Of a stretch of DNA of 64,000 nucleotides, positions 1 through 64,000 are shown one piece after another (positions within the stretch are counted from its first letter, which is position 1; each line of letters starts with the position of its first letter). The translations under genes were made by a program, and so were the position numbers. The stretch is from a bacterium (lineage in GTDB: Bacteria; Desulfobacterota; Binatia; Binatales; Binataceae), in assembly GCA_014896235.1 (NCBI GenBank), contig JADBKU010000028.1:83706-147705 (forward strand), written 5' to 3'. The notes under the pieces were generated by a model. That model had not been told where the DNA came from. It was given only the letters and a program-made list of their open reading frames with translations, and did no database searches.

Positions 1-25
1 TTCGTGTGGGTCAAGGGAAACTTCG

Positions 26-307
26 ATGCGGTCCAGGAGCGGCGATCAAGTGACAGGGGCTACAAGCGACGGTTCTTACCGCTACACGGTCTATTTTGAG
101 CCGCAGACCGATGGCGGCTTCGCGGTAGTGTTTCCGGCGTTTCCCGAAATCGTGACCTTCGGGCGGTCGCTCGACGAGGCGCGCTCGATGGCGCGCGACG
201 CTTTGCGCTGTCATCTGGAGGGACTCCGCAAGGACGGCGAGGCGATTCCGCTCGAGCAATCGCCGGCCGGCCAGCCGATTCGCGAAGAGGTTGTGGTGGC
301 GCTTTGA
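26..307 (+). CDS. hicB: HicB-family antitoxin (UPF0150, RNase H-like fold, no obvious DNA-binding tail)
   Basis: 93-aa ORF. YTVYFEPQTDGGFAVVFPAFPEIVTFGRSLDEA matches the HicB N-terminal domain pattern. Its stop overlaps the start of the downstream HicA-like ORF. Confidence 0.55.
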   Translation: MRSRSGDQVTGATSDGSYRYTVYFEPQTDGGFAVVFPAFPEIVTFGRSLDEARSMARDALRCHLEGLRKDGEAIPLEQSPAGQPIREEVVVAL

Positions 308-534
308 GCCCGGGGCTGCCGGTCCTCAAGGCGCGCGAGGTCGTGGCCGCGCTCGAGAGGGCCGGGTTCTTCATCCATCATTCGACGGGCAGCCACGTCC
401 AGTTGAAGCATCGAGACCGTCCCGAGCTTCGAATCACCATCCCCTATCATTCTGGTGATTTGCCGCGCGGCACGCTCCGAACAATTATTCGGCAGGCGGA
501 CCTCACCGTCGAGCAGTTTTCCGCGCTCCTGTAA
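304..534 (+). CDS. hicA: HicA-family toxin (mRNA interferase, YcfA-like)
   Basis: 76 aa. HicA-like core (HHSTGSHVQLKH, ITIPYHSGDLPRGTLRTIIRQA). TTG start overlaps the hicB stop by 4 nt. Confidence 0.55.
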   Translation: MSPGLPVLKAREVVAALERAGFFIHHSTGSHVQLKHRDRPELRITIPYHSGDLPRGTLRTIIRQADLTVEQFSALL

Positions 535-624
535 ATCCGCCGCCTGAAACTCCGGTTCGCTTAGAGGACCAGGGCGAGTCGCCCGTGCTTCCGTTTCGAG
601 TTACGCGAAACGCCGATCGAGATA

Positions 625-1155
625 TCAAATGAAGTTCCCCATTTTATTGTTGTGTGACTGGTTTGGGAAAAACCTTAAAAGCAATGCCTCCAGGTTATGG
701 CGCAATCGCTTTGAATCGACTTGATAAGCGCTCAGATGAGTAGCTATGTCCTTGTACTTGGGATGATGTTTATTCGCCAACTTGGGACCCCGGCGCACAG
801 GAAAATTACATCTTCTATTAAGCGCTTGATTGAGCTCGGTCCTGAGATCCAGCGCTTGACCGAGATAGACGACGCTGCCCGACGAGTCGAACAAAGCATA
901 GATTCCCGGAACGCGTGGTATTGAACCTTGACGGTTTTCCAATTCTTCCACCTCAACAAGCGGAATCACGTCCCATTCGAATGCATGGCGCGTCGCTCCC
1001 AAGAGCGCCTTTTTCTGCGGAATTCTTGCCCCCGACAAATACGCATTAACATTTGTTGCCTTCTTTCCTATACGCTGCGCAAACTTCTTGCCTTTGAGTT
1101 CAAGCAGGCTCGAAAGTAGATTTAGAAACTCCACATTCTTCGGTTTTCTTGGCAT
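625..1155 (-). CDS. HTH (XRE-like) plus GIY-YIG nuclease domain protein (UvrC N-terminal-like)
   Basis: 176 aa. N-terminal helix-turn-helix (FAQRIGKKATNVNAYLSGARIP). C-terminal PGIYALFDSSGSVVYLGQALDLRTEL then LRHNLEALLLRFFPNQ, which resembles the UvrC/Cho GIY-YIG domain (PGVYRMYD..VIYVGKAKDLKKRL...EALLLEnnlI..P.YN). The gene sits in a roughly 48% GC islet within a roughly 68% GC background. Confidence 0.55.
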   Translation of the reverse strand: MPRKPKNVEFLNLLSSLLELKGKKFAQRIGKKATNVNAYLSGARIPQKKALLGATRHAFEWDVIPLVEVEELENRQGSIPRVPGIYALFDSSGSVVYLGQALDLRTELNQALNRRCNFPVRRGPKLANKHHPKYKDIATHLSAYQVDSKRLRHNLEALLLRFFPNQSHNNKMGNFI

Positions 1156-1318
1156 AATTGGAGTACCTTTCTTCCGTCGTCCGTCTTAACATTCAAAGAA
1201 TGCAATATGCGTCCTGCGCGGCGGAAGGCTTTGGCTATTCGCCAGCGCCGTTCCCTCGCGCCGGGCTGCGCCTGATACCCTCGTATGCCCATATCCGCAA
1301 TTTTCGTGCGGTGGAACG

Positions 1319-2617
1319 TTATCCCGAGGTTTGGACCGACACCACAGGCACGCGTTCGGACGGCCGCACCAGACGCCAGTACAATAGCGCCGCGAGCAGC
1401 ATGATAGCCGCTGAAACCGCCCATACCGCAGGGATTCCGTGAACGTCGGCGAACGCGCCCGTGGATAGCAGCCCTGTCGCCGCGCCCAGCGTCGCGAACG
1501 TGCTGTTGAACGAGAGCATCGTGGCGCGATCTGACGAACCAATTTCCTCGTTGAACCAGCTCTGCGCCATCGGGAGCAAGGCGCCGATCCCCAGATTCAT
1601 CGCGACGAAGCATGCGAGCGCCGCATTGGTTCGTCCGGAGGCGAGCCATGCGGCCGCGAAGGCGATGGCTATCGTCAGCGCGGTCGCGGTCAGCATCCGC
1701 GCCCGCGCCATCGGAGCGAACCCGATTCGTACGACCGCTTCCGCCCCGGCCATCCGCGCGACCGTGAAGAGCGCGTAAATCCAGCCGACGATCCATGGTC
1801 CTATCCGGTAGGCGTCGGCGAAGAATTGCGGCCACTCCAGCCATGACGGCGCCCACGCGGCGAAAAAAGCGCCATTGGCAAGGCTCAGGATAAAAATCGC
1901 ACGGCTGGCGAAGCCCGCGCGAAAGCCGCGGCTAATACGTCTCGCCACGGTCGTGACGACCGCCTCATGCGGCCGATGCAAAGTCCGGGCGCGCCGCGGC
2001 TCTCTCATCATCAGCCGGCCCGCCGCCGCGCTCACGAGGTAGCCGGCGGCTCCCAGCAGCCACGGCCACGCCAAGTTGTAACTGCCGACCCACGCGCCGA
2101 CGATCGCGGACAGCATGAAGCCAAGGTTGGTGAACTGCGAAATGCGGGAGAAGAGCCGGTCTTTCAAACCGGTGAAGCCGGCGGCGTCGAGCGCGTCGAC
2201 GCCCCACGCATCGATCGCGCCGTTGCAGAAGGTTGTGCCGACGCCGTCGATCGCTTCCGCCGCTAGGAAGACGACGTAGCGATGCGCGAAAAAGTAGAGC
2301 ATGAACGCTGACGCCCGCAGCAGGCATCCGAGGACGAACGCGCGGCGGCGGCCGAAGGCGTCGGCGAAGGCGCCGGTCGGCACGTCGGTCAAAAAGGTGA
2401 CGGCGAAATAAGTCGCGAGCACGCTGTTCATCTCGAACTGCGAAAGCCCACGCGAACGCAGAAAGAGCGGATAGACGCCGTAGAGAAAGCCGCCGCCGAA
2501 GGCGTAAATCGTCCAGACCGAATAGTAGCGGCGGATTATCGATGTGGCGGCGGGCGCCTGTACATATCCAATTTGACCGTCCGCTTTGCGCGGCGCGATT
2601 TTCCCGCGGGTCGTCAT
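1319..2617 (-). CDS. MFS transporter
   Basis: 432 aa, about 12 predicted hydrophobic segments, typical MFS loop motifs (GAFADAFGRRRAF). Confidence 0.6.
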   Translation of the reverse strand: MTTRGKIAPRKADGQIGYVQAPAATSIIRRYYSVWTIYAFGGGFLYGVYPLFLRSRGLSQFEMNSVLATYFAVTFLTDVPTGAFADAFGRRRAFVLGCLLRASAFMLYFFAHRYVVFLAAEAIDGVGTTFCNGAIDAWGVDALDAAGFTGLKDRLFSRISQFTNLGFMLSAIVGAWVGSYNLAWPWLLGAAGYLVSAAAGRLMMREPRRARTLHRPHEAVVTTVARRISRGFRAGFASRAIFILSLANGAFFAAWAPSWLEWPQFFADAYRIGPWIVGWIYALFTVARMAGAEAVVRIGFAPMARARMLTATALTIAIAFAAAWLASGRTNAALACFVAMNLGIGALLPMAQSWFNEEIGSSDRATMLSFNSTFATLGAATGLLSTGAFADVHGIPAVWAVSAAIMLLAALLYWRLVRPSERVPVVSVQTSG

Positions 2618-4045
2618 CGTTTAGACTTGAAGGGGCGCAAATTTTTCGCGCCGCTTGAATTGAACGCCTCCGATTACTCCCTTGCCGGCGGCGGACCGGC
2701 CAAGCCGACCGCACCCCGGCCGCTCGGGCCGATCACGCGCGCCCATCGTTTCGCCAGCGTGATATGGCTGGCCGCGCGCATCTACGCGCCCTACAAGGCG
2801 ATCCAGCTATGGTCGCGGCTTGCGGGCGACGCGAAAAAAGAGGCCCGCTATCGCCGTCAGGACGCGCGCGCGACGCGGGCGCTCTATAACGCCTCGGTCC
2901 GGCTGGAAGGCCTGCTGATCAAGGCGAGCCAGTTTATCGCAACGCGGGCCGATATTCTGCCCGACGAATGGATCAATACGCTCGGCCAATTGCACGATCG
3001 CGTGCCGGCGCGGCCGTTCCCGATAATCCGCGATCAGATCGAACGGGAGCTTGGCCGCCCGCTCGCGAATGCATTCGCCGAATTCGACGAGACGCCGATC
3101 GCGGCCGCCTCGCTCGCCCAGGTGCATCGCGCGGTCGCGCGCGACGGCCGGCGATGCGCGGTCAAAGTACAGTATCCGCAAATCGAGTCGATCGTAGCCG
3201 CGGACCTGCGCAACCTGACCTTCACACTGCGGCTTTTGGCTTTAATCGAACGAGAATTCGACTTTCGTCCGCTAGCGCGCGAACTCCTGAAGTACATCCC
3301 GATGGAGCTCGACTTCCTCAACGAGGCTCGCAACTGCGAAACGATCGCGCGCAACTTCGCGGCCGACGACGCGGTCGTGGTGCCGCGCGTCTATCACGAT
3401 CTGACGACGCGGCGCGTGCTCACGATGGAACTCGTCGACGGAATCAAAGTGACCGACGTCGCCGCGCTGGAGCGCGCGGGAATCGACAAGCGCGCGGTGG
3501 CGCAAAAGCTGATCGAGATTTTCACGGAACAGATCCTGCGCGACGGTTTTTTCCACGCCGACCCGCATCCGGGGAATATCCTGGTGCAGCCGGGGCCGCG
3601 GATCGTGCTGCTCGACTTCGGTCTGGCGAAAGATTTTCCGCCGGTTTTCCGCGACGCGATGGTGCGGCTGACGTTCGCGATTCTTACGTCGAATCGCGAC
3701 GCGATCGTCGCCGCGTTCCGCGAACTTGGGTTTCGCACGCGCGACGAGTCGCCGGAAACGCTGCTGACGCTCGCCAGCGTTTTCCTCGGCAACAGCATCA
3801 AGCGCAATCGCGCCTACGCCGACGCCGCGCTGATCAAGGAATTTTCCGAAGAGCTGCCGCGCGCGCTGCGCGCCAATCCGATCGTCGAGGTTCCCGCTGA
3901 CGTATTGCTGGTGAATCGCGTGCTGGGCCTGATGAGCGGGCTGGGCAAGACGCTGGATTCGCAGGTTAATCTGATGGCGACGCTGATGCCCTACGCGACC
4001 CGCCTGATGGCGAAGACTTCGGCCGGGTCGGCGGGGCGGGAATGA
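2573..4045 (+). CDS. ABC1/UbiB-family atypical protein kinase
   Basis: Conserved ABC1 motifs: AAASLAQVHRA, kinase-like HADPHPGNILV and LLDFGLAKD. The 5' end overlaps the divergent MFS start, so the true start is probably an alternative start codon further downstream. Confidence 0.6.
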   Translation: MTVRFARRDFPAGRHRLDLKGRKFFAPLELNASDYSLAGGGPAKPTAPRPLGPITRAHRFASVIWLAARIYAPYKAIQLWSRLAGDAKKEARYRRQDARATRALYNASVRLEGLLIKASQFIATRADILPDEWINTLGQLHDRVPARPFPIIRDQIERELGRPLANAFAEFDETPIAAASLAQVHRAVARDGRRCAVKVQYPQIESIVAADLRNLTFTLRLLALIEREFDFRPLARELLKYIPMELDFLNEARNCETIARNFAADDAVVVPRVYHDLTTRRVLTMELVDGIKVTDVAALERAGIDKRAVAQKLIEIFTEQILRDGFFHADPHPGNILVQPGPRIVLLDFGLAKDFPPVFRDAMVRLTFAILTSNRDAIVAAFRELGFRTRDESPETLLTLASVFLGNSIKRNRAYADAALIKEFSEELPRALRANPIVEVPADVLLVNRVLGLMSGLGKTLDSQVNLMATLMPYATRLMAKTSAGSAGRE

Positions 4046-4165
4046 TTCGCGCCGCCGCGCCGCGACACGCAGGCTAATACTCGCTTTACGAAGCGGCGGG
4101 CCTCGCTTAGCCTCAAAAGTTCAGCGCGCAGGCTGTCATCGGCCGCGCGGCCACGGAGGCTACTG

Positions 4166-5347
4166 ATGTCTGAACGGCAGGCGAAACTGCTCGCGCTCGC
4201 GGGCGAACTGGCCGACGACTTCGCGACCCGCGCGGCGCGGCATGATCGTGAGGCGAGCTTTCCGGTCGAAAACGTCGAACGGATGAAAGAGACCGGCTAC
4301 ACCGCGCTGGTGATCCCGGAGCGCAACGGCGGCTTGGGCGCGGATTTGATCGACTACGCGCTCTGCCAGGAGCGGCTCGCGCAGGGATGCGCGGCGACGG
4401 CGCTCTCGATCAACATGCATCTGTTCGGAATCGGCAGCATGGTCGAGCGTTCGGCGGGCGGCCCGCGCGACGAAATGTTCTTCGACCTCATCGGACGCCA
4501 TCGCCGGATTATCGGCGGCGGCATCAGCGAGCCTGAAACCGGCGGCGATTGGGGCTATTTCGCGACGCGGGCGCGGCGCGACGGCGATCGCTGGGTGCTC
4601 AACGGCCGCAAGGTGTTCACGAGCCTCTCGCCAGTGATCGACATTTTCATGGTGATGGCGACGCTCGAAGACGAATCCGGCCCGCCGGCGAGCGCGACTT
4701 TCGCCGTCCCGCGCGGCGCGCCCGGCGCGGAGATCGTCGAGACCTGGGACACCATGGCGATGCGGGCGACTGCCAGCCACGATCTGATTCTGAAGGACGT
4801 GCGTTTGGGCGAAGCCGCGATGTCGGAGCGGCGGCCGATCGGGCCGATCGACGAAGCCGGCATTTCGCTGTTCGCATGGTTCGGCGTGTCGGTCGCGGCG
4901 ATCTACACGGGAATCGCAGAGGCTGCGCTCAAATTCGCACGCGAATTCGCCGGACGGCATCGCCCGATGACGCTGCCGCGGCCGATTTCATATCTGCCCG
5001 GAACGCAGTTCGCGATGGCGGAGGCGCAAGCGCTGCTCGCCCAATCACGCGCGCTTTTTTTCCAGACCGGCGCGGAGTATATGCGCGACCCGCGCTCGTT
5101 CGCGGGCGCGGAGGGCCTTGCGCGCGTGGTGATGCCCAAATACGTGGCGACCAATAACGCGGTCAGGATAGTCGATTTGTGCATGGAGATGGTCGGCGCG
5201 CACGGATTGCATCGCAAGTTCCCGCTCGAGCGCTACTATCGCGACGTGCGCGCCGGCCCCCACCATCCGCTGTCCAACGCTCGCGCGCGGGAATTGATCG
5301 GCAAAACGGCTTTAGGCGTCTCGCTGGCGGAAGCGCCCCGTTGGTGA
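4166..5347 (+). CDS. Acyl-CoA dehydrogenase family protein
   Basis: 393 aa with ACAD N-terminal, middle and C-terminal layout (FPVENVERMKETGYTALVIPE..., C-terminal YRDVRAGPHHP...). Confidence 0.65.
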   Translation: MSERQAKLLALAGELADDFATRAARHDREASFPVENVERMKETGYTALVIPERNGGLGADLIDYALCQERLAQGCAATALSINMHLFGIGSMVERSAGGPRDEMFFDLIGRHRRIIGGGISEPETGGDWGYFATRARRDGDRWVLNGRKVFTSLSPVIDIFMVMATLEDESGPPASATFAVPRGAPGAEIVETWDTMAMRATASHDLILKDVRLGEAAMSERRPIGPIDEAGISLFAWFGVSVAAIYTGIAEAALKFAREFAGRHRPMTLPRPISYLPGTQFAMAEAQALLAQSRALFFQTGAEYMRDPRSFAGAEGLARVVMPKYVATNNAVRIVDLCMEMVGAHGLHRKFPLERYYRDVRAGPHHPLSNARARELIGKTALGVSLAEAPRW

Positions 5348-5372
5348 CCGGTTCTTGCCGGTAAAATCGGCT

Positions 5373-6095
5373 TTATTTGGCGTTTGCGCCGGAAGCGCTT
5401 GCGGCCGCTCCCGATGAATTTGGGCCGCTCCGGCCAACGTTGCCGATGTCATGCCCCAGCGCGTCCGCCTTCGCGCGAACCTCGTCGGCGCTCCATTCGG
5501 CGCCGCTGGCGATTTTGTTCCCGAGCGCCCGCGCACCGTCGATGCCGGCCTTGAACCCGGCCGAAACTTGGCCGCCCGACCATTTCGCTGCATCTTCCAC
5601 GGAATCCGCAGCGCCCTTCAGCCAACTGCCGCTGCGACGGTCTCTTTCGCCCGCGGCCCGCAGCGCCATTTCGTGATAATGGCGGGCCAGGGCAAGGTCC
5701 GCCGCGGCAAAAGCCTGATTCATCGGTTCAGCCGACTTGACCTTGCCGGCTTTCATCTGCGCGGCCAGATCATCCAGCCGTTTCGCGGCGCGATCGAGGC
5801 CCGCTTTGTTCGCCGCGTCGTGGCGGCCGGCCTCCAGACGAATCAGCGCCCCCGCCGCGCGTATCTGCCGCGCCGCGCCCGCCTGATCGCCCTGCGCGTA
5901 ATCCTTGCTCGCCTGACGAAAATAAGCTTGCGGCTCGTCGATCAAGGGAATCAACACGTCTTCCTGCACGACCACCAAGCCGGCTGGCGCCTGCGCGTGG
6001 GTCGGCTTGGCGGCCGCGGCGCGAGCGGGCAATCCGCTGGATGCGATAAAAGAAAGGGCCATCGCCGCGATCAGAACATGACGCTGGGTTTTCAT
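5373..6095 (-). CDS. Hypothetical secreted Ala-rich protein
   Basis: Start set at MKTQRHVLIAAMALSFIASSG (signal peptide), preceded by GAGGTAAG SD. No recognisable domain. Confidence 0.4.
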   Translation of the reverse strand: MKTQRHVLIAAMALSFIASSGLPARAAAAKPTHAQAPAGLVVVQEDVLIPLIDEPQAYFRQASKDYAQGDQAGAARQIRAAGALIRLEAGRHDAANKAGLDRAAKRLDDLAAQMKAGKVKSAEPMNQAFAAADLALARHYHEMALRAAGERDRRSGSWLKGAADSVEDAAKWSGGQVSAGFKAGIDGARALGNKIASGAEWSADEVRAKADALGHDIGNVGRSGPNSSGAAASASGANAK

Positions 6096-6141
6096 CGACT
6101 TACCTCGTTGACCGCATCGCGATATCAAGTCGCTGAAAAGA

Positions 6142-6750
6142 CTATGGAATAAAGAGCGGCGCGAACGTTAACAAGATTATCGCAAGATCGCCCCAATTGG
6201 AACCTGACTGACGTTGATATGCCGATATTTCGGCGGATTGGTCGGGAGCGGGATAGCTTTGAGTTGACGCTATCCGATCGAAAATATCGCTGTTTGAATC
6301 CAGTTGACTACTAGACGACTTATTATTCGCATTGGCGGCGAGCAATTCAGGCCGCACCAGAATTCGATTCTGAATAGTCACTGGAGCGCCGCGGAAAGCG
6401 CGGCGCACGATATCCGCCGCGTTTTGCTTGCCTAAGGGAGTCGCAACGAAGCCATAGAGGATCGCGTTCGGATGGCCGTCCTGTTCGACCACGTTCACGC
6501 CAACCAGAGGCAGGCGATGCGTTTGCAGATAACTGGTGAGCGCTTGCGACTGCGCGGCGGGCGTCGCCGGCAACGGCGGGATCGGATTGGCGTCATCTGG
6601 CGACGGGGCCCCGGCTTGTCCGGCGGAGGCAGTCGCCGCATGCGGAGCGGCCGGCGCTCGGCCGACATCTGCCTGCTGGACGGCATGCGGCGCGCACGCG
6701 GCGAATGCCGCCGCCAGAATCAGTACGGCGAACAGGCCTGGCGGATTCAT
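6142..6750 (-). CDS. Putative lipoprotein with BON/OsmY-like domain
   Basis: Start at MNPPGLFAVLILAAAFAAC (lipobox-like) with AAGGA SD. The central segment LVGVNVVEQDGHPNAILYGFVATPLGKQNAADIVRRAFRGAPVTIQNRILV resembles a BON domain. Confidence 0.35.
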   Translation of the reverse strand: MNPPGLFAVLILAAAFAACAPHAVQQADVGRAPAAPHAATASAGQAGAPSPDDANPIPPLPATPAAQSQALTSYLQTHRLPLVGVNVVEQDGHPNAILYGFVATPLGKQNAADIVRRAFRGAPVTIQNRILVRPELLAANANNKSSSSQLDSNSDIFDRIASTQSYPAPDQSAEISAYQRQSGSNWGDLAIILLTFAPLFIP

Positions 6751-6896
6751 CGGGAGTCCTTCGCGTCCGGCAAGCGGCGCGGCCATTCCCCCCTTCCTTC
6801 CGATCGATCTTTAATCATATATGGCGCGCAGACCATATCGTTTTGGCTCAGGAGACGCCGTTACCGCCTGTGAATATCCGCAAAGCGCGCGCTGGA

Positions 6897-7778
6897 ATGA
6901 ACGCGGGCGCTCAAATAACTTTGCCTTCCGTGGCCGAATTAGCGGAAATTGAAAAGGTCGCGATGCGCGCGGCGCGTGCGGCCGCACGGGTTCATCTCAA
7001 ATGGATCAGTCGCACCAGCGTGACGCGCAAGAGCAATCCGATCGATCTGGTCACGGAGGCCGACCATGAGGCAGAGGCGACCGTGGTCGAAATGCTGCAG
7101 CGCGCCTTTCCGACCCATGCGGTGCTGGCGGAAGAAGGCCGCGGCGCCGCGCCCGGCGGAGAACATCGATGGATTGTCGATCCGCTGGACGGAACCACCA
7201 ACTTCGCCCATGGATTTCCGATGTTCTGCGTGTCGATCGCGTACGAACGGCGCGGACGGGTGCAGTTGGGCGTGGTGCTGGATGCGTTCAAGAAGGAATG
7301 CTTCGTCGCGGCGCGCGGCAAGGGCGCGCGGCTCAACAGCAAGCCGATCCGGACGAGCCGCACGCCGTCGCTCGATCTGTCGCTCCTGGCGACCGGATTT
7401 CCCTACGACCGGCGCGAACGCCGTCGCTATTATCTGGCCTTCTGGGAAGCGTTCATGATGCGTTGCCAGGGCGTCCGGCGCACCGGCTCGGCCGCGCTCG
7501 ACCTTGCGTATGTGGCGTGCGGTCGGACCGATGGCTTCTGGGAATTCGGCCTCAAGCCGTGGGACGTTGCGGCGGGCGCGCTTCTGGTCGAAGAGGCGGG
7601 CGGACACGTCAGCAACATGGACGGTTCGCGGCTCGATTTGGCGGGAGGGCGGATAATCGCCAGCAACGGCGCGATTCATCAGGAGATGATCGAAACGATC
7701 GCCGGCGCGCGGTCCGAAGCCGAGCGGCGGCATCGCGAAATGCTGGCCGAAAACGGCGGTCCGGCGGCCGCTCCGTAA
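6897..7778 (+). CDS. Inositol monophosphatase family protein (SuhB/ImpA-like)
   Basis: IMPase signatures: VTEADHEAE, WIVDPLDGTTNFAHGFP, AALDLAYVACGRTDGFWE. ATG at 6897 chosen within the longer ORF. Confidence 0.7.
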   Translation: MNAGAQITLPSVAELAEIEKVAMRAARAAARVHLKWISRTSVTRKSNPIDLVTEADHEAEATVVEMLQRAFPTHAVLAEEGRGAAPGGEHRWIVDPLDGTTNFAHGFPMFCVSIAYERRGRVQLGVVLDAFKKECFVAARGKGARLNSKPIRTSRTPSLDLSLLATGFPYDRRERRRYYLAFWEAFMMRCQGVRRTGSAALDLAYVACGRTDGFWEFGLKPWDVAAGALLVEEAGGHVSNMDGSRLDLAGGRIIASNGAIHQEMIETIAGARSEAERRHREMLAENGGPAAAP

Positions 7779-7868
7779 GCGCTCCGCGGGCCGCGTTCGC
7801 CCGCGTTGGCGGTTTCATCATGAAACTATTATGATCGCGGGAGGCGATATTCCAAGGAGTCGAATCCC

Positions 7869-8519
7869 ATGCTCAAGCTACTAGGCGCTTATGGTTCTCC
7901 GTTCGTGCGTAAGGTCAAGGTCGTTTTGGATGAAAAAGGACTTAAGTACGAACACGAACAGGTTGTACCGTTCCCGGCGACGCCGGAGTTTCGCAAAGTA
8001 AGCCCGCTCGGAAAAATTCCCGCGTTCGTGGACGGCGACAAGGCGCTGGCTGATTCTTCGATCATATGCGCTTACCTGGAAAAGACGCATCCGTCGCCCG
8101 CGCTCTACCCGTCCGATCCCTACGAATACGCGCGGGCGCTCTGGTTCGAGGAATACGGCGACAGCGGGCTTGCGCCGATCATCGGCGGCAAGATGTTCTT
8201 CAACCGGATAATCGGGCCGCGCATCATGAAGAAACCGTTCGACGACGCGCTCTATCAGCAGGCGGTCGAAAAAGATCTGCCGCCGATGTTCGACTATCTG
8301 GAAAATCAGATCGCTGGCGATTATCTGGCGGGCGGGATGTTCTCGATCGCGGACCTCGCAATCGCCACTCAATTCGTCAACTATCGCTTTGCGGGCGGCG
8401 CGCTCGACGCCTCGCGATGGCCAAAGCTGACCGCGTATCTCGAACGAACTCATGCGCGGCCGAAGTTCGCGGCGGCCATCGCGATCGAGGAGAAAATCTT
8501 CGGCGGCCGGCGCGACTAG
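7869..8519 (+). CDS. Glutathione S-transferase
   Basis: 216 aa. GST N-terminal thioredoxin-like motif (LLGAYGSPFVRKVKVVLDEKGL...VSPLGKIPAF) and C-terminal helical domain. Confidence 0.7.
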   Translation: MLKLLGAYGSPFVRKVKVVLDEKGLKYEHEQVVPFPATPEFRKVSPLGKIPAFVDGDKALADSSIICAYLEKTHPSPALYPSDPYEYARALWFEEYGDSGLAPIIGGKMFFNRIIGPRIMKKPFDDALYQQAVEKDLPPMFDYLENQIAGDYLAGGMFSIADLAIATQFVNYRFAGGALDASRWPKLTAYLERTHARPKFAAAIAIEEKIFGGRRD

Positions 8520-8679
8520 CTTAACGCATCCTATTGCCGACATTGATATCCAAGTCCTGCGCAAGGCGGCCATGGCTTCATTTGATCAACGCCGCGTGTG
8601 GTTTTCTTGATCCCCCCAGTTGTGCGATCGCAAGAGGAAGCTTAAAATTGACGATGAATCGATAAGCGCCCGATTTGCA

Positions 8680-9057
8680 ATGCACGCTGCGTCAAAGTTG
8701 TTCCGCGGTATCCTTGTTGTTCTCCTCTGCCTTCTCGACATAGCCATCGCAAATGCGGGGTATGCGCCACAACCACGCCTGGCGCAAATCGATCGCACAG
8801 CCACTCATTACTCCCAACCGAGAGTTATTTGCGACAACGCCGGAGATGCGCTGACCTCGGTCGAACGCACGCGGGCGGGGCGGACTCCAGCGCAACGCAG
8901 CCCTTTACAGATGATCACGCGGCCGCCGACCATCGGTTGCCGCCTCACGCCTGAAATCACCGCACTCGCGATCGCCGCGGCAGTGTTACGCCGCCAAACC
9001 GTATCGCACCGACTGATTCGCCGACCGCTTGACGACGGTTCGGCCGCACTAGCCTAA
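8680..9057 (+). CDS. Hypothetical small secreted protein (doubtful)
   Basis: ORF with N-terminal hydrophobic signal-like segment (MHAASKLFRGILVVLLCLLDIAIANA), no domain. It lies in a roughly 790 bp leader upstream of the RND operon and may be non-coding. Confidence 0.2.
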   Translation: MHAASKLFRGILVVLLCLLDIAIANAGYAPQPRLAQIDRTATHYSQPRVICDNAGDALTSVERTRAGRTPAQRSPLQMITRPPTIGCRLTPEITALAIAAAVLRRQTVSHRLIRRPLDDGSAALA

Positions 9058-9308
9058 CCGAAGCGGCTGGCCCGTCATACGGCCGGCTTCGCGCCACAAC
9101 TTAACCGTTCACGCAAGGGATTGAGAGCGCGCGAGCGCGATCGATCCTCGGACAGCGTCTGGCGCCTCACGGCATCCAGGCGCTCGCAATGAGAACTTAC
9201 GTCGCCGCTTTTGACAGCTCGGCGACCGGCAATATGCGCAACGAAAAAATGACGGTGTCCCGGCAGCGCGGCGTCGGACGCGGCGATTCGGCCAACTGGG
9301 TTTGATCG

Positions 9309-12300
9309 ATGTGGTTCGTTAAAACTTCGCTGAAACAGCCAATCACGATCATCGTGATGACCGTGTTGATTCTGCTCGCCGGCGCGCGCGCGACCCTCGA
9401 CACGCCCATTGACATGTTCCCCGACGTGAACATTCCGGTGGTCGCCGTGGTCTGGACGTACAACGGCTTGCTGCCCGATGAGATGTCGGCGCGGATCAAC
9501 TATTTCTTCGAGCGGATGGTAACCACGCAGGTCAACGACATCCAATCGCTTCAGTCCGAGGCGGTCATCGGCTACGGCATCATCAAGATCTTCTTTCAGC
9601 CGAGCGTGAATATCAATTTCGCCGTCGCGCAGGTGACCGCGGCGGCGCAAACGGTGCTGAAATTTCTCCCGCCCGGCACCACGCCGCCGTACGTCTTGGC
9701 GTACAACGCCACGACCGTGCCGATTCTGCAGTTAGCGATGTCGGGCAAGGGCCTGTCGCAATTCGTGCTGTTCGACTTGGGCAACAATTTTATTCGTCCG
9801 CAACTCGCCAGCGTGCCCGGCGCCGCCATTCCGCTACCCTACGGCGGTCTATGGCGGCACACCGAAGCCGACTTGAATCTGCAGGCGATGCAGGCCAACG
9901 GAGTGTCGCCCGCGGACGTGACCAACGCGCTGATGCGGCAGAACCTGATCATCCCGGCGGGTACGGAAAAAATCGGCCGCTTCGAATGGCACGTGCGGCT
10001 CAATTCGAGCCCGGTTCAAATTCAGTCGATCAACGACATGCCGATCAAGCGGGTCAATGGCACCGTTATCTACATGCGCGACATCGCCTACGTTCACGAC
10101 GGCGCGCCGCCGCAGACCAATCTGGTGCGCGTCAACGGGCGTCGCGCGGTTCTGCTTCCGGTCTTCAAATCGGGGTCTGAATCAACGCTCGCCATCGTTG
10201 CGGGCGTCAAGCGGATGGTGCCGCTGATCAAGGAGGCGATGCCGAAATCGTTGAAGATCAGGCTGTTCGGCGATCAATCGGTATTCGTGAAGGACGCGGT
10301 TGAGGTGGTTGTGCGCGAAGCGGTAATCGCGGCGGTGCTCACGGGACTGCTGGTATTGCTGTTTCTCGGCGACTGGCGCTCGACTTTGATTATCGTGATG
10401 ACGATTCCGCTGGCGGCGCTGTTTTCGGTGGTCGTGCTATCCGCGACCGGCCAGACGATCAACTCGATGACGCTGGGCGGGCTGGCGCTCGCGGTCGGCA
10501 TCCTGGTCGACGCCGCCACCGTGACGCTGGAAAACTTCAGTTACCATCTTGAGCAGGGCAAAGACATCGTCACCGCGATTCTCGACGGCGCGCAACAAAT
10601 TGTCGCGCCGTCGCTGGTTTCGCTGCTCGCGATCTGCATCGTCTTCGTGCCGATGTTCACGCTGACGGGAGTCTCGCATTATCTCTTCGTCCCGCTCGCG
10701 CTGGCCGTCATTTACGCGCTGGTCGGCGCGTTCCTGCTTTCAATCACGTTCGTGCCGATGATCGCGCGGTATTGGATGTCCGAAAGCCAGCACGGCACGC
10801 ACGATTACACGCCGATGTCGCGCAATCCGTTCGCGCGGTTTCAGCAGCGTTTCGAGCGCGGCTTCCTCAAGATGCGTGAGCGGTACCGCGCCCTGCTCGA
10901 GTTGGCCGTGGCGAACAGTTGGCGTTTCGTAGCGGGATTTGCCGTCGCTATCCTGGGTTCTCTGGTCGTTCTCACGCCATGGCTGGGCAGCAATTTTTTC
11001 CCGGACGTCGACGGTGGGGCGATCTTGATGCACGTTTCAGCGCCGACAGGCACGCGCATCGAGGATACCGCGCGGCTCTGCGATCGAATTGAACATTTCA
11101 TGCGGGAAGTGATACGCCCGCAAGATATTGCAAATATAATCGATAATATTGATATCCCATATAGTCCGATCGATATGGCGTATCAAAACACCGGCACGGT
11201 CGGGCCAGAAGACGCTGATATAATCGTCCAGGAAAATCCCGGCCATCTGTCGACGTTCGAGTATATTAAGAAGCTGCGCCGGATGCTGCCGAACCGCTTC
11301 CCGAGCGTCGTCTTTTCGTTCCTGCCCGCCGACATAGCGACACAGATACTTAATTTCGGCGCCCCCGCACCAATCGACGTGCAAGTCACGGGTCCCGACC
11401 GTATGGCGACCTATGCGTATGCTGTCAAGCTCGAAAAGAAAATCGTGCACGTGCCGGGAACCGCCGACGTCCATATTTTCCAGCGGTTCAACTATCCGAT
11501 GCTCAAAATCGACGTTAACCGAAGCCTCGCCCAGATGGTCGGGCTGACCCAGGCCGACGTCGCGCGCGGCTTGCTCGAAGAGCTTTCGGGCAGTTTCCAG
11601 TTGCGTCCGAACTTCTGGCTGGACTGGAAAACTGGCGTCTCCTATCCGCTGCAAACGATGATGCCGCAGTATCGAATCGACACGCTGGCCGATTTGTACA
11701 ACATGCCAATCACCAATCCGGACGCCGCCGCTAACAAATTGGCGCCGCAGAGCATTACATCGATAACCGGCGGAGCGACCGCCTTCCCAGGCGGAACCGC
11801 AGTAAAAATGGGGCCCGGCCACACCACTCCCGAAGTCCTCGGCGCAGTGGCCACGATCCGGCCGGCGCCGTCGCCGTCGGTTGTTTCGCATTACGACGCC
11901 CAACCGGTCATCGACATTTACGTCAATCGCCAGGATCGCGACCTGGGATCGATCAACAAGGACATCCATCGCATTATCGACGCGGCCGCGTCGTCGCGGC
12001 CGCCCGGCTCGCAGATTTTCGTGCGCGGCCAGGTTACGATCATGGCGACGGCGTATCGGGAACTCTTCGCCGGTCTCGCCGTGTCCGCGCTGCTGGTATA
12101 TCTGCTGATTACCGTAAATTTTCAGGGCTGGCTCGATCCCTTCGTCGTTATCGCGGGCTTGCCCGCGGCTCTTGCCGGAATCGTCTGGATTCTCTTCCTG
12201 ACACACACGACGCTCTCCGTTCCGGCGCTGATCGGCTCGATCATGTGCATCGGCATCGCCAGCGCCAATAGCATCCTGGTGATCAGTTTCGCCCGCGAAC

Positions 12301-12572
12301 GGCTCGCGGCGGGCGCGAGCGCGGCGCAGGCGGCGATCGAGGCCGGGTTCACGCGCATACGCCCGGTGCTGATCACCGCGGGCGCGATGATCATCGGGAT
12401 GCTGCCGACGGCTTTGAGCGCGGAGCAAAACGCTCCGCTCGGCCGCGCGGTGGTGGGCGGTTTGACGATCGCGACCATTTCAACCCTGTTTTTCGTTCCG
12501 GTCGTCTTCAGCATGGTCCACCGTGAGAATCGCGGCGAACCCGCGTCTGAAGCGAACGGATCAAGTCATTGA
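9309..12572 (+). CDS. RND efflux transporter permease subunit (AcrB/CzcA family)
   Basis: 1087 aa, 12-TM RND topology with two large periplasmic loops, conserved RND TM4/TM10 regions. Confidence 0.8.
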   Translation: MWFVKTSLKQPITIIVMTVLILLAGARATLDTPIDMFPDVNIPVVAVVWTYNGLLPDEMSARINYFFERMVTTQVNDIQSLQSEAVIGYGIIKIFFQPSVNINFAVAQVTAAAQTVLKFLPPGTTPPYVLAYNATTVPILQLAMSGKGLSQFVLFDLGNNFIRPQLASVPGAAIPLPYGGLWRHTEADLNLQAMQANGVSPADVTNALMRQNLIIPAGTEKIGRFEWHVRLNSSPVQIQSINDMPIKRVNGTVIYMRDIAYVHDGAPPQTNLVRVNGRRAVLLPVFKSGSESTLAIVAGVKRMVPLIKEAMPKSLKIRLFGDQSVFVKDAVEVVVREAVIAAVLTGLLVLLFLGDWRSTLIIVMTIPLAALFSVVVLSATGQTINSMTLGGLALAVGILVDAATVTLENFSYHLEQGKDIVTAILDGAQQIVAPSLVSLLAICIVFVPMFTLTGVSHYLFVPLALAVIYALVGAFLLSITFVPMIARYWMSESQHGTHDYTPMSRNPFARFQQRFERGFLKMRERYRALLELAVANSWRFVAGFAVAILGSLVVLTPWLGSNFFPDVDGGAILMHVSAPTGTRIEDTARLCDRIEHFMREVIRPQDIANIIDNIDIPYSPIDMAYQNTGTVGPEDADIIVQENPGHLSTFEYIKKLRRMLPNRFPSVVFSFLPADIATQILNFGAPAPIDVQVTGPDRMATYAYAVKLEKKIVHVPGTADVHIFQRFNYPMLKIDVNRSLAQMVGLTQADVARGLLEELSGSFQLRPNFWLDWKTGVSYPLQTMMPQYRIDTLADLYNMPITNPDAAANKLAPQSITSITGGATAFPGGTAVKMGPGHTTPEVLGAVATIRPAPSPSVVSHYDAQPVIDIYVNRQDRDLGSINKDIHRIIDAAASSRPPGSQIFVRGQVTIMATAYRELFAGLAVSALLVYLLITVNFQGWLDPFVVIAGLPAALAGIVWILFLTHTTLSVPALIGSIMCIGIASANSILVISFARERLAAGASAAQAAIEAGFTRIRPVLITAGAMIIGMLPTALSAEQNAPLGRAVVGGLTIATISTLFFVPVVFSMVHRENRGEPASEANGSSH

Positions 12573-12584
12573 GGAACACGAACC

Positions 12585-13883
12585 ATGTATTCATTTTCAC
12601 GGCCACAGACATATTTGATGAACCGCAACAACATGGATGCGCCTGATGGAGAGGAAAAACATCTCGACGACAAGCAGCTCCGCAAGCTCAAACAGTATGG
12701 AGCAATCGGACTTGGAATCGCGATCATTCTTGCCGTGGCGGGTATAATTTCGCGGCGCCACGCGGCTTCCCAACTCGCCATCCAGACCAACGCCGCCGCG
12801 ATCCCGACGGTCGCGACCATCCAGCCGGTAGTGGCCGCCGTGACTCCTAATCTGGTGCTGCCCGGAGACGTCGAACCCTGGTATTGGGCGCCGATCTACG
12901 GACAGGTCAGCGGCTATGTGAAGGCGTGGTACAAAGATATTGGCGCGCGCGTGAAAAAAGGCGATCTCCTCGCTGTGATCGACACGCCGGAACTCGACGC
13001 GCACGTCCTGCAAGCGAAAGCCCTGCTCGCCAAGGCGCGGGCCAACCAGAAACTGGCCGAAGTCACTTCGCAGCGCTGGAACGCGCTTTGGCGGAAAGGC
13101 CTCGGACAGCGATTCGAGCCGGTTTCCCGGCAATCGACAGATGTCACCGACTACGACTTGATGGCGGCGCAAGCGCAAACTCGGGCGGCGCAGGGCGAGC
13201 TCGATCGGCTCGAGGCGCTGGAAAAATTCAAATATCTCGTCGCGCCGTTCGACGGCGTCGTCACCGCGCGCCGCACCGACGTCGGCGCCTTCGTCAAAGC
13301 AAATGGAGTGTCGAACCAGCCCGAAATGTTCGAAGTCGCCGATACCCATATGATGCGGGTCTATGTGCGCGTGCCGCAGATGTATGCGCCGGAAATCCAT
13401 GTTGGCATGAAGGCGGTATTGCGCGTCCCGGGAATGCCCGGCGTCGAATTTCCAGCCACCGTCAATACGACCTCGAACGCGATCAATATTGATTCGCGGA
13501 CGCTGCTGGTCGAATTGTGGGCGCCAAATCCGAAAGGCGAGCTTGAACCGGGCACCTATGCGGACGTCTATTTCAAGCTGGCGCCGCGCCCCGACTCGGT
13601 CGAAATTCCCAGCAGCGCGTTGATCTTCCAAGACCACGGCCTGCAGGTCGCCGTCGTCGGCCCCGACGATCGCGCGCATCTCAAAAACGTAACCATCGGC
13701 AAGGACTTGGGAGCGAACGTGATCGTGACCTCCGGCCTCACCGCCGCCGACCGCGTAATCGACAGTCCGCCCGACGCTCTTGATAACGGCGACCTCGTGC
13801 GCGTGGTTGGAACGCACGGCGTCTTTCCGGGGCTTGAGAGCCGCCAGAACCGCGTACAACGCGTTTCCTACTCCAGCAAATGA
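12585..13883 (+). CDS. RND efflux periplasmic adaptor (membrane fusion protein, HlyD/AcrA-like)
   Basis: N-terminal TM anchor, biotinyl/lipoyl-like hairpin (GQVSGYVKAWYKDIGARVKKGDLLAVIDTPELD), coiled-coil and beta-barrel segments. GAGGAA SD upstream. Confidence 0.7.
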   Translation: MYSFSRPQTYLMNRNNMDAPDGEEKHLDDKQLRKLKQYGAIGLGIAIILAVAGIISRRHAASQLAIQTNAAAIPTVATIQPVVAAVTPNLVLPGDVEPWYWAPIYGQVSGYVKAWYKDIGARVKKGDLLAVIDTPELDAHVLQAKALLAKARANQKLAEVTSQRWNALWRKGLGQRFEPVSRQSTDVTDYDLMAAQAQTRAAQGELDRLEALEKFKYLVAPFDGVVTARRTDVGAFVKANGVSNQPEMFEVADTHMMRVYVRVPQMYAPEIHVGMKAVLRVPGMPGVEFPATVNTTSNAINIDSRTLLVELWAPNPKGELEPGTYADVYFKLAPRPDSVEIPSSALIFQDHGLQVAVVGPDDRAHLKNVTIGKDLGANVIVTSGLTAADRVIDSPPDALDNGDLVRVVGTHGVFPGLESRQNRVQRVSYSSK

Positions 13884-15379
13884 AGCGGCGCGTTTTGATG
13901 CTCGCGGCCGGCGCAATATGCCTGTTCAGCGCCTGCAACCTCGCTCCACGCTATCATTCTCCAGCCGCGACTCTGGGCGTCCTTCCCGCCAGCTATAAAG
14001 AAGGCGGCCCGTGGCAGCCCGCGACGCCGGGCGACGCCCTGCCGCGCGGTCCGTGGTGGCAAATGTACCACGATCCGGAACTGAATCAATTGGAAACCGA
14101 TCTGCTCGCCGCAAACCCAACGCTCGCCGCCGCATTGGCGAACTACGACGCGTACAAAGATCGCGCGCTCGAACTGAACGCCTATCTGTTCCCGTTCGTG
14201 ACCGCCAATGGATTATCCACTCCAAGCGCGACCACGTTGGGACCGCCGATCGGCACGCCGTACCAGATGACCTATTTCGGCAACGCCACGGCGTTCGCCG
14301 AGATCCATTACGAAGTCGACCTCTGGGATCAGATTCACAATTCGATCGCGGCCGGCGTATTCACGGCGCAGGCCGCGGCGGCGGACCTTGCATCGGCGCA
14401 ACTGAGTCTGGAGGCGGCGCTCGCTAGTTCCTACCTCACGCTGCGCGAACTCGACGACGATGTGAATCTGCTCGTCGAAACCGTCGACGTTTACCAGGCG
14501 TATCTTCAGGTCGTTGATGAACGTTATGGCGGACAGATTGCTTCCGGCCTCGAAGTGGCGCAAGCCCGCTATCAACTTGAAGCGGCGCAGGCCCAGGAAT
14601 CCGGCATCCGCGCGCAGCGGGCGGTGTACGAACATATGATCGCAGCGCTGGTCGGCCGGCCGGCCTCAGGGTTTACAATCGCGCCGAAAGTGATGGATAT
14701 CGCCGTGCCGGTGGTTCCCACCAGCGTGCCGTCGGCCCTGTTGCAACGCCGGCCGGATATCGCGGCGGCCGAACGGCGCGTCGCGGCCGCCAACGCCGAA
14801 ATCGGCGTCGCGCGCGCGGCGTTTTATCCGAACCTTTCGATTAACAATATCGTCGGTAGTTTCGGCGCGACCGGCGGCGCCGCTCTAGCCGCTCCTTTCA
14901 GCTTCTGGTCGCTTGGGCCGTCGTTGGCGATGCCGTTGTTCGAGGGCGGTCTGTTGCACGCCCAGTTGGCGCAGACCGTGGCGCAGTGGCGCGAAACTGT
15001 CGAAAACTATCGCGCCGTCGTGCTGCGGGCGTTCCGCCAAGTCGAAGACGGCCTGTCGAACGTCAATCTACTCTCGCAGGAATATCAGCAGCAGCAGAAC
15101 GCAGTTGACGACGCGGTGCGCGCGGAACAGTTGGCGTTTCAACTTTATCTGCTCGGCGCCAAAAATTACCTCGAACCACTGGTCGATCAGGCGACGGCGC
15201 TCGCGGCGGAGCAACAAGAAATAAACATCAAGGAAGCGTTGCTGCAATCCAGCGTCAATCTGATTCGCGCGCTGGGCGGCGGATGGACCACCGATGAATT
15301 GCCAAGCCGGCCGAAAGTCCTGGTGCTTACCGCGACCAGTCCGCAGGTTCCGCGTCAAACTTCGGCTCATCGATCATGA
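13880..15379 (+). CDS. Efflux outer-membrane factor lipoprotein (NodT/TolC family)
   Basis: Lipoprotein signal (LFSAC). WWQMYHDPELNQL is the NodT-family signature region. ATGA overlap with the adaptor gene. Confidence 0.7.
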   Translation: MKRRVLMLAAGAICLFSACNLAPRYHSPAATLGVLPASYKEGGPWQPATPGDALPRGPWWQMYHDPELNQLETDLLAANPTLAAALANYDAYKDRALELNAYLFPFVTANGLSTPSATTLGPPIGTPYQMTYFGNATAFAEIHYEVDLWDQIHNSIAAGVFTAQAAAADLASAQLSLEAALASSYLTLRELDDDVNLLVETVDVYQAYLQVVDERYGGQIASGLEVAQARYQLEAAQAQESGIRAQRAVYEHMIAALVGRPASGFTIAPKVMDIAVPVVPTSVPSALLQRRPDIAAAERRVAAANAEIGVARAAFYPNLSINNIVGSFGATGGAALAAPFSFWSLGPSLAMPLFEGGLLHAQLAQTVAQWRETVENYRAVVLRAFRQVEDGLSNVNLLSQEYQQQQNAVDDAVRAEQLAFQLYLLGAKNYLEPLVDQATALAAEQQEINIKEALLQSSVNLIRALGGGWTTDELPSRPKVLVLTATSPQVPRQTSAHRS

Positions 15380-15586
15380 TCGCTATCGATCGGCGCTTCC
15401 AGCGATTTTGCTGAAAGCGGTCGCGAGTTGAGTTGCGGTCATGAATATGCGCCCGATCCGGCGCGATTCTTCCCGCGCCGGATTTTGGCGCTCCGCGGGT
15501 TGGACATCTGGTTCAGCGCCGCGTTAGGATTTCCGCCGCAGGCGCGGCCTGACCATTGCCGCAATCGGCGCCGGAGGTGTCCCGCG

Positions 15587-15952
15587 ATGGCGAAATACAC
15601 ATTTGTCGTTCTGACCAATCCAACGCCCGGAAAAGAGGCGGAGTACAACGAATGGTACAATCGACAGCATATTCCGGACGTGCTGAATGTTCCCGGTTTC
15701 GTGCGCGCCCAGCGCTTCAAGCTGGCGGACGCCCAGATGGGCAAATCGAATCCGTATAAATATCTGGCGCTCTACGAGATCGAAACCGACGACCTCGCCG
15801 GCGCGCTTGCGGAATTGAAGGCGCGCAACGGCACGGCCGACATGATCATGAGCGACGCGATCGACCTGAAAAACGTCGGTGCGTATATTTTCGCGCCGGT
15901 CGCGGAGATGGTCGAAGCCAAGGACGTTCGCCGGCCCCGGCGCGCGGCCTGA
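15587..15952 (+). CDS. Small dimeric alpha+beta-barrel-like protein (EthD/Dabb-like), hypothetical
   Basis: 121 aa from an internal ATG with GGAGGTG SD. The MAKYTFVVLTNPTPGKEAEYNEWYNRQHIPDV pattern resembles EthD/Dabb-type stress proteins. Weak call. Confidence 0.4.
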   Translation: MAKYTFVVLTNPTPGKEAEYNEWYNRQHIPDVLNVPGFVRAQRFKLADAQMGKSNPYKYLALYEIETDDLAGALAELKARNGTADMIMSDAIDLKNVGAYIFAPVAEMVEAKDVRRPRRAA

Positions 15953-16080
15953 CCGGCGGCGGCGACGCGGGCCTGTCGGTCCGTCGCGCCGTCCGCAATT
16001 CTCCCGGCTCACGCGTTCGGAAGACCGCGGATTCTCTTTCGCACGCGCCCGATTCCTGCTTTTCTGATGGCGGTGCGTAA

Positions 16081-18365
<2,285 letters not shown>

Positions 18366-18381
18366 CGCGCATCTGCGGCGG

Positions 18382-19149
18382 ATGCTTTTCCCCGACGGCG
18401 CACGCCTCGCGATGCTCGCAATGCATCCCACCGCCGAGCGGATGCCGGAATCGTCGCTTTCGCGAATGATCAGCTGGTGTATCGAGGAATTCGGCGCGGG
18501 CGCGATTGGATGCGTCGCGACGCGGCAAGGGGTCGACGCCGCGGGCGCGGCGGCTTTTCTGGCCGGAACCGCCGCGCGCCGCGAGCCGGTATGCGTCCTC
18601 GGCACGACCGCGTCATTCGCGGCGCTGTTCGAGCGTCTGCGCGCGGACGGATCGCCGATTCGGCTGGCGGCGGGATCGCGAATCATGGACACGGGCGGCG
18701 CCAAGGGACAGGCCGCGCCGCTCAGCGCCGCCGCCGTGGTCGAAGCGGCGGGCGAACTGCTCGGCGTGGCGCCCGCGCTCGCGATCAACGAATACGGGAT
18801 GACTGAAATGTGCTCGCAGCTTTACGATGCGACGCCGTTCAACCGCCCCGGCGCGGCGGGAACGCCCGGCGCGCGAATGAAACTCGCACCGCCATGGCTC
18901 AAGCCGGTCGCGCTCGATCCGGTAACGATGCGCCCGCTGACGGCGGACGCCGTGGGAATGCTCGCGTTTTTCGATCTGGCCAATGTCGGTTCGATTTCGG
19001 CGCTGATGACCGAAGATTTCGGCGTCGTGCGGGGCGATGCGGTCGCGATTCTGGGCCGTGCGGCGGCGGGCGGGGCGCGCGGCTGCGCGCTCGCGATCGA
19101 TGAATTCGCGGAACGGGAACTCGCGCGCGTGACGGCGCATCGGCAATGA
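18382..19149 (+). CDS. LuxE/PaaK-like adenylate-forming (acyl-protein synthetase-like) protein, possibly N-terminally truncated
   Basis: 255 aa. P-loop-like IMDTGGAKGQ and ANL A5-like INEYGMTEMCSQLY. Shorter than typical LuxE (~370 aa). The stop overlaps the start of the LuxC-like gene (ATGA). Confidence 0.4.
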   Translation: MLFPDGARLAMLAMHPTAERMPESSLSRMISWCIEEFGAGAIGCVATRQGVDAAGAAAFLAGTAARREPVCVLGTTASFAALFERLRADGSPIRLAAGSRIMDTGGAKGQAAPLSAAAVVEAAGELLGVAPALAINEYGMTEMCSQLYDATPFNRPGAAGTPGARMKLAPPWLKPVALDPVTMRPLTADAVGMLAFFDLANVGSISALMTEDFGVVRGDAVAILGRAAAGGARGCALAIDEFAERELARVTAHRQ

Positions 19150-20435
19150 ACGGCGCTGAAGAAACGACGCCGGCGGCGCGGCGCGGCGCGAATCTCGACG
19201 GACGAGATATCGAAGCGCGAGCCGCGGAAGTGCGCGGCGCGCTGCGATCGCCGCTTGCGCCGGCGCGAATCGCGCGTGCGCTCGCGGCGGCGCTCGGCGC
19301 CTGGCGCGATCGCGCTTTCGCGACGCGCCGCCGCATCGTCGCCGCGATCGCCCAGGCGTGGGGATGGAGCGAAGCGCTGCTCGACGAATCGTTCGACGCG
19401 CTGTTCGCGCCTTTTGATTCGGAGTCGATCCGCGACTTCGCGCGGACGGCGGCCACCGCAAACGAATTAATCGGCATCGTGATGCCGGGCAATGTTCCCG
19501 GCGCCGGAATGCATGAGGTCGTCGCGGCGCTGCTCTCCGGACGCGGCTTGATCCTCAAGACGGCGAGCCCCGAACCGTTGACGTTCGCGGCGTTCGCGGA
19601 GACCTTGCGCGAGACGGACGCGGCCGTTGGCGAACGAATCGCCGTGATGAACTGGAGCCGCGAAAATCATGCGGCGAGCGCGGCGCTCGGACGCGCATGC
19701 GATTGGATCGCCGCTTTCGGCGACGATTCCACGCTCGCCGATCTGGGCCGAATCACGTCCAGCGGCCAAACCACCCGGACTCTGGCGGGCTTTGGCGCCC
19801 GGCACAGCGGCGTGGTCGTCGCCGGCCCCGATTGGACGATTGACGGCGACGAACTGGCCAACGCGATCGCGCGCGATGTCGTATTGTTCGAACAGCAAGG
19901 CTGCCTCTCGCCTCATCAGGTGATGATTGAAGCGAAGGAAGTCGCCACGGCGCGGGATTTTGTGCGGCGGCTCGCCATGGCGCTGGAACGCTGGGCGGCG
20001 CGGACGCCTCCGCCATCGCGGTTGGATTTGGAGGCTGCCGCCGCAGTGAGACGGATGCGCGAAAGCGCACGCTGGCGGATGCTGGGCGGCGACGCGGGCG
20101 TCGAATTGCTGGAGGGTGGCGGATGGGGTGAGCCGCATCGATGGACCGTCGTCTTCGACGATCGCGCCGAGTTCACGCTATCGCCAGGCTTTCGCGCGCT
20201 GACGGTCGCTCGCTACGCGAACGATAACGAATTGTACGATCGGTTAAGCCGCTTTTCAGGCCGTTTCGAGGCTTTTGCGCTCGCGGCGCCGCCGGCGCGT
20301 TGGAACGATCCGCACCAAATCCTGAAGCGTCTCGGCGCCACCTACATTTGCAAGCCGGGCGCGATGCAATCGCCGCCGCTGGATTGGCGGCATGGCGGCG
20401 GCGTCTTTCTCGAGCGGCTGAGACCTTCGCCATGA
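19146..20435 (+). CDS. LuxC-like acyl-CoA/acyl-protein reductase (aldehyde-forming, ALDH superfamily)
   Basis: 429 aa. IVMPGNVPG motif, ALDH-type catalytic Cys context FEQQGCLSPHQ. Size and layout as PF05893-type reductases. Confidence 0.55.
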   Translation: MNGAEETTPAARRGANLDGRDIEARAAEVRGALRSPLAPARIARALAAALGAWRDRAFATRRRIVAAIAQAWGWSEALLDESFDALFAPFDSESIRDFARTAATANELIGIVMPGNVPGAGMHEVVAALLSGRGLILKTASPEPLTFAAFAETLRETDAAVGERIAVMNWSRENHAASAALGRACDWIAAFGDDSTLADLGRITSSGQTTRTLAGFGARHSGVVVAGPDWTIDGDELANAIARDVVLFEQQGCLSPHQVMIEAKEVATARDFVRRLAMALERWAARTPPPSRLDLEAAAAVRRMRESARWRMLGGDAGVELLEGGGWGEPHRWTVVFDDRAEFTLSPGFRALTVARYANDNELYDRLSRFSGRFEAFALAAPPARWNDPHQILKRLGATYICKPGAMQSPPLDWRHGGGVFLERLRPSP

Positions 20436-21637
20436 GCCGCGCGCGCGACGCCTTCCTGCGCCATCTGGCGCAAACCTCCGACGCGCCGATCGGCCTGGAA
20501 ATCGAACGGGCCGAAGGATGCTGGCTTTATTGCGCCGATGGCCGCCGTTATCTCGACCTGATCGCGGGAATCGGCGTGAGCGCGCTGGGACATGGAAATC
20601 CCGCCGTGCTCGCGGCGATCGCGCGGCAATCGCGCCGCCATCTGCATGCGATGGTTTACGGCGAGTACGTAATCGAAGCGCAAGCGGAATATGCGGCGCG
20701 GCTCGCGGAAGCGCTGCCGCGGACGCTGTCCCGCGTTTATTTCACCAACAGCGGCGCGGAAGCGATCGAGGGCGCGCTCAAGGCCGCGCGCAAATTCACC
20801 GGCCGCGCCACCTTCGTTTCGTTCGACGGCGCGTATCACGGCGACACGATGGCGGCGTTGGCGTTGATGGGCAACGAGACTTTTCGCGCGCCGTTTGAAC
20901 CGCTGCCTGGTCCGGTGCGGCGTTTGCCTTTCGGCGACAGCGGCGCGCTCGAATCGATCGATGAAAGCGTCGCGGCCGTGGTGATCGAACCAATCCAGGC
21001 GGAGGGCGGCGTCAGAATTCCATCTCGCGAATTCATGCTGGCGCTGCGCGAACGATGTTCGCGCGTCGGAGCGCTGCTGGTTTTCGACGAGGTGCTGACC
21101 GGGTTGGGACGCACCGGGCGGCTGTTCGCGATGGAACATTTCGGCGTCAGGCCCGATCTGATCGTGCTGGCCAAAGCGCTGGGCGGCGGAATGCCGCTCG
21201 GGGCGTTTTGCGGCAGCGATGAAATTCTCGGACGGCTGGCGCACGATCCGCCGCTCGGCCATATCACCACCTTCGGCGGCCATCCGGTCTCCTGCGCCGC
21301 CGGCCGCGCCGCCTTCGATCAGATTTTGTCCAATCGATTGTGGGAAACCGCCGATACATCCGGAGCGGCGTTCCGCTCGCGCCTCGAGCAGATGATCGGC
21401 CGTCAAATCCTGGCGGTGCGCGGACTCGGGTTATTAATCGGAATCGAGTTCGCGCGGGCGGCCTCAGCGCATCGCTTCGTCGCCGAAACGATCGCTCGGG
21501 GCGTCGTGATCAATTGGACGCTTAATTCTGACCGCGTGGTCAGGCTTGCTCCGCCTCTAACGATATCCGCACTGGAACTGGATTTTGCCTTCGACGCGAT
21601 GAACCACGCCCTTGAAGCAATAGCGCCGGACGGGTAG
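20432..21637 (+). CDS. Class III (omega) aminotransferase, ArgD/acetylornithine-AT-like
   Basis: Class III fold-I motifs: GVSALGHGNPAV, VFDEVLTGLGRTGRLFAMEHFGVRPDLIVLAKALGGGMPLGAF (PLP lysine in AKALGGG), TFGGHPVSCAAG. ATGA overlap with the LuxC-like gene. Confidence 0.7.
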   Translation: MSRARDAFLRHLAQTSDAPIGLEIERAEGCWLYCADGRRYLDLIAGIGVSALGHGNPAVLAAIARQSRRHLHAMVYGEYVIEAQAEYAARLAEALPRTLSRVYFTNSGAEAIEGALKAARKFTGRATFVSFDGAYHGDTMAALALMGNETFRAPFEPLPGPVRRLPFGDSGALESIDESVAAVVIEPIQAEGGVRIPSREFMLALRERCSRVGALLVFDEVLTGLGRTGRLFAMEHFGVRPDLIVLAKALGGGMPLGAFCGSDEILGRLAHDPPLGHITTFGGHPVSCAAGRAAFDQILSNRLWETADTSGAAFRSRLEQMIGRQILAVRGLGLLIGIEFARAASAHRFVAETIARGVVINWTLNSDRVVRLAPPLTISALELDFAFDAMNHALEAIAPDG

Positions 21638-21649
21638 GGATTAAACATC

Positions 21650-22981
21650 GTGGGGGCTGCCGCATCGGCACGAAGGGCGTTTTATCGTCCGCGCAAGGTT
21701 ACTAGCAAACCGGTTGCGCCTGTGCGCCCCAAACAGGTTTCGCCACAACAGCTCGAAGCTGAATTCGACGACAATGTTGAAGCTGTAGACATTCTCAAGA
21801 AGTCCGGTCCGGTCGGAATCTTCTTTGTCGTCGCCTATATCGCGATCGACGCTCGTGCGCATCTGGCGGGGAAATCGACCCTGGCGCTCGAGTATCACTG
21901 GTTCGCGCTGGCCGTCGTACTTTTGTTCTTTGGCCTGACCTGGCTGCCGGGGTTCCGCGCACACTGGCGGTTCTGGTCGTTTATGACCTGCCTCGTGATG
22001 ATCTCGCTGATTATCAGGATCAGCGGAATCACTCACGAAGGCGCCACGCGTTATATCACGATTGTTCTTTGTCCGTTCGCGACGGCCGCATTCGTGATTT
22101 GGGGCTGGCGATGGCAGTTGCTCCTGATAATTTCCTGCTTTCTGCTCTATTTGATCGGCGAAATCCTGGTTCCGATCGGGCCGCGCTTCGATATCCACCG
22201 GCTGCTTGGATTGCTCGCGGCGCTCACGCTTTCGCAATTCACGGCGGTCTTTCTGGATCGTTACCGGCGCAGGTTGCGCCGGCAGTTGATCCAATTGGCC
22301 GAGGCCGCGGCGTTCCGTGAGACCCAGATCGCGACCATGACCCACGATATCCGCAATCCGCTGGCCACGCTGGTCGGGCTGGTAACATTGCTGGTGGAGG
22401 ACGACCTGGAGGAAAAGGACCGCAGCAATCTGCTCGCGCGCGTCTGGTCAACCACCACCTCGATGGATTTGTTGGTCAAAAATGTGCTCGACCTCTACCT
22501 TCTGGAGGAGCAGCGGCTGCGGCCGAATTGGCGGCCGATCGACGCCAACAGCGTGATCGCGGAAACGGCGGAGCATTGCGCTATCGAAGCGCGGCTCAAG
22601 GGATTGCGCCTGCGGGTCGATTTGGGCGGATTGCCGAAGGCGAGCCTCGATCCGCTTCATCTCGAACGGATCGTCGCCAATCTCGTGACGAGCGCCGTAC
22701 GGCGCACGCCGGCAGGCGAGGTGCGGCTGCAAACCTCGCAGTTTGGCGATTGGATTGTGGTCGAAGTCAGCGACACCGGCCCGGAGGCGACGCCTCACGA
22801 AATCGAGCATATCTTCGATCGGCCGAATCTGGCGGTCGATGGCGCGCGCTCATCCGCGCTCGGGCGCTATATCGCGCACGCGCTGGTCGAGGCCGACGGC
22901 GGCAAAATTCAGGCTCGCGTCGAAGAGGGGTGGGGACTCAACCTGATCGTGCAGTTGCCGATCGAGCCGCCGATTCGCTGA
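21650..22981 (+). CDS. Membrane sensor histidine kinase (orphan)
   Basis: About 6 TM helices, then HisKA (MTHDIRNPLATLVGL) and HATPase_c (VSDTGPEATPHEIEHIF, N/G boxes). No response regulator adjacent. Confidence 0.65.
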   Translation: MGAAASARRAFYRPRKVTSKPVAPVRPKQVSPQQLEAEFDDNVEAVDILKKSGPVGIFFVVAYIAIDARAHLAGKSTLALEYHWFALAVVLLFFGLTWLPGFRAHWRFWSFMTCLVMISLIIRISGITHEGATRYITIVLCPFATAAFVIWGWRWQLLLIISCFLLYLIGEILVPIGPRFDIHRLLGLLAALTLSQFTAVFLDRYRRRLRRQLIQLAEAAAFRETQIATMTHDIRNPLATLVGLVTLLVEDDLEEKDRSNLLARVWSTTTSMDLLVKNVLDLYLLEEQRLRPNWRPIDANSVIAETAEHCAIEARLKGLRLRVDLGGLPKASLDPLHLERIVANLVTSAVRRTPAGEVRLQTSQFGDWIVVEVSDTGPEATPHEIEHIFDRPNLAVDGARSSALGRYIAHALVEADGGKIQARVEEGWGLNLIVQLPIEPPIR

Positions 22982-23120
22982 TTACAGCCCTGGATTCTCA
23001 AGAAAGATCGATACAGGGTTTGCACGCGGTCAAATTTCACGTTGCGCCGACCTCGTTGCGCTATAGTGCATCCACCCGCATCGGCGCGCGCGCGTCCGGG
23101 CGAACCCGAGGAGAAACGCC

Positions 23121-24578
23121 ATGGATTTGGCGAAAAAGTCGAAATCAGCCGCGATTCGCGCACGGCTGAACCATCCGATAATCGATTCCGACGGCCATCA
23201 GATGGAGCTGCCGACGGTCTTTCAGGATTATATGCGCGAAGTGGGCGGCGCGGAGATTATCGATCGTTTCAGAGCGGTCTTTTTCGACACTTTCTTCGAT
23301 CCGCGATGGCGCAATTTCTCGCCCGCCGAGCGCCATCAGCGGCGTACGATTCGGCCCACATGGTGGGCCTGCCCGGCGCGAAACACTCGTGACTTGGCGA
23401 CCGCGCTCATGCCGCGCCTGTTCCATGAGCGGATGGACGAAATGGGACTCGACGTTTCGATCGTCTATCCGACTCTCGGGCTGCTGGCGGTGCAGATGGA
23501 AGACGACGAAGTGCGGCGCGCGGCGGCGCGCGCGCTGAATCGGATGAAGGCCGATATGTTCAGTGGGCTTACCGATCGGCTGATTCCGGTCGCGACGATC
23601 CCGATGCATACGCCGGAGGAAGCGATCGCAGAGCTTGAATATGCGGTGGGCGAGCTAGGCCTGCGCGCGGTCATGATGGCGAGCTACGTGCGAAGGCCGA
23701 TCGAATTCGCGAAAAAAATCTCGCCCGAAGCCGCCCGCTACGCAATCTGGATGGACACCTACGGGCTGGACAGCGAATACGACTACGATCCGGTCTGGGC
23801 GAAATGCGTCGAACTCGGCGTTTCGCCGACGTTTCATTCCGTGGGTTACGGATGGGGAAGCCGGGCCACGCCGTCGAATTACGTTCACAACCATCTGGGA
23901 AACTTCGCCGCCAGCGCCGACGCGATTTGCCGCGGCCTGGTCATGGGCGGCGTGCCGATGCGCTTTCCGACGCTGCGTTTCGCCTTCATGGAGGGCGGCG
24001 CGGCCTGGGCGCGCAATCTGTATTGCGATTTGATTTCACACTGGCGCAAGCGCAATCGCGCCGCGATGGAAAACTACAATCCGGCGAATATCAACGACGC
24101 GGTTTTTGTCGAACTGGCGCGCCGCTACGGAAGCGGCGGAATCGCGGAGCGCGCGGAGGAGATGCTGAAGGCTTTTCGCGGCTTCATGCAACGCGGCGAA
24201 GATCCGGCGCTGCTCGACGAATGGGAGCGGAGCGGCATCCGGCGGCCCGAAGATATTCGCGACATCTTCGCCGAACGTTTCTACTTCGGCTGCGAGGGCG
24301 ACGATCCGATGAACCTGCTCGCCTATGACGCGAAGGGATCTCCGTTCGGCGCGCGCCTGCGCGCGCTCTATGGTTCCGATCTCGGCCACTGGGACGTGCC
24401 CGAGATGGTCGAAGCGGCGGAGGAGGCGTACGAGCTGGTCGAAGAGGGCCTGCTGGGCGAAGAGAATTTCCGCGCGATGGTTTTCGACGACGCCGTGAAA
24501 TTCTGGACCGCGGCGAATCCGAATTTCTTCGCCGGAACAATCGTTGAGGACGCCGCGCGTCGCGCCTGCGCGGGCTGA
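23121..24578 (+). CDS. Amidohydrolase-2 family (TIM-barrel metal-dependent hydrolase/decarboxylase) protein
   Basis: 485 aa. N-terminal IIDSDGH metal motif, later HSVGYGWG and FMEGGAAW segments typical of PF04909-like enzymes. GAGGAG SD. Confidence 0.6.
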   Translation: MDLAKKSKSAAIRARLNHPIIDSDGHQMELPTVFQDYMREVGGAEIIDRFRAVFFDTFFDPRWRNFSPAERHQRRTIRPTWWACPARNTRDLATALMPRLFHERMDEMGLDVSIVYPTLGLLAVQMEDDEVRRAAARALNRMKADMFSGLTDRLIPVATIPMHTPEEAIAELEYAVGELGLRAVMMASYVRRPIEFAKKISPEAARYAIWMDTYGLDSEYDYDPVWAKCVELGVSPTFHSVGYGWGSRATPSNYVHNHLGNFAASADAICRGLVMGGVPMRFPTLRFAFMEGGAAWARNLYCDLISHWRKRNRAAMENYNPANINDAVFVELARRYGSGGIAERAEEMLKAFRGFMQRGEDPALLDEWERSGIRRPEDIRDIFAERFYFGCEGDDPMNLLAYDAKGSPFGARLRALYGSDLGHWDVPEMVEAAEEAYELVEEGLLGEENFRAMVFDDAVKFWTAANPNFFAGTIVEDAARRACAG

Positions 24579-24634
24579 TGAGGCCGCTGAGCTTAATTGC
24601 CGCGCCGCCGGGGCGCGCCATGGGGAGATAAATC

Positions 24635-26215
24635 TTGCGCTACGGCTTTGTCATCGACCACAACCGATGCATCGGATGCCACGCCTGCACGGTTGCGTGC
24701 AAGGAAGAAAACGACGTTCCCGTCGGCGTATTCCGCACCTGGGTCAAATACATCGAAAAGGGCGAGTTTCCCAACTCGAGCCGGCACTTCGGGGTGATGC
24801 GGTGCAATCACTGCGAAGCCGCTCCATGCGTCGAAATCTGTCCGACGCAGGCGCTCTTTCATCGTCCGGATGGCATCGTCGATTTCGACAACAGCCGCTG
24901 CATCGGATGCAAATCGTGCATGCAGGCCTGCCCGTATGACGCGCTCTATCTCGATCCGCGCACCCATACGGCCGCCAAATGCAATTTCTGCGCGCATCGC
25001 ATCGAACGCAATCTGGAGCCTGCTTGCGTGATCGTATGTCCGACGCAGGCGATCATCGCGGGCGATATCGACAACCCCGAATCGCAAGCGGGGAGGATGG
25101 TTGCGAGCGGCAAGCTCGGCGTACGCAAACCGCATAAAGCCACTCAGCCAAAACTGTTCTACTCCGGAATCGAGGGCGATTTCCTTGATCCCTCGATGAT
25201 GACGCCGCAATCGAGTTATCTCTGGTCCGATCGTCCCCCTGACGGAAATCCCTACGCTGTCGCGCCGCCATCCGCGAACTCCAAGCCGGCGCCAGGCGCG
25301 GCGCGCGTGGTTTACGACGTGGCGCATCAACGGCCTTGGGGATTGATTCCGGTCTTCTACTTGTGGACCAAGGCGATCGCCGCGGGACTGATCATCATCG
25401 CCGCGTTCGTCATGGGAATTGATCCCGAACTCGCCGCCTCGCGCGGGCCGCTGCTGAACGAATTCGCGCCGCTCGCCGCGATAATTTTTCTGGCGATAAC
25501 GACAGCGCTCCTGATCGCCGACCTCGACCGCCCCGAACGTTTTTATTTCATCCTGATCAAACCCAACCCGCGATCATGGCTGGTGCGCGGCACCTGGATT
25601 CTGATGCTGTTCGGCGCCCTTGCTGCTGCGTTGCTTGGGTACGCGGTGATATGGCGCGCGCCCGCGCCCGCGGCGTTACGATGGGCGGCGGCGGCGGCCG
25701 GCGCCGGATCCGCATGTTACTCGGCGTTCCTGTTCGCGCAGGGACGCGGCCGCGATCTTTGGCAGAATTCCTCCTTTCTATGGATCCTGCTGGCGCAAGC
25801 GGTGGTCGCCGGCGCCGCGGCGATGATTCTGCTTGCGATCCTCGCGAGTTCGCCCGCGATGCGGCATGCCGGGGCGATGGCGAATCCGGGCCTCGTCCGG
25901 AAAATGGACGTGGTGATGCTAATCGGCGTGTCGTTCAACGCCGCGATCGCGATTGGAATCGTGATGCTACCGCAATATACGGCCGACGCGCGCAAAGCGA
26001 TCGAACTGATCCGCAGCGGGCGGCTGCGCTCGAGCTTCTGGTACGGCGTGATTGGCGCCGGCAACCTGATGCCCGCGCTGCTTGCGGCGTTTCTTATCTG
26101 GCACGGCGCGTCCGACCGCGGGTTGGATCGGCTGACGGCGATTCTGGCGCTGCTCGGCGTGCTGGTGTTCGACGAAATCTGGATTCTGGCCGGCCAGGCC
26201 GCGCCGCTGAGCTGA
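24635..26215 (+). CDS. Fused 4x[4Fe-4S] ferredoxin (PsrB/DmsB-like) and NrfD/PsrC-like membrane anchor
   Basis: TTG start with GGGGAG SD. Four Cys clusters (CIGCHACTVAC, CNHCEAAPCVEICP, CIGCKSCMQACP, CNFCAHRIERNLEPACVIVCP), then about 8 TM helices of NrfD type. Confidence 0.7.
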   Translation: MRYGFVIDHNRCIGCHACTVACKEENDVPVGVFRTWVKYIEKGEFPNSSRHFGVMRCNHCEAAPCVEICPTQALFHRPDGIVDFDNSRCIGCKSCMQACPYDALYLDPRTHTAAKCNFCAHRIERNLEPACVIVCPTQAIIAGDIDNPESQAGRMVASGKLGVRKPHKATQPKLFYSGIEGDFLDPSMMTPQSSYLWSDRPPDGNPYAVAPPSANSKPAPGAARVVYDVAHQRPWGLIPVFYLWTKAIAAGLIIIAAFVMGIDPELAASRGPLLNEFAPLAAIIFLAITTALLIADLDRPERFYFILIKPNPRSWLVRGTWILMLFGALAAALLGYAVIWRAPAPAALRWAAAAAGAGSACYSAFLFAQGRGRDLWQNSSFLWILLAQAVVAGAAAMILLAILASSPAMRHAGAMANPGLVRKMDVVMLIGVSFNAAIAIGIVMLPQYTADARKAIELIRSGRLRSSFWYGVIGAGNLMPALLAAFLIWHGASDRGLDRLTAILALLGVLVFDEIWILAGQAAPLS

Positions 26216-26226
26216 GGAGCTGCAAA

Positions 26227-29052
26227 TTGAGCGAGGAACCGAAACCGCTTAATCCGGCGGCGTCTGGATTAGAGGCGCCAGCAGGCGGACTCGAAAGTTT
26301 TCCGCCGGCGGCGCAATGGGACGACTGGCGCGAATACGATCCAGCTCAATGGCCGCGCAAAGTCGAACGGCAATACCGGCTCATCCCGACCATCTGTTTC
26401 AATTGCGAAGCGGGATGCGGCTTGCTGGCCTATGTTGACAAGGCGAGCGGCCAAATCCGCAAATTCGAGGGCAACCCTGTGCATCCGGGAAGCCGCGGCC
26501 GCAACTGCGCGAAGGGCCCGGCGACGCTCAGCCAGGTTTACGACACGGAACGCATCCGCCACCCGATGCGGCGCGCGGGCAAGCGCGGCGAAGGCAAATG
26601 GGAGCGCGTATCGTGGGATGAAGCTCTAGACGATCTCGCTGCGCGGATTCGCAAAGCGCTCCTTGAAGGCCGGCGCGACCAGGTGCTCTATCACGTCGGC
26701 CGGCCGGGACATGAATTGATTTACAACCAGCGCGTGCTGCACGCGTGGGGAATCGACGGCCACAACAGCCACACCAATATCTGCTCGGCGGGAGCGCGCA
26801 CCGGCTACGCGTTCTGGCATGGGATCGATCGGCCGTCGCCCGACCACGCCAATGCGCGCTTCATCCTGCTGCTCAGCTCGCATCTCGAGGCCGGCCATTA
26901 TTTCAATCCGCATGCGCAGCGGATTATCGACGGCAAAGCGCGCGGCGCGAAAATCTGCGTAATCGATACGCGGCTTTCCAACACCGCTGCGCGCGCCGAC
27001 TACTGGCTGCCGACCTGGCCGGGAAGCGAAGCTGCGGTGTTGCTGGCGATGTGCAAGGTCTTGCTGGACGAGAACCTGTACGATAGCGACTTCGTGCGGC
27101 GCTGGGTGAATTGGGAGGAATATCTGCGCGCGGCCCATCCGGATCTGGAGCCGACCTTTGAAAACTTCGTCGCGGCGCTGAAGCAGGTCTATGCGCAATT
27201 CACGCCCGAGTTCGCCGAGCGCGAATCCGGCGCGCCGGCGGCGACGATCATCGAGGTCGCGCGCGAAATTGGCCGCGCCGGCCATGCGGTCGCTACGCAC
27301 GTCTGGCGCGGCGCGGCGGCCGGCAATCTCGGCGGATGGCAGGTGGCGCGCGCGCTCGAATTTCTTGCCGTGCTGGTCGGCGCCGTCGCAACGCCGGGCG
27401 GAACCGCGCCGGCGGCCTTCAACAAATTCATTCCGGCGCCGCCGTTGATGCCGCCGCCGCCGGCGGCGTGGAACGAGCTGACCTGGCCGCGCGAATATCC
27501 GCTCGCCTTCTTCGAGATGAGTTTTCTGATGCCGCACTTCCTTAAAGAAGGGCGCGGCAAACTCGCGGCCTACTTCACGCGCGTTTACAATCCGGTCTGG
27601 ACAAATCCCGACGGCATGACCTGGATTGAAGTGCTGCGCGACGAAACCCTGGTCGAACGGCACGCCTGCCTGACGCCGGTATGGAGCGAGACGGCGTGGT
27701 TCGCCGATTACGTGCTGCCGATGGGCCATGCGTCGGAGCGGCACGATCTGATGAGCCAGGAGACGCACGCCGCGCGCTGGATCGGATTCCGCCAGCCGGT
27801 GCTCCGGGTAGCGCTCGAACGCGCAGGCAAACGCTTCGCCACGACCTGGGAAGCGCATCGCGAAGCCGGTATCGGCGAAATTTGGGAGGAAGACGAATTC
27901 TGGATCGAACTCTCGTGGCGAATCGATCCCGACGGCGCGATGGGCATCCGGAAATACTTCGAGTCGCCGTACCGTCCGGGCGAAAAACTGACTATCGACG
28001 AATATTACCGGTGGATTTTTGAGAATAGCGTCCCCGGACTGCCTGCCGCGGCGGCGCGCGAGAACCTTTCGCCGCTTGAATTCATGCGCAAGTACGGAGC
28101 GTTTCTGATCGAAGGGAATCCCTACGGCCTGCATGAAAAACAGCTTGGGGCGGACCAACTCGAAGGCGCCAGCGTCGATGGCGCGTCACGCGTGATCAAA
28201 CGCGGCGGCGCGGCGATCGGCGTCGAAATAGACGGCGTCGCGCGGACGGGCTTTCCGACTCCCTCGCGCAAACTGGAATTTTTTTCGCCCACGCTCGCGG
28301 AGTGGAAGTGGCCGGAAATGTCGATTCCATTCTACGTCCGCAGCCACGTTCATCCCGATTCGATCGATCGCGAAAAGGGCGAGATGCTGCTGCTGCCGAC
28401 TTTCCGGCTGCCGACGCTGGTGCATACCCGTTCCGGAAACGCGAAATGGCTGTACGAAATATCGCATCGCAATCCGCTCTGGCTGCATCCCGAGGACGCC
28501 GCAAGATTCAAAGTCGGGACCGGCGATTTGCTCAAGGTTGTGACCGAAATCGGCTACTTTGTCGACCGCGTATGGGTCACGGACGGAATCCGGCCGGGCG
28601 TCGTCGCCTGCTCCCATCATCTTGGAAGATGGCGGCTTAACGATGAGCAAGGCGGCGAACGATGGTCCACCGCGCTCGTGGATCTGCGCGAGACTGAGCC
28701 AGGTAAATGGTTCATGCGACAGATTCACGGAGTGCGACCGTTTCCGAGCGAGGACGCCGACTCGGGCCGGGTATGGTGGGAGGACGCCGGGGTGCATCAG
28801 AACCTGACCTTCCCGGTGCAGCCCGATCCAATCAGCGGCGCTCACTGCTGGCATCAGAAAGTTCGCTTGGAAAAACCCGAGCCTCAGGATCGCTACGGCG
28901 ACATATTCGTCGACACCAGCGCGGCGCATGAGGTGTACCGTCGCTGGATCGCGATGGCGCGCCCCGCGCCGGGTCCCGGCGGACTGCGCCGCCCACTGTG
29001 GCTGGCGCGCGCATACCGGCCCGCCGATGAGGCGTTTTACATCAAGTCGTAA
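26227..29052 (+). CDS. Molybdopterin oxidoreductase catalytic subunit (DMSO reductase family), no Tat signal
   Basis: The long ORF 25576-29052 runs out of frame over the upstream gene. A TTG at 26227 with GAGGAG SD gives about 941 aa. N-terminal FS0 cluster CFNCEAGCG, MopB domain, C-terminal molybdopterin dinucleotide-binding region. No RR Tat motif. Confidence 0.65.
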   Translation: MSEEPKPLNPAASGLEAPAGGLESFPPAAQWDDWREYDPAQWPRKVERQYRLIPTICFNCEAGCGLLAYVDKASGQIRKFEGNPVHPGSRGRNCAKGPATLSQVYDTERIRHPMRRAGKRGEGKWERVSWDEALDDLAARIRKALLEGRRDQVLYHVGRPGHELIYNQRVLHAWGIDGHNSHTNICSAGARTGYAFWHGIDRPSPDHANARFILLLSSHLEAGHYFNPHAQRIIDGKARGAKICVIDTRLSNTAARADYWLPTWPGSEAAVLLAMCKVLLDENLYDSDFVRRWVNWEEYLRAAHPDLEPTFENFVAALKQVYAQFTPEFAERESGAPAATIIEVAREIGRAGHAVATHVWRGAAAGNLGGWQVARALEFLAVLVGAVATPGGTAPAAFNKFIPAPPLMPPPPAAWNELTWPREYPLAFFEMSFLMPHFLKEGRGKLAAYFTRVYNPVWTNPDGMTWIEVLRDETLVERHACLTPVWSETAWFADYVLPMGHASERHDLMSQETHAARWIGFRQPVLRVALERAGKRFATTWEAHREAGIGEIWEEDEFWIELSWRIDPDGAMGIRKYFESPYRPGEKLTIDEYYRWIFENSVPGLPAAAARENLSPLEFMRKYGAFLIEGNPYGLHEKQLGADQLEGASVDGASRVIKRGGAAIGVEIDGVARTGFPTPSRKLEFFSPTLAEWKWPEMSIPFYVRSHVHPDSIDREKGEMLLLPTFRLPTLVHTRSGNAKWLYEISHRNPLWLHPEDAARFKVGTGDLLKVVTEIGYFVDRVWVTDGIRPGVVACSHHLGRWRLNDEQGGERWSTALVDLRETEPGKWFMRQIHGVRPFPSEDADSGRVWWEDAGVHQNLTFPVQPDPISGAHCWHQKVRLEKPEPQDRYGDIFVDTSAAHEVYRRWIAMARPAPGPGGLRRPLWLARAYRPADEAFYIKS

Positions 29053-29193
29053 ACTAGAGTAAGCGACGAATTTAGCCGTTATAGGCCGCCATAGAGCAGA
29101 ATTGCGCGGCACTCATCCTAGATTACGCGCGCGCTGGATTTTCAACTTCACAATCGCGTAAGTCTGGCTACAATACGCGAACCGCGATGGAGT

Positions 29194-30816
29194 TTGACGC
29201 GGGATTGGGAGCCTATGGAAGCGGCGCCGTTGGCTGCACACCTTCCCCACGCGGAAGCGCACAACCAGCACAAATGGCTAATCGCGTTGGCCGTGATGCT
29301 GGGGACGACGCTCGAGGTTCTCGACAGTTCGATCGTCAACGTCTCGCTTCCGCACATGCAGGGCACCTTTTCCGCCAGCGTCGATGAAATCGCCTGGGTG
29401 CTGACCAGTTATCTGGTCGCCAACGGAATCATGATTCCGATGACCGGCTGGATTTCGTCGCGTTTCGGGCGCAAGCGCTATTTTCTGACTTCCGTGTTCA
29501 CCTTCGTAGCCGCATCGGGCCTGTGCGGCGCCGCCGGTTCGCTCGGTCAAATCGTCCTGTTCCGGCTGATTCAGGGCGCGGCCGGCGCGGCGATGCTGCC
29601 GTCGTCGCAGGCCATCTTGATGGAAACCTTTCCGCCGGAGGAGCAGCAGCTCGCGATGGCGACCTGGGGCGTGGGGCTGATGTGCGCTCCGATCCTCGGT
29701 CCGACGCTCGGCGGATGGATCACCGACAACTGGAACTGGCGCTGGAATTTCTACATCAACCTGCCGATCGGCGCGATCGCGTTCCTGATGGTTTCGGCGT
29801 TCGTGCATGACCCGCCCTATCTGCGCAATCGTGTGATTGGGCGCCGCGTCGATTACCTCGGCATCGTTTTTCTTGCCGCTTCGCTTGGCCTGCTGCAAAT
29901 CGTGCTCGATCGCGGAGAGCGCGCCGACTGGTTCAACGCGCCATGGGTGATTTGGGCGTCGATCGCGTCGGCGGCGGCCTTTCTGGCGTTGTGCGTACGC
30001 GAGCTTCATTTCAGCGAACCGATTATCGATTTGCGGATGCTTAAAATCCGCCTGTTCAGCATCGCGGTCTTTCTGGTGACGGTGCTTAGTTTCGTATTGT
30101 TCGGCACCGGCATGCTCAATCCGGTCTTTTTGCAGGAATTCATGGGCTACACCGCGTGGAAAGCGGGCCTGGTGATGGCGCCGCGGGCGATCGCCGCGAT
30201 GGCGTCGATGGTAATCGCCGGACAAGTGGCGCGCGCCGGTTACGACAACAAACGCCTGATTGGCATCAGCTTCGCTCTGATGACGGTGGGCCTATGGTAC
30301 ATGGCGCATTGGAACCTCGATGTCGGGATGTGGCAGATCATCTGGCCGGGCATCATCCTGGGCGCCGGTCTCGGCCTGTGCTTTCCAATACTTTCCGCCG
30401 CCGCGCTGTCATGCGTCGCGCGCGAACGGATGGGCTTCGCGGCAAGCTTGTACAACATGATGCGCAACACGGGCGCCGCGATCGGCATCGCATACATGAC
30501 CAACTCGCTGATCCGCAATCAGCAGATCCATCAATCGTATCTGGTGCAGCATTTTTCGGTGTTCGACGCCTGGCGGCTCTCCAACATGCCGATACACGCG
30601 CCCGGCGCGCCACCATTCGCTTATTTGCCGGAAATCGTAAGCGGCCAGAAACAGGGTCTCGGCCTGGTCTATGAAATGATTTTGGGACAGGCGTCGATAC
30701 TCGCGTTCAGCGATATCTACAGGATTCTTGCCGTGATGACCGTGCTTATGATTCCGTCGTTCCTGCTGTTTCGCGGCGCACGCACGAACGCTGGCGGGAA
30801 CGCCGCGATGCATTGA
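29194..30816 (+). CDS. MFS transporter, DHA2 (EmrB/QacA, 14-TMS) family
   Basis: 540 aa, 14 predicted TMS, DHA2 motifs (LDSSIVNVSLPHM, GRKRYFL). Confidence 0.7.
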   Translation: MTRDWEPMEAAPLAAHLPHAEAHNQHKWLIALAVMLGTTLEVLDSSIVNVSLPHMQGTFSASVDEIAWVLTSYLVANGIMIPMTGWISSRFGRKRYFLTSVFTFVAASGLCGAAGSLGQIVLFRLIQGAAGAAMLPSSQAILMETFPPEEQQLAMATWGVGLMCAPILGPTLGGWITDNWNWRWNFYINLPIGAIAFLMVSAFVHDPPYLRNRVIGRRVDYLGIVFLAASLGLLQIVLDRGERADWFNAPWVIWASIASAAAFLALCVRELHFSEPIIDLRMLKIRLFSIAVFLVTVLSFVLFGTGMLNPVFLQEFMGYTAWKAGLVMAPRAIAAMASMVIAGQVARAGYDNKRLIGISFALMTVGLWYMAHWNLDVGMWQIIWPGIILGAGLGLCFPILSAAALSCVARERMGFAASLYNMMRNTGAAIGIAYMTNSLIRNQQIHQSYLVQHFSVFDAWRLSNMPIHAPGAPPFAYLPEIVSGQKQGLGLVYEMILGQASILAFSDIYRILAVMTVLMIPSFLLFRGARTNAGGNAAMH

Positions 30817-30853
30817 CGAGCTGGCGAAATTTCCCGCCGCCGCACGATTTCAT

Positions 30854-31378
30854 TCACGGCTCCATCTTTTTCAGTGTTCGCGCAAATATTTCGCGGGCCG
30901 TTTCGTCGAACAGCACGAATTCGATCCGCTCCAGCGACGTAGGTCCGCGCAGATGGTCGCGCGCCTCAGCGAGCATCACCTCGGCGCAACGCTCGAGCGG
31001 AAAGCCGGCAATTCCGGTCCCGACGGCCGGAAACGCGATCGATTTCAGGCCATGCTCCGCCGCGAGGCGGAGCGCATTGCGCGTCGCGTCGCGCAATCCC
31101 GATTCCGACGTGCGCTCGCCCAGCCGCATGCTTGCGGCATGAATCACGTAACGCGCGGGCAGCCGTCCCGCGCCGGTGATTGCCGCTTCGCCGACGCGGA
31201 TCGGGCCGATTTTATCGCACTCGGCCTGAATCGACGGGCCGCCCCTGCTGCGGATCGCGCCGGCGACCCCTCCGCCCAGCATCAAGTCGTTGTTGGCGGC
31301 GTTGACGATCGCGTCCACTTCCGCTTCGGTAAGATCGCCTTGCCGAATGACGACACGCGTGCGCCAGTCGGTATCCAT
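30854..31378 (-). CDS. Macro domain protein (O-acetyl-ADP-ribose deacetylase, YmdB-like)
   Basis: AIVNAANNDLMLGGGVAGAI and AFPAVGTGIAGFP macro-domain motifs. Start at MDTDWRT with GAGGAG SD. Confidence 0.65.
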   Translation of the reverse strand: MDTDWRTRVVIRQGDLTEAEVDAIVNAANNDLMLGGGVAGAIRSRGGPSIQAECDKIGPIRVGEAAITGAGRLPARYVIHAASMRLGERTSESGLRDATRNALRLAAEHGLKSIAFPAVGTGIAGFPLERCAEVMLAEARDHLRGPTSLERIEFVLFDETAREIFARTLKKMEP

Positions 31379-31485
31379 TGTGACGGCTCCTCTTCGCAAA
31401 CGAAGCTTTTTGGCGCGGCGTCGCGCAGCCACGGCCGTTCGCTTTTGCTATTATTCGTCCGGGTGCGGGTTTACCCAAGGATGCG

Positions 31486-33066
31486 GTGCGGAAAGCGGTG
31501 AGGACGGAGCGGCGATTTTTTCGAACCGACGCGATCGCGGCGATTGCGCTGGTCGTAATCTTTGCCGCTGGATGCGCTAAGGCGAAGCCGCGAACGCCGG
31601 CCGGTTATCTGCAAATCGACATCAACACTTCGCCCGCGAATCTCGATCCCCGAGTCGCCACCGACGCAATCTCGGCCCGCATCGGCGAGCTGGCGTATGA
31701 ATCGCTCGTCCGGATCGATCGTGACGGAGCCTTCGTCGGCGATCTTGCCGAAAAAATCGAACGGCCCGCGCCGAACACAATCATCTTTCATTTGCGCCGT
31801 GGAGTGCGCTTCAGCGACGGCCGTCCGCTCGACGCGCGCGACGTTCTTTACACCTATGAATCCCTGCTTGACCCGAACAATCATTCGGTCAAACGCGCCG
31901 GAATGTCTGAACTGGCCGCGATCGACGCGATCGACCGATACACCGTCCGGATGACCACGCGGCGGCCTTACGCCGCCGCGCTGGGGATGGCGCTGCTCGG
32001 AATCGTGCCGCGCGGAACGCCGCTCGACGCGCGCGACGCGATCGTCGCGCCGCCCGGCAGCGGCCCGTTCAAAGTCGTCGCCTTTGAACGCGACGAAGCG
32101 GTCACGCTCGCGCGCAATCCTTACTATCCAGCGCCCTCCGGCGCGCTCGGCGGCATCGTGATGAAAGTGGTTCCCGACGCGACCGTCCGTGCGCTGGAGC
32201 TGACCGAGGGCATTTGCGGATTCGCGGAAAACGATGCGATTCAGCCTGAACTCATCTCATATCTCTCGCGCCAACCCCGGCTCCGCCTAATCCGCTCGAA
32301 CGGAACGACGTATCAATACCTCATTTTCAATTTCCGCGATCCGCGCCTGCGCGATCCGCGCGTCCGCCGCGCGATCGCCTACGGAATCGATCGGCAGGCT
32401 ATCGTCGCAGCTCTTCTGCGCGGCAATGCGCGCCTGGCGACCGGAATGCTCGCTCCGGAAAACTGGGCCTACAATGGCGATGTTCCGCGCTATCCTTACG
32501 ACCCAGCCAAAGCGCGCGCCCTGCTCGAATCCGCGGGCTATACGCGCGCGCGCCCGCTGCGTCTGATCTACAAGACGACGCCCGAGGGCCGGCGGCTCGC
32601 GGAGGCGATTCAGGCGATGCTGCGCCAGGTGGGCGTGGCGATCGAAATTCGCACCAACGAGTTTGCGACCTTTTACAGCGATCTGCGCTCGGGCAATTTC
32701 GATCTCGCGGCCAGTCAGTGGGTGGGCGTCGCCGATCCGCATCAGTACTACCTCATTTTCGATTCGCGGATGACTCCGCAGGGCGGCGGCAACAATCGCG
32801 GCGATTACGCCAATCCGGAGATGGATCGCCTGCTGGAAGCAGGTGACGCCGAGCTTGATCCCGCCGCGCGGCGCGCGATTTATGCGCGGGTCCAGCAAAT
32901 CGCCGCGGCCGACCTGCCATACGTATCGCTTTGGTGGATCGACAACGTCGCTGTAATCGATCGCCGCCTCGGCGGTTTCGAGCCGTTTCCCAATGGCAGT
33001 CTGCTTTCGCTTGGCGCCGCGCGATGGCTTTCGCCGGCGGCGGCCTCCGGCGCAGCACGTCCGTGA
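31486..33066 (+). CDS. ABC transporter substrate-binding lipoprotein (family 5, peptide/nickel/opine type)
   Basis: Lipobox (FAAGC). SBP_bac_5-like length and motifs. Confidence 0.7.
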   Translation: MRKAVRTERRFFRTDAIAAIALVVIFAAGCAKAKPRTPAGYLQIDINTSPANLDPRVATDAISARIGELAYESLVRIDRDGAFVGDLAEKIERPAPNTIIFHLRRGVRFSDGRPLDARDVLYTYESLLDPNNHSVKRAGMSELAAIDAIDRYTVRMTTRRPYAAALGMALLGIVPRGTPLDARDAIVAPPGSGPFKVVAFERDEAVTLARNPYYPAPSGALGGIVMKVVPDATVRALELTEGICGFAENDAIQPELISYLSRQPRLRLIRSNGTTYQYLIFNFRDPRLRDPRVRRAIAYGIDRQAIVAALLRGNARLATGMLAPENWAYNGDVPRYPYDPAKARALLESAGYTRARPLRLIYKTTPEGRRLAEAIQAMLRQVGVAIEIRTNEFATFYSDLRSGNFDLAASQWVGVADPHQYYLIFDSRMTPQGGGNNRGDYANPEMDRLLEAGDAELDPAARRAIYARVQQIAAADLPYVSLWWIDNVAVIDRRLGGFEPFPNGSLLSLGAARWLSPAAASGAARP

Positions 33067-33986
33067 TTCGCTACTTCATCCGCCGTTTGGCTGCGCTGGT
33101 TCCGGTGGCGTTCGGCGTCGTCACGCTCACTTTCGCTCTGGTCCATCTGGTTCCCGGCGACCCGGTGGTCGCGATGCTTGGCGATTACGCCGCTCCCGCC
33201 GACGTTCAGGCGTTGCGCCACGAGCTTGGCCTCGACCGTCCGTTATGGCGACAATATGTCGCATTTCTCTACGATTTGGCGCATGGCGATTTGGGCGAAT
33301 CGATCTCGCAACGCGAACCGGTGTCGCGGCTGATTCGCGAACGCTATCCGGCGACCGTTGAGTTGGCAGTCGCGGGACTCGCCGCCGCGATCTTGATCGC
33401 GTTTCCGCTCGGACTGATCGCCGGCGCCGACCCGGGCGGCCCTGCCGATATGGGCGCGATGGGTTTTGCGATTTTAGGCATCTCCGTACCGCATCTTTAT
33501 CTCGGCCCGTTGCTGATGATCGTATTTTCGCTCGACCTCGGATGGCTGCCGCTGACCGGCCGCGGCGGTCTCTCCCATCTGGTTCTGCCGGCGCTGACGC
33601 TCGGCGCGGCGCTGGCCGCGATTCTGGCGCGGATGCTGCGGCAGAGCCTGATCGAAGTTTCGGATTCGGATTACATGCGCACGGCCCGCGCCAAAGGCCT
33701 CAGCCGGCCGCGCGCGCTCATCGTCCATGGCTTGCGCAACGCGCTCACTCCGGTGGTTACGCTCCTCGGCCTTGAAGCCGGCGCGCTGCTTACGGGGTCG
33801 ATAGTTACAGAAATAATTTTTTCGTGGCCGGGCCTCGGCCGGCTGATGATCGCCGCGATCAACAATCGCGATTACCCGCTGGTGCAAGGATGCGTGCTGG
33901 TCTTTGCGCTCAGTTATGTCGCGGTCAATCTCGCAACCGACCTGCTCTACAGCGCAATCGATCCGCGGGTGCGGCTCTCGCGATGA
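33063..33986 (+). CDS. ABC transporter permease (DppB/OppB-like)
   Basis: GTG start overlapping the SBP stop. Six TM helices. EAA-like loop (YMRTARAKGLSRPRALIVHGLRNAL). Confidence 0.7.
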   Translation: MIRYFIRRLAALVPVAFGVVTLTFALVHLVPGDPVVAMLGDYAAPADVQALRHELGLDRPLWRQYVAFLYDLAHGDLGESISQREPVSRLIRERYPATVELAVAGLAAAILIAFPLGLIAGADPGGPADMGAMGFAILGISVPHLYLGPLLMIVFSLDLGWLPLTGRGGLSHLVLPALTLGAALAAILARMLRQSLIEVSDSDYMRTARAKGLSRPRALIVHGLRNALTPVVTLLGLEAGALLTGSIVTEIIFSWPGLGRLMIAAINNRDYPLVQGCVLVFALSYVAVNLATDLLYSAIDPRVRLSR

Positions 33987-34792
33987 CGGCGCGGCGCAAT
34001 CCTGCCCTTGTCGCCGGCGGCGCGATCGTCGCGGCGCTGACGGCGGTCGCGCTGTTGGGGCCGGTTGTGGACCGAACCGACCCGCTGGCGATCAATCTTT
34101 CGCTGGCGCTGGCCGGCCCCAGCCCGGGCCATCCGCTCGGATGCGATTCGCTCGGTCGCGATATCCTCGCGCGTATCCTGGCTGGCGCGCGGGTGTCGTT
34201 GGGCGTTTCGATCGTCGTCGTGGCGCTGTCGCTGGCGATCGGCGCGATCGTAGGGGGCGCCGCGGCGTTGGCCGGCGGACGCATCGACGGCGCCATTATG
34301 CGGACGGTCGATATCGTGCTCGCATTTCCCGGAATCCTGCTTGCGATCGCGCTTGCGGCGATCCTCGGCCCCGGCCTGCTCGATCTCGTAATCGCGCTCG
34401 GCGCGATCGGATGGACCGGCTATGCGCGGCTGGTGCGCGGCGAAGTTTTATCGCTGCGCGAACGCGAATATGTCGAAGCAGCGCGCGCGCTCGGCGCGCG
34501 TCCAGGCCGCCTGCTGTTTCGCCATCTATTGCCGGGCGTCGCGGGGCCGCTTGCGGTTCAGGCGACTTTTGGCGTGGGCGGACTGATTATCGCGGAGGCG
34601 GCGCTTTCATTCCTCGGGCTGGGCGTGCCGCCGCCCGCGCCAAGCTGGGGCAACATGCTCGATACCGGCCGCGCGTTCATCCTTGTCGCGCCGCATCTCA
34701 CCACCGCGCCCGGCGTCGCGATAGGATTGTCCGTGCTTGGCTTCAACCTGCTGGGCGACGGGCTTGCCCAGCGCTTCGGCCGGCGGCGTTAG
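33983..34792 (+). CDS. ABC transporter permease (DppC/OppC-like)
   Basis: ATGA overlap with the previous permease. EAA loop (EYVEAARALGARPGRLLFRHLLP). Confidence 0.7.
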   Translation: MTARRNPALVAGGAIVAALTAVALLGPVVDRTDPLAINLSLALAGPSPGHPLGCDSLGRDILARILAGARVSLGVSIVVVALSLAIGAIVGGAAALAGGRIDGAIMRTVDIVLAFPGILLAIALAAILGPGLLDLVIALGAIGWTGYARLVRGEVLSLREREYVEAARALGARPGRLLFRHLLPGVAGPLAVQATFGVGGLIIAEAALSFLGLGVPPPAPSWGNMLDTGRAFILVAPHLTTAPGVAIGLSVLGFNLLGDGLAQRFGRRR

Positions 34793-34795
34793 CGG

Positions 34796-35830
34796 CTATG
34801 CGCCCTTTTTCAATCGCGCAAGACTTTTCGCGTAGGAAGGACGGGAGACGCCGCGCTCGGTGATGATTGCCGTCACCAGCTCGGCCGGGGTCACGTCGAA
34901 AGCCGGGTTGAACACGCCGACGCCTTTGGGCGTCACCGCTTTGCCCGCGAATTCGGCGATCTCCCGCGGCGAACGCTCCTCGATCGGGATTTGCTCGCCG
35001 CTGGGGCAAGCGAGGTCGATCGAAGAAAGCGGCGCGGCGACGTAAAACGGCACGCGATGGCGCCGCGCCATGACCGCCAGCGGGTAAGTGCCGATTTTGT
35101 TCGCGACATCGCCGTTGGCCGCGATCCGATCGGCGCCGACAATCACGCAATCGATTCGGCCGCTCCGCAGCACCGTGCCGGCCATGTTGTCGGCGATAAC
35201 CGTTACCGGAATCCGATCCTTGCGCAATTCCCAGGCGGTCAGCCGCGCTCCCTGCAGAAACGGCCGCGTTTCGTCGGCATAGACGGCGACGCGCTTGCCC
35301 GCCTCGCGCGCGGCCCGCACCACGCCGAGCGCGGTTCCGTATCCCGCCGTCGCCAGCGCGCCGGCATTGCAATGGGTCAGGACGGTGGCTTCGGCGCCAA
35401 GCAGTTCCGCGCCGAATTTTCCCAGCGCGCGGTTCGCCGCGAGATCGGCGTCATAAATCGCCATCGCTTCATCGCGCAGACGGCGAAAAAGGCGCGGCGC
35501 ATCAAGCGTAAGATTCTCGCGCAACGCGCGTTCCATCCGCTCCAGCGCCCAAGCCAGATTCACCGCGGTGGGCCGCGTGGCGCGCAGCGTTTTCGCCACC
35601 TGCGCGAAGCGGGTTTCGGCGCGCTTGCCGGCGTAACCCTTCATGCCCAGCGCGACGCCCATCGCCGCCGCGACGCCGATCGCCGGCGCGCCGCGAATCA
35701 CCATCGTACGAATCGCCTGCGCGACGCCGCGATAATCATCGTACGCACGGACGATTTCTTTGCCGGGCAACAGCCGCTGATCGATCATGAAGACGCGATC
35801 GCCGCGCCATTCGATAGTCTTTACCGCCAA
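34796..35830 (-). CDS. mtnA: S-methyl-5-thioribose-1-phosphate isomerase (eIF-2B alpha/beta/delta family)
   Basis: N-terminus IEWRGDRVFMIDQRLLP and VIRGAPAIGVAAA, TRPFLQGARLTAWEL, C-terminal VGADRIAANGDVANKIGT. Confidence 0.7.
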   Translation of the reverse strand: MAVKTIEWRGDRVFMIDQRLLPGKEIVRAYDDYRGVAQAIRTMVIRGAPAIGVAAAMGVALGMKGYAGKRAETRFAQVAKTLRATRPTAVNLAWALERMERALRENLTLDAPRLFRRLRDEAMAIYDADLAANRALGKFGAELLGAEATVLTHCNAGALATAGYGTALGVVRAAREAGKRVAVYADETRPFLQGARLTAWELRKDRIPVTVIADNMAGTVLRSGRIDCVIVGADRIAANGDVANKIGTYPLAVMARRHRVPFYVAAPLSSIDLACPSGEQIPIEERSPREIAEFAGKAVTPKGVGVFNPAFDVTPAELVTAIITERGVSRPSYAKSLARLKKGA

Positions 35831-35989
35831 TGGAATCGGAGCTCTCTAAAATCGAATCGGATTGAATAATCCGCGCCGACCGCGCCGCGCGGCCGCACTG
35901 AATATACGATGAGCGGCGCGGAATCCGATCGTCCGCGCCGCTCCATCCCGGCTCTCATCGCCCAAGCGCAGAATGACTGGATTATCGAA

Positions 35990-36418
35990 TCAGACGCGCT
36001 CGTATAATCCGCGATCCTTGCGCTTCACCATGCCAGCGTCGATCCATCGCGTGATCGCCGCGAAAATTTCCGACGGGCGCTTGTCTTTCACCCCGCGGAT
36101 TTCACGAATCTGCGCCGCCTTGAATTGTTTGGGAAGCTGCTCGAGAATCGCGCGCCAGTCGATTCGGCCGCGGCCCACGCCGCCGCGGCGCGGCGCTCCG
36201 CCGGCGCCATGGCCCTTGGCCGGAGCGCTTCCGGTCAGACGGCTGAGACTCATCTCCTCGTCTTTCAGACGAAGCAATTCCGCCTCTTTCGCGCGTATTT
36301 CCTTTCTCAGGTTCGACAGCAGGTTGCGCGCCTGATCCTGAACCTGGCGAAATGCTGAAGCGACTCCGTCTGCATTTTTTCGTGCGGGCATTAAGTAATC
36401 TCCTTTAATCTCTTCCAA
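35990..36418 (-). CDS. Hypothetical protein
   Basis: 142-aa ORF, basic and coiled-coil-like, no recognisable domain. Confidence 0.3.
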   Translation of the reverse strand: MEEIKGDYLMPARKNADGVASAFRQVQDQARNLLSNLRKEIRAKEAELLRLKDEEMSLSRLTGSAPAKGHGAGGAPRRGGVGRGRIDWRAILEQLPKQFKAAQIREIRGVKDKRPSEIFAAITRWIDAGMVKRKDRGLYERV

Positions 36419-37346
36419 AAATTGAAGAACTAGCCATACACGCTACCCATATAACTCCGCAAAGACAAGTATCCGCGATCGAGTTTACCATTCGCGGCGC
36501 CTGATTCAGCGCGGCGCCTCCGCACAAATGAATATACGCCGTATTTCCGCGAAAAGGCTCTATCCAACTTTCACGCAGACCGCCATCAATTTGTTCAACA
36601 CCGAACCGATTGGCGAGGAAGTCATACTCACGATCGCAGCTTGCCATCGCGCGCGAATACCGAGTCCGGCATCCTGCCCGGCGGACTGTGTTGCGTAAAT
36701 TCAACCGAGCCGCGCCGGATTGATTCTCTCTTGCCGGATAACGTAATCGCATCTACAAACTGGAGACTTCGAGACCCATAGCCAGAACCGATCGGCGGCA
36801 TGGAAGAACGGAAAAAAGTCCACTGATGAGAATTGTACGCTGTGGCGTTTTGGAATAGGCCGAATTGATGAATAGTATTTCCGGCGCGGGAAATGGCAAG
36901 GAATAGATGGCTATCTGGGGCAATTTGATGAAACTTGGAGCAGTTGGACACAACCAAGCTCTTCGAACCACATCATTCCGCGCGTCGTGCAGGTACTCCT
37001 TTCGAGAGGCGGGAGCCCGTGCTGATCGAACTCGCTTTGCAATCGTTGGCGGATGTCGCGCAGCTTGGCGCGATAAAGCAAACGGGTTTTGGATTTCGCC
37101 CGCTTTGTGACGCTCGTCGACCGTGACGGTCCGAACGGCCGACTTGGACCAGCTGGATAGTGAGTGTTGTTACATGAAGCCTAGTACCCCAGTGCTATGT
37201 TTCCGTTGTCAGCGATGCTATAAGAAACGGTGAGCTGAGGTTCGATGCCGCAAATGAATCGGCATGCGTGAAGGAATTCAGGCTCGACGGCGAAGCTGAT
37301 TGTTTTTGCGATGAGCTGGTTGAGCGGCGCGATTCAGGGCGTTCAG

Positions 37347-37364
37347 AACCTCCCGGGAGAGGTT
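37347..37364 (+). promoter_or_regulatory. GC-rich hairpin (AACCTCCCGGGAGAGGTT) enclosing the Shine-Dalgarno of the RRM gene, a candidate RBS-occluding RNA structure
   Basis: Near-perfect palindrome 2 nt upstream of ATG 37366. The GGGAGAGG SD lies inside the 3' arm. Confidence 0.3.
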
Positions 37365-37365
37365 C

Positions 37366-37653
37366 ATGGGCCGTAGATTGTATGTTGGAAATCTCGCTTG
37401 GACGGTAACCGATCAAGACCTGCACGACGTGTTCTCAGAGGCCGGTAAGGTCGAGAACTCGCAGGTGATAATGGATCGGGCGACAAACCGATCGCGTGGC
37501 TTTGGCTTCGTCGAGATGGCCAATGACGAGGATGCCGACAACGCGATCAAAAAGCTCAACGGACGCGAAATCAAAGGCCGCTCAATAAAGGTAAACGAAG
37601 CGCAAGCCCGCACTGGCGGAGGCGGCGGCGCGCCGCGCGGCCGTGATCGCTGA
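37366..37653 (+). CDS. RRM-type glycine-rich RNA-binding protein
   Basis: RNP2 (LYVGNL) and RNP1 (RGFGFVEM) motifs, Gly-rich tail. Confidence 0.8.
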   Translation: MGRRLYVGNLAWTVTDQDLHDVFSEAGKVENSQVIMDRATNRSRGFGFVEMANDEDADNAIKKLNGREIKGRSIKVNEAQARTGGGGGAPRGRDR

Positions 37654-38059
37654 ACGCCGATCCTCTTAGAACCACTCGCGCCTGACAAATTCGATGTCGT
37701 AAGGCAAGCCGCGTGCGTCGCCGACAATGTCTGCAGACGCGCAGTCCGCTTTAATCGCCTTAATCGGCCATCCGCAGGCGCTCGACTGCGACCTCGATCT
37801 CTATTTTCGGCAGACGATCCGCAGCACAAACGCCCCCCATGAAAAAGGGCCGAACGAATCGCTCCGTCCGACCCTCCGCCAGCCGGGAAAAGGGGGGGCA
37901 AACCCCGGCTAGCGAAGCTAATTGTATTGTAGTTTAGATTAGTTGCAAGTCACTTTGTGATGAAAAGAAACGAAAATCACCATGCCTCCAATCTTTTGGC
38001 GCCAATTATGGCATCTTAGCACTTATAGAAGCTGTTTAACTCACCTATAATCCGCTTTT

Positions 38060-40393
38060 CTACCCAGCCGCGCTCGCCCGTTCCTCGACAGTCACATTTC
38101 GATTCTCAAATATCCTCCTGAGCAATCGCGGCGGCGACATCGGCAATTCAAACATTCTGACTCCAACCGCTTGGTAAATCGCATTCGCAACCGCCGCCAT
38201 CGGCGGCACGATTCCGACTTCTCCGACGCCGCGCACGCCGAGAGGATGATTGGGATTTGGCGTTTCAACGAGGATCGTATCGATCATTGGCAAATCCAGA
38301 CAGGTCGGCATCCGGTAATCGAGCAAGCCAAAATTCCTTAAAACGCCTTTTTGATCGTAAAAATATTCTTCGTTCAGCGCCCATCCGACGCCCTGCGCCA
38401 CGGCTCCTTGAAGCTGGCCTTCAACGTAATCGGGATGCAGTGCGCGTCCAACGTCCTGCGCAATAGTCGCTCGCAGAATCCTGACCTTCGCGGTGTCCGG
38501 ATCTACCTCGACGTCGACACAAACCGTTGCGAATGCGTTGCCTACGGCGCCTACCGCGCCGGCGTTAACCGTCGCCCGACCGACCACCGGACCACCGGTG
38601 CGAGCGAGACGCCCCGCGAGTTGCCGCAACGTAATGATTTGCCCATCGTCGGCAACCGACCGGAACACGCCGCCATCAAACTTAACTTCATGCGGCTTTT
38701 TGTCCCATAATTTCGCCGCTCGTACAGTTAATTGAGCGATAGCGTCCTGTGCCGCCTCAAAAACTGCCATCCCGGTCGCAAGCGCGGTACGGCTGCCGCC
38801 AGTGACGTCGGTCTGTCCGATCGAATCGGTGTCGCCCACCACCGGTCTTACGTCCTCGACCGCGACGCCCAGCACTTCAGCGACGATCATCGCCTGCGCC
38901 GCCCGCGTCCCGCCGATATCGACCGAACCGGTCACCACGCTGACGCTGCCGTCGCTATGGATGTTCACGATGGCGGAGGATTGCAGGCCGCCGTTGAACC
39001 AGAAGCCCGACGCGACGCCCCGGCCGCGATATGGACCAGCGAGGGGCGTCTGGTAATGCGCGCTCCGCCGCACCGCTTCGAGCGTCTCGGCAAACCCGAT
39101 TTTCTTGAACGGCGGCCCGGCGGGCATCGGCGTGCCCTCGTGCGCCGCGTTGCGCATCCGGAACTCTATTGGATCGATCCCGCACTTTTCGGCAAGCTCG
39201 TCCAGCACGCATTCGCAAGCGAAGGCCGATGCGGGCGATCCCGGCGCGCGATAGGCCGCGACCTTAGGCCGGTTTACGACGACGTCAAACGAGTCAATCC
39301 GAAGATTTTCGATTGCATACGGCGCCAGCGTGCACATCGCACCCGGCGCGAACGGCGAACCCGGAAATGCGCCCGCTTCGTAAGCCAGCCAGACCTCGGC
39401 CGCGGTGATTTTGCCGCCGCGCTGCGCGCCAATCTTCACCCTGGCTTTGGTTCCCGACGTTGGACCGGTGGCGCGCAGCACTTCCGCCCGGTTCATGACC
39501 ATCTTGACCGGCCGTCCCGAGAGCTTCGACAGCAGCGCCGCGACCGGCTCGAGGTAGATCGTGGTCTTTCCGCCGAAGCCGCCGCCGATTTCCGCCGGAA
39601 CGACGCGGATATTGCCTTCGGGAATCGCCAGCACGCTTGCGGTCAAGGTGCGTACGTTGAAAGCGCCCTGCGTCGAACAATAGATTGTCAAATGTCCGTC
39701 GGCGCTGTACACGGCCAAGGCGTTCTGCGGCTCGATATAGCCCTGATGGACCGCGGCGGTCGTGAATTCACGCTCAACTACAAAGTCGGCGGCGGCGAAT
39801 CCTGCCGCCAAATCCCCGCGCTCGAAACGGATGTGGCCGGGCACGTTGCTCGGACGGTCGGGCCCTTCGAGCGAGCCAGGGTCGGTGCGATGCGCCATCA
39901 GGCGGGTGCGCAATTCGTCGAGCAAAACCGGCGCGTCGGGACGCATCGCCTCCTCGGCCGTCATCACCGGCGGCAGCGGTTCGTAATCAACCTCGATCAG
40001 CTCAAGCGCCTCTTCAGCGACATGCTTGCTCACGGCGGCGACTGCAGCGACCGCATGGCCGTCATACAGCGCCTTTTCTCGCGCCATCACGTTGAGCGAG
40101 AGATAGTGCGTGTTGACGATCAGTTCGCCAACCTGCGCCATCACCCCCTTGACCTCGGGAAAATCGGCGCCGGTCACTATCGCCTTGACGCCCGGCAGAC
40201 GGCGCGCCCGCTCGACGTCGATCGATTTGATTCGCGCGTGCGCATACGGACTGCGCAGCACTTTGCCATGCAGCATTCCGGGCAGTGCGTAATCGGCGCC
40301 GTACTTCGCCCGTCCCGTGACTTTTTCAACGCCATCGGGACGGATCGGCCGCGTGCCTATAATCTTGAATTCCCGGGACTGATCAGTCGCCAT
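38060..40393 (-). CDS. Xanthine dehydrogenase/aldehyde oxidase/CODH family molybdopterin-binding large subunit (paralog 1)
   Basis: About 777 aa. Ald_Xan_dh_C and C2 domains, AAYRAPG active-site loop region. Start at MATDQS with AAGGGG SD. Confidence 0.75.
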   Translation of the reverse strand: MATDQSREFKIIGTRPIRPDGVEKVTGRAKYGADYALPGMLHGKVLRSPYAHARIKSIDVERARRLPGVKAIVTGADFPEVKGVMAQVGELIVNTHYLSLNVMAREKALYDGHAVAAVAAVSKHVAEEALELIEVDYEPLPPVMTAEEAMRPDAPVLLDELRTRLMAHRTDPGSLEGPDRPSNVPGHIRFERGDLAAGFAAADFVVEREFTTAAVHQGYIEPQNALAVYSADGHLTIYCSTQGAFNVRTLTASVLAIPEGNIRVVPAEIGGGFGGKTTIYLEPVAALLSKLSGRPVKMVMNRAEVLRATGPTSGTKARVKIGAQRGGKITAAEVWLAYEAGAFPGSPFAPGAMCTLAPYAIENLRIDSFDVVVNRPKVAAYRAPGSPASAFACECVLDELAEKCGIDPIEFRMRNAAHEGTPMPAGPPFKKIGFAETLEAVRRSAHYQTPLAGPYRGRGVASGFWFNGGLQSSAIVNIHSDGSVSVVTGSVDIGGTRAAQAMIVAEVLGVAVEDVRPVVGDTDSIGQTDVTGGSRTALATGMAVFEAAQDAIAQLTVRAAKLWDKKPHEVKFDGGVFRSVADDGQIITLRQLAGRLARTGGPVVGRATVNAGAVGAVGNAFATVCVDVEVDPDTAKVRILRATIAQDVGRALHPDYVEGQLQGAVAQGVGWALNEEYFYDQKGVLRNFGLLDYRMPTCLDLPMIDTILVETPNPNHPLGVRGVGEVGIVPPMAAVANAIYQAVGVRMFELPMSPPRLLRRIFENRNVTVEERASAAG

Positions 40394-40519
40394 TGGCTGG
40401 ACCCCTTTCAGTTCAGGCGCGCCCGGCCTCATACAGCCGGTCCTTATCTATCGCGAATTGTCAATTAATAGCGCCAGACGCGAAGCATCTACCAGCGCAA
40501 CGCGGCACGGTATTCGCGG

Positions 40520-40783
40520 TCAGCCGCCGCCGATCGCGGGAATGAAAAATATCTCGCTGTTCTCGCGAACCGGTTCGAGCACCCCGGCAGTGGCCATCTC
40601 GCCGTCGATCGACACCGCGACCGACGGCTTAAGCTCGTCGTCCTCGATCAGGTGCTCGCGCAAACCGGGAAATTGGCGCTCAAGGTCGGCGACCACCTGG
40701 CCGATATTGCGCCCGGCGACCGTCACTCGATCCTGACCGTTGGTCAGCTTGCGCAGTAAAGCGGGAACCACCACCGTCGCCAT
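40520..40783 (-). CDS. MoaD/ThiS-family ubiquitin-like sulfur-carrier protein (C-terminal GG)
   Basis: 87 aa ending FFIPAIGGG, beta-grasp-like pattern. Start at MATVVV. Confidence 0.5.
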   Translation of the reverse strand: MATVVVPALLRKLTNGQDRVTVAGRNIGQVVADLERQFPGLREHLIEDDELKPSVAVSIDGEMATAGVLEPVRENSEIFFIPAIGGG

Positions 40784-40846
40784 AATAGCAACGGGCCGGA
40801 CTCGGATGAGTCCGGCCCGCCTCCAGCGTTCCTGGGTTCGCACTCC

Positions 40847-43144
40847 TTAGTCGGCCGCGGCGGCCTGCGCCTCGCCCGCGGCGCGCTTTTGCAAAATCGC
40901 CTTCAGCACCCGCGGCGGCGACATCGGCAGCTCCGTCATCCTGACGCCGACGGCCCGATAGATCGCATTGGCCAGCGCCGCCGGCGGCGGCACGATCGAA
41001 ACCTCGCCAACCCCGCGGATACCAAGCGGATGCCCTGGCGTCGGCACTTCGACGATAATTGTCTCGATCGGCGGCAGGTCAAGACAAGTCGGCATCCGGT
41101 AATCGAGCAATCCGGTGTTACGCAAGATGCCGCGATCGTCGTAAAAGTATTCTTCGTTGAGACCCCATCCGAGGCCCTGCGCCATTCCACCCTGCATCTG
41201 CCCTTCGACGTACGACGGATGGATCGCTTTGCCGGCATCCTGCGCGATCGTCGCCCGCAGGATTTGGGTCTTGCCGGTGTCGGGATCGACCTCCACGTCA
41301 ACGCAGACCGTGGCGAACGCCGGGCCGACGCCGCGCGCGTTGACCGTGGCGCGGCCCACGATCGGTCCGCCCGTCCGCGCCAGGCGCGGCGCAATTTGCT
41401 TAATCGACATCGGCTTGAGCTCGCCGCCGGGCTGCGCCGGCTTAAGCATCCCGTTCTCGAAGACGACCTCGTCGGGCTTCTTCTCCCAGAGCTTGGCCGC
41501 GCGCTCCTTGAGCTGGCGAACGCAATCCTGCGCGGCTTCGTAAACCGCCCAGCCGGTGGCGAAGCAGGTGCGGCTGCCGCCGGTCACATCGGTATGGCCG
41601 ATCGAGTCGGTGTCCGCGATCGTCGGCCGCACATCGTTGATATCCACGCCGAGCACTTCCGCGGCGATCATCGCCTGCGCCGCGCGCGTGCCGCCGATAT
41701 CGACGGAACCGATTACGACGCTCACCGTGCCGTCGGTATGGATATTAACGGTCGCCGAAGATTGCAGGCCGACGTTGAACCAGAATCCTGACGCCACGCC
41801 GCGGCCGCGATTCGGGCCTGTCAGCTTGGATTTGTAATGGTCGCTGTTCTTTATCGCTTCGACTGTCTCTTTGAAGCCGATTCGCTTGAAAGGCGGTCCG
41901 ACGGTTTGCGGCGTGCCCTCTTCCGATCCGTTAAGCAGGCGCATCTCGAGCGGGTCGATGCCGCACTTCTCGGCCAGCTCGTCCAGCACCGTCTCCGACG
42001 CCATCGCGGCGTTGCTCGCGCCCGGCGCCCGATAGGCCGCCGTCTTCGGCCGATTGACCACGACGTCATAGGCGTCGACGAGGATATTCGGAATGTTGTA
42101 CGGCGCCAAAATCGTCATCGCGCCCGCACCCACCGGCGAGCCCGGAAACGCGCCCGCCTCGTACGCCAGCCAGCACTGCGCCGCGACGATCTTGCCGTCC
42201 TTGGTCGCGCCCATCTTGCACCGGATCGTCGATCCCGAAGTCGGCCCGGTCGCGCGCAGCACTTCCGCCCGCGTCATCGTGAGCTTCACCGGATGGCCGG
42301 TCTTCTGCGACAGCAGCACCGAGAGCGGCTCCAGGTAAATCGTGGTCTTGCCGCCGAAGCCGCCGCCGATTTCCGCGGGAACAACCTTGATTTTGCCCTC
42401 GGGGATGCCAAGCACGGCCGCGCTCAGCGCGCGCACCACGAAGCTGCCCTGGGTCGAGCAATAAATCGTCGCATGGCCGTCGGCATTGTAGATGCCGACC
42501 GCATTATGCGGCTCGATATACCCCTGATGGACCATCGCGGTCTTGAATTCCCGCTCGATCACGTAATCAGCCTGCTTGAAGCCTTCGGCGACGTCGCCGC
42601 GCTTGAACTGCAGATGGGCCGCGACGTTGGTTTCCTTGTCGGGGCCGTCTTCCTTGTTGCGCAGCGACGGCAGCAGGATCGTCGCGCCGGGCTTCATCGC
42701 GTCTTCGACCGTCATCACCGGCGGCAAGAGTTCGTATTCGACCTCGATCAGCCGCAGCGCTTCCTCCGCAATGTGCGGACTGGTCGCGGCGACGGCTGCG
42801 ATCGGATGGCCGTCATAGAGCACTTTGCCCCGCGCCAGGATATTCATCGACAGGTGATTCAGGTTGATCGCCTGCTCGCCCGCCGCTTCCATCTTGTCCG
42901 GCAGCGCCGGCAAATCGGCCGACGTGACGATCGCCTTGACGCCCGGCAGCGCCAGCGCCTTGTCGATTTTGATCGATTTGATGTTGGCATGGGGATGCGG
43001 ACTGCGCAGCACCTTGCCGTACAGCATCCCGGGAAATGCGTAATCGGCGCCGTACTTCGCCCGGCCGGTCACTTTGTCAACGCCGTCGTGCCGAATCGGC
43101 CGCGTGCCGATAACCCTGAAACCATTGGATGATGAAGCCGCCAT
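40847..43144 (-). CDS. Xanthine dehydrogenase/aldehyde oxidase/CODH family molybdopterin-binding large subunit (paralog 2)
   Basis: 765 aa. Colinear with paralog 1 at an estimated 55-60% identity by eye, for example VIGTRPIRHDGVDKVTGRAKYGADYAFPGML against IIGTRPIRPDGVEKVTGRAKYGADYALPGML. Confidence 0.75.
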   Translation of the reverse strand: MAASSSNGFRVIGTRPIRHDGVDKVTGRAKYGADYAFPGMLYGKVLRSPHPHANIKSIKIDKALALPGVKAIVTSADLPALPDKMEAAGEQAINLNHLSMNILARGKVLYDGHPIAAVAATSPHIAEEALRLIEVEYELLPPVMTVEDAMKPGATILLPSLRNKEDGPDKETNVAAHLQFKRGDVAEGFKQADYVIEREFKTAMVHQGYIEPHNAVGIYNADGHATIYCSTQGSFVVRALSAAVLGIPEGKIKVVPAEIGGGFGGKTTIYLEPLSVLLSQKTGHPVKLTMTRAEVLRATGPTSGSTIRCKMGATKDGKIVAAQCWLAYEAGAFPGSPVGAGAMTILAPYNIPNILVDAYDVVVNRPKTAAYRAPGASNAAMASETVLDELAEKCGIDPLEMRLLNGSEEGTPQTVGPPFKRIGFKETVEAIKNSDHYKSKLTGPNRGRGVASGFWFNVGLQSSATVNIHTDGTVSVVIGSVDIGGTRAAQAMIAAEVLGVDINDVRPTIADTDSIGHTDVTGGSRTCFATGWAVYEAAQDCVRQLKERAAKLWEKKPDEVVFENGMLKPAQPGGELKPMSIKQIAPRLARTGGPIVGRATVNARGVGPAFATVCVDVEVDPDTGKTQILRATIAQDAGKAIHPSYVEGQMQGGMAQGLGWGLNEEYFYDDRGILRNTGLLDYRMPTCLDLPPIETIIVEVPTPGHPLGIRGVGEVSIVPPPAALANAIYRAVGVRMTELPMSPPRVLKAILQKRAAGEAQAAAAD

Positions 43145-43705
43145 TTACTTAGCCTCTCCCTTCGCCAGCATCTCGCCGGCCATGCCCGAAGCGGTTTCGG
43201 ACGGAACCGTCCCGTGAGCGGGACGCGTTCGGCCCGCCAGCGCCGCCGCCGCGTCCGTGACCGCGCGCACGATTTTGTCGTAGCCCGTGCAGCGGCACAG
43301 ATTCCCGGCCAGCGCATAGCGGATCTCCGCTTCGGTCGGATTAGGATTGCGATCCAGCAGCGCCTTGGACGACATAAGAAAGCCCGGCGTGCAAATTCCG
43401 CATTGCAGGCTGGCGTGCTCAAGGAACTTCTGCTGCAGCACGTGCAGCGACGTTCCCGAAGCGAGGCCTTCCACCGTGGTGATATTCTTGCCCGTCGCCT
43501 CCACGCCCAGCATCAGGCAGGAGCAGACCGGACGGCCGTCGATCACAACCGTGCAGGCGCCGCAATCGCCGGTCAGGCATCCTTCCTTGCTGCCGGTCAG
43601 CTCCAGCACGTCGCGCAGAACTTCGAGCAGGCTCTGGCGCGGCTCGCACAGCAATTCGACGGGATCGCCGTTGATATTGGTTTCGACAATGACTTTGTTC
43701 GCCAT
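43145..43705 (-). CDS. (2Fe-2S)-binding small subunit (CoxS/XdhC-type iron-sulfur subunit)
   Basis: Plant-type ferredoxin motif CTGDCGACTV and second cluster motif CGICTPGF...CRCTGY. Its stop abuts the start of large-subunit paralog 2. Confidence 0.75.
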   Translation of the reverse strand: MANKVIVETNINGDPVELLCEPRQSLLEVLRDVLELTGSKEGCLTGDCGACTVVIDGRPVCSCLMLGVEATGKNITTVEGLASGTSLHVLQQKFLEHASLQCGICTPGFLMSSKALLDRNPNPTEAEIRYALAGNLCRCTGYDKIVRAVTDAAAALAGRTRPAHGTVPSETASGMAGEMLAKGEAK

Positions 43706-43769
43706 GATTGATGCCGATCTCTTAATTGGTTAGCCAGCCACGGTAACCCCGGTCAAGCGCGGCCCCGGG

Positions 43770-44654
43770 TCAGCGCTGATTCGCCTCGCGCGCTCGCTCG
43801 GCCGCTTTCGCCAGCGCCCGCCGGGTCAACACGCCCACCACGTGGCGGCGGAATTCCGCCGTTCCGCGCATGTCGTCGATCGGCGTCGCGGCCGCGATCG
43901 CGAGGCGCGCCGCGTTTTCGATCGCCGCCGCGTCGAGCGTCTTTCCGATCAGCGATTTCGACGCTTCCGCCGCGAAAATCGGCGTCGGACCGACGGCGCC
44001 AAGCCCGATGCGCGCTTCCACCACCCGATCGTCGGAAACGTCGAGACTCAGCGCGGCGCCCACGCCCACCACCGCGATATCCATCTCATTGCGCGGGATG
44101 AAGCGCAGATAGGCGTCCGACGAATGGCGCTCCGGCGCGGGAATATGGAACTCGACCAGCAATTCGCCGGGCTGCAATACGGTGCGGCCGGGAGCGAGGC
44201 AAAATCCGTCAACCGGGACCATCCGTTCGCCCTTCGGACCGACTATGCGCGCTTGCGCGCCGAGCGCGATCAGCGCCGGCGTGGTGTCGGCCGCGGGCGA
44301 ACCGTTGCACAAGTTGCCCCCGACCGTCGCGCGGCTTTGAATCTGCAGCGAACCGATCAGATGCGCCGCTTCGGTCAGGCCCGGATAGTATTTGCGCATG
44401 TCGCTGTTTTCGTGAATCTCGATACAGGGCACGGCCGCGCCGAGCTTGAGCCCATGCTGCAGGCTGAAAGAAATTCGCCTCAGTTCCGGGATTTTCTTGA
44501 TATCGACGACAAATTCGGGCCGCCGCGTGCCGGCGCGCAATTGGATCAAAAGATCGGTGCCGCCGCTCAGCGGCCGCGCTTTTTCGCCATGTGCGGCGAG
44601 CAGTTTGACCGCCTCGTCGAGGGATTTGGGAGCTTCGTAGTTGATGGCGTGCAA
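43770..44654 (-). CDS. FAD-binding medium subunit (CoxM/XdhB-type, FAD_binding_5)
   Basis: INYEAPKSLDEAVKLLAAH...PLSGGTDLL FAD-binding signature. A TTG start with GGAGG SD is preferred over the longer 44741 start. Confidence 0.65.
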   Translation of the reverse strand: MHAINYEAPKSLDEAVKLLAAHGEKARPLSGGTDLLIQLRAGTRRPEFVVDIKKIPELRRISFSLQHGLKLGAAVPCIEIHENSDMRKYYPGLTEAAHLIGSLQIQSRATVGGNLCNGSPAADTTPALIALGAQARIVGPKGERMVPVDGFCLAPGRTVLQPGELLVEFHIPAPERHSSDAYLRFIPRNEMDIAVVGVGAALSLDVSDDRVVEARIGLGAVGPTPIFAAEASKSLIGKTLDAAAIENAARLAIAAATPIDDMRGTAEFRRHVVGVLTRRALAKAAERAREANQR

Positions 44655-44861
44655 GGCCGCAGACCTCCATTGAACGGACAGCCAGTTCCATCCGGTCGTT
44701 TCAAACGCGCACTGTAGCGCAAAGCGAGCGCCGAAGGCCAACCCGCGGGCCGCGCGGCGCCGGATCGATCGAATCGTTCCGCGGGGGGGCGTCGCCGCCC
44801 GGGGCGCGGGCGCGGAAGTTCTGCGCCCAAATGCGAAAATATCGCTTTCGCGCGACGTCGA

Positions 44862-45974
44862 CTAGTCCCGGAAACCCAGCCGCGACGCGACCCGCGCGGC
44901 CGCCCGCGCCAGAATCGGCGGATGCGCGCCCATCCGCTCGAAGCGCGGATCAGTCGTCTGCCCGCGCACGAAGCGGACGTAAATCTGCTGTAGCACGGTC
45001 GCGGTCTTCCAATGCGCCCAGGCGCGATAAAAATCGATCGACGAAAGATCGCGCCCGCTGCGCCGCGCATAGCGTTCGGTCAGTTGGTCGCGCGTCAGGA
45101 AACCGGGCCGCGTGGTATGCGCGTAGCCCTCGCTCATTTCCAGCATCTCTTCCGGATCGGACGCCTCGCGCCAATAGTTCAGGCTGGTGCCAACGTCGAT
45201 CATCGGATCGCCCAGCGTGGACATCTCCCAGTCAAAGACGCCAACCACTTTTCCGGAATTGTCCGGCGCGAACATCACGTTGTGCAGAAAGAAATCGTTA
45301 TGCAGCAGCGTGGGCGGCTGCGGCGCTGGCATGTTGTCGAGGAACCACGCGCCCAGCTTGTTCATCAGCGGAACTTCGGCGGTTTTCGCCTTCTCCCAGC
45401 GATCCATCCAGCCCGTAATCTGCCGGCGCACGAAACCGTCGGGCCGGCCGAGGCCGCCGAGGCCGAGCTTTTCGTACTCGACCGCATGAAGGTCGGCGAG
45501 CGCGTCGATAAACCCCTCCGACATCGCGCGAAAAGTCTCCGGCGTCTGCGTGATTCCGGGCGGCAGCGGGCGGCGATTCGGAATCACAAACCCGGTCCGG
45601 CGCTGCATCACGAAAAACGGCGCGCCGATAATCGACGGATCCTCGCACAGCAGAATCGCGCGCGGGGCCGGCTCGTAACCTTCCCACAGGCGCGACAGCA
45701 CCCGGTACTCGCGCGCCATGTCGTGGGCCGACGGCGGCAGCGGTCCGAACGGCGGCCGGCGCACGACCCATTCCTGATCGCCAAAACGCAGCAGGTAGGT
45801 CAGGTTGGAATGGCCGCCGCGGAATTGCAGCACTTCCAGCGGCGCGTCGCCCGCGCCCGGCACCTTGTGATCGCGCAGATAAGCGACCAGCTTGGGCCAG
45901 TCGAGCTGTTCCTCGTCGCGCACTTCGCCGTATTCGGGTAGCGGTTGATCTTTGTCTTCGAATTCTTCAGCCAT
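44862..45974 (-). CDS. Aminoglycoside-phosphotransferase-fold kinase (ACAD10/11 N-terminal domain-like, LvaA-like)
   Basis: APH-like motifs (VLQFRGGHSNLTYLL, HNDFFLHNVMF, GVFDWEMSTLGDP). Lies immediately upstream of an ACAD gene on the same strand. Confidence 0.65.
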   Translation of the reverse strand: MAEEFEDKDQPLPEYGEVRDEEQLDWPKLVAYLRDHKVPGAGDAPLEVLQFRGGHSNLTYLLRFGDQEWVVRRPPFGPLPPSAHDMAREYRVLSRLWEGYEPAPRAILLCEDPSIIGAPFFVMQRRTGFVIPNRRPLPPGITQTPETFRAMSEGFIDALADLHAVEYEKLGLGGLGRPDGFVRRQITGWMDRWEKAKTAEVPLMNKLGAWFLDNMPAPQPPTLLHNDFFLHNVMFAPDNSGKVVGVFDWEMSTLGDPMIDVGTSLNYWREASDPEEMLEMSEGYAHTTRPGFLTRDQLTERYARRSGRDLSSIDFYRAWAHWKTATVLQQIYVRFVRGQTTDPRFERMGAHPPILARAAARVASRLGFRD

Positions 45975-46070
45975 CGCAAGACCCGGAAATGGCGGCCGGC
46001 GCGTCGCGCGCCGGCCGCGTTTGGGATATTCCCGTCTATAGCAGAAATCAGCCTTGCCCGCGCATCCGGC

Positions 46071-47270
46071 CTACTGCTTCCAGCGGCGGCATTCGCGCCG
46101 CGCGATGGTCATGCGATGGACTTCGTCGGGACCGTCCACGATGCGCATCGAGCGGTTCTCGCGCCAGAAGCGCGCGATCGGCGTGTCGTCGCTCATGCCG
46201 AGCGCGCCGTGCAACTGGATCGCGCGATCCAGCACCTCCATCACCATGTTGGCCGCCATCACCTTGATCATCGCGACTTCCTGGCGCGCCTGCGCCTTGC
46301 CGACGGTGTCGATCTTCCATGCCGCCTGCATGACCATCAGGCGCGTCGCGTCGATCGCGATCCGCGAGTCGGCGATCCATTGCTGCACGTTGGCCTTGTC
46401 GGCGAGCAGGCTGCCGTGCGTCCAGCGCGTGTTGGCGCGCTTGCACATCAGTTCGAGCGCGCGCTCGGCCACGCCGATATTGCGCATGCAGTGATGAATC
46501 CGGCCGGGGCCGAGACGGGCCTGCGCGATTTTGAAGCCGTCGCCCTCGTTGCCGAGCACGTTGGTCACCGGCACGCGGCAATCCTTGTAGATGATTTCGC
46601 AATGGCCGCCGCCGCCCGCGTGGCCCATCACCGGCACCGCGCGCACCAGGTTGAAGCCGGGGGTGTCGGTCGGAACGATGATCATGCTGGCGCGGCGATG
46701 CGGCTCGGCGTTGGGATCGGTCACCACCATCGCGATCGCGAAGCTCGAACCGATCGCATTGGAAGTGAACCACTTGTGGCCGTTAATTACGTAATAGTCC
46801 CCGTCACGCACGGCGCGCGTCGCCAACTGGGTCGGATCGGAACCGGGCGTCTCCGGCTCGGTCATCGAAAAACAGGTGCGCATCTCGCCTTCGAGGCAGG
46901 GGTCGAGCCAGCGTTTTTTCTGCTCGGGCGTCGCAAAATCCTCAAGGATTTCCATATTGCCGGTATCCGGCGCCATGCAGTTGAACGCCCGCGCGCCGAT
47001 CGGGCTGCGGCCCATGATTTCGCAGAGCGGGGCGTATTCCGCCACTTTGAGGCCCTTGCCGTGCACCTCGTCAGGCAGGAACAGATTCCAGAGGCCGGCG
47101 GCCTTGGCTTTCTTGCGAACATCCTTGAGCACCTGCGGCTCGACATGCTCCTTGCCGGGCACGTTCATTTCCTGCTCGACCTGATGTTCGATCGGATAGA
47201 CGTGCTCATTCATGAAATCGGAGACTTTCTTTTGCAGCTCCTGAACCTTGGGGGAAAGCGAAAAATCCAT
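46071..47270 (-). CDS. Acyl-CoA dehydrogenase (ACAD10/11 C-terminal-like, LvaC-like)
   Basis: 399 aa, full ACAD fold (TEPETPGSDPTQLATRAV, YYVINGHKWFTSNA). GAGGAG SD. Confidence 0.75.
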   Translation of the reverse strand: MDFSLSPKVQELQKKVSDFMNEHVYPIEHQVEQEMNVPGKEHVEPQVLKDVRKKAKAAGLWNLFLPDEVHGKGLKVAEYAPLCEIMGRSPIGARAFNCMAPDTGNMEILEDFATPEQKKRWLDPCLEGEMRTCFSMTEPETPGSDPTQLATRAVRDGDYYVINGHKWFTSNAIGSSFAIAMVVTDPNAEPHRRASMIIVPTDTPGFNLVRAVPVMGHAGGGGHCEIIYKDCRVPVTNVLGNEGDGFKIAQARLGPGRIHHCMRNIGVAERALELMCKRANTRWTHGSLLADKANVQQWIADSRIAIDATRLMVMQAAWKIDTVGKAQARQEVAMIKVMAANMVMEVLDRAIQLHGALGMSDDTPIARFWRENRSMRIVDGPDEVHRMTIARRECRRWKQ

Positions 47271-47459
47271 CTGGCTCCTCGCGAACTTGAATGCATTGCC
47301 AGTCTTATCCCTTCACCGGCGCACATTCCAGACTCGGCGTCGGCGACAGGCGCCGCTCCGATTCGCGACAGGCTCCTGCCGAATCCTGTATTCTCGCGCC
47401 ACATTTTGCTAAGTCACGCTGGCGAAGACGCGCGGCCTTAGCCGCCGGAGGCGAATCTT

Positions 47460-48164
47460 ATGGAACTGGCCAAACCAACTATCGACATCGGCATCTTCAC
47501 TAATCAGCTCGAGCCGATGCAGGAATTTTACGGCAAGAAACTCGGCTTGCAGTTCGAATCGGTGCTGCCGGTGGGGGGCGGTTTCAAGCAATATCGCTAT
47601 CTGGCGAACGGCTCGGTGATCAAACTGATGCATACCCAGGCGCCGCTGCGGCGACGGCGGCCGGGCGGCTACGAGACCATCATGCTGGCGGCGCCCTCGG
47701 CGATTCGGGCCGAACCGCTGCCCGATCCCGACGACAACACCATCTTGCTGGTGCCGCCGGGCCGCGACGACGTGACGCAGATTGAACTGCGCGTCGGCGT
47801 GGTGGACCCCGATGCTCACATGGAGTTTTACCAGAAGGCGCTGGGCGCGGCCGATTTCAATCGCAACCGGGTCAAGCTGGGCGAATCGATCGTCGCCTTC
47901 TATCACGAACCGGTGGTGAAAAAAGCCACCAGCCAACCCTTCGCCAATCCGATGGAAGTGATTCAGGCGATGGCCGAACTGGGCATCCAGTACATCACGC
48001 TCGGCGTCAAGGATTGCAACGCAGCGTTTGCGGCGGCAATCGCGGCGGGAGCGGCGGAGGCGGTTAAACCGGCGAATTTCGGTACGGTCGCGCGCATCGC
48101 TTTTGTCCGCGATCCCGACGGCAACTTTATCGAGTTGGCGCAGCGTCCCGCGCCGGCGGCCTGA
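47460..48164 (+). CDS. VOC (glyoxalase/bleomycin-resistance/dioxygenase) family protein, two-module
   Basis: Two beta-alpha-beta-beta-beta modules. C-terminal DPDGNFIEL motif. Confidence 0.55.
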   Translation: MELAKPTIDIGIFTNQLEPMQEFYGKKLGLQFESVLPVGGGFKQYRYLANGSVIKLMHTQAPLRRRRPGGYETIMLAAPSAIRAEPLPDPDDNTILLVPPGRDDVTQIELRVGVVDPDAHMEFYQKALGAADFNRNRVKLGESIVAFYHEPVVKKATSQPFANPMEVIQAMAELGIQYITLGVKDCNAAFAAAIAAGAAEAVKPANFGTVARIAFVRDPDGNFIELAQRPAPAA

Positions 48165-48330
48165 ACGAATCGCGCCGGGCGCCAAGCGCGGCGCCCGGCG
48201 CCAAACGCAAAACCGACCGGGGTGGACGGCTTCAACCGTCCACCCCGCCGGCTATTCAGAACCTTGCGACGGGCGACCGCGCGTCTCCATCAACGAGATC
48301 GCTGGCGCCCTGATAGAAATGAATTGATTA

Positions 48331-49539
48331 TCATCCCCAGCGGGAGCGGGCGCGGCGGCGCGGCGCGCGCAGCGACCCTGAGCGGAACAGCTTGACCGGC
48401 TTCGGCGCGGTGACCTGCGGCTGATCGAAACCCTCGACATACTCGCGTTCCAGCGTAAGTCCGAGCGCCCGTTCGATCCGTCCAAGGTTCACGCGATCCT
48501 CCGGCGTCACCAAGCTGATCGCGCATCCCTCGCGGCCCATCCGGGCGGTCCGGCCGATCCGATGAATATAGTTTTCGGGTTCTTCGGGCAGGTCGAAATT
48601 GATTACGTGCGAGACGCCGTGGATATCGAGGCCGCGCGCCGCCACGTCGGTCGCGACCATCACGCGATAGCTCCCGCGCCTGAATCCGGCGAGCGCCGCG
48701 TTGCGCTGGCCTTGCGAGCGTTCGCCGTGAATCGGAATCGCGCGGACTCCCGCCCGCGCCAGCATCCGCGCCACGCGATCGGTGCGATCGCGCGTGCGAG
48801 TGAAAACGATCGCGCTTTCGACCTCGGGCCGTTTCAACAGCGCGAGCAGCACCTCGCCTTTTTGAGCGTTGGTGACGGGACATACGGATTGGATAATCGA
48901 GGCGGGTGGGAGCGCCTTTTCGCCCACGCTGACGCGCTCGGGATCGCGCAGGAACTCGCGCGCCATCCGATTCGCCGCCGACTCCATGGTCGCCGAAAAC
49001 ATCAATGTCTGACGTTCCGCCGGCGCCATCCGCATGATTCGCCTGAGCTGCGGCATAAAGCCCATGTCGAGCAGGCGATCGGCCTCGTCGATGACGACGA
49101 CCTTCAGCTTGTCGAGCGTGGTCACGCCGCGCTCCAGATGGTCGATCAGCCGGCCGGGACAGGCGATCAAGACATCGACGCCCTTTTCCAGATCATGAAT
49201 CTGACGACGCATCGATTCGCCGCCGACGATCAATGCGGCGCGAATCCCGGTATGACGCGCCAGCAGCATGAATTCGCGCTCGACCTGCGCCGCCAACTCG
49301 CGCGTCGGCTCGATGATCAGCGCCGACGGCCGCTCCGGGCGCTCGCGATGGAGCCGGTCGAGCAGCGGAATCAGGAACGCCGCGGTCTTGCCGCTGCCGG
49401 TTTCGGCGGTGGCTACGATATCGCGCCCGGCGAGAATCACGGGAATCGCCGAGGACTGAATCGGCGTCGGTTGATGATGCCCGCGGTCGCGAATCGAACG
49501 ATGGATTTCTGGCGTGAGTTCTAATGCGGAAAAAGACAA
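48331..49539 (-). CDS. DEAD-box ATP-dependent RNA helicase (RhlE-like) with Arg-rich C-tail
   Basis: Q motif, Walker A AETGSGKT, DEAD (VVIDEADRLLDMGF), SAT, HRIGRTARMG. Confidence 0.8.
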   Translation of the reverse strand: MSFSALELTPEIHRSIRDRGHHQPTPIQSSAIPVILAGRDIVATAETGSGKTAAFLIPLLDRLHRERPERPSALIIEPTRELAAQVEREFMLLARHTGIRAALIVGGESMRRQIHDLEKGVDVLIACPGRLIDHLERGVTTLDKLKVVVIDEADRLLDMGFMPQLRRIMRMAPAERQTLMFSATMESAANRMAREFLRDPERVSVGEKALPPASIIQSVCPVTNAQKGEVLLALLKRPEVESAIVFTRTRDRTDRVARMLARAGVRAIPIHGERSQGQRNAALAGFRRGSYRVMVATDVAARGLDIHGVSHVINFDLPEEPENYIHRIGRTARMGREGCAISLVTPEDRVNLGRIERALGLTLEREYVEGFDQPQVTAPKPVKLFRSGSLRAPRRRARSRWG

Positions 49540-49699
49540 TTTTTACCTTCGGTGGGACTGGGCGCGGAAATTTGACTTGCTTGAGTCCAAGCCGCGCTTG
49601 AAGTGCGATCTGCGTGGGTACATTCCCAAACGCATCGTGTCCATAAATTATTCTTATTTATAAGAGTACCGATACCGAGCCGCCAAGGCAATCACGCCC

Positions 49700-51019
49700 C
49701 TAGGCGGAACGGGTGCGCCCGCCGGTTTTAAGCGTCGCCGCCAGCGCGTCGGCAAATTCTTCCGCCTCCGACGGCAGGAGCGCGGCGACCGTCACCCGAA
49801 TCGCCGGTGGAGTCGCGATTCGATAGCGTTCGCCAGGCGCGACGCCCCATCCGGCGCCGATCAGCGCCTGCGCCACAGCGCCCTCTTCCGCCACCGGAAT
49901 CCAGACGTTCATCCCCGACCGGCCCGTCGCGCCGATCCCGCGTCGCGCGAGTGCGTCAAGCAAAGCCGTCCGGCGTTCGGTGTACGCCCGCTCCGCGGCG
50001 CTTACGAGCTGCAACGTATCGGCGTCGCGCATCAATTCGGCGACCAGCCGCTGCAGAACCGTGCTGACCCATCCAGGGCCCAACCGCTGCCGCCCCGCGA
50101 CCCGGCCGATCGTGATCTCGTCGCCGGCCATCAGCGCCAGCCGCAGGTCCGGGCCGAGCGATTTCGAAACCGATCGCACTACGGCCCATCGTGGGCGCTC
50201 CGGACCGGCCAGAGACAGCGCGGGCGCGCCAGCGATCGGACCGGCGTGGTCGTCTTCAATCAGCAAAACATCGGGATAGCGGGCTAAAATGCGCCGCAAC
50301 TCGCCAGCGCGTTCCGCCTCGAGCGCCGCGCCGGTCGGATTCTGCGCCCGCGGCGTGATTACGATCGCGGCCGCGCCGCCGCGCAGCACCCGATCGAATT
50401 CGGCCGGAATCGGGCCATGCTCATCGACGCGCATCGGCCGGATGCGCAGCCCCAATGCGTGCGCGAGGTCGGCCACGTTGGGATAACCGGGGTCCTCCAT
50501 CGCGATTACGTCGCCCGGCCGAAGCCATGCCGCGAGCGCCCGCTCGACGCCGTCGCACGCCCCGCTGACCACCGCCAGATGCTCGGCCGGAATCCCGCAC
50601 GCCGCGAACATCGCGGTTGCGAGCGCGCCCAGTTGCTCGTCGATCTGCCTCTCGCCGTAGATTCGCCGTATCGGGCCAAGCCGCGCGATGCCGCGCGAAA
50701 TATCGGGTATGAACGCAGGGTCGGGATTGCCGAGCGCCAGATTGCGTACGCCCGCCGGAATCGCCACCGGCGCGCGCGTGGAAACAGGCGGCCGAGACAG
50801 CACCGACGTGCCCCGCCGGCCGGCGCCGGCGATCAAGCCGCGCACGCGCAGGTCCCGGAACGCCGCCGCGATCGTTGCCGGACTGAGACCGAGATTTTTC
50901 GCCAGAGTGCGCACGGTCGGCAATCGAGTTCCGGGCGCAACCTCGCCCGAAGCGATCGCGCGCTCCACGCTGGCGGAGACTTCGCTTGCGGTCCGTCCGC
51001 GGATCGAATAATGTTCCAT
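49700..51019 (-). CDS. MocR/GabR-family regulator (GntR-type HTH fused to fold-I aminotransferase domain)
   Basis: N-terminal wHTH (LPTVRTLAKNLGLSPATIAAAFRDL), then aminotransferase-like domain. The start codon is ambiguous (MEHYSIRG at 51019 or TTG at 51046). Confidence 0.6.
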   Translation of the reverse strand: MEHYSIRGRTASEVSASVERAIASGEVAPGTRLPTVRTLAKNLGLSPATIAAAFRDLRVRGLIAGAGRRGTSVLSRPPVSTRAPVAIPAGVRNLALGNPDPAFIPDISRGIARLGPIRRIYGERQIDEQLGALATAMFAACGIPAEHLAVVSGACDGVERALAAWLRPGDVIAMEDPGYPNVADLAHALGLRIRPMRVDEHGPIPAEFDRVLRGGAAAIVITPRAQNPTGAALEAERAGELRRILARYPDVLLIEDDHAGPIAGAPALSLAGPERPRWAVVRSVSKSLGPDLRLALMAGDEITIGRVAGRQRLGPGWVSTVLQRLVAELMRDADTLQLVSAAERAYTERRTALLDALARRGIGATGRSGMNVWIPVAEEGAVAQALIGAGWGVAPGERYRIATPPAIRVTVAALLPSEAEEFADALAATLKTGGRTRSA

Positions 51020-51048
51020 TACAGAATTAAGTTTGTACTGTAACAAAA

Positions 51049-51747
51049 ATGAATAACTCGAACAAGCCGACCGAACCCGTTTCCAGCCAATTTGTCCCGA
51101 CCGACCGCACCCGCGTCCGGCGCTATCCGGCGCGCGCCCGATACGAACGCGCGACCATCGAGGCGATTCTCGACGAAGGGATGGTCTGCCATGTCGGATT
51201 CGTCCACGACGGCCATCCTTTCGTGCTTCCCACGATGTACGTGCGTGACGGCGAACGTATCCTGATTCACGGCTCGCCGCTCAGCCGGATGCTGACCGGG
51301 GCGGCCGAAGGCCTCGCGCTCTGCGTCACCGTTACGCTGCTCGATGGCGTGGTGATGGCGCGCTCGGCGTTCCATCATTCGATGAACTACCGGTCGGTCG
51401 CGATCATTGGCCGGGCGCGGGAGGTGATCGAACCGACGGCCAAGCTGGCGGCGATGCGCGCGCTGGTCGAACGGTTGATTCCCGGCCGATGGGCTGACGT
51501 GCGCCAGCCAACGCCAGGAGAGATAGCGGGCACGCGAGTGCTCGAGATTCCGCTGCTCGAGGCGTCGGCGAAGGTGCGGACTGGCGGACCGGTCGAACTG
51601 GCCGAGGACGAATCGTTCCCGGTTTGGGCGGGCGTGGTGCCGCTCAGCCTGACGCCCGGCGAACCAATTTCCGACGCCAAGCTCGCGCCCGGCATCGAAG
51701 CGCCGGAATATGTGCGCCGCTGGCGCTGCGCCGGGCGCCGGCCGTGA
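51049..51747 (+). CDS. Pyridoxamine 5'-phosphate oxidase-like FMN-binding split-barrel protein
   Basis: RYPARARYERATIEAILDEGMVCHVGFVHDGHPFVLPTMYVRDGERILIHGS pattern typical of PNPOx-like proteins. Divergent from the MocR-type regulator. Confidence 0.6.
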   Translation: MNNSNKPTEPVSSQFVPTDRTRVRRYPARARYERATIEAILDEGMVCHVGFVHDGHPFVLPTMYVRDGERILIHGSPLSRMLTGAAEGLALCVTVTLLDGVVMARSAFHHSMNYRSVAIIGRAREVIEPTAKLAAMRALVERLIPGRWADVRQPTPGEIAGTRVLEIPLLEASAKVRTGGPVELAEDESFPVWAGVVPLSLTPGEPISDAKLAPGIEAPEYVRRWRCAGRRP

Positions 51748-51782
51748 AGCGGCGCCCGTGACCAGTCAACAAGCGAGCGGCT

Positions 51783-53747
51783 CTATTTCTTCACGACGAA
51801 TTCGCTCAAGTACGTATCCCAGTTGGCATCCGGAGCGCGCGTGTTGCCGCATAGCGGATCGGAACTGTAAATCGCCGGACTGCAGGCGTTGCCGATAAAT
51901 TCAGCGCCCATCCAGATTTGATTGCCGACCGCGGTCGCCGCCGTGTAGTCGCCCCATCGCCCGATATCGGCGCCGCCCGACAAATAATTCTGATAGCCGG
52001 TGAAACCGTCGTCCGGACCGGCGCCGGCGGCGGCGAAATTTATCCATGGCCGGCCCGTCCGGTAGAGTGGAACCCAGGCCGCGCTGGGATAGTAGTTGGC
52101 TCCGGACAGCGAGAACGCCATCACCGCGCGCCCGTCCGAAGTCACGCCGATCGAGGGGTAGTAAACGTCCGCGCCCGCCAGCGCGAGCAAAGTCGTACCG
52201 AAGGGCCGTGCGATAAATTTTTGCACCACGCCGTGGCGCGTCCGAAACCGGCGGAAATTCGGTATCACACGGAAAGTCCGGATTCCCGCATGCAGACGCC
52301 CGCGCACGATGACTGCTGTGGTCAATCCGGCGTATAGCTTGCCGCCTGCATAAACGACCTGCTGCATGCGATCGTCGCCGGTATCGATTTCTTCCAGCGG
52401 CGCGCCGACTGAATCGCCAAACGGAATCGGCCCGGATTTCTGCACCGCCGGCGGCGGATCGGAATAGGCCCCCATCCGAATGACCGGCGGCGGCGTGACC
52501 AGCTCCGGCATTCCAAGGCAGGGAGTCGTGGTGACGGACGGAATCGCGCAGGAATTGACGATCGCCCAAACCGCGATGCGCCGGTCGCCGGCGCCATCGA
52601 AATCGAGCGAACTCATCAGAAACTCAGTGCCGCCATTGTCCCTGTCGAAAACGCCGTCGGTCGCGACGGCGGGCTGGATCGAAAACGCCGTATTCCCGTC
52701 CAACGGAATCGCTGCCGGAAAAAAGGCGAAGTATGCGGTCGGCGCGCCGGCCACCAGATCGGCTTTGTTGATCGCGTAAATTTGCGCTCCATTACCGCTG
52801 GGATCCTTCGGATTGAGCGAAAATTCGTTGGTCGTCACATAAACGCCGTACTGGTCGGCCCCGAGCAGCGGCTGATCGCCAAAGCACGGACATCCCGGAT
52901 GAGGCACGCCGCCATTGCCGCCGTCGTCATTGGTCGCGATCGCGTACGAGTTGACCGCCAACGTTCGCGCGTTGATCGCCGCAATCAGCAAAGACGACGG
53001 TCCCGCTTGATTAGGACCGAGATCGGTCATCGAGACGAAAAAGGTATTGGTCGGCGAATCGTAGATGCACCTCGGATCGCTGATGAAATCGGTCGAGGGC
53101 ACGCCGAAAATCGCATAGAGCGGCGTGGATTGCATCACCGGCGTTCCGCTGGTGGTGTACATCGACATCACGATGTTCACGGCTTCGACCACCAGGCCGT
53201 TGCCCACGCACAACCCTTGATCGGGCGGCTCGACCGCATAGCGGAGCGCCGGCGAGTTGACGTCAAGGCCGTCGGCGATCGCGCTGTCGAGCGCGTCAAG
53301 CCCCGGAAAGCCGAACAGGACCGGCGCGGATTTTGGCGCGATTCTGCGGCTAAAGGCGCGCGGAACGAAGGAAAACAGCGGCGATGCCGCCGCTTCGCCG
53401 CTGATCTCCGAATTCGCCGGAAGAGTGATCATGCGGTTGTGGATCGGACGCGGCAGCGCGGCGATCAACCCCGCACGCGCCTGCGCCGCGTCCGGCGACA
53501 CCGGAGCGGCAAGTTGACCATTGGCCGCCGCAGCGGCGAGGTCTTTGAGCGACGCCGTACCGATGCGGTTGGCGGCCATCGGCGTCGCCGCCATCACATT
53601 CATATCCACCGCGACGGCGCCGGCGTCGTCAATCGCGGATGCGTCGCCGGCGATCGCGCGAAGCGCGAAACCACTGAGCAGCATCGCGACCGCAAGCAAG
53701 GCGGCCCCTACGCGTCGCGCAACGTTTCCACTTCCACAACCACGCAT
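51783..53747 (-). CDS. Hypothetical secreted protein (~654 aa), Gly/Asn/Asp-rich, no recognised domain
   Basis: Start at MRGCGSGNVARRVGAALLAVAMLLSGFALRA (signal peptide) with GGAG SD. The longer upstream extension is Arg-rich and unlikely to be coding. Confidence 0.5.
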   Translation of the reverse strand: MRGCGSGNVARRVGAALLAVAMLLSGFALRAIAGDASAIDDAGAVAVDMNVMAATPMAANRIGTASLKDLAAAAANGQLAAPVSPDAAQARAGLIAALPRPIHNRMITLPANSEISGEAAASPLFSFVPRAFSRRIAPKSAPVLFGFPGLDALDSAIADGLDVNSPALRYAVEPPDQGLCVGNGLVVEAVNIVMSMYTTSGTPVMQSTPLYAIFGVPSTDFISDPRCIYDSPTNTFFVSMTDLGPNQAGPSSLLIAAINARTLAVNSYAIATNDDGGNGGVPHPGCPCFGDQPLLGADQYGVYVTTNEFSLNPKDPSGNGAQIYAINKADLVAGAPTAYFAFFPAAIPLDGNTAFSIQPAVATDGVFDRDNGGTEFLMSSLDFDGAGDRRIAVWAIVNSCAIPSVTTTPCLGMPELVTPPPVIRMGAYSDPPPAVQKSGPIPFGDSVGAPLEEIDTGDDRMQQVVYAGGKLYAGLTTAVIVRGRLHAGIRTFRVIPNFRRFRTRHGVVQKFIARPFGTTLLALAGADVYYPSIGVTSDGRAVMAFSLSGANYYPSAAWVPLYRTGRPWINFAAAGAGPDDGFTGYQNYLSGGADIGRWGDYTAATAVGNQIWMGAEFIGNACSPAIYSSDPLCGNTRAPDANWDTYLSEFVVKK

Positions 53748-53800
53748 CACTCCACCCCTTACCCAACCTTCAGTGGAACTGAAAAATAGAATTTTTGCTT

Positions 53801-54886
<1,086 letters not shown>

Positions 54887-54997
54887 CGCGGCCCTCGCGC
54901 CGATTGCCTGGTGGATACGGGGCAGATTCTGCCATAAACGGCGGCGAATCGCGCTAGGGGGCGCGCGCATCGGTCGAGAAACCGCGCGAAAGCGCAA

Positions 54998-55600
54998 TCA
55001 GGACGCGAACGGAAAGCGCGCCAGTTCGACGTATTGGGGGCCGTTCGCGCCGCCGCGGCTCCGATAAAGGATCAGCGAATCGGCGATCGCCGCGCCGAAT
55101 TCGCGCGCCGCCGCTGACGCTATCGCGGCCCGCAGCGAAGACGCCGCGCGCCGGCCATCGCGGAGCCGGCCGATCGTGAGATGCGCGGTGAAGCCGCGCG
55201 GGTCCGGCGCAAATCCCGCACTTACCGCCGCCGCCTCGACCCGCGCCGCAAGCTCGGAAAGCGACGCGCCGGCAAGCCCGATCCAGAAAACGCGTGGCCG
55301 CGCCAAATTCGGAAACGCGCCGGCGCCGCGCCCCTCGATATGAAACGGCGCACACGCCGCCGCGATTTCCGCGAGTCCGGTCTTGAGCCGCGCGAGCCGG
55401 TCGCGGTCCGCGTCGTCACCGAGAAATCGGAGCGTCAGATGGAGCCGCGCCCGCCTCGTCCAGCGCATCGAGTCGGCGCCGGCGACTTGCTGAATCTCGC
55501 CGATCAAACGCGCCGCCGCATCGATGATTTCATCGCTCATCCCGAGCGCGACGAACGCGCGCACGCCGCCGCCCGGCGATTCCGTTTCCCCGCCGTTCAT
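54998..55600 (-). CDS. thpR: RNA 2',3'-cyclic phosphodiesterase (2H family, ThpR/LigT)
   Basis: Two HxT/Sx motifs (HLTLRFLG and HLTIGR). Size about 190 aa. The start may be the internal VRAFVAL. Confidence 0.65.
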   Translation of the reverse strand: MNGGETESPGGGVRAFVALGMSDEIIDAAARLIGEIQQVAGADSMRWTRRARLHLTLRFLGDDADRDRLARLKTGLAEIAAACAPFHIEGRGAGAFPNLARPRVFWIGLAGASLSELAARVEAAAVSAGFAPDPRGFTAHLTIGRLRDGRRAASSLRAAIASAAAREFGAAIADSLILYRSRGGANGPQYVELARFPFAS

Positions 55601-55639
55601 CCGCCCCCGCGCGCGCCTTGCGCAGCCCCGTATTTCCGA

Positions 55640-56254
55640 TCACGCGCGATGGAGCAGCGCGTGTTCGACCAGCGGCAACCGGTCGTTGCCGAAGAACATC
55701 TCGCCATCGACAAAGATCGTGGGCGAACCGAAACCGCCGCGCTCCATCACCTCGTCGGTATTGGCGCGGAGCTTGTCCTTGTATTCCTGCGTCGCGATTT
55801 TGGCGAAGTATTCGGCTTCGTCGAGTCCCGTTTCGCGCACGATCGCGCGCAGCACGTCGTCCTGGCTGATATCGAGATTGTCGCCCCAGTAGCGCTCGAA
55901 GACGCGGCGCGAGTATTCGGCGATTTTGCCGTGCTCGGCGGCGACGAACGCGCCGCGCATCGCCTTTACCGAATTGACCGGAAACACCTTGATTTCGGTG
56001 GGATCGAGAATTTTGAGGCCGTACAGATGCGCCCAGTCGCGCAGATCTTTTTTGGCATAGCGCGCCTTCGGTTTGACCGCGGCTTTGCGCGCTTCATAGA
56101 CGGAAGGATTCACGGCGTTGAACACGCCGCCGACCAGAATCGGCTTCCAGATCAAATCCGCGCCGTGGCGCGCCGCCACTTCCTCGATTCTGGAAAAGGC
56201 GAGATAGGTCCATGGACTCGAACAGTCATAGAAAAATTCCAGCTTGGCAGCCAT
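55640..56254 (-). CDS. 2-hydroxychromene-2-carboxylate isomerase / DsbA-like thioredoxin-fold protein
   Basis: MAAKLEFFYDCSSPWTYLAF N-terminus typical of HCCA isomerase-family DsbA-like proteins. GGGGAG SD. Confidence 0.6.
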   Translation of the reverse strand: MAAKLEFFYDCSSPWTYLAFSRIEEVAARHGADLIWKPILVGGVFNAVNPSVYEARKAAVKPKARYAKKDLRDWAHLYGLKILDPTEIKVFPVNSVKAMRGAFVAAEHGKIAEYSRRVFERYWGDNLDISQDDVLRAIVRETGLDEAEYFAKIATQEYKDKLRANTDEVMERGGFGSPTIFVDGEMFFGNDRLPLVEHALLHRA

Positions 56255-56464
56255 CGTGTACGCTCCCCGCGGGCGAATCGCCGCATCGGCGTGAAAATAG
56301 CACAGCCCGCGAATTGGCGGCCAAGCGCGCATGATGGACCTTCGGAGCAAGCCCCAGGGTGACGGAATTGAGACCGCTTTTCGGTCACGGCCGGGCCTGA
56401 CTCGGCCATCCCTCCGCACCGCCGTCCGGCGGCGCATTTTTCGTTGGCGCGGGCGCGCGAAAAC

Positions 56465-57484
56465 TTACGGCGTGGGCGCGCCGCTTGGCGGCGCCGGCAT
56501 CCCGGCGTATGGATTCGTCGTCGCGCGCGGACTCGGCCCGCCCGCGGCGGCGCTGACGCCAAGCGAGCCGAAAGGCGCGCCGGTGACGCTGACCAGGTCG
56601 GCGTAAACGTTGCCAAAAAAAACCGCGGCCGCGATACGGACGGGCAGATGGCGCGAATCGTCGGTAATCCAGATCGTGGTTTCGCGCGCGTCGGCGCGGA
56701 ACGAACCTTCGCTCAGCCAGATTACCGAAGGCTCGATCTTCACCGTGTCGAACGTGCCAAGCACAGTCGTAATACGCTCGCGGCCGACCACGTCGAAGCC
56801 GAAGACGTAACGGTTTCCGCCGCTGAAAATGTCGAATTTCAGATCGGTGCCGGGTTTGAGCGGTTGCGACAACGCCATCATCGCGCCGGAGAACGGCCCG
56901 AGCGGATCGCCGCCGGTGAAGCGCCGGACCGTCACCCGGCCGCGCCGATTGACCTTGGTCGCGGTGATGGTGCGGGCGGCGTAATCGAAGGCGACGCGCC
57001 AATGGTCGAGGCGATGATTTTCGTGTTGCGTGATCTGGATATTGTCCGGGCGGAGCGTGCCGGCCGCGAAATCCTCGCGGAAAAAATCGCGCATCCGGTA
57101 CACCACGTCCACGATCGGACTCGTATTCAGCCACATCATGCCGGACCATAAATCGGGATGGGCGGAGTTGCGCGCGATCGTGATCCGGGCGGCGCCCGCC
57201 GGGACGTTCATCCAGGCAGCCTCATAGACCAGCGTTTCGCCGCTGCGGAAAGGATTCGGCCCGGGCTGATAATCGGGAATGTCAAGATTGTCGGGCAACG
57301 CGATCGGTTTGGGCAGCGGCGGATGCGGCGGTTTGCCCGCGCCGACCGCGGAATTCCGCGCCGAAGCCGCGTCAGCCGGGCGCGCGTTCGGGCACGGCGG
57401 AGCGAGCATGAGCGCGATTGCGCCGATTAGCGGAAGAAAGATTCGCGCCGGGCGGATTTTCCAGATGGCTGAAATCGAATACAC
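56465..57484 (-). CDS. DUF3108-like secreted protein
   Basis: Signal peptide, Pro-rich linker, then a beta-rich domain resembling DUF3108. Confidence 0.4.
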   Translation of the reverse strand: MYSISAIWKIRPARIFLPLIGAIALMLAPPCPNARPADAASARNSAVGAGKPPHPPLPKPIALPDNLDIPDYQPGPNPFRSGETLVYEAAWMNVPAGAARITIARNSAHPDLWSGMMWLNTSPIVDVVYRMRDFFREDFAAGTLRPDNIQITQHENHRLDHWRVAFDYAARTITATKVNRRGRVTVRRFTGGDPLGPFSGAMMALSQPLKPGTDLKFDIFSGGNRYVFGFDVVGRERITTVLGTFDTVKIEPSVIWLSEGSFRADARETTIWITDDSRHLPVRIAAAVFFGNVYADLVSVTGAPFGSLGVSAAAGGPSPRATTNPYAGMPAPPSGAPTP

Positions 57485-57517
57485 TGCCTCAGTGGATTTT
57501 GCCGGAAGCCGGAGGGC

Positions 57518-58300
57518 ATGGGAATGTCGCTAGCCCGATCGCTGTTCGCCGCAGCCGTGCTGCTCGCGATTCTCGGCGCGCCGATTTGCGCGCGCGCCCA
57601 AACGCTCGGCGGCCTGCCCGGTCCCGCCAACCAGATGATGCCGCTGACGGCGCTGGAGCAGGCCGGTCCCGACACCGTGCGCAAGCACGCCAAAGACGCG
57701 GCCGACGCGATCCGCGACGCCAAACGCAAGTACAACGACGCCGACCCGCGCGTGCGCGTGCAGGGCCTGGAATCGTTGCGCTACGTTGACAGTCCCGAAG
57801 TGAACTCGATCCTTTTCCGCGGCCTTTCCGACCCCGACGTCCGCGTGCGCATCAAGGCGATCGACGTGCTCGGCGCGCGCGGCACGACCGACGCCGTGCC
57901 GCAGATGACGCAGGACCTCTATCTGCGCGATACGCCCGCGATCGAAAAACTGCACCTGGTGGCCGCGCTGGGAAGAATCGGCGATGCGCGCGGCGCGCTG
58001 CCGATCATCGATTTCCTCAAAAACACGGACGACAAAGACAGCCGCGGCACCGCCGTCTTCGCGCTCGGCGAAATCGGCAATCCCGTCGCCAACGACATCC
58101 TGATGCAGACCGTGAGCGGCGATCCCAGCCCGATGGTGCGCAAGCTCTCGCGCGAAGCGCTGGAAAAGATCGACGGCGAACTGCCCAGCCGCCGTTCCGA
58201 GGAGGAGCAGTTGGCGAAAGCAAAGCAGTTAGTGCCGACCGATCAGAAACTCTCCAAGCTGCGCCAGATGGACGAGCAAATTCACGCGCACGAATATTGA
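57518..58300 (+). CDS. HEAT/PBS-lyase repeat protein, secreted
   Basis: Signal peptide. At least four HEAT-like repeats (VRVRIKAIDVLGARG, LHLVAALGRIGD, GTAVFALGEIGN, MVRKLSREALEKI). Confidence 0.55.
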   Translation: MGMSLARSLFAAAVLLAILGAPICARAQTLGGLPGPANQMMPLTALEQAGPDTVRKHAKDAADAIRDAKRKYNDADPRVRVQGLESLRYVDSPEVNSILFRGLSDPDVRVRIKAIDVLGARGTTDAVPQMTQDLYLRDTPAIEKLHLVAALGRIGDARGALPIIDFLKNTDDKDSRGTAVFALGEIGNPVANDILMQTVSGDPSPMVRKLSREALEKIDGELPSRRSEEEQLAKAKQLVPTDQKLSKLRQMDEQIHAHEY

Positions 58301-58316
58301 TCGGCCGCGCCCATCG

Positions 58317-59612
58317 TCAGACCTGGATAATTCCGGCGGTGTTGCCGGTCATCGCGGGCCGGTTCGGAAAGACCTGCGCAAGCTGCTCGCCGCCGAGACC
58401 CAGATGAGCGCTCAAGATTCGGCAAATCGGTTCGCGGAAATCGGTGGTGACCGGCACGTCGCGATCCTGATAGAGCGCGGCCGGGCTGAGTCCGCGCCAA
58501 TCGGCGTAAACCCGGCCGCCGCGAATCGGCCCGCCCATCACCCACATCACGTTGCCGTGGCCATGGTCCGTGCCGGCGTTGCCGTTTTCATGCACGGTGC
58601 GGCCGAATTCCGAAATCACAAGAATGACGGTGTCGCCGTAGGCCGGTCCGAGCTGGCGCGCGAAATCCGCAAGGCCGTCGCCAAGCGGTTTCAGATGGTT
58701 CGCCAACTGGCCGCGATTCGCACCCTGATTGACGTGCGTATCCCATCCGCCGAGGGCCACGAAAGCGAGCCGAATCGTCGGGTCGCGCGCGATCAGCCGG
58801 GCGAGCCGTTCCGCGTCGCCGGAAAATCCGTTCGGCATCGGCGCGCCCGCGTTCGCTTCGTTCATGTCGGCCTGAAGTTCGGCGAGCAGCTTGCGGCGCG
58901 CCGCGCGCCCCTCCCGATAGGCGCGGCTCAGCGCGTCGCCGCCGTCGTAAAGCCGATCGAACGCGTCCTCGATGCGCGGATTGTCGAGCGGCATCGGCTG
59001 CGCCGCGCCCCGGCCCATCGGCAAATTCGCGACCGGCTCGCGTCCGGTCAGGATTCGCGGCACCAGCGGTCCCATGCTCAACGCCTCGGTCGAGTCGTGG
59101 CGTCCGGGCAGCGCCGCGAGCACCCGGTTCATCCAGCCGTCGGCGGTCGCGCGGTCGCCGGGCGTGCCGCTCTCCATGAAAAACTGCGCGTCGAAATGCG
59201 ATCGCGTCGGGTCGGGCGAGCCGCTCGCGTGGACGAAGGCCAGCGTGCCGTCCTTCCAGTACGGCATCATCGCGCCCAGATTCGGATTGAGGCCGAAATG
59301 GCCGTCCAGATTGATTGCGGCGCCTTCGCCAGAGCCGCGCGGAATCGCGATCGACGGCCGACGGTCATAGTATTGCGAATCGCCGCAGGGCACGACCACG
59401 TTCAGGCCGTCGACCGCGCCGCGCATGAACACCACCACCAGCCGCTTGCGGCTGCGATCATCGCCGAGCGCGCGCGCGGCCCACGCATGCGGCCCCATCA
59501 TCACCACGCCCGCGGCGGTGAGCGTTGCGGCGGCGCGGATGAAATCGCGCCGGCTGAGCGCGCGATCGCCCGCCGCGACCGGCGCTTCGCATCGATCGCA
59601 TCGCTTCGTCAT
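58317..59612 (-). CDS. DUF1501 domain protein (sulfatase-like fold) with Tat signal
   Basis: Tat motif SRRDFIRAAATLTAAG. DUF1501-like body. Confidence 0.65.
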   Translation of the reverse strand: MTKRCDRCEAPVAAGDRALSRRDFIRAAATLTAAGVVMMGPHAWAARALGDDRSRKRLVVVFMRGAVDGLNVVVPCGDSQYYDRRPSIAIPRGSGEGAAINLDGHFGLNPNLGAMMPYWKDGTLAFVHASGSPDPTRSHFDAQFFMESGTPGDRATADGWMNRVLAALPGRHDSTEALSMGPLVPRILTGREPVANLPMGRGAAQPMPLDNPRIEDAFDRLYDGGDALSRAYREGRAARRKLLAELQADMNEANAGAPMPNGFSGDAERLARLIARDPTIRLAFVALGGWDTHVNQGANRGQLANHLKPLGDGLADFARQLGPAYGDTVILVISEFGRTVHENGNAGTDHGHGNVMWVMGGPIRGGRVYADWRGLSPAALYQDRDVPVTTDFREPICRILSAHLGLGGEQLAQVFPNRPAMTGNTAGIIQV

Positions 59613-59890
59613 CGGCCCGTCTCCGCTTGGCGCAAGCCGGACGCGCGTCGGGATTTTTCCAGCGCCGCCAGCCGCGCAATCTCCGCCCGCACCTCCGCAA
59701 CCGTGGTCGCGGGCGCGAAACTCCAGGCGACAAATCCACGCGAATAAGAGCGGGCGCTGTTCGCCGCGAAATCGAAGGGACGGCGGATCGCCGCCAGCGG
59801 TTCCATCGCCGCGCCTGCGGCCGCGGCCGCGAGCGCGCCGGCCGCGCGAAGCGGCCGTCCAAAATCGGGAAGCTCAAACTTGATCGCCAT
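59609..59890 (-). CDS. Small hypothetical protein between the DUF1800 and DUF1501 genes
   Basis: 93-aa ORF. Its stop overlaps the DUF1501 ATG (ATGA). It starts 12 nt after the DUF1800 stop. Confidence 0.3.
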   Translation of the reverse strand: MAIKFELPDFGRPLRAAGALAAAAAGAAMEPLAAIRRPFDFAANSARSYSRGFVAWSFAPATTVAEVRAEIARLAALEKSRRASGLRQAETGR

Positions 59891-59902
59891 GCGCCTCGCG
59901 CC

Positions 59903-61474
59903 TCAACGCATCATGAATTCCGGACTGCCAAGGATCAGCGGCGCACGCAATCGCGGCGGCGCCTGTTCGACCGCGGCTGCCGTGTTCGGCGTGAACAGAT
60001 CGCCAAGCGTCATCGCCAGCGCCGCCGGATCGGGCGGCGCTGGTCGATTGATGAATTCCGCCGGCCGCATCGCCGGACCTTCCGCCGCGCCGCCGGGACT
60101 GCCGGCCGCATAATCTTGCAGCGGCCGATTCAGCGGCAGCCGGCCCGCGCCGAGTGCCGTCGCGAAGCTGAGCCGCATCATCATCCCGTCGGGATTGAGC
60201 CACGCCTCGCGCGTATTGCTGTATCCGTTCGGCGTCTGGCATCCGAACAGCGGCATCCCCATCATCGCCATCGCACCCGCCAGCGGCCGCGTGTTGACCA
60301 CCTCGACGCCGGCCGCGCGGGCGCACGAAATCACGTATTCGTAGGGCGTCTTGAACTTCGTTCCGCGATAGCGCGGGTCGGAAAATTCCGCGCTCATGAA
60401 CATCGTTTCGAGCACGGCGCGAATCTCGCCGCCGCTTTGCAGGTACCGGCGCGCCATCCGCTCGACCAGCGCGTCCGGCGGCGCGTCGGCGACGAAATAT
60501 TGCGCCAGTTGGAAGCTCAGGTGCTTCGCGGTCGCAGGGCTCTCCGCCAGCAGGTCGAGCGCGCGTTCGCCCTCGGCCATCCCGCCGCCCGCGATTTTGC
60601 GCCCGAGGAAAAGCTTGTCGCTGTAATCGTGGCGGCGCGGATAGAAACGGAAGCCGTACGCATCCGCGGCGCCGCCGCCGTCGTCCGCGCGCCGCCGCGC
60701 GAAGCGGCCAAACCATCCGCCGCCGCCCATCCCGCCGAAACCACCCATCCGCGCCGCGAATCCGGGACGCTCGATACTCCATCCGGTCAGGATATGCGCG
60801 AGCGCGATTACGTCGTCCTGATGGTAGCCGCCGTTGACGCCCAGCGTATGCAGCTCCATCACCTCGCGCGCGTAGTTCTCGTTGATGCCGTCGAATTTGC
60901 CGCGCGCGCCCGGCGAACCCGGCGCGGTGTTCTGCCAGTTGTCGAGATAAAAGAGCATCGCCGGATGCTTCGCGGTCGCGCCCAGCAGATCGCGAAAGCG
61001 GCCCAGCGTGTGCGGCCGGATCGCCTCCTCTTCGAACGCGCCGATCCAGATCGAACAGAGTCCCTTGCCGGCGAAGACATTGAAGTGATTGAACCAGAAG
61101 GCCGTCAGCACTTCCTGAAGCTGGCGCGGGCCGTAGATCGCGCGCACGATTCGCGCATAGACGGCTTCCTGCACCACCTGCCGCGCCGCGCGGCGCGCGG
61201 CTTTCTTCGCCTCGACGTCGCCCTTCGCCGCTTCGCGAATCGGTTCCTGGAACTCCGCAAACAACTCTGGCGGCGTCATGCCGAGCGTCCGGATGCCGCG
61301 GATTTGAGCGGTCAACTCCGGCGGAATCGGAATCGAGTCCGGATCAAGCTGCCGTTCGAGATAAGCGCGCGCTCCCGATTCGGCGACCGCGGCGACCTCG
61401 CCCGGACGCGGCCCGAAAGCCGCCCGATTGAGCGCGTGCAACGCCGCCGCCTTGTCGTTCGATGCGCTCATCAC
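59903..61474 (-). CDS. DUF1800 domain protein
   Basis: 523 aa. The N-terminal LNRAAFGPRPGE region is characteristic of DUF1800, which pairs with DUF1501. Confidence 0.65.
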   Translation of the reverse strand: MMSASNDKAAALHALNRAAFGPRPGEVAAVAESGARAYLERQLDPDSIPIPPELTAQIRGIRTLGMTPPELFAEFQEPIREAAKGDVEAKKAARRAARQVVQEAVYARIVRAIYGPRQLQEVLTAFWFNHFNVFAGKGLCSIWIGAFEEEAIRPHTLGRFRDLLGATAKHPAMLFYLDNWQNTAPGSPGARGKFDGINENYAREVMELHTLGVNGGYHQDDVIALAHILTGWSIERPGFAARMGGFGGMGGGGWFGRFARRRADDGGGAADAYGFRFYPRRHDYSDKLFLGRKIAGGGMAEGERALDLLAESPATAKHLSFQLAQYFVADAPPDALVERMARRYLQSGGEIRAVLETMFMSAEFSDPRYRGTKFKTPYEYVISCARAAGVEVVNTRPLAGAMAMMGMPLFGCQTPNGYSNTREAWLNPDGMMMRLSFATALGAGRLPLNRPLQDYAAGSPGGAAEGPAMRPAEFINRPAPPDPAALAMTLGDLFTPNTAAAVEQAPPRLRAPLILGSPEFMMR

Positions 61475-61507
61475 TGACGCCCTTCGGTGTCCGCGCTTGC
61501 TTCCGAA

Positions 61508-62170
61508 CTAGTTCGCGTCCGCGCGATGATGCGCGCGGTCCCACCGGGTCTCGCTGCGATTGTAAAGATGTTCGCGATGCATGAAGCGGTCGGGATGATC
61601 GCGGAAGGCGTCGGCCGCGCGCGGATGGTTCTGCATCCATTCGCGCAGTTCCGGATGTTGCGCCAGATACTGCTGATTGTCGATCAGATGCGGATTGGCG
61701 CTGAGCTGCTTGGCCACGTCCGGATGCCGATCCAGATACCCATCGAAGTCGCGCACGTAGCCGTGATGCTCGCCGTATTCGGTCGGCGGAGTCATCCCGC
61801 CCGGTCCTTCGCCGTGCCGCTGTTCCCATCCGGCTTCGCTGCGATTGTAAAGGTGTTCGCGATGCATGAAGCGATCGGGATGATCGCGGAAGGCGTCGGC
61901 CGCGCGCGGATGGCGCTGCATCCATTCGCGCAGTTCCGGATGCTGCGAGAGATATTGCGGATTATCGATCAGATGCGGATTGGCGCTGAGCTGCTTGGCC
62001 ACGTCCGGATGGCGATCCAGGTACCGGTCGAAGTCGCGCACGTACCCGTGATGCTCGCCGTATGCGGTCGGCGGCGCCATTCCCCCCGGTCCGCCTTCCT
62101 GCGCTATCGCGGGCGCCGCCAAAGCGATTCCCATCGCCATCGCCGTAGCCAAGGTTACAAGACGTTTCAT
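61508..62170 (-). CDS. Secreted His/Arg-rich protein with two tandem ~95-aa repeats
   Basis: Signal peptide MKRLVTLATAMAMGIALAAPAIAQ. Two near-identical modules GPGGM.PPT.YGEHHGYVRDFD.YLDRHPDVAKQLSANPHLIDN.QYL.QHPELREWMQ.HPRAADAFRDHPDRFMHREHLYNRSE. Confidence 0.55.
   Translation of the reverse strand: MKRLVTLATAMAMGIALAAPAIAQEGGPGGMAPPTAYGEHHGYVRDFDRYLDRHPDVAKQLSANPHLIDNPQYLSQHPELREWMQRHPRAADAFRDHPDRFMHREHLYNRSEAGWEQRHGEGPGGMTPPTEYGEHHGYVRDFDGYLDRHPDVAKQLSANPHLIDNQQYLAQHPELREWMQNHPRAADAFRDHPDRFMHREHLYNRSETRWDRAHHRADAN
61551..62120. repeat. Intragenic tandem direct repeat, 2 x ~285 bp, ~95% identical
   Basis: Unit 1 (~61551-61835) and unit 2 (~61836-62120) align nearly base-for-base, for example tcgctgcgattgtaaagatgttcgcgatgcatgaagcggtcgggatgatcgcggaaggcgtcggccgcgcgcggatgg against tcgctgcgattgtaaaggtgttcgcgatgcatgaagcgatcgggatgatcgcggaaggcgtcggccgcgcgcggatgg. 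Confidence 0.8.
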
Positions 62171-62257
62171 GGTTGCGTTAGCCTCCTGCGAATTTATACG
62201 CAGCAGGCCGCGCGATTGTTTCAGCGGGTTGGATGGATGTTCGGAACGCGGCCGGCG

Positions 62258-62758
62258 TCAGCGCGACGCCCGGCCCCACGCCTCGATCAGGCTCTCGAAG
62301 GCGCGGCGCAACTCGGGATCTTTCAATTCGGGCAGCTCGATCGCATGCCGGGTGGGGCGCGGCACCGTCCGCAGCCGCGGACGCTCGCGCCGGCTCAGCC
62401 GGCCTTGCACGAAGCGAATGTCGCGGACGGTATCGTTGCCCAGCGCGTCGTTAAGGCGCGAAAGAATCTGCGGCTTCATCAGGTTGAGCTCTTGAATCCA
62501 CATCGCGCCGGAAACCTTGACCGTCGCGACGTGAAACTTGAGCCCCGCCACCTGCGTCCGCCGCGCGATCGTCTCGCCCACCGCATCCGGCCACAGCCGC
62601 ATCAGCCGCACGATCTCGAAATGGCCTTCGGTATCAAGCCGGGCGAGAATTTCCTGCAGCGGACCGCCGATCTGCTGGGGGTATTTGCGCCGCGCCGGAA
62701 CCACCATGCGCTCAAGATAGCGCTTCCCGATCGGCGCCGCGACCGGATCTCGCAACAC
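62258..62758 (-). CDS. DUF721 (DciA-like) protein
   Basis: WPDAVGETIARRTQVAGLKFHVATVKVSGAMWIQELNLMKPQILSRLNDALGNDTVRDIRFVQG matches the DUF721 pattern. The start is ambiguous. Confidence 0.5.
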   Translation of the reverse strand: MLRDPVAAPIGKRYLERMVVPARRKYPQQIGGPLQEILARLDTEGHFEIVRLMRLWPDAVGETIARRTQVAGLKFHVATVKVSGAMWIQELNLMKPQILSRLNDALGNDTVRDIRFVQGRLSRRERPRLRTVPRPTRHAIELPELKDPELRRAFESLIEAWGRASR

Positions 62759-62976
62759 GCTCGCAATCCGCCCGTAACTTTATGCTCAGCCCGGCGGCCC
62801 CTCGTACGGACCTTTCGGTCGGTTGCGGGCGCGGCCTGCAAGTCGCATCGTTCCCTCCGGGCAAAACGCCAAAGATGTCGATAAAAGCTAAAGTCGGGCA
62901 TTAAAGATGCTAATGATTCACGATGTGGCAACGAATCGGAACTAAAGGCGGCGAAGATCTGTGCAAGAGTTATCAA

Positions 62977-63060
62977 CAACCTGATATTGTGTTATTAACA
63001 GGTTATTCTATACCACAGGTTGCGTAATGAGCTTGACACAAACGTCCTCCGAGCATAATT
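62977..63060 (+). promoter_or_regulatory. Putative nrdJ promoter/operator: inverted repeat CAACCTG-N32-CAGGTTG with an NrdR-box-like half-site, then TTGACA-N15-CATAAT
   Basis: CAACCTG (62977-62983) and CAGGTTG (63016-63022). TATTGTGT (62985-62992) matches the right half of the remembered NrdR box consensus. TTGACA at 63034-63039 with a -10-like CATAAT. Lies in a lower-GC leader about 120-200 nt upstream of nrdJ ATG 63181. Confidence 0.3.
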
Positions 63061-63180
63061 CCGTCATGTCGGATTCGCGGATGTGGCGGCGGCAGAGGTT
63101 TTGAACCGGCGGCAAGCAGTTTAACCAGCCAAACCGGTCCAGAACGTGCTGGGCGGGGCGCAGGCGGGGAGATTTTAGTC

Positions 63181-64000
63181 ATGGCGCAGAGTATCGAAAA
63201 CCCTGAACGACACCTGATCGATAATTCGGCGAAAACGCCCGACGCCGCCCGCAAACGCGCGCCGGGTATCGCGCTCGAGCGCTTCTTCACCCGGCCCGGC
63301 GTCGATCCGATGTCGCAGGTCGAATGGGAGCTGCGCTCCGCGATCATTTCCGGCGAGGACGGCCGCGTCGTCTTCGAGCAGCGCGACGTCGAAGTTCCGC
63401 GCGCATGGTCGCAGACGGCCGTCAATGTCGTCGTCTCGAAATATTTTCGCGGTCCGATCGGCAGCCCGCGCCGCGAAATCAGCGTCCGCCAGTTGATCGC
63501 CCGCGTGGTCGATACGATCGCCGTCTGGGGCGAACGGCAGAACTATTTCGCCGGCGACGCCGCGCGCGACACGTTCAAAGCCGAACTCAGCTATCTGCTG
63601 ATCAACCAGATGGCCTCGTTCAACAGTCCGGTCTGGTTCAACGTCGGCATCGAGCCCAAGCCGCAATGCTCGGCCTGCTTCATTTTGAAGGTCGAGGACA
63701 ACATGGACTCGATCCTCAACTGGTACCGCAATGAAGGGATGATCTTCAAAGGCGGCTCCGGTTCGGGCGTGAATCTCTCCGCGCTGCGCTCCTGCCGCGA
63801 AAAGCTCTCGGCCGGCGGCACCGCGTCGGGACCGCTTTCGTTCATGAAGGCCGCCGACGCCTCGGCCGGCGTCATCAAGTCAGGCGGCAAGACCCGCCGC
63901 GCGGCCAAGATGGTCGTGCTCAACGCCGATCATCCGGACATCAAGGAATTCATCACCTGCAAGGTCGATGAGGAAAAGAAGGCGTGGGCGCTGATCGACG
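63181..64000 (+). CDS. nrdJ: Adenosylcobalamin-dependent ribonucleoside-diphosphate reductase (class II RNR), 5' partial
   Basis: ATG at 63181. The open frame runs off the window end, so it is not in the ORF track. Class II RNR N-terminal motifs: VSKYFRGP, NSPVWFNVG, CSACFIL, IFKGGSGSGVNLSALR, GGKTRRAAKMVVL. Confidence 0.8.
   Translation, partial: MAQSIENPERHLIDNSAKTPDAARKRAPGIALERFFTRPGVDPMSQVEWELRSAIISGEDGRVVFEQRDVEVPRAWSQTAVNVVVSKYFRGPIGSPRREISVRQLIARVVDTIAVWGERQNYFAGDAARDTFKAELSYLLINQMASFNSPVWFNVGIEPKPQCSACFILKVEDNMDSILNWYRNEGMIFKGGSGSGVNLSALRSCREKLSAGGTASGPLSFMKAADASAGVIKSGGKTRRAAKMVVLNADHPDIKEFITCKVDEEKKAWALID

Follow-up and report, generated by a model that had tools for sequence, protein, structure and literature searches.

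The stretch from 18361 to 22981 of the window (the whole 64,000-nt piece of DNA analysed here) is a 5′-truncated copy of a conserved five-gene unit, which comprises a divergent small exported protein, a LuxE-like enzyme, a LuxC-like reductase, a class III aminotransferase and a membrane histidine kinase. The unit most likely converts a carboxylic acid into an aldehyde and then an amine, a pathway that an earlier note on this DNA had proposed from sequence. The chemistry fits the enzyme families, their catalytic residues and their linkage in 84 related loci, but the copy in the window is broken: the first enzyme is truncated, and hence the pathway as encoded here cannot work. Taken as a whole, the explanation of a truncated Binataceae acid-to-amine unit with a breakpoint at its left edge is, in our judgement, probably correct.

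Organization and conservation of the gene unit

The cassette and the genes to its left are arranged as follows:

16084 to 17385, plus strand: enolase gene, the last intact gene of the left segment, overlapping the start of gpmI
17382 to 18359, plus strand: 5′ fragment of gpmI (cofactor-independent phosphoglycerate mutase), codons 1–326 of about 511
18359/18360, no strand: breakpoint between the gpmI and luxE fragments, from comparison of the window with the same-species contigs L096 and L091
18361 to 19149, plus strand: 3′ fragment of the gene for a LuxE-like adenylating enzyme, codons 110–371
19146 to 20435, plus strand: intact gene for a LuxC-like acyl-thioester reductase (ALDH fold, PF05893), 429 aa
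20432 to 21637, plus strand: intact gene for a class III (fold type I) aminotransferase (PF00202), 401 aa
21650 to 22981, plus strand: membrane histidine kinase gene, assigned from Pfam HisKA and HATPase_c and from hydropathy

The open reading frames at 18382–19149, 19146–20435, 20432–21637 and 21650–22981 had been placed correctly. ATGA stop/start overlaps are present at 19146–19149 (luxE/LuxC) and 20432–20435 (LuxC/aminotransferase), and the LuxE-like, LuxC-like and aminotransferase genes are translationally coupled. The kinase gene lies close behind, with a 12-nt spacer from the aminotransferase stop to its GTG start. As had been noted, its product is a six-helix orphan kinase: about six hydrophobic segments at the N-terminus, seen by hydropathy, are followed by HisKA (37.9 bits, H-box THDIRNPL) and HATPase_c (55.3 bits), and no Response_reg gene is adjacent in the window, nor beside the kinase in those related loci carrying it whose gene tables were read.

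Linkage was counted in 84 related loci from soil, peat and other environmental metagenomes, which are mostly labelled Binataceae where the source gives a name. All 66 testable loci carry the LuxE-like gene, and the divergent small exported protein is encoded in each of the 53 loci testable for it. The aminotransferase gene occurs in 75 of 76 testable loci, and the kinase gene lies downstream of it in 38 of 40. In all 75 loci carrying the aminotransferase, its gene directly follows the LuxC gene, with an offset of −3 to +15 nt in 74 of them (an estimate extrapolated from tblastn alignment ends), and linkage holds even as LuxC identity drops to 40%. The cassette is thus real and strongly conserved across these related, mostly Binataceae-labelled loci. 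No ACP family was found among the called cassette genes of the 12 related loci with gene tables read.

A breakpoint between gpmI and the LuxE-like gene

The cassette had been described as embedded in a glycolytic eno-gpmI operon, which seemed an odd location. The enolase gene is genuine (Pfam Enolase_N and Enolase_C, E=2.8e-125) and collinear with L096, but gpmI is truncated and joined out of frame to luxE at 18359/18360. Its match to TIGR01307 is confined to profile positions 4–326 of 504, that to Pfam Metalloenzyme covers 4–88 of 252, and beyond 18359 the reading frame runs through luxE sequence to a stop at 18806. L096 carries an intact gpmI of 511 aa and can be aligned with the window precisely as far as position 18359, while contigs L091–L093 carry an intact 371-aa luxE. 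These same-species contigs from other samples hold the two genes in different neighbourhoods, so the apparent embedding reflects a breakpoint that is absent from them; no glycolytic gene follows the cassette in the window. In the window, the native upstream region and the first 109 luxE codons are replaced by the first 326 codons of gpmI. The glycolytic neighbourhood is therefore without functional meaning, whether it arose by misassembly or by recent deletion.

Of these two origins, a misjoin during metagenome assembly seems to us slightly the more likely. The other, a recent genuine deletion or rearrangement, to which we give an appreciable chance short of even, would turn gpmI and luxE into pseudogenes and leave the cassette dead, and any transcripts of the LuxC, aminotransferase and kinase genes would then come from eno by read-through. 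Several features of the join speak for it. The exact shared sequence is only the dinucleotide CC (2 nt of microhomology), which leaves no repeat or shared k-mer that could mislead a de Bruijn assembler. Intact gpmI and intact luxE share 19 identical of 42 nt around the join (p about 0.017 versus random offsets). The two flanks also share orientation, and the chimera is carried in the NCBI annotation as a 474-aa protein named iPGM. Each flank is matched at 100% identity by Logan contigs from a single sequencing run, and a real deletion is therefore quite plausible. However, these independent contigs end 350 nt before the junction and resume 225 nt after it, and so provide no independent confirmation. 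A deletion would moreover inactivate a glycolytic enzyme that is 74–98% conserved among its 120 closest database homologues, and yet the gpmI and luxE remnants show no decay: they contain no frameshifts, and their substitution pattern is like that of neighbouring genes. In addition, the genes are intact on four same-species contigs, which come from four other samples, and there each gene is separated by more than 8 kb from the context of the other.

The LuxE-like and LuxC-like proteins

The LuxE-like reading frame had been taken for an adenylating enzyme, but it covers only the 3′ two thirds of the gene. The fragment corresponds to residues 110–371 of the 371-aa orthologue, and the ATG at 18382 is its internal Met117; LuxE-like orthologues in related loci span 368–403 aa. 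Against PF04443 the window copy scores 21.1 bits, which is below the gathering score of 24.9, and covers positions 208–388 of 391, whereas the intact orthologue on L091 scores 34.9 bits over positions 38–388. An alignment of 64 LuxE-like orthologues revealed an invariant TSGT at residues 85–88, which aligns with SSGTSG of LuxE in 7xc6_E. The window copy starts only at residue 110 and so lacks this SGT nucleotide-binding loop. An RGC motif near residue 350, about 21 residues from the C-terminus, is likewise invariant and is kept in the window. It could correspond to Cys364, the acyl-accepting Cys of P. phosphoreum LuxE, although the HMMER alignment to 7xc6_E stops before the C-terminal Cys region and does not align the two residues. 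Similarity to true LuxE is remote (58 bits for NCBIfam LuxE versus a cut-off of 550).

The reading frame at 19146 is placed in the LuxC family by PF05893 (E=3.1e-41, 142 bits, gathering score 21). The GNVPG and EQQGCLSPH motifs pointed out previously are present and invariant in the family, as are the catalytic Cys253 and N116. A profile of the family matches 7xc6_A (Photobacterium LuxC) over positions 29–404 (E=1.2e-18); LFEQQGCLSPH aligns on YDQQACFS, which matches the catalytic Cys, and GFGxRxSG aligns with KFGPKKS. In this alignment no residue corresponds to the catalytic Glu of ALDH enzymes, so the protein should reduce rather than oxidize; the same Glu is absent from LuxC, for which the mechanism with LuxE has been described (PMC12041015). 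The protein is not a lux-operon LuxC equivalog, as it scores 44 bits against NF052251 (cut-off 750), and in the 12 related loci with gene tables read, no called gene belongs to a luciferase or LuxD family.

The aminotransferase

The third enzyme matches PF00202 over positions 6–403 of 403 (E=3e-100, 336 bits). Its PLP-Lys motif is intact, as had been claimed, since LAKALGGG aligns with the same motif of 1vef and 4uox, and VVRLAPPL and QAEGG are retained. The NCBIfam PigE model also matches (1.9e-85), and orthologues are annotated as "aspartate aminotransferase family protein" by PGAP. The sequence AYHGDT aligns with GFSGRT of 1vef, which places Asp138, invariant in 51 of 51 cassette aminotransferases, on an Arg in 1vef and on a Lys in the putrescine aminotransferase 4uox. 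In ArgD, LysJ, GabT and OAT, the Arg at this position (GxxGRT) binds the distal carboxylate of the substrate. An invariant Asp in its place argues against N-acetylornithine-type substrates and would fit a substrate with a neutral or cationic distal end, for example a fatty aldehyde or an amino-aldehyde.

Proposed pathway and alternatives

A mechanism is proposed in which the intact LuxE-like enzyme would adenylate a carboxylic acid using ATP and form a thioester on its C-terminal Cys (the invariant RGC). The acyl group would then be handed to the invariant Cys253 of the LuxC-like reductase, which would release a free aldehyde using NAD(P)H. The aminotransferase, which keeps the Glu/Arg pair used for a dicarboxylate co-substrate, would transfer an amino group from an amino acid to this aldehyde and so yield a primary amine. 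A co-transcribed kinase would probably link the pathway to a membrane signal. We tentatively extend this, with rather less than even confidence, to a Binataceae-typical, ACP-free LuxE/LuxC plus aminotransferase route to a primary amine, the level of which would be read by the six-helix membrane kinase. A long-chain alkylamine is one candidate for this product, and a diamine derived from an omega-amino acid is another.

An unlikely alternative is that the unit replaces core chemistry of the ArgB/ArgC or ProB/ProA type, with reduction of a side-chain carboxylate followed by formation of a diamine or diamino acid (for example, from glutamate, aspartate or an omega-amino acid to ornithine, diaminobutyrate or putrescine). 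The reaction order is formally that of ArgB-ArgC-ArgD, and the aminotransferase is nearest to ArgD/LysJ and putrescine aminotransferase, with an invariant Asp at the distal substrate site that could bind an ammonium group. The unit is also conserved in all 84 related loci collected, and the aminotransferase evolves slowly (median conservation of 71% versus 46% for LuxC), which would also fit a housekeeping role. However, this assignment is reached by inference, the substrates of characterized LuxE/LuxC are long-chain fatty acids (PMC12041015), and a histidine kinase would be unusual in an operon for core amino-acid synthesis.

The earlier note had itself raised the concern that the aminotransferase might be an ordinary ArgD paralogue. 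On this reading, an ArgD/LysJ-type enzyme of arginine or lysine synthesis would merely lie beside an unrelated LuxE/LuxC pair, which we consider improbable. Its best NCBIfam matches are indeed ArgD models, the Thermus acetylornithine/acetyl-lysine aminotransferase is its top PDB hit (E=4.5e-79), JGI labels orthologues acetylornithine aminotransferase, and its sequence conservation is very high. The scores are nevertheless 347.2 bits versus 410.05 for TIGR00707 and 346.8 versus 457 for NF002874, and the protein reaches the curated cut-off of none of the 25 listed NCBIfam families, ArgD included. Putrescine aminotransferase scores almost equally among PDB entries (E=2.5e-74), and the Arg of ArgD/LysJ is replaced by the invariant Asp. 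The start of the gene overlaps or abuts the LuxC stop in nearly every locus, as set out above, and none of the genes called in the 12 related loci with gene tables read is an arg gene. By score, residue and gene neighbourhood the enzyme thus stands apart from ArgD. Of the two outcomes that the earlier note had named as speaking against its pathway, a frame at 19146 outside the LuxC/ALDH family and an ordinary ArgD, neither arose.

A catabolic unit, in which the aminotransferase deaminates an amine and the LuxC-like protein oxidizes the resulting aldehyde as an aldehyde dehydrogenase, is hardly credible. In its favour, the LuxC family lies within the ALDH superfamily, with PF00171 matching weakly (E=9.4e-8), the NCBI name of the protein is "aldehyde dehydrogenase family protein", and putrescine aminotransferase-like enzymes are catabolic. 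However, the Glu needed for thioester hydrolysis is lacking (PMC12041015), and an ATP-dependent adenylating partner, present in every testable locus, would have no role in oxidation.

Relation to known systems

The cassette had not been recognized as a described operon. This holds in so far as no description of a LuxE/LuxC version of the acid-to-amine logic was found in the literature, but calling the logic itself undescribed would be too strong. Conversion of a thioester or acid via an aldehyde into an amine is established for TamA/TamH (PMC9594044), PigE (PMC8341465) and polyketide alkaloids (PMC5365063), and with a LuxC-like reductase for TabQ/TabE/TabA (bioRxiv 10.1101/2025.08.11.669332).

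The LuxC-LuxE fatty acid reductase of luminous bacteria (Photobacterium phosphoreum, 7xc6) combines the same two families, encoded side by side, and shares with the cassette an alignable LuxE P-loop and LuxC catalytic Cys and the missing ALDH Glu; the LuxE-like protein has an invariant Cys near its C-terminus. In contrast, similarity is remote, LuxD transferase and LuxAB luciferase are replaced by an aminotransferase and a histidine kinase, and in the cassette the LuxE-like gene precedes the LuxC-like one. The Tab pathway of Streptomyces albus similarly uses a LuxC-related ALDH-superfamily reductase followed by a stand-alone class III transaminase: the ACP TabQ, the LuxC-like acyl-ACP reductase TabE and the omega-transaminase TabA yield dodecylamine (bioRxiv 10.1101/2025.08.11.669332). 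There, however, the substrate is an ACP-bound thioester, the reductase step is ATP-independent, and the genes lie inside a tambjamine biosynthetic gene cluster, whereas the cassette has a LuxE-type adenylating partner, neither ACP nor natural-product genes, and a distribution across a Binataceae-like lineage.

TamA/TamH of Pseudoalteromonas tunicata (PMC9594044, PMC5939613) and PigE of prodigiosin biosynthesis (PMC8341465) also start from a fatty acid and proceed through adenylation, thioester, aldehyde and class III PLP-dependent transamination, but they rely on a thioester reductase domain of the SDR type that is fused to the transaminase, with an ACP domain as carrier, while the cassette encodes separate proteins throughout and a reductase of the ALDH fold. 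ArgB-ArgC-ArgD and LysZ-LysY-LysJ share carboxylate activation, a semialdehyde and a class III aminotransferase, to which that of the cassette is most similar; they differ in activating by acyl phosphate rather than by adenylation and thioester formation, in a reductase of an unrelated family, and in the ArgD cut-offs and Arg discussed above. Non-luminous LuxE/LuxC pairs are also found among biosynthetic genes in flagellin glycosylation islands of Aeromonas and Enterobacteriaceae (PMC7874193, PMC4875605), but these islands carry ACP, FabG, CoA ligase and glycosyltransferases, none of which occurs in the cassette, which has an aminotransferase and a kinase instead.

Implications

In the deposited metagenome-assembled contig, the gene-to-gene join has led to a false annotation as iPGM and to an operon context that is equally false. 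Biocatalysis today builds acid-to-amine conversion from carboxylic acid reductases and omega-transaminases. If the proposed chemistry is true, the cassette would be a compact natural route from free acid to primary amine that dispenses with a carrier protein and consists of one adenylating enzyme, one ALDH-fold reductase and one transaminase. Its product may be noteworthy as a metabolite or signal in an uncultured group common in soils. Should the tentative amine and kinase reading for Binataceae hold, the unit would represent a new natural way of turning acids into amines, linked to signalling or to the chemistry of the envelope in a soil lineage that is abundant and uncultured, or alternatively a replacement for part of polyamine or arginine synthesis.

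Gene content of the cassette

Analysis of window 16084-22981 revealed six plus-strand ORFs in succession:

16084-17385, plus strand, enolase (Pfam)
17382 onwards, plus strand, cofactor-independent phosphoglycerate mutase (iPGM) ORF, gpmI (Pfam)
18382-19149, plus strand, LuxE-like fragment ORF (weak Pfam LuxE match)
19146-20435, plus strand, LuxC-like protein (Pfam LuxC, E=3e-41)
20432-21637, plus strand, class III aminotransferase (Pfam, E ~1e-100)
21650-22981, plus strand, histidine kinase (Pfam HisKA and HATPase_c)

The earlier note had described the last four as a candidate acid-to-aldehyde-to-amine cassette plus an orphan membrane kinase, embedded in an eno-gpmI operon, an observation that the analysis confirmed in part: genes and motifs lie where described, with the difference that the leading gene is truncated and the genomic setting is a breakpoint. 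Both ATGA stop/start overlaps are real, the ORF at 19146 belongs to the LuxC family, its GNVPG and EQQGCLSPH motifs are present in the window protein and invariant across the family, and the aminotransferase keeps its PLP lysine. The kinase has about six hydrophobic helices at its N-terminus, in line with the six transmembrane segments that the earlier note gave, and it starts 12 nt after the aminotransferase stop. Scans for promoters and terminators gave no signal above that of shuffled controls. Downstream of the kinase, window 23121-29052 encodes an Amidohydro_2 protein that matched no NCBIfam family, a fused 4Fe-4S/NrfD-like membrane protein and then a 941-aa molybdopterin oxidoreductase, an order common to the close relatives L002, L003 and L091. 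Upstream of eno, window 9309-15952 holds an RND efflux triad (ACR_tran, membrane fusion protein and OEP) and a small DUF4286 protein, and this region is collinear with L096, a same-species contig.

A breakpoint at 18359/18360

Instead of an intact eno-gpmI operon, the window carries a gpmI/luxE breakpoint. The iPGM ORF matches only positions 4-326 of the 504 in its NCBIfam model, and continues beyond "...GIRNLRIA" as out-of-frame sequence. The adenylating gene claimed at the head of the cassette is LuxE-like but incomplete: it scores 21.1 bits against a profile gathering score of 24.9, its match is confined to the second half of the profile (positions 208-388 of 391), it begins at codon 110, which makes the 18382 ATG an internal codon (Met117), and it lacks the invariant SGT loop. 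In L002, a 92% identical relative from a MAG with the label Deltaproteobacteria, the corresponding LuxE-like gene encodes 371 aa and includes a TSGTTKG loop, and similarity to the window starts only within that gene. Same-species contigs from other samples settled the anatomy of the join. L096 is collinear with window 7380-18359 (96.7% identical) and continues through a full-length, 511-aa gpmI into unrelated genes; L091 is collinear with window 18359-29443 (98.1% identical), as are L092 and L093, and all three carry a full-length, 371-aa luxE preceded by genes for a small exported protein, a PrpB-like lyase and a DsbA-like protein. The missing halves of gpmI and luxE were found nowhere else in the window.

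We lean slightly towards an assembly misjoin as the origin of this junction. It disrupts the cassette's first gene together with a glycolytic gene that is highly conserved, both remnants are free of frameshifts, stops or an altered substitution pattern, and in four same-species contigs the two genes are unbroken and lie in different contexts. The same run also yielded independent Logan contigs, which match the window at 100% identity, stop at 18008 and resume at 18585; nothing independent spans the join. A real deletion, to which we give a little less than an even chance, would be consistent with the like orientation of both flanks, their origin in a single sample and the lack of any shared repeat by which a k-mer assembler could have been misled; at the join the two segments have only CC in common. 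Across window 18328-18369, the intact gpmI of L096 and the intact luxE of L091 agree at 19 of the 42 nucleotides (p ~0.017 versus random offsets), a weak similarity that could have favoured template switching or illegitimate recombination. No contig matched the 474-aa chimeric ORF, P0234 or the 255-aa luxE remnant in exact-sequence look-ups, which thus neither confirmed nor refuted the junction independently. Whether the junction is a misjoin or a deletion, a place within a glycolytic operon is no biological property of the cassette.

The public record carries this assembly and annotation problem, which is documented here. The 474-aa out-of-frame gpmI::luxE chimera (window 17382-18806) stands in the NCBI record as the 2,3-bisphosphoglycerate-independent phosphoglycerate mutase MBE3604505.1, and the LuxC-like protein is numbered directly after it (MBE3604506.1), which indicates that the luxE remnant has no protein annotation at NCBI.

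Conservation across related loci

Related loci show the cassette to be a genuine, conserved unit. Over 100 homologues of the LuxC-like protein score E <1e-58, after which the list falls to 26-30% identity; where named by their source, these come from Candidatus Binataceae or "Deltaproteobacteria" MAGs. A scan of genome contigs with the single LuxC query returned only L002, and the survey loci were drawn by an alignment-based metagenome scan, giving 84 non-redundant related loci that were compared by tblastn.

Genes of the unit and its neighbours in related loci (present/testable)
LuxE-like, directly upstream of LuxC: 66/66
Aminotransferase, directly downstream of LuxC: 75/76
Histidine kinase, 3' of the aminotransferase: 38/40
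Divergent small exported protein (about 150 aa, without Pfam family): 53/53
PrpB-like lyase: 21/32
DHA2 efflux pump: 6/31

By these counts the PrpB-like lyase and the DHA2 pump are variable neighbours. In 74 of 75 loci the aminotransferase is estimated to start between -3 and +15 nt from the LuxC end, and median identity to the window or L002 proteins is 71% for the aminotransferase, 60% for LuxE, 46% for LuxC and 43% for the kinase. The best 120 matches listed for the aminotransferase were all cassette-type orthologues of at least 71% identity. The sole exception to the aminotransferase linkage is L065, in which LuxE-LuxC are followed by convergent unrelated genes; its positions 5000-12600 hold the small protein, LuxE and LuxC without aminotransferase or kinase, and the convergent genes encode an amidase, MotA, FliG and flagellin. 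A more distant locus, L009, keeps LuxE beside a LuxC of 29% identity and has no aminotransferase, which indicates that the aminotransferase link is apparently specific to the cassette's LuxC clade. At L009 6801-9785 a 6-pyruvoyl-tetrahydropterin synthase-family gene lies 3' of the pair, and LuxE/LuxC pairs seem to be joined to different downstream enzymes in different lineages.

The small exported protein may belong to the unit. In L091 (2678-3124, minus strand) it has a hydrophobic N-terminus and matched neither a Pfam nor an NCBIfam family; it was lost from the window at the breakpoint. At L008 9406-9672 the called aminotransferase gene encodes only an 88-aa piece, yet tblastn covers residues 50-396, and the gene is probably frameshifted. 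The 446-aa protein P0107 combines LuxC and Aminotran_3 Pfam domains, through either a gene fusion or a frameshift. DHA2 (EmrB-type) MFS efflux genes lie 3' of the kinase or aminotransferase in L005 (7761-9362) and L007 (10571-12175); such a neighbour would make sense if a cationic or hydrophobic product is exported.

Predicted chemistry

In Photobacterium, LuxE adenylates an acid, forms a thioester on its C-terminal Cys and passes the acyl group to the Cys of LuxC, the only residue of the ALDH catalytic set that LuxC keeps; reduction by NADPH then releases the aldehyde (PMC12041015). The P-loop of the LuxE-like proteins aligns with that of LuxE, and an RGC motif near their C-terminus is invariant. 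Cys253 of the LuxC-like protein aligns with the LuxC catalytic Cys in a profile match that spans nearly the full length (E=1.2e-18). At the position of the ALDH catalytic Glu the family has GFGxRxSG, where LuxC has KFGPKKS, which argues for reduction and against oxidation.

The aminotransferase has the PLP Lys together with the Glu of QAEGG and the Arg of VVRLAPPL, residues that serve the amino-acid/oxo-acid half-reaction in class III enzymes. It falls below the curated cut-offs of all 25 NCBIfam families listed (best 25 of 69), ArgD included, and carries an Asp (AYHGDT), invariant in 51/51 orthologues, at a position that is Arg in Thermus ArgD/LysJ (GFSGRT) and Lys in the putrescine aminotransferase of E. 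coli. These features argue against an N-acetylornithine-type substrate and, together with the 75/76 linkage to LuxC, against the ArgD paralogue that the earlier note offered as an alternative; they would be compatible with either a hydrophobic or a positively charged aldehyde.

From family membership, conserved residues and linkage we infer a sequence in which the LuxE-like enzyme would activate an acid, the LuxC-like enzyme reduce it to the aldehyde and the aminotransferase aminate the product, with direction and any substrate likewise predicted. The interpretation first given to the cassette is partly supported: its chemistry is plausible and survives the refutation tests set by the earlier note, with the second enzyme in the LuxC family and the third scoring below the ArgD cut-offs, but the pathway is not intact in the window, and a fatty-acid substrate is a guess. 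A HemA/HemL-like aminolevulinate route was rejected, hemL being absent from the best 25 of 69 NCBIfam matches, as was phosphonate synthesis from the upstream ICL/PEP-mutase-like gene, which is PrpB-like, under every cut-off and found in just 21 of 32 testable loci.

Relation to known acid-to-amine systems

The general logic, in which an activated acid passes through an aldehyde to an amine, already has precedents. TamA/TamH produce fatty amines from fatty acids (PMC9594044, PMC5939613), PigE combines thioester reduction and transamination in one protein (PMC8341465), actinobacterial polyketide alkaloids arise by reductive release and then transamination (PMC5365063), and in the Streptomyces Tab system TabE, a LuxC-related ALDH-fold reductase, and TabA, a stand-alone omega-transaminase, yield dodecylamine (bioRxiv 10.1101/2025.08.11.669332). 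Flagellin glycosylation islands also hold LuxE/LuxC homologues. The earlier suggestion of something undescribed is too strong for the general logic. For the LuxE/LuxC version, literature searches (Binatia with LuxC; LuxE/LuxC with aminotransferase clusters) found no description of the cassette, and the Binatota genome paper does not mention its genes. In contrast to the known systems, the cassette has a LuxE-type self-acylating activator instead of an ACP, its proteins are all separate and translationally coupled, its operon includes a membrane histidine kinase, and it is conserved across the Binataceae-like loci sampled, outside natural-product clusters. The cassette represents a conserved, uncharacterised, putative acid-to-amine operon from an abundant uncultured soil lineage.

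Follow-up and report, generated by a model that had tools for sequence, protein, structure and literature searches.

Which reaction is catalysed by a molybdoenzyme whose iron-sulfur subunit and membrane anchor form a single protein, and does the amidohydrolase encoded directly upstream take part in it? The question is raised by three consecutive genes in the 64-kb stretch of DNA analysed here (the window), all of which lie where the preliminary description had placed them. Our analysis points to a two-protein, membrane-bound complex iron-sulfur molybdoenzyme (CISM) that faces the cytoplasm and that, judging from gene neighbourhoods and on balance, most likely would oxidise cytoplasmic sulfite to sulfate.

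Gene structure and cofactor motifs

The gene structure and cofactor motifs of the locus are clear. The features are as follows.

23121–24578, + strand: Amidohydrolase_2-family gene, 485 aa (Pfam PF04909, E 2.3e-15)
24622–24627, + strand: Shine-Dalgarno GGGGAG, read from the sequence, 7 nt 5' of the TTG of the fused gene
24635–26215, + strand: fused FeS-NrfD subunit for electron transfer and membrane anchoring, 526 aa, TTG start
24635–25174, + strand: four-cluster ferredoxin domain, residues 1–180 (Fer4_11, E 4e-24; match to PsrB, 2VPW_B)
25328–26197, + strand: NrfD/PsrC-type membrane domain, residues 232–521 (PF03916, E 2.8e-19; 8 TM helices by hydropathy)
26216–26219, + strand: Shine-Dalgarno GGAG, 7 nt 5' of the TTG of the Mo gene
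26227–29052, + strand: catalytic bis-MGD molybdopterin (Mo) subunit, 941 aa, TTG start (Pfam PF04879, PF00384, PF01568)
26395–26508, + strand: FS0 [4Fe-4S] site, Cys57, Cys60, Cys64 and Cys94 (Cys motif)
26782–26784, + strand: Cys186, predicted Mo ligand in the motif HTNICSAG, aligning with the Mo-binding Cys in ArrA (6CZ7) and PsrA (2VPW)
29194–30816, + strand: MFS_1 transporter, 540 aa, a 3' neighbour confined to the closest relatives and outside the conserved system

As the preliminary description had stated, an FeS subunit with four Cys clusters is fused to an NrfD/PsrC membrane domain, so that the four-cluster ferredoxin and NrfD-type anchor of a CISM are carried on a single polypeptide (Fer4_11 and NrfD Pfam matches). 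The four ferredoxin motifs of the protein, between residues 12 and 135, comprise 16 Cys (Cys12, 15, 18, 22, 57, 60, 65, 69, 89, 92, 95, 99, 116, 119, 131 and 135), and 16 Cys are found in 44 of the 48 members of the fused-subunit family. PsrB (2VPW_B) matches residues 2–177 with an E-value of 3.8e-52. Only 11 nt separate the fused gene from the Mo gene, which makes translational coupling of the two likely.

The Mo subunit matches Molybdop_Fe4S4, Molybdopterin and Molydop_binding (E 8e-12, 5e-22 and 5e-14, respectively). This domain set, together with the FS0 Cys motif, assigns it to the DMSO reductase (MopB) superfamily, CISM type, as expected from the preliminary description. The region around the predicted Mo ligand follows the strict pattern H-T-N-[VI]-C-S-A in 62 of 84 family loci. 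More than 8000 homologues were scored; the best 120 are 75–93% identical and about 940 aa long, and identities across phyla are 63–80%. All close homologues carry only a generic COG name in IMG. Although 24 curated NCBIfam equivalog models matched the Mo subunit, all scored far under their cut-offs; the highest-scoring model was PhsA (205.8 bits, cut-off 694), and ArrA reached 130 bits (cut-off 1600). Membership of the Psr/Phs, Ttr, Arr, Dms/Ynf, Qrc, Fdh, Nap, Nar and ethylbenzene dehydrogenase groups was rejected, as NCBIfam scores were below the cut-offs.

The catalytic side is predicted to face the cytoplasm

An in-frame TAA at 24629–24631, two codons 5' of the FeS start, leaves no room for a signal peptide on the FeS subunit, and a stop immediately 5' of the FeS start is also present in six relatives. 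The N-terminal 55 residues of the Mo subunit form a hydrophilic stretch that is conserved across the family and whose hydropathy does not exceed 0.64 in any 12-residue segment. The Mo gene has a longer open frame, from 25576, but this merely overlaps the NrfD gene. The twin-arginine motif is absent from both proteins. ActB of alternative complex III, encoded by the same genome, served as internal control and does show a clear twin-arginine signal, SRRSFLKL. Lastly, the K/R-rich loops of the NrfD domain lie on the same membrane side as the FeS domain, with a K+R value of 10.65 on that side versus 1.65 on the opposite side, and this bias is seen in all 48 family members. The stop upstream of the FeS start, the conserved hydrophilic N-terminus of the Mo subunit and the K+R bias firmly predict that the catalytic side faces the cytoplasm, in agreement with the orientation first proposed. 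Since the enzyme is NrfD-anchored, coupling to quinone is probable by analogy with other members of the NrfD family.

The fused gene and the Mo gene form a conserved unit

The fusion itself is equally clear, as is its conservation. In 69 of 80 related loci, drawn from at least ten phyla, the Mo gene is immediately preceded by the fused gene in the same orientation. This association is far beyond chance, and the conserved unit is the pair of fused FeS-NrfD and Mo genes. The family forms a single clade with 100% SH-aLRT support. The pair is present on pRHL3 of Rhodococcus jostii RHA1, on the Thermomicrobium roseum megaplasmid and on haloarchaeal plasmids. Its distribution is patchy, with the pair found in 3 of 201 genomes of the host's phylum. 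Most hosts of the pair are aerobic soil heterotrophs.

Sulfur genes recur around the pair

Genes for persulfide dioxygenase-rhodanese, TauE, FCSD, SoxY, SoxA/TsdA, YeeE, DsrE, TusA and persulfide-type regulators are recurrent neighbours of the pair. Within three genes of it are found an MBL-rhodanese fusion (9 loci), the sulfite exporter TauE (7 loci, directly upstream in five of them), an FCSD flavoprotein (6 loci), a SoxA/TsdA cytochrome (5 loci), a YeeE-type sulfur transporter (4 loci) and SoxY (4 loci); TauE is the commonest immediate neighbour. These sulfur genes were found independently across several phyla. The sulfur context extends to at least seven phyla with differing gene sets, and sulfite is the common product or substrate. 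At most of the 80 loci, the three genes on either side of the pair include no sulfur gene, and the association is therefore recurrent, not universal. Genes for aromatic catabolism do not recur next to the pair in the 80 loci.

In a Binatia relative, ArsR, rhodanese and TauE genes adjoin the pair. The gene order on pRHL3 of R. jostii RHA1 is DsrE, TusA, fused gene, Mo gene and Mrp/NBP35, and ArsR and two MBL genes are located close by. In T. roseum, a CsoR-family regulator lacking the copper-ligand His is encoded 12 nt upstream of the pair, and the sHdr cluster of this organism is strongly induced (PMC6776052). A Myxococcota relative with 42% identity combines the pair with PDO-rhodanese and two YeeE genes. 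No sulfur gene lies beside the pair in the window. Elsewhere in the host genome, two TauD-family genes and one MBL-rhodanese gene represent sources of cytoplasmic sulfite. It should also be noted that the genome has four SUOX-fold genes, whose products could also oxidise sulfite, and that DsrE was not found in it (95% complete).

Proposed function

In the proposed mechanism, the 941-aa subunit would bind Mo-bis-MGD through Cys186, hold one [4Fe-4S] cluster and dock on the four-cluster ferredoxin domain, which a putative linker about 50 residues long connects to the N-terminal end of the predicted 8-helix NrfD-type anchor. The substrate's electrons would travel along five FeS clusters and reach quinone in the NrfD domain. 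The most likely reaction would be the conversion of cytoplasmic sulfite to sulfate, i.e., that of a sulfite:quinone oxidoreductase. Such an enzyme would remove intracellular sulfite produced by persulfide dioxygenase, sHdr-type systems or sulfonate dioxygenases and deliver the electrons to respiration. We infer the substrate from gene neighbourhoods only. The best reading, by analogy, is an enzyme that would work like SoeABC but with the two-gene layout of PSRLC3.

Alternative functions and the role of the amidohydrolase

The preliminary description correctly placed an amidohydrolase-2 gene directly upstream on the same strand, and suggested that a decarboxylase and a Mo hydroxylase might form a module for anaerobic hydroxy-aromatic catabolism. 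The amidohydrolase and fused genes share a strand and are 56 nt apart both here and in a 93%-identical relative, and the Amidohydro_2 superfamily does include decarboxylases. However, the closest solved structure is PtmU3 (E 1.2e-9), which is not a hydroxybenzoate decarboxylase. Assignment as a non-oxidative decarboxylase (ACMSD, LigW or gamma-resorcylate decarboxylase) was rejected: decarboxylase matches in the PDB are weak (E 1e-6 to 6e-3) and cover partial stretches, and an NCBIfam search gave no match. The proposed co-occurrence also fails, as only 3 of 80 related loci have the gene within 10 kb of the pair, one with the amidohydrolase on the opposite strand and one with a weak match (23% identity); as upstream neighbour it is limited to this genome and its closest relatives. 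Furthermore, the genome encodes four close and more than 20 distant paralogues, which adjoin CoA-transferases, luciferase-like monooxygenases and hydrolases. The genes that recur beside the pair belong to sulfur oxidation, not aromatic catabolism, and RHA1, T. roseum and the Myxococcota relative carry the pair alone with sulfur genes. We consider the aromatic module highly improbable. The amidohydrolase is a chance neighbour, not a conserved partner of the Mo enzyme, although in this genome it may be co-transcribed with the pair. The MFS_1 gene on the other side has its own sigma-70-like promoter match at 29147–29174.

An enzyme of the same inward architecture could instead act on other sulfur species, either oxidising thiosulfate or protein- or thiol-bound persulfide (TusA, DsrE, rhodanese), or reducing intracellular polysulfide, persulfide or tetrathionate with quinol. 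DsrE and TusA directly upstream of the pair in RHA1, the recurrence of rhodanese and YeeE-type transporters, and the fact that the closest solved or curated relatives are polysulfide/thiosulfate and arsenate reductases are all consistent with this, and the Aquifex enzyme now named SoeABC was itself originally reported as a sulfur reductase (PMC4378227). Yet sulfite is the shared product of the enzymes encoded nearby (PDO and, in T. roseum, sHdr), a sulfite exporter is the gene most often next to the pair, and the mostly aerobic soil heterotrophs that host it have no obvious need for cytoplasmic polysulfide respiration; we regard this alternative as unlikely. A non-sulfur substrate, whether an oxyanion (arsenite, selenite), formate or an organic compound, is rather improbable in our estimation. 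Substrates change readily in the DMSO reductase family, the neighbours in this window are unrelated to sulfur, and the patchy, plasmid- and megaplasmid-borne occurrence of the pair would allow its sulfur neighbours to be explained by common regulation or joint transfer on mobile DNA. Such an origin fits poorly with sulfur contexts of differing composition in so many phyla, all converging on sulfite, and the curated arsenate, selenate, formate, nitrate and DMSO models score far below cut-offs.

Implications

Sulfite is toxic and is made in cells when persulfides, sulfonates or sulfane sulfur are oxidised. We know of no sulfite-removing enzyme for most non-proteobacterial soil bacteria and, to our knowledge, sulfur-cycle gene inventories at present count only SoeABC, SorAB and Apr/Sat. 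If the two-gene enzyme is a sulfite:quinone oxidoreductase, it would close a gap in these inventories and offer a second inverted NrfD anchor in which to study orientation in relation to quinone and proton coupling. The enzyme is very abundant, as the more than 8000 close homologues attest. Its function is directly testable because cultured, tractable organisms carry the pair (R. jostii RHA1, T. roseum and Natrinema). For this window, the outcome chiefly corrects the earlier reading, in that the aromatic pathway falls away and the amidohydrolase is left as a bystander.

Comparison with known enzymes

By sequence, the closest solved structures are Thermus thermophilus PsrABC (PDB 2VPW–2VPZ) and ArrAB (6CZ7). 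PsrA and ArrA match residues ~50–410 of the Mo subunit (E 1e-39 to 7e-41) and share its Mo-ligand Cys, whereas its C-terminal half aligns with them in short pieces only. PsrABC and ArrAB are Tat-exported, periplasm-facing enzymes of separate subunits and are about 180 residues shorter.

Examples of SoeABC are those of Allochromatium vinosum (SoeA D3RNN8), Aquifex aeolicus (aq_1234/1232/1231) and Ruegeria pomeroyi. SoeABC, a sulfite:quinone oxidoreductase, is anchored by an NrfD-type protein and faces the cytoplasm (PMC8076601). It shares with the fused pair a Tat-less bis-MGD subunit that has an FS0 cluster and a Cys ligand, as well as the four-cluster ferredoxin and the 8-helix NrfD-type anchor. 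The peripheral subunits of both lack Tat and Sec signals and are predicted to lie on the cytoplasmic (N) side (PMC8076601 for SoeABC), and both enzymes are tied to cytoplasmic sulfite, the fused pair via gene neighbourhoods only. They differ in that SoeABC consists of three separate subunits in the order soeA-soeB-soeC, whereas the fused pair is a BC fusion in the order BC-A (in 69 of 80 loci). Chloroflexi and Actinobacteria are absent from a KEGG-based SoeC survey, though T. roseum and RHA1 carry the pair, so orthology pipelines do not recognise this family as soeABC. We tentatively propose that the BC-fused, BC-A enzyme is a lineage distinct from SoeABC that came to face inward independently. 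It could have spread by plasmid-borne horizontal transfer and be the main way in which many soil phyla (Binatia, Acidobacteriota, Rokubacteria/Methylomirabilota, Chloroflexota, Actinomycetota) and haloarchaea oxidise cytoplasmic sulfite; alternatively, it may take persulfide borne by TusA or DsrE instead of free sulfite.

The same two-gene layout has been described for PSRLC3 of green sulfur bacteria. In the literature, PSRLC3 is a cytoplasmic two-gene complex inferred, without experiment, to be an alternative sulfite oxidiser (PMC5473276, PMC9324843, PMC6338057), and by that description the fused pair shares the two-gene layout and the inward orientation. PSRLC3 belongs to green sulfur bacteria, while the hosts of the fused-pair family are non-phototrophic soil phyla, actinomycetes and haloarchaea, and the pair usually does not adjoin dsr genes.

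Gene content of the 23121-29052 region

Three genes on the same strand occupy this region, and the preliminary description of it (the genes, the fusion and the FS0 cluster) proved correct in every detail.

Features of the region, with the parts of the fused protein
23121-24578, + strand: amidohydrolase gene, 485 aa; sole Pfam match Amidohydro_2 (E 2.3e-15, residues 123-300)
24635-26215, + strand: fused FeS-NrfD gene, 526 aa; TTG start with GGGGAG 7 nt ahead
Residues 12-135 of the fused protein: ferredoxin part, 16 Cys in four ferredoxin motifs; matches Thermus polysulfide reductase PsrB (E 3.8e-52)
Residues 232-521 of the fused protein: membrane part, NrfD match (E 2.8e-19), eight hydrophobic helices
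26227-29052, + strand: Mo-subunit gene, 941 aa; TTG start with GGAG 7 nt ahead, 11 nt past the fused-gene stop

All three domains of a bis-MGD molybdoenzyme are present in the Mo subunit. Its FS0 site is Cys57/60/64/94, and Cys186 is a candidate Mo ligand, aligned with that of ArrA and PsrA. In a terminator and promoter scan, the number of intergenic terminator-like sites was not above expectation (11, compared to 7.4 +/- 2.5 in shuffled sequence). The sole sigma-70-like promoter match between 22800 and 29400 lies at 29147-29174 (10 of 12 positions), just ahead of the MFS transporter gene at 29194, so this gene fits as a separate transcription unit.

The catalytic side faces the cytoplasm

The absence of a Tat signal and the cytoplasmic orientation, both proposed earlier, were borne out. 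In the FeS frame a TAA codon lies two codons ahead of the TTG start, and in six relatives a stop immediately precedes the conserved M/V/L-RYGFVID start. The N-terminus of the Mo subunit (residues 1-55) is hydrophilic, with a 12-residue hydropathy maximum of 0.64, and is conserved across the family. Searching this subunit for an alternative start that exposes a twin-arginine signal revealed none: its RR pairs are confined to the position just ahead of the FS0 cluster and to the out-of-gene stretch that overlaps the NrfD gene. An export signal is ruled out for both the fused protein and the Mo subunit. Candidate Tat signals from a permissive pattern, which matched 15 loci, were all the conserved RRY before FS0 or out-of-gene overlap, and were rejected.

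The positive-inside rule, applied to the eight helices, provided an independent test of orientation. Across 48 aligned fused proteins, loops on the FeS side carry a mean of 10.65 Lys and Arg residues, compared to 1.65 on the opposite side, and the bias is present in all 48. As an internal control, ActB from the alternative complex III that this genome also encodes has a textbook Tat signal, SRRSFLKL. It should also be noted that the locus of this complex, outside the window at C30:9540-14398, comprises a multihaem ActA-like gene, the 1040-aa ActB and a 455-aa ActC of the NrfD type. We therefore regard the architecture and inward orientation as solid, with the catalytic side in the cytoplasm. 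Such an orientation is indeed uncommon, as the preliminary description held; among NrfD-anchored complexes it has otherwise been proposed only for SoeABC (PMC8076601).

Conservation of the pair

Close homologues of the Mo subunit number in the thousands; among the top 120, identity is 75-93% and length is uniformly about 940 aa. A locus scan of one genome per species, which yielded close relatives only, gave 80 loci with 63-80% identity. They belong to Binatia, Acidobacteriota, Rokubacteria/Methylomirabilota, Chloroflexota (Ktedonobacteria, Thermomicrobia and Dehalococcoidia), Planctomycetota, Gemmatimonadota, KSB1 and Dormibacterota. The fused gene lies directly upstream of the Mo gene on the same strand in 69 of the 80; most of the rest are cut by contig ends. 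Cultured carriers hold copies on the Thermomicrobium roseum megaplasmid (64% identity), on Rhodococcus jostii RHA1 plasmid pRHL3 (58%) and on several haloarchaeal plasmids (51-55%), and the fusion is still present in a Myxococcota relative at 42% identity. A search for shorter, unfused relatives yielded mostly contig-end fragments of fused genes and has no bearing on SoeB/SoeC. The pair studied here is an ordinary representative of an uncharacterised family of very large size, and this family is a worthwhile target since cultured hosts exist.

Public gene calls at the related locus L001 (6374-7975) give a 409-aa NrfD protein and a spurious antisense gene in place of the actual fusion, a 533-aa FeS-NrfD protein that starts with TTG, and the fused gene was missed in the same way at L002 and L003. 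Missed TTG or GTG starts probably hide the fusion in many annotations.

In a maximum-likelihood tree, the family forms one clade (SH-aLRT 100%), and a long branch lies between it and unfused relatives, which are about 35% identical. Phylum labels change 20 times on the tree, compared to a minimum of 11. The Mo protein of the window groups with Terriglobia, not with most Binatia, and the copy on a Natrinema halophilum plasmid is nested in a bacterial clade of Acidobacteriota and KSB1 (SH-aLRT 98%). This pattern of branching suggests repeated transfer between phyla and between domains. Within the window's own phylum, the gene was found in 3 of 201 sampled genomes. Taken with its occurrence on plasmids, this sparse distribution suggests a mobile accessory module.

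The amidohydrolase is not a conserved partner

A link between the amidohydrolase and the pair, as a decarboxylase and Mo-hydroxylase module for hydroxy-aromatics, had been suggested. The 93%-identical relative is the only one in which the amidohydrolase adjoins the pair, and a homologue occurs within 10 kb of the pair at 3 of the 80 loci: on the opposite strand in one, 6.5 kb away behind six genes in another, and as a 23% match in the third. Elsewhere in the genome there are four copies at 48-55% identity (C4:25044-26507, C25:15894-17345, C41:19405-20919 and C22:36902-38398) and more than 20 distant ones. Next to the close paralogues are family III CoA-transferases, luciferase-like monooxygenases, a methyltransferase and hydrolases. 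This co-occurrence and these contexts refute the amidohydrolase as a conserved partner. Its best solved relative is the diiron monooxygenase PtmU3, and decarboxylases match weakly. The aromatic module therefore found no support. With PtmU3 as the closest structure, this 485-aa Amidohydro_2 family may be non-hydrolytic altogether.

Sulfur genes recur beside the pair

We clustered the three genes on each side of the pair across all loci. No universal third gene was found among these neighbours, and the recurrent families all come from sulfur oxidation.

Recurrent neighbour families (three genes on each side of the pair)
Metallo-beta-lactamase (MBL)-rhodanese fusion, persulfide dioxygenase form: 9 loci; 18 within 10 kb
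TauE/SafE sulfite exporter: 7 loci; directly upstream in 5
FCSD-type sulfide dehydrogenase flavoprotein: 6 loci
SoxA/TsdA cytochrome: 5 loci
YeeE-type sulfur transporter: 4 loci
SoxY: 4 loci

In a Binatia relative, an ArsR regulator, a rhodanese and TauE lie ahead of the pair. RHA1, where the pair comprises RHA1_RS43840 and RHA1_RS43835, has DsrE, TusA, the fused gene, the Mo gene and Mrp/NBP35 in this order, alongside two MBL genes, ArsR and thioredoxin. Both on pRHL3 (L092:11841-13010) and on the Natrinema plasmid (L095:9918-11078), the end of the Mo gene is overlapped by the gene for the Mrp/NBP35-family ATPase; no such gene adjoins the pair in the window. The ATPase may serve this enzyme specifically, in FeS-cluster maturation.

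In T. roseum, a gap of 12 nt separates the fused gene from an upstream gene for a CsoR-family regulator (L091:7093-7371). This regulator has two Cys and lacks the His of the copper site, four residues ahead of the second Cys, as does the persulfide sensor CstR and unlike copper-sensing CsoR. sHdr-type systems reportedly feed sulfite into the cytoplasm, a view ascribed to Koch and Dahl in 2018. The sHdr cluster of T. roseum is induced 45-fold in persistence (PMC6776052). In the transcriptome table for this organism, a plasmid NrfD entry, trd_A0059, which is not mapped to the fused-gene orthologue, is up 1.9-fold; this entry was left out of the reading given here. Cytoplasmic sulfite is the common denominator of the neighbours. 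On these gene neighbourhoods, the balance tips slightly towards sulfite as the substrate, which would make the enzyme a sulfite:quinone oxidoreductase.

Sulfur genes in the host genome

No sulfur genes lie beside the pair in the window. Upstream of the three genes are a LuxE/LuxC/aminotransferase cassette and a histidine kinase; downstream are the MFS transporter and a peptide ABC importer. Between the last two lies a Macro-domain gene (30854-31432, - strand, E 9e-38), which the closest relatives, L006-L008, keep in this place and which L004 has near the pair.

Elsewhere in the genome, which is 95% complete, we found an MBL-rhodanese gene (contig C44), TauE (C16), two TauD-family dioxygenases, four SUOX-fold genes and, by Pfam search, one TusA. 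With FCSD, SoxY, TsdA, YeeE, DsrE and TusA as tblastn queries, no match in this genome exceeded 50% coverage; DsrE, Sox and FCSD were not found with the queries used. For this host, the role of the enzyme would be to detoxify sulfite as organosulfur compounds or persulfides are turned over, and not lithotrophic.

Parts of every gene between about 21000 and 31500 are matched at 90-99% identity by contigs from four hot-spring metatranscriptome runs, with DNA carry-over possible. These contigs are short, and none spans a junction between genes by the 31 letters that were required. The best DNA matches to 21000-31500 come from coal, soil, hot-spring and rhizosphere metagenomes. Together, these matches indicate that a close relative of the host is widespread.

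Comparison with known systems

Scores against all 24 matching NCBIfam models of characterised enzymes (including PhsA, DmsA/YnfE, ArrA, TtrA, QrcB, Fdh, Nap, Nar and EbdA) were far below cut-offs, so the Mo subunit belongs to none of those families. Protein-atlas names of homologues are generic only, and clusters of ten 50%-representatives are almost nameless. Annotation pipelines do not recognise the pair as soeABC. Whereas SoeABC is encoded by three genes in the order A-B-C, the pair has a different layout; the likeness lies in the inward orientation, the cofactors and the putative sulfite substrate.

No FMO protein was found among 167 genomes of the phylum of L071, another of the related loci. 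Three papers describe PSRLC3 of green sulfur bacteria as a two-gene polysulfide-reductase-like complex and inferred sulfite oxidiser (PMC5473276, PMC9324843, PMC6338057). As paraphrased, Dahl et al. 2013 considered such genes to be SoeABC-type and universal in purple and green sulfur bacteria. Compared by description only, the pair resembles PSRLC3 in its two-gene layout and would resemble it in its proposed oxidation of sulfite.
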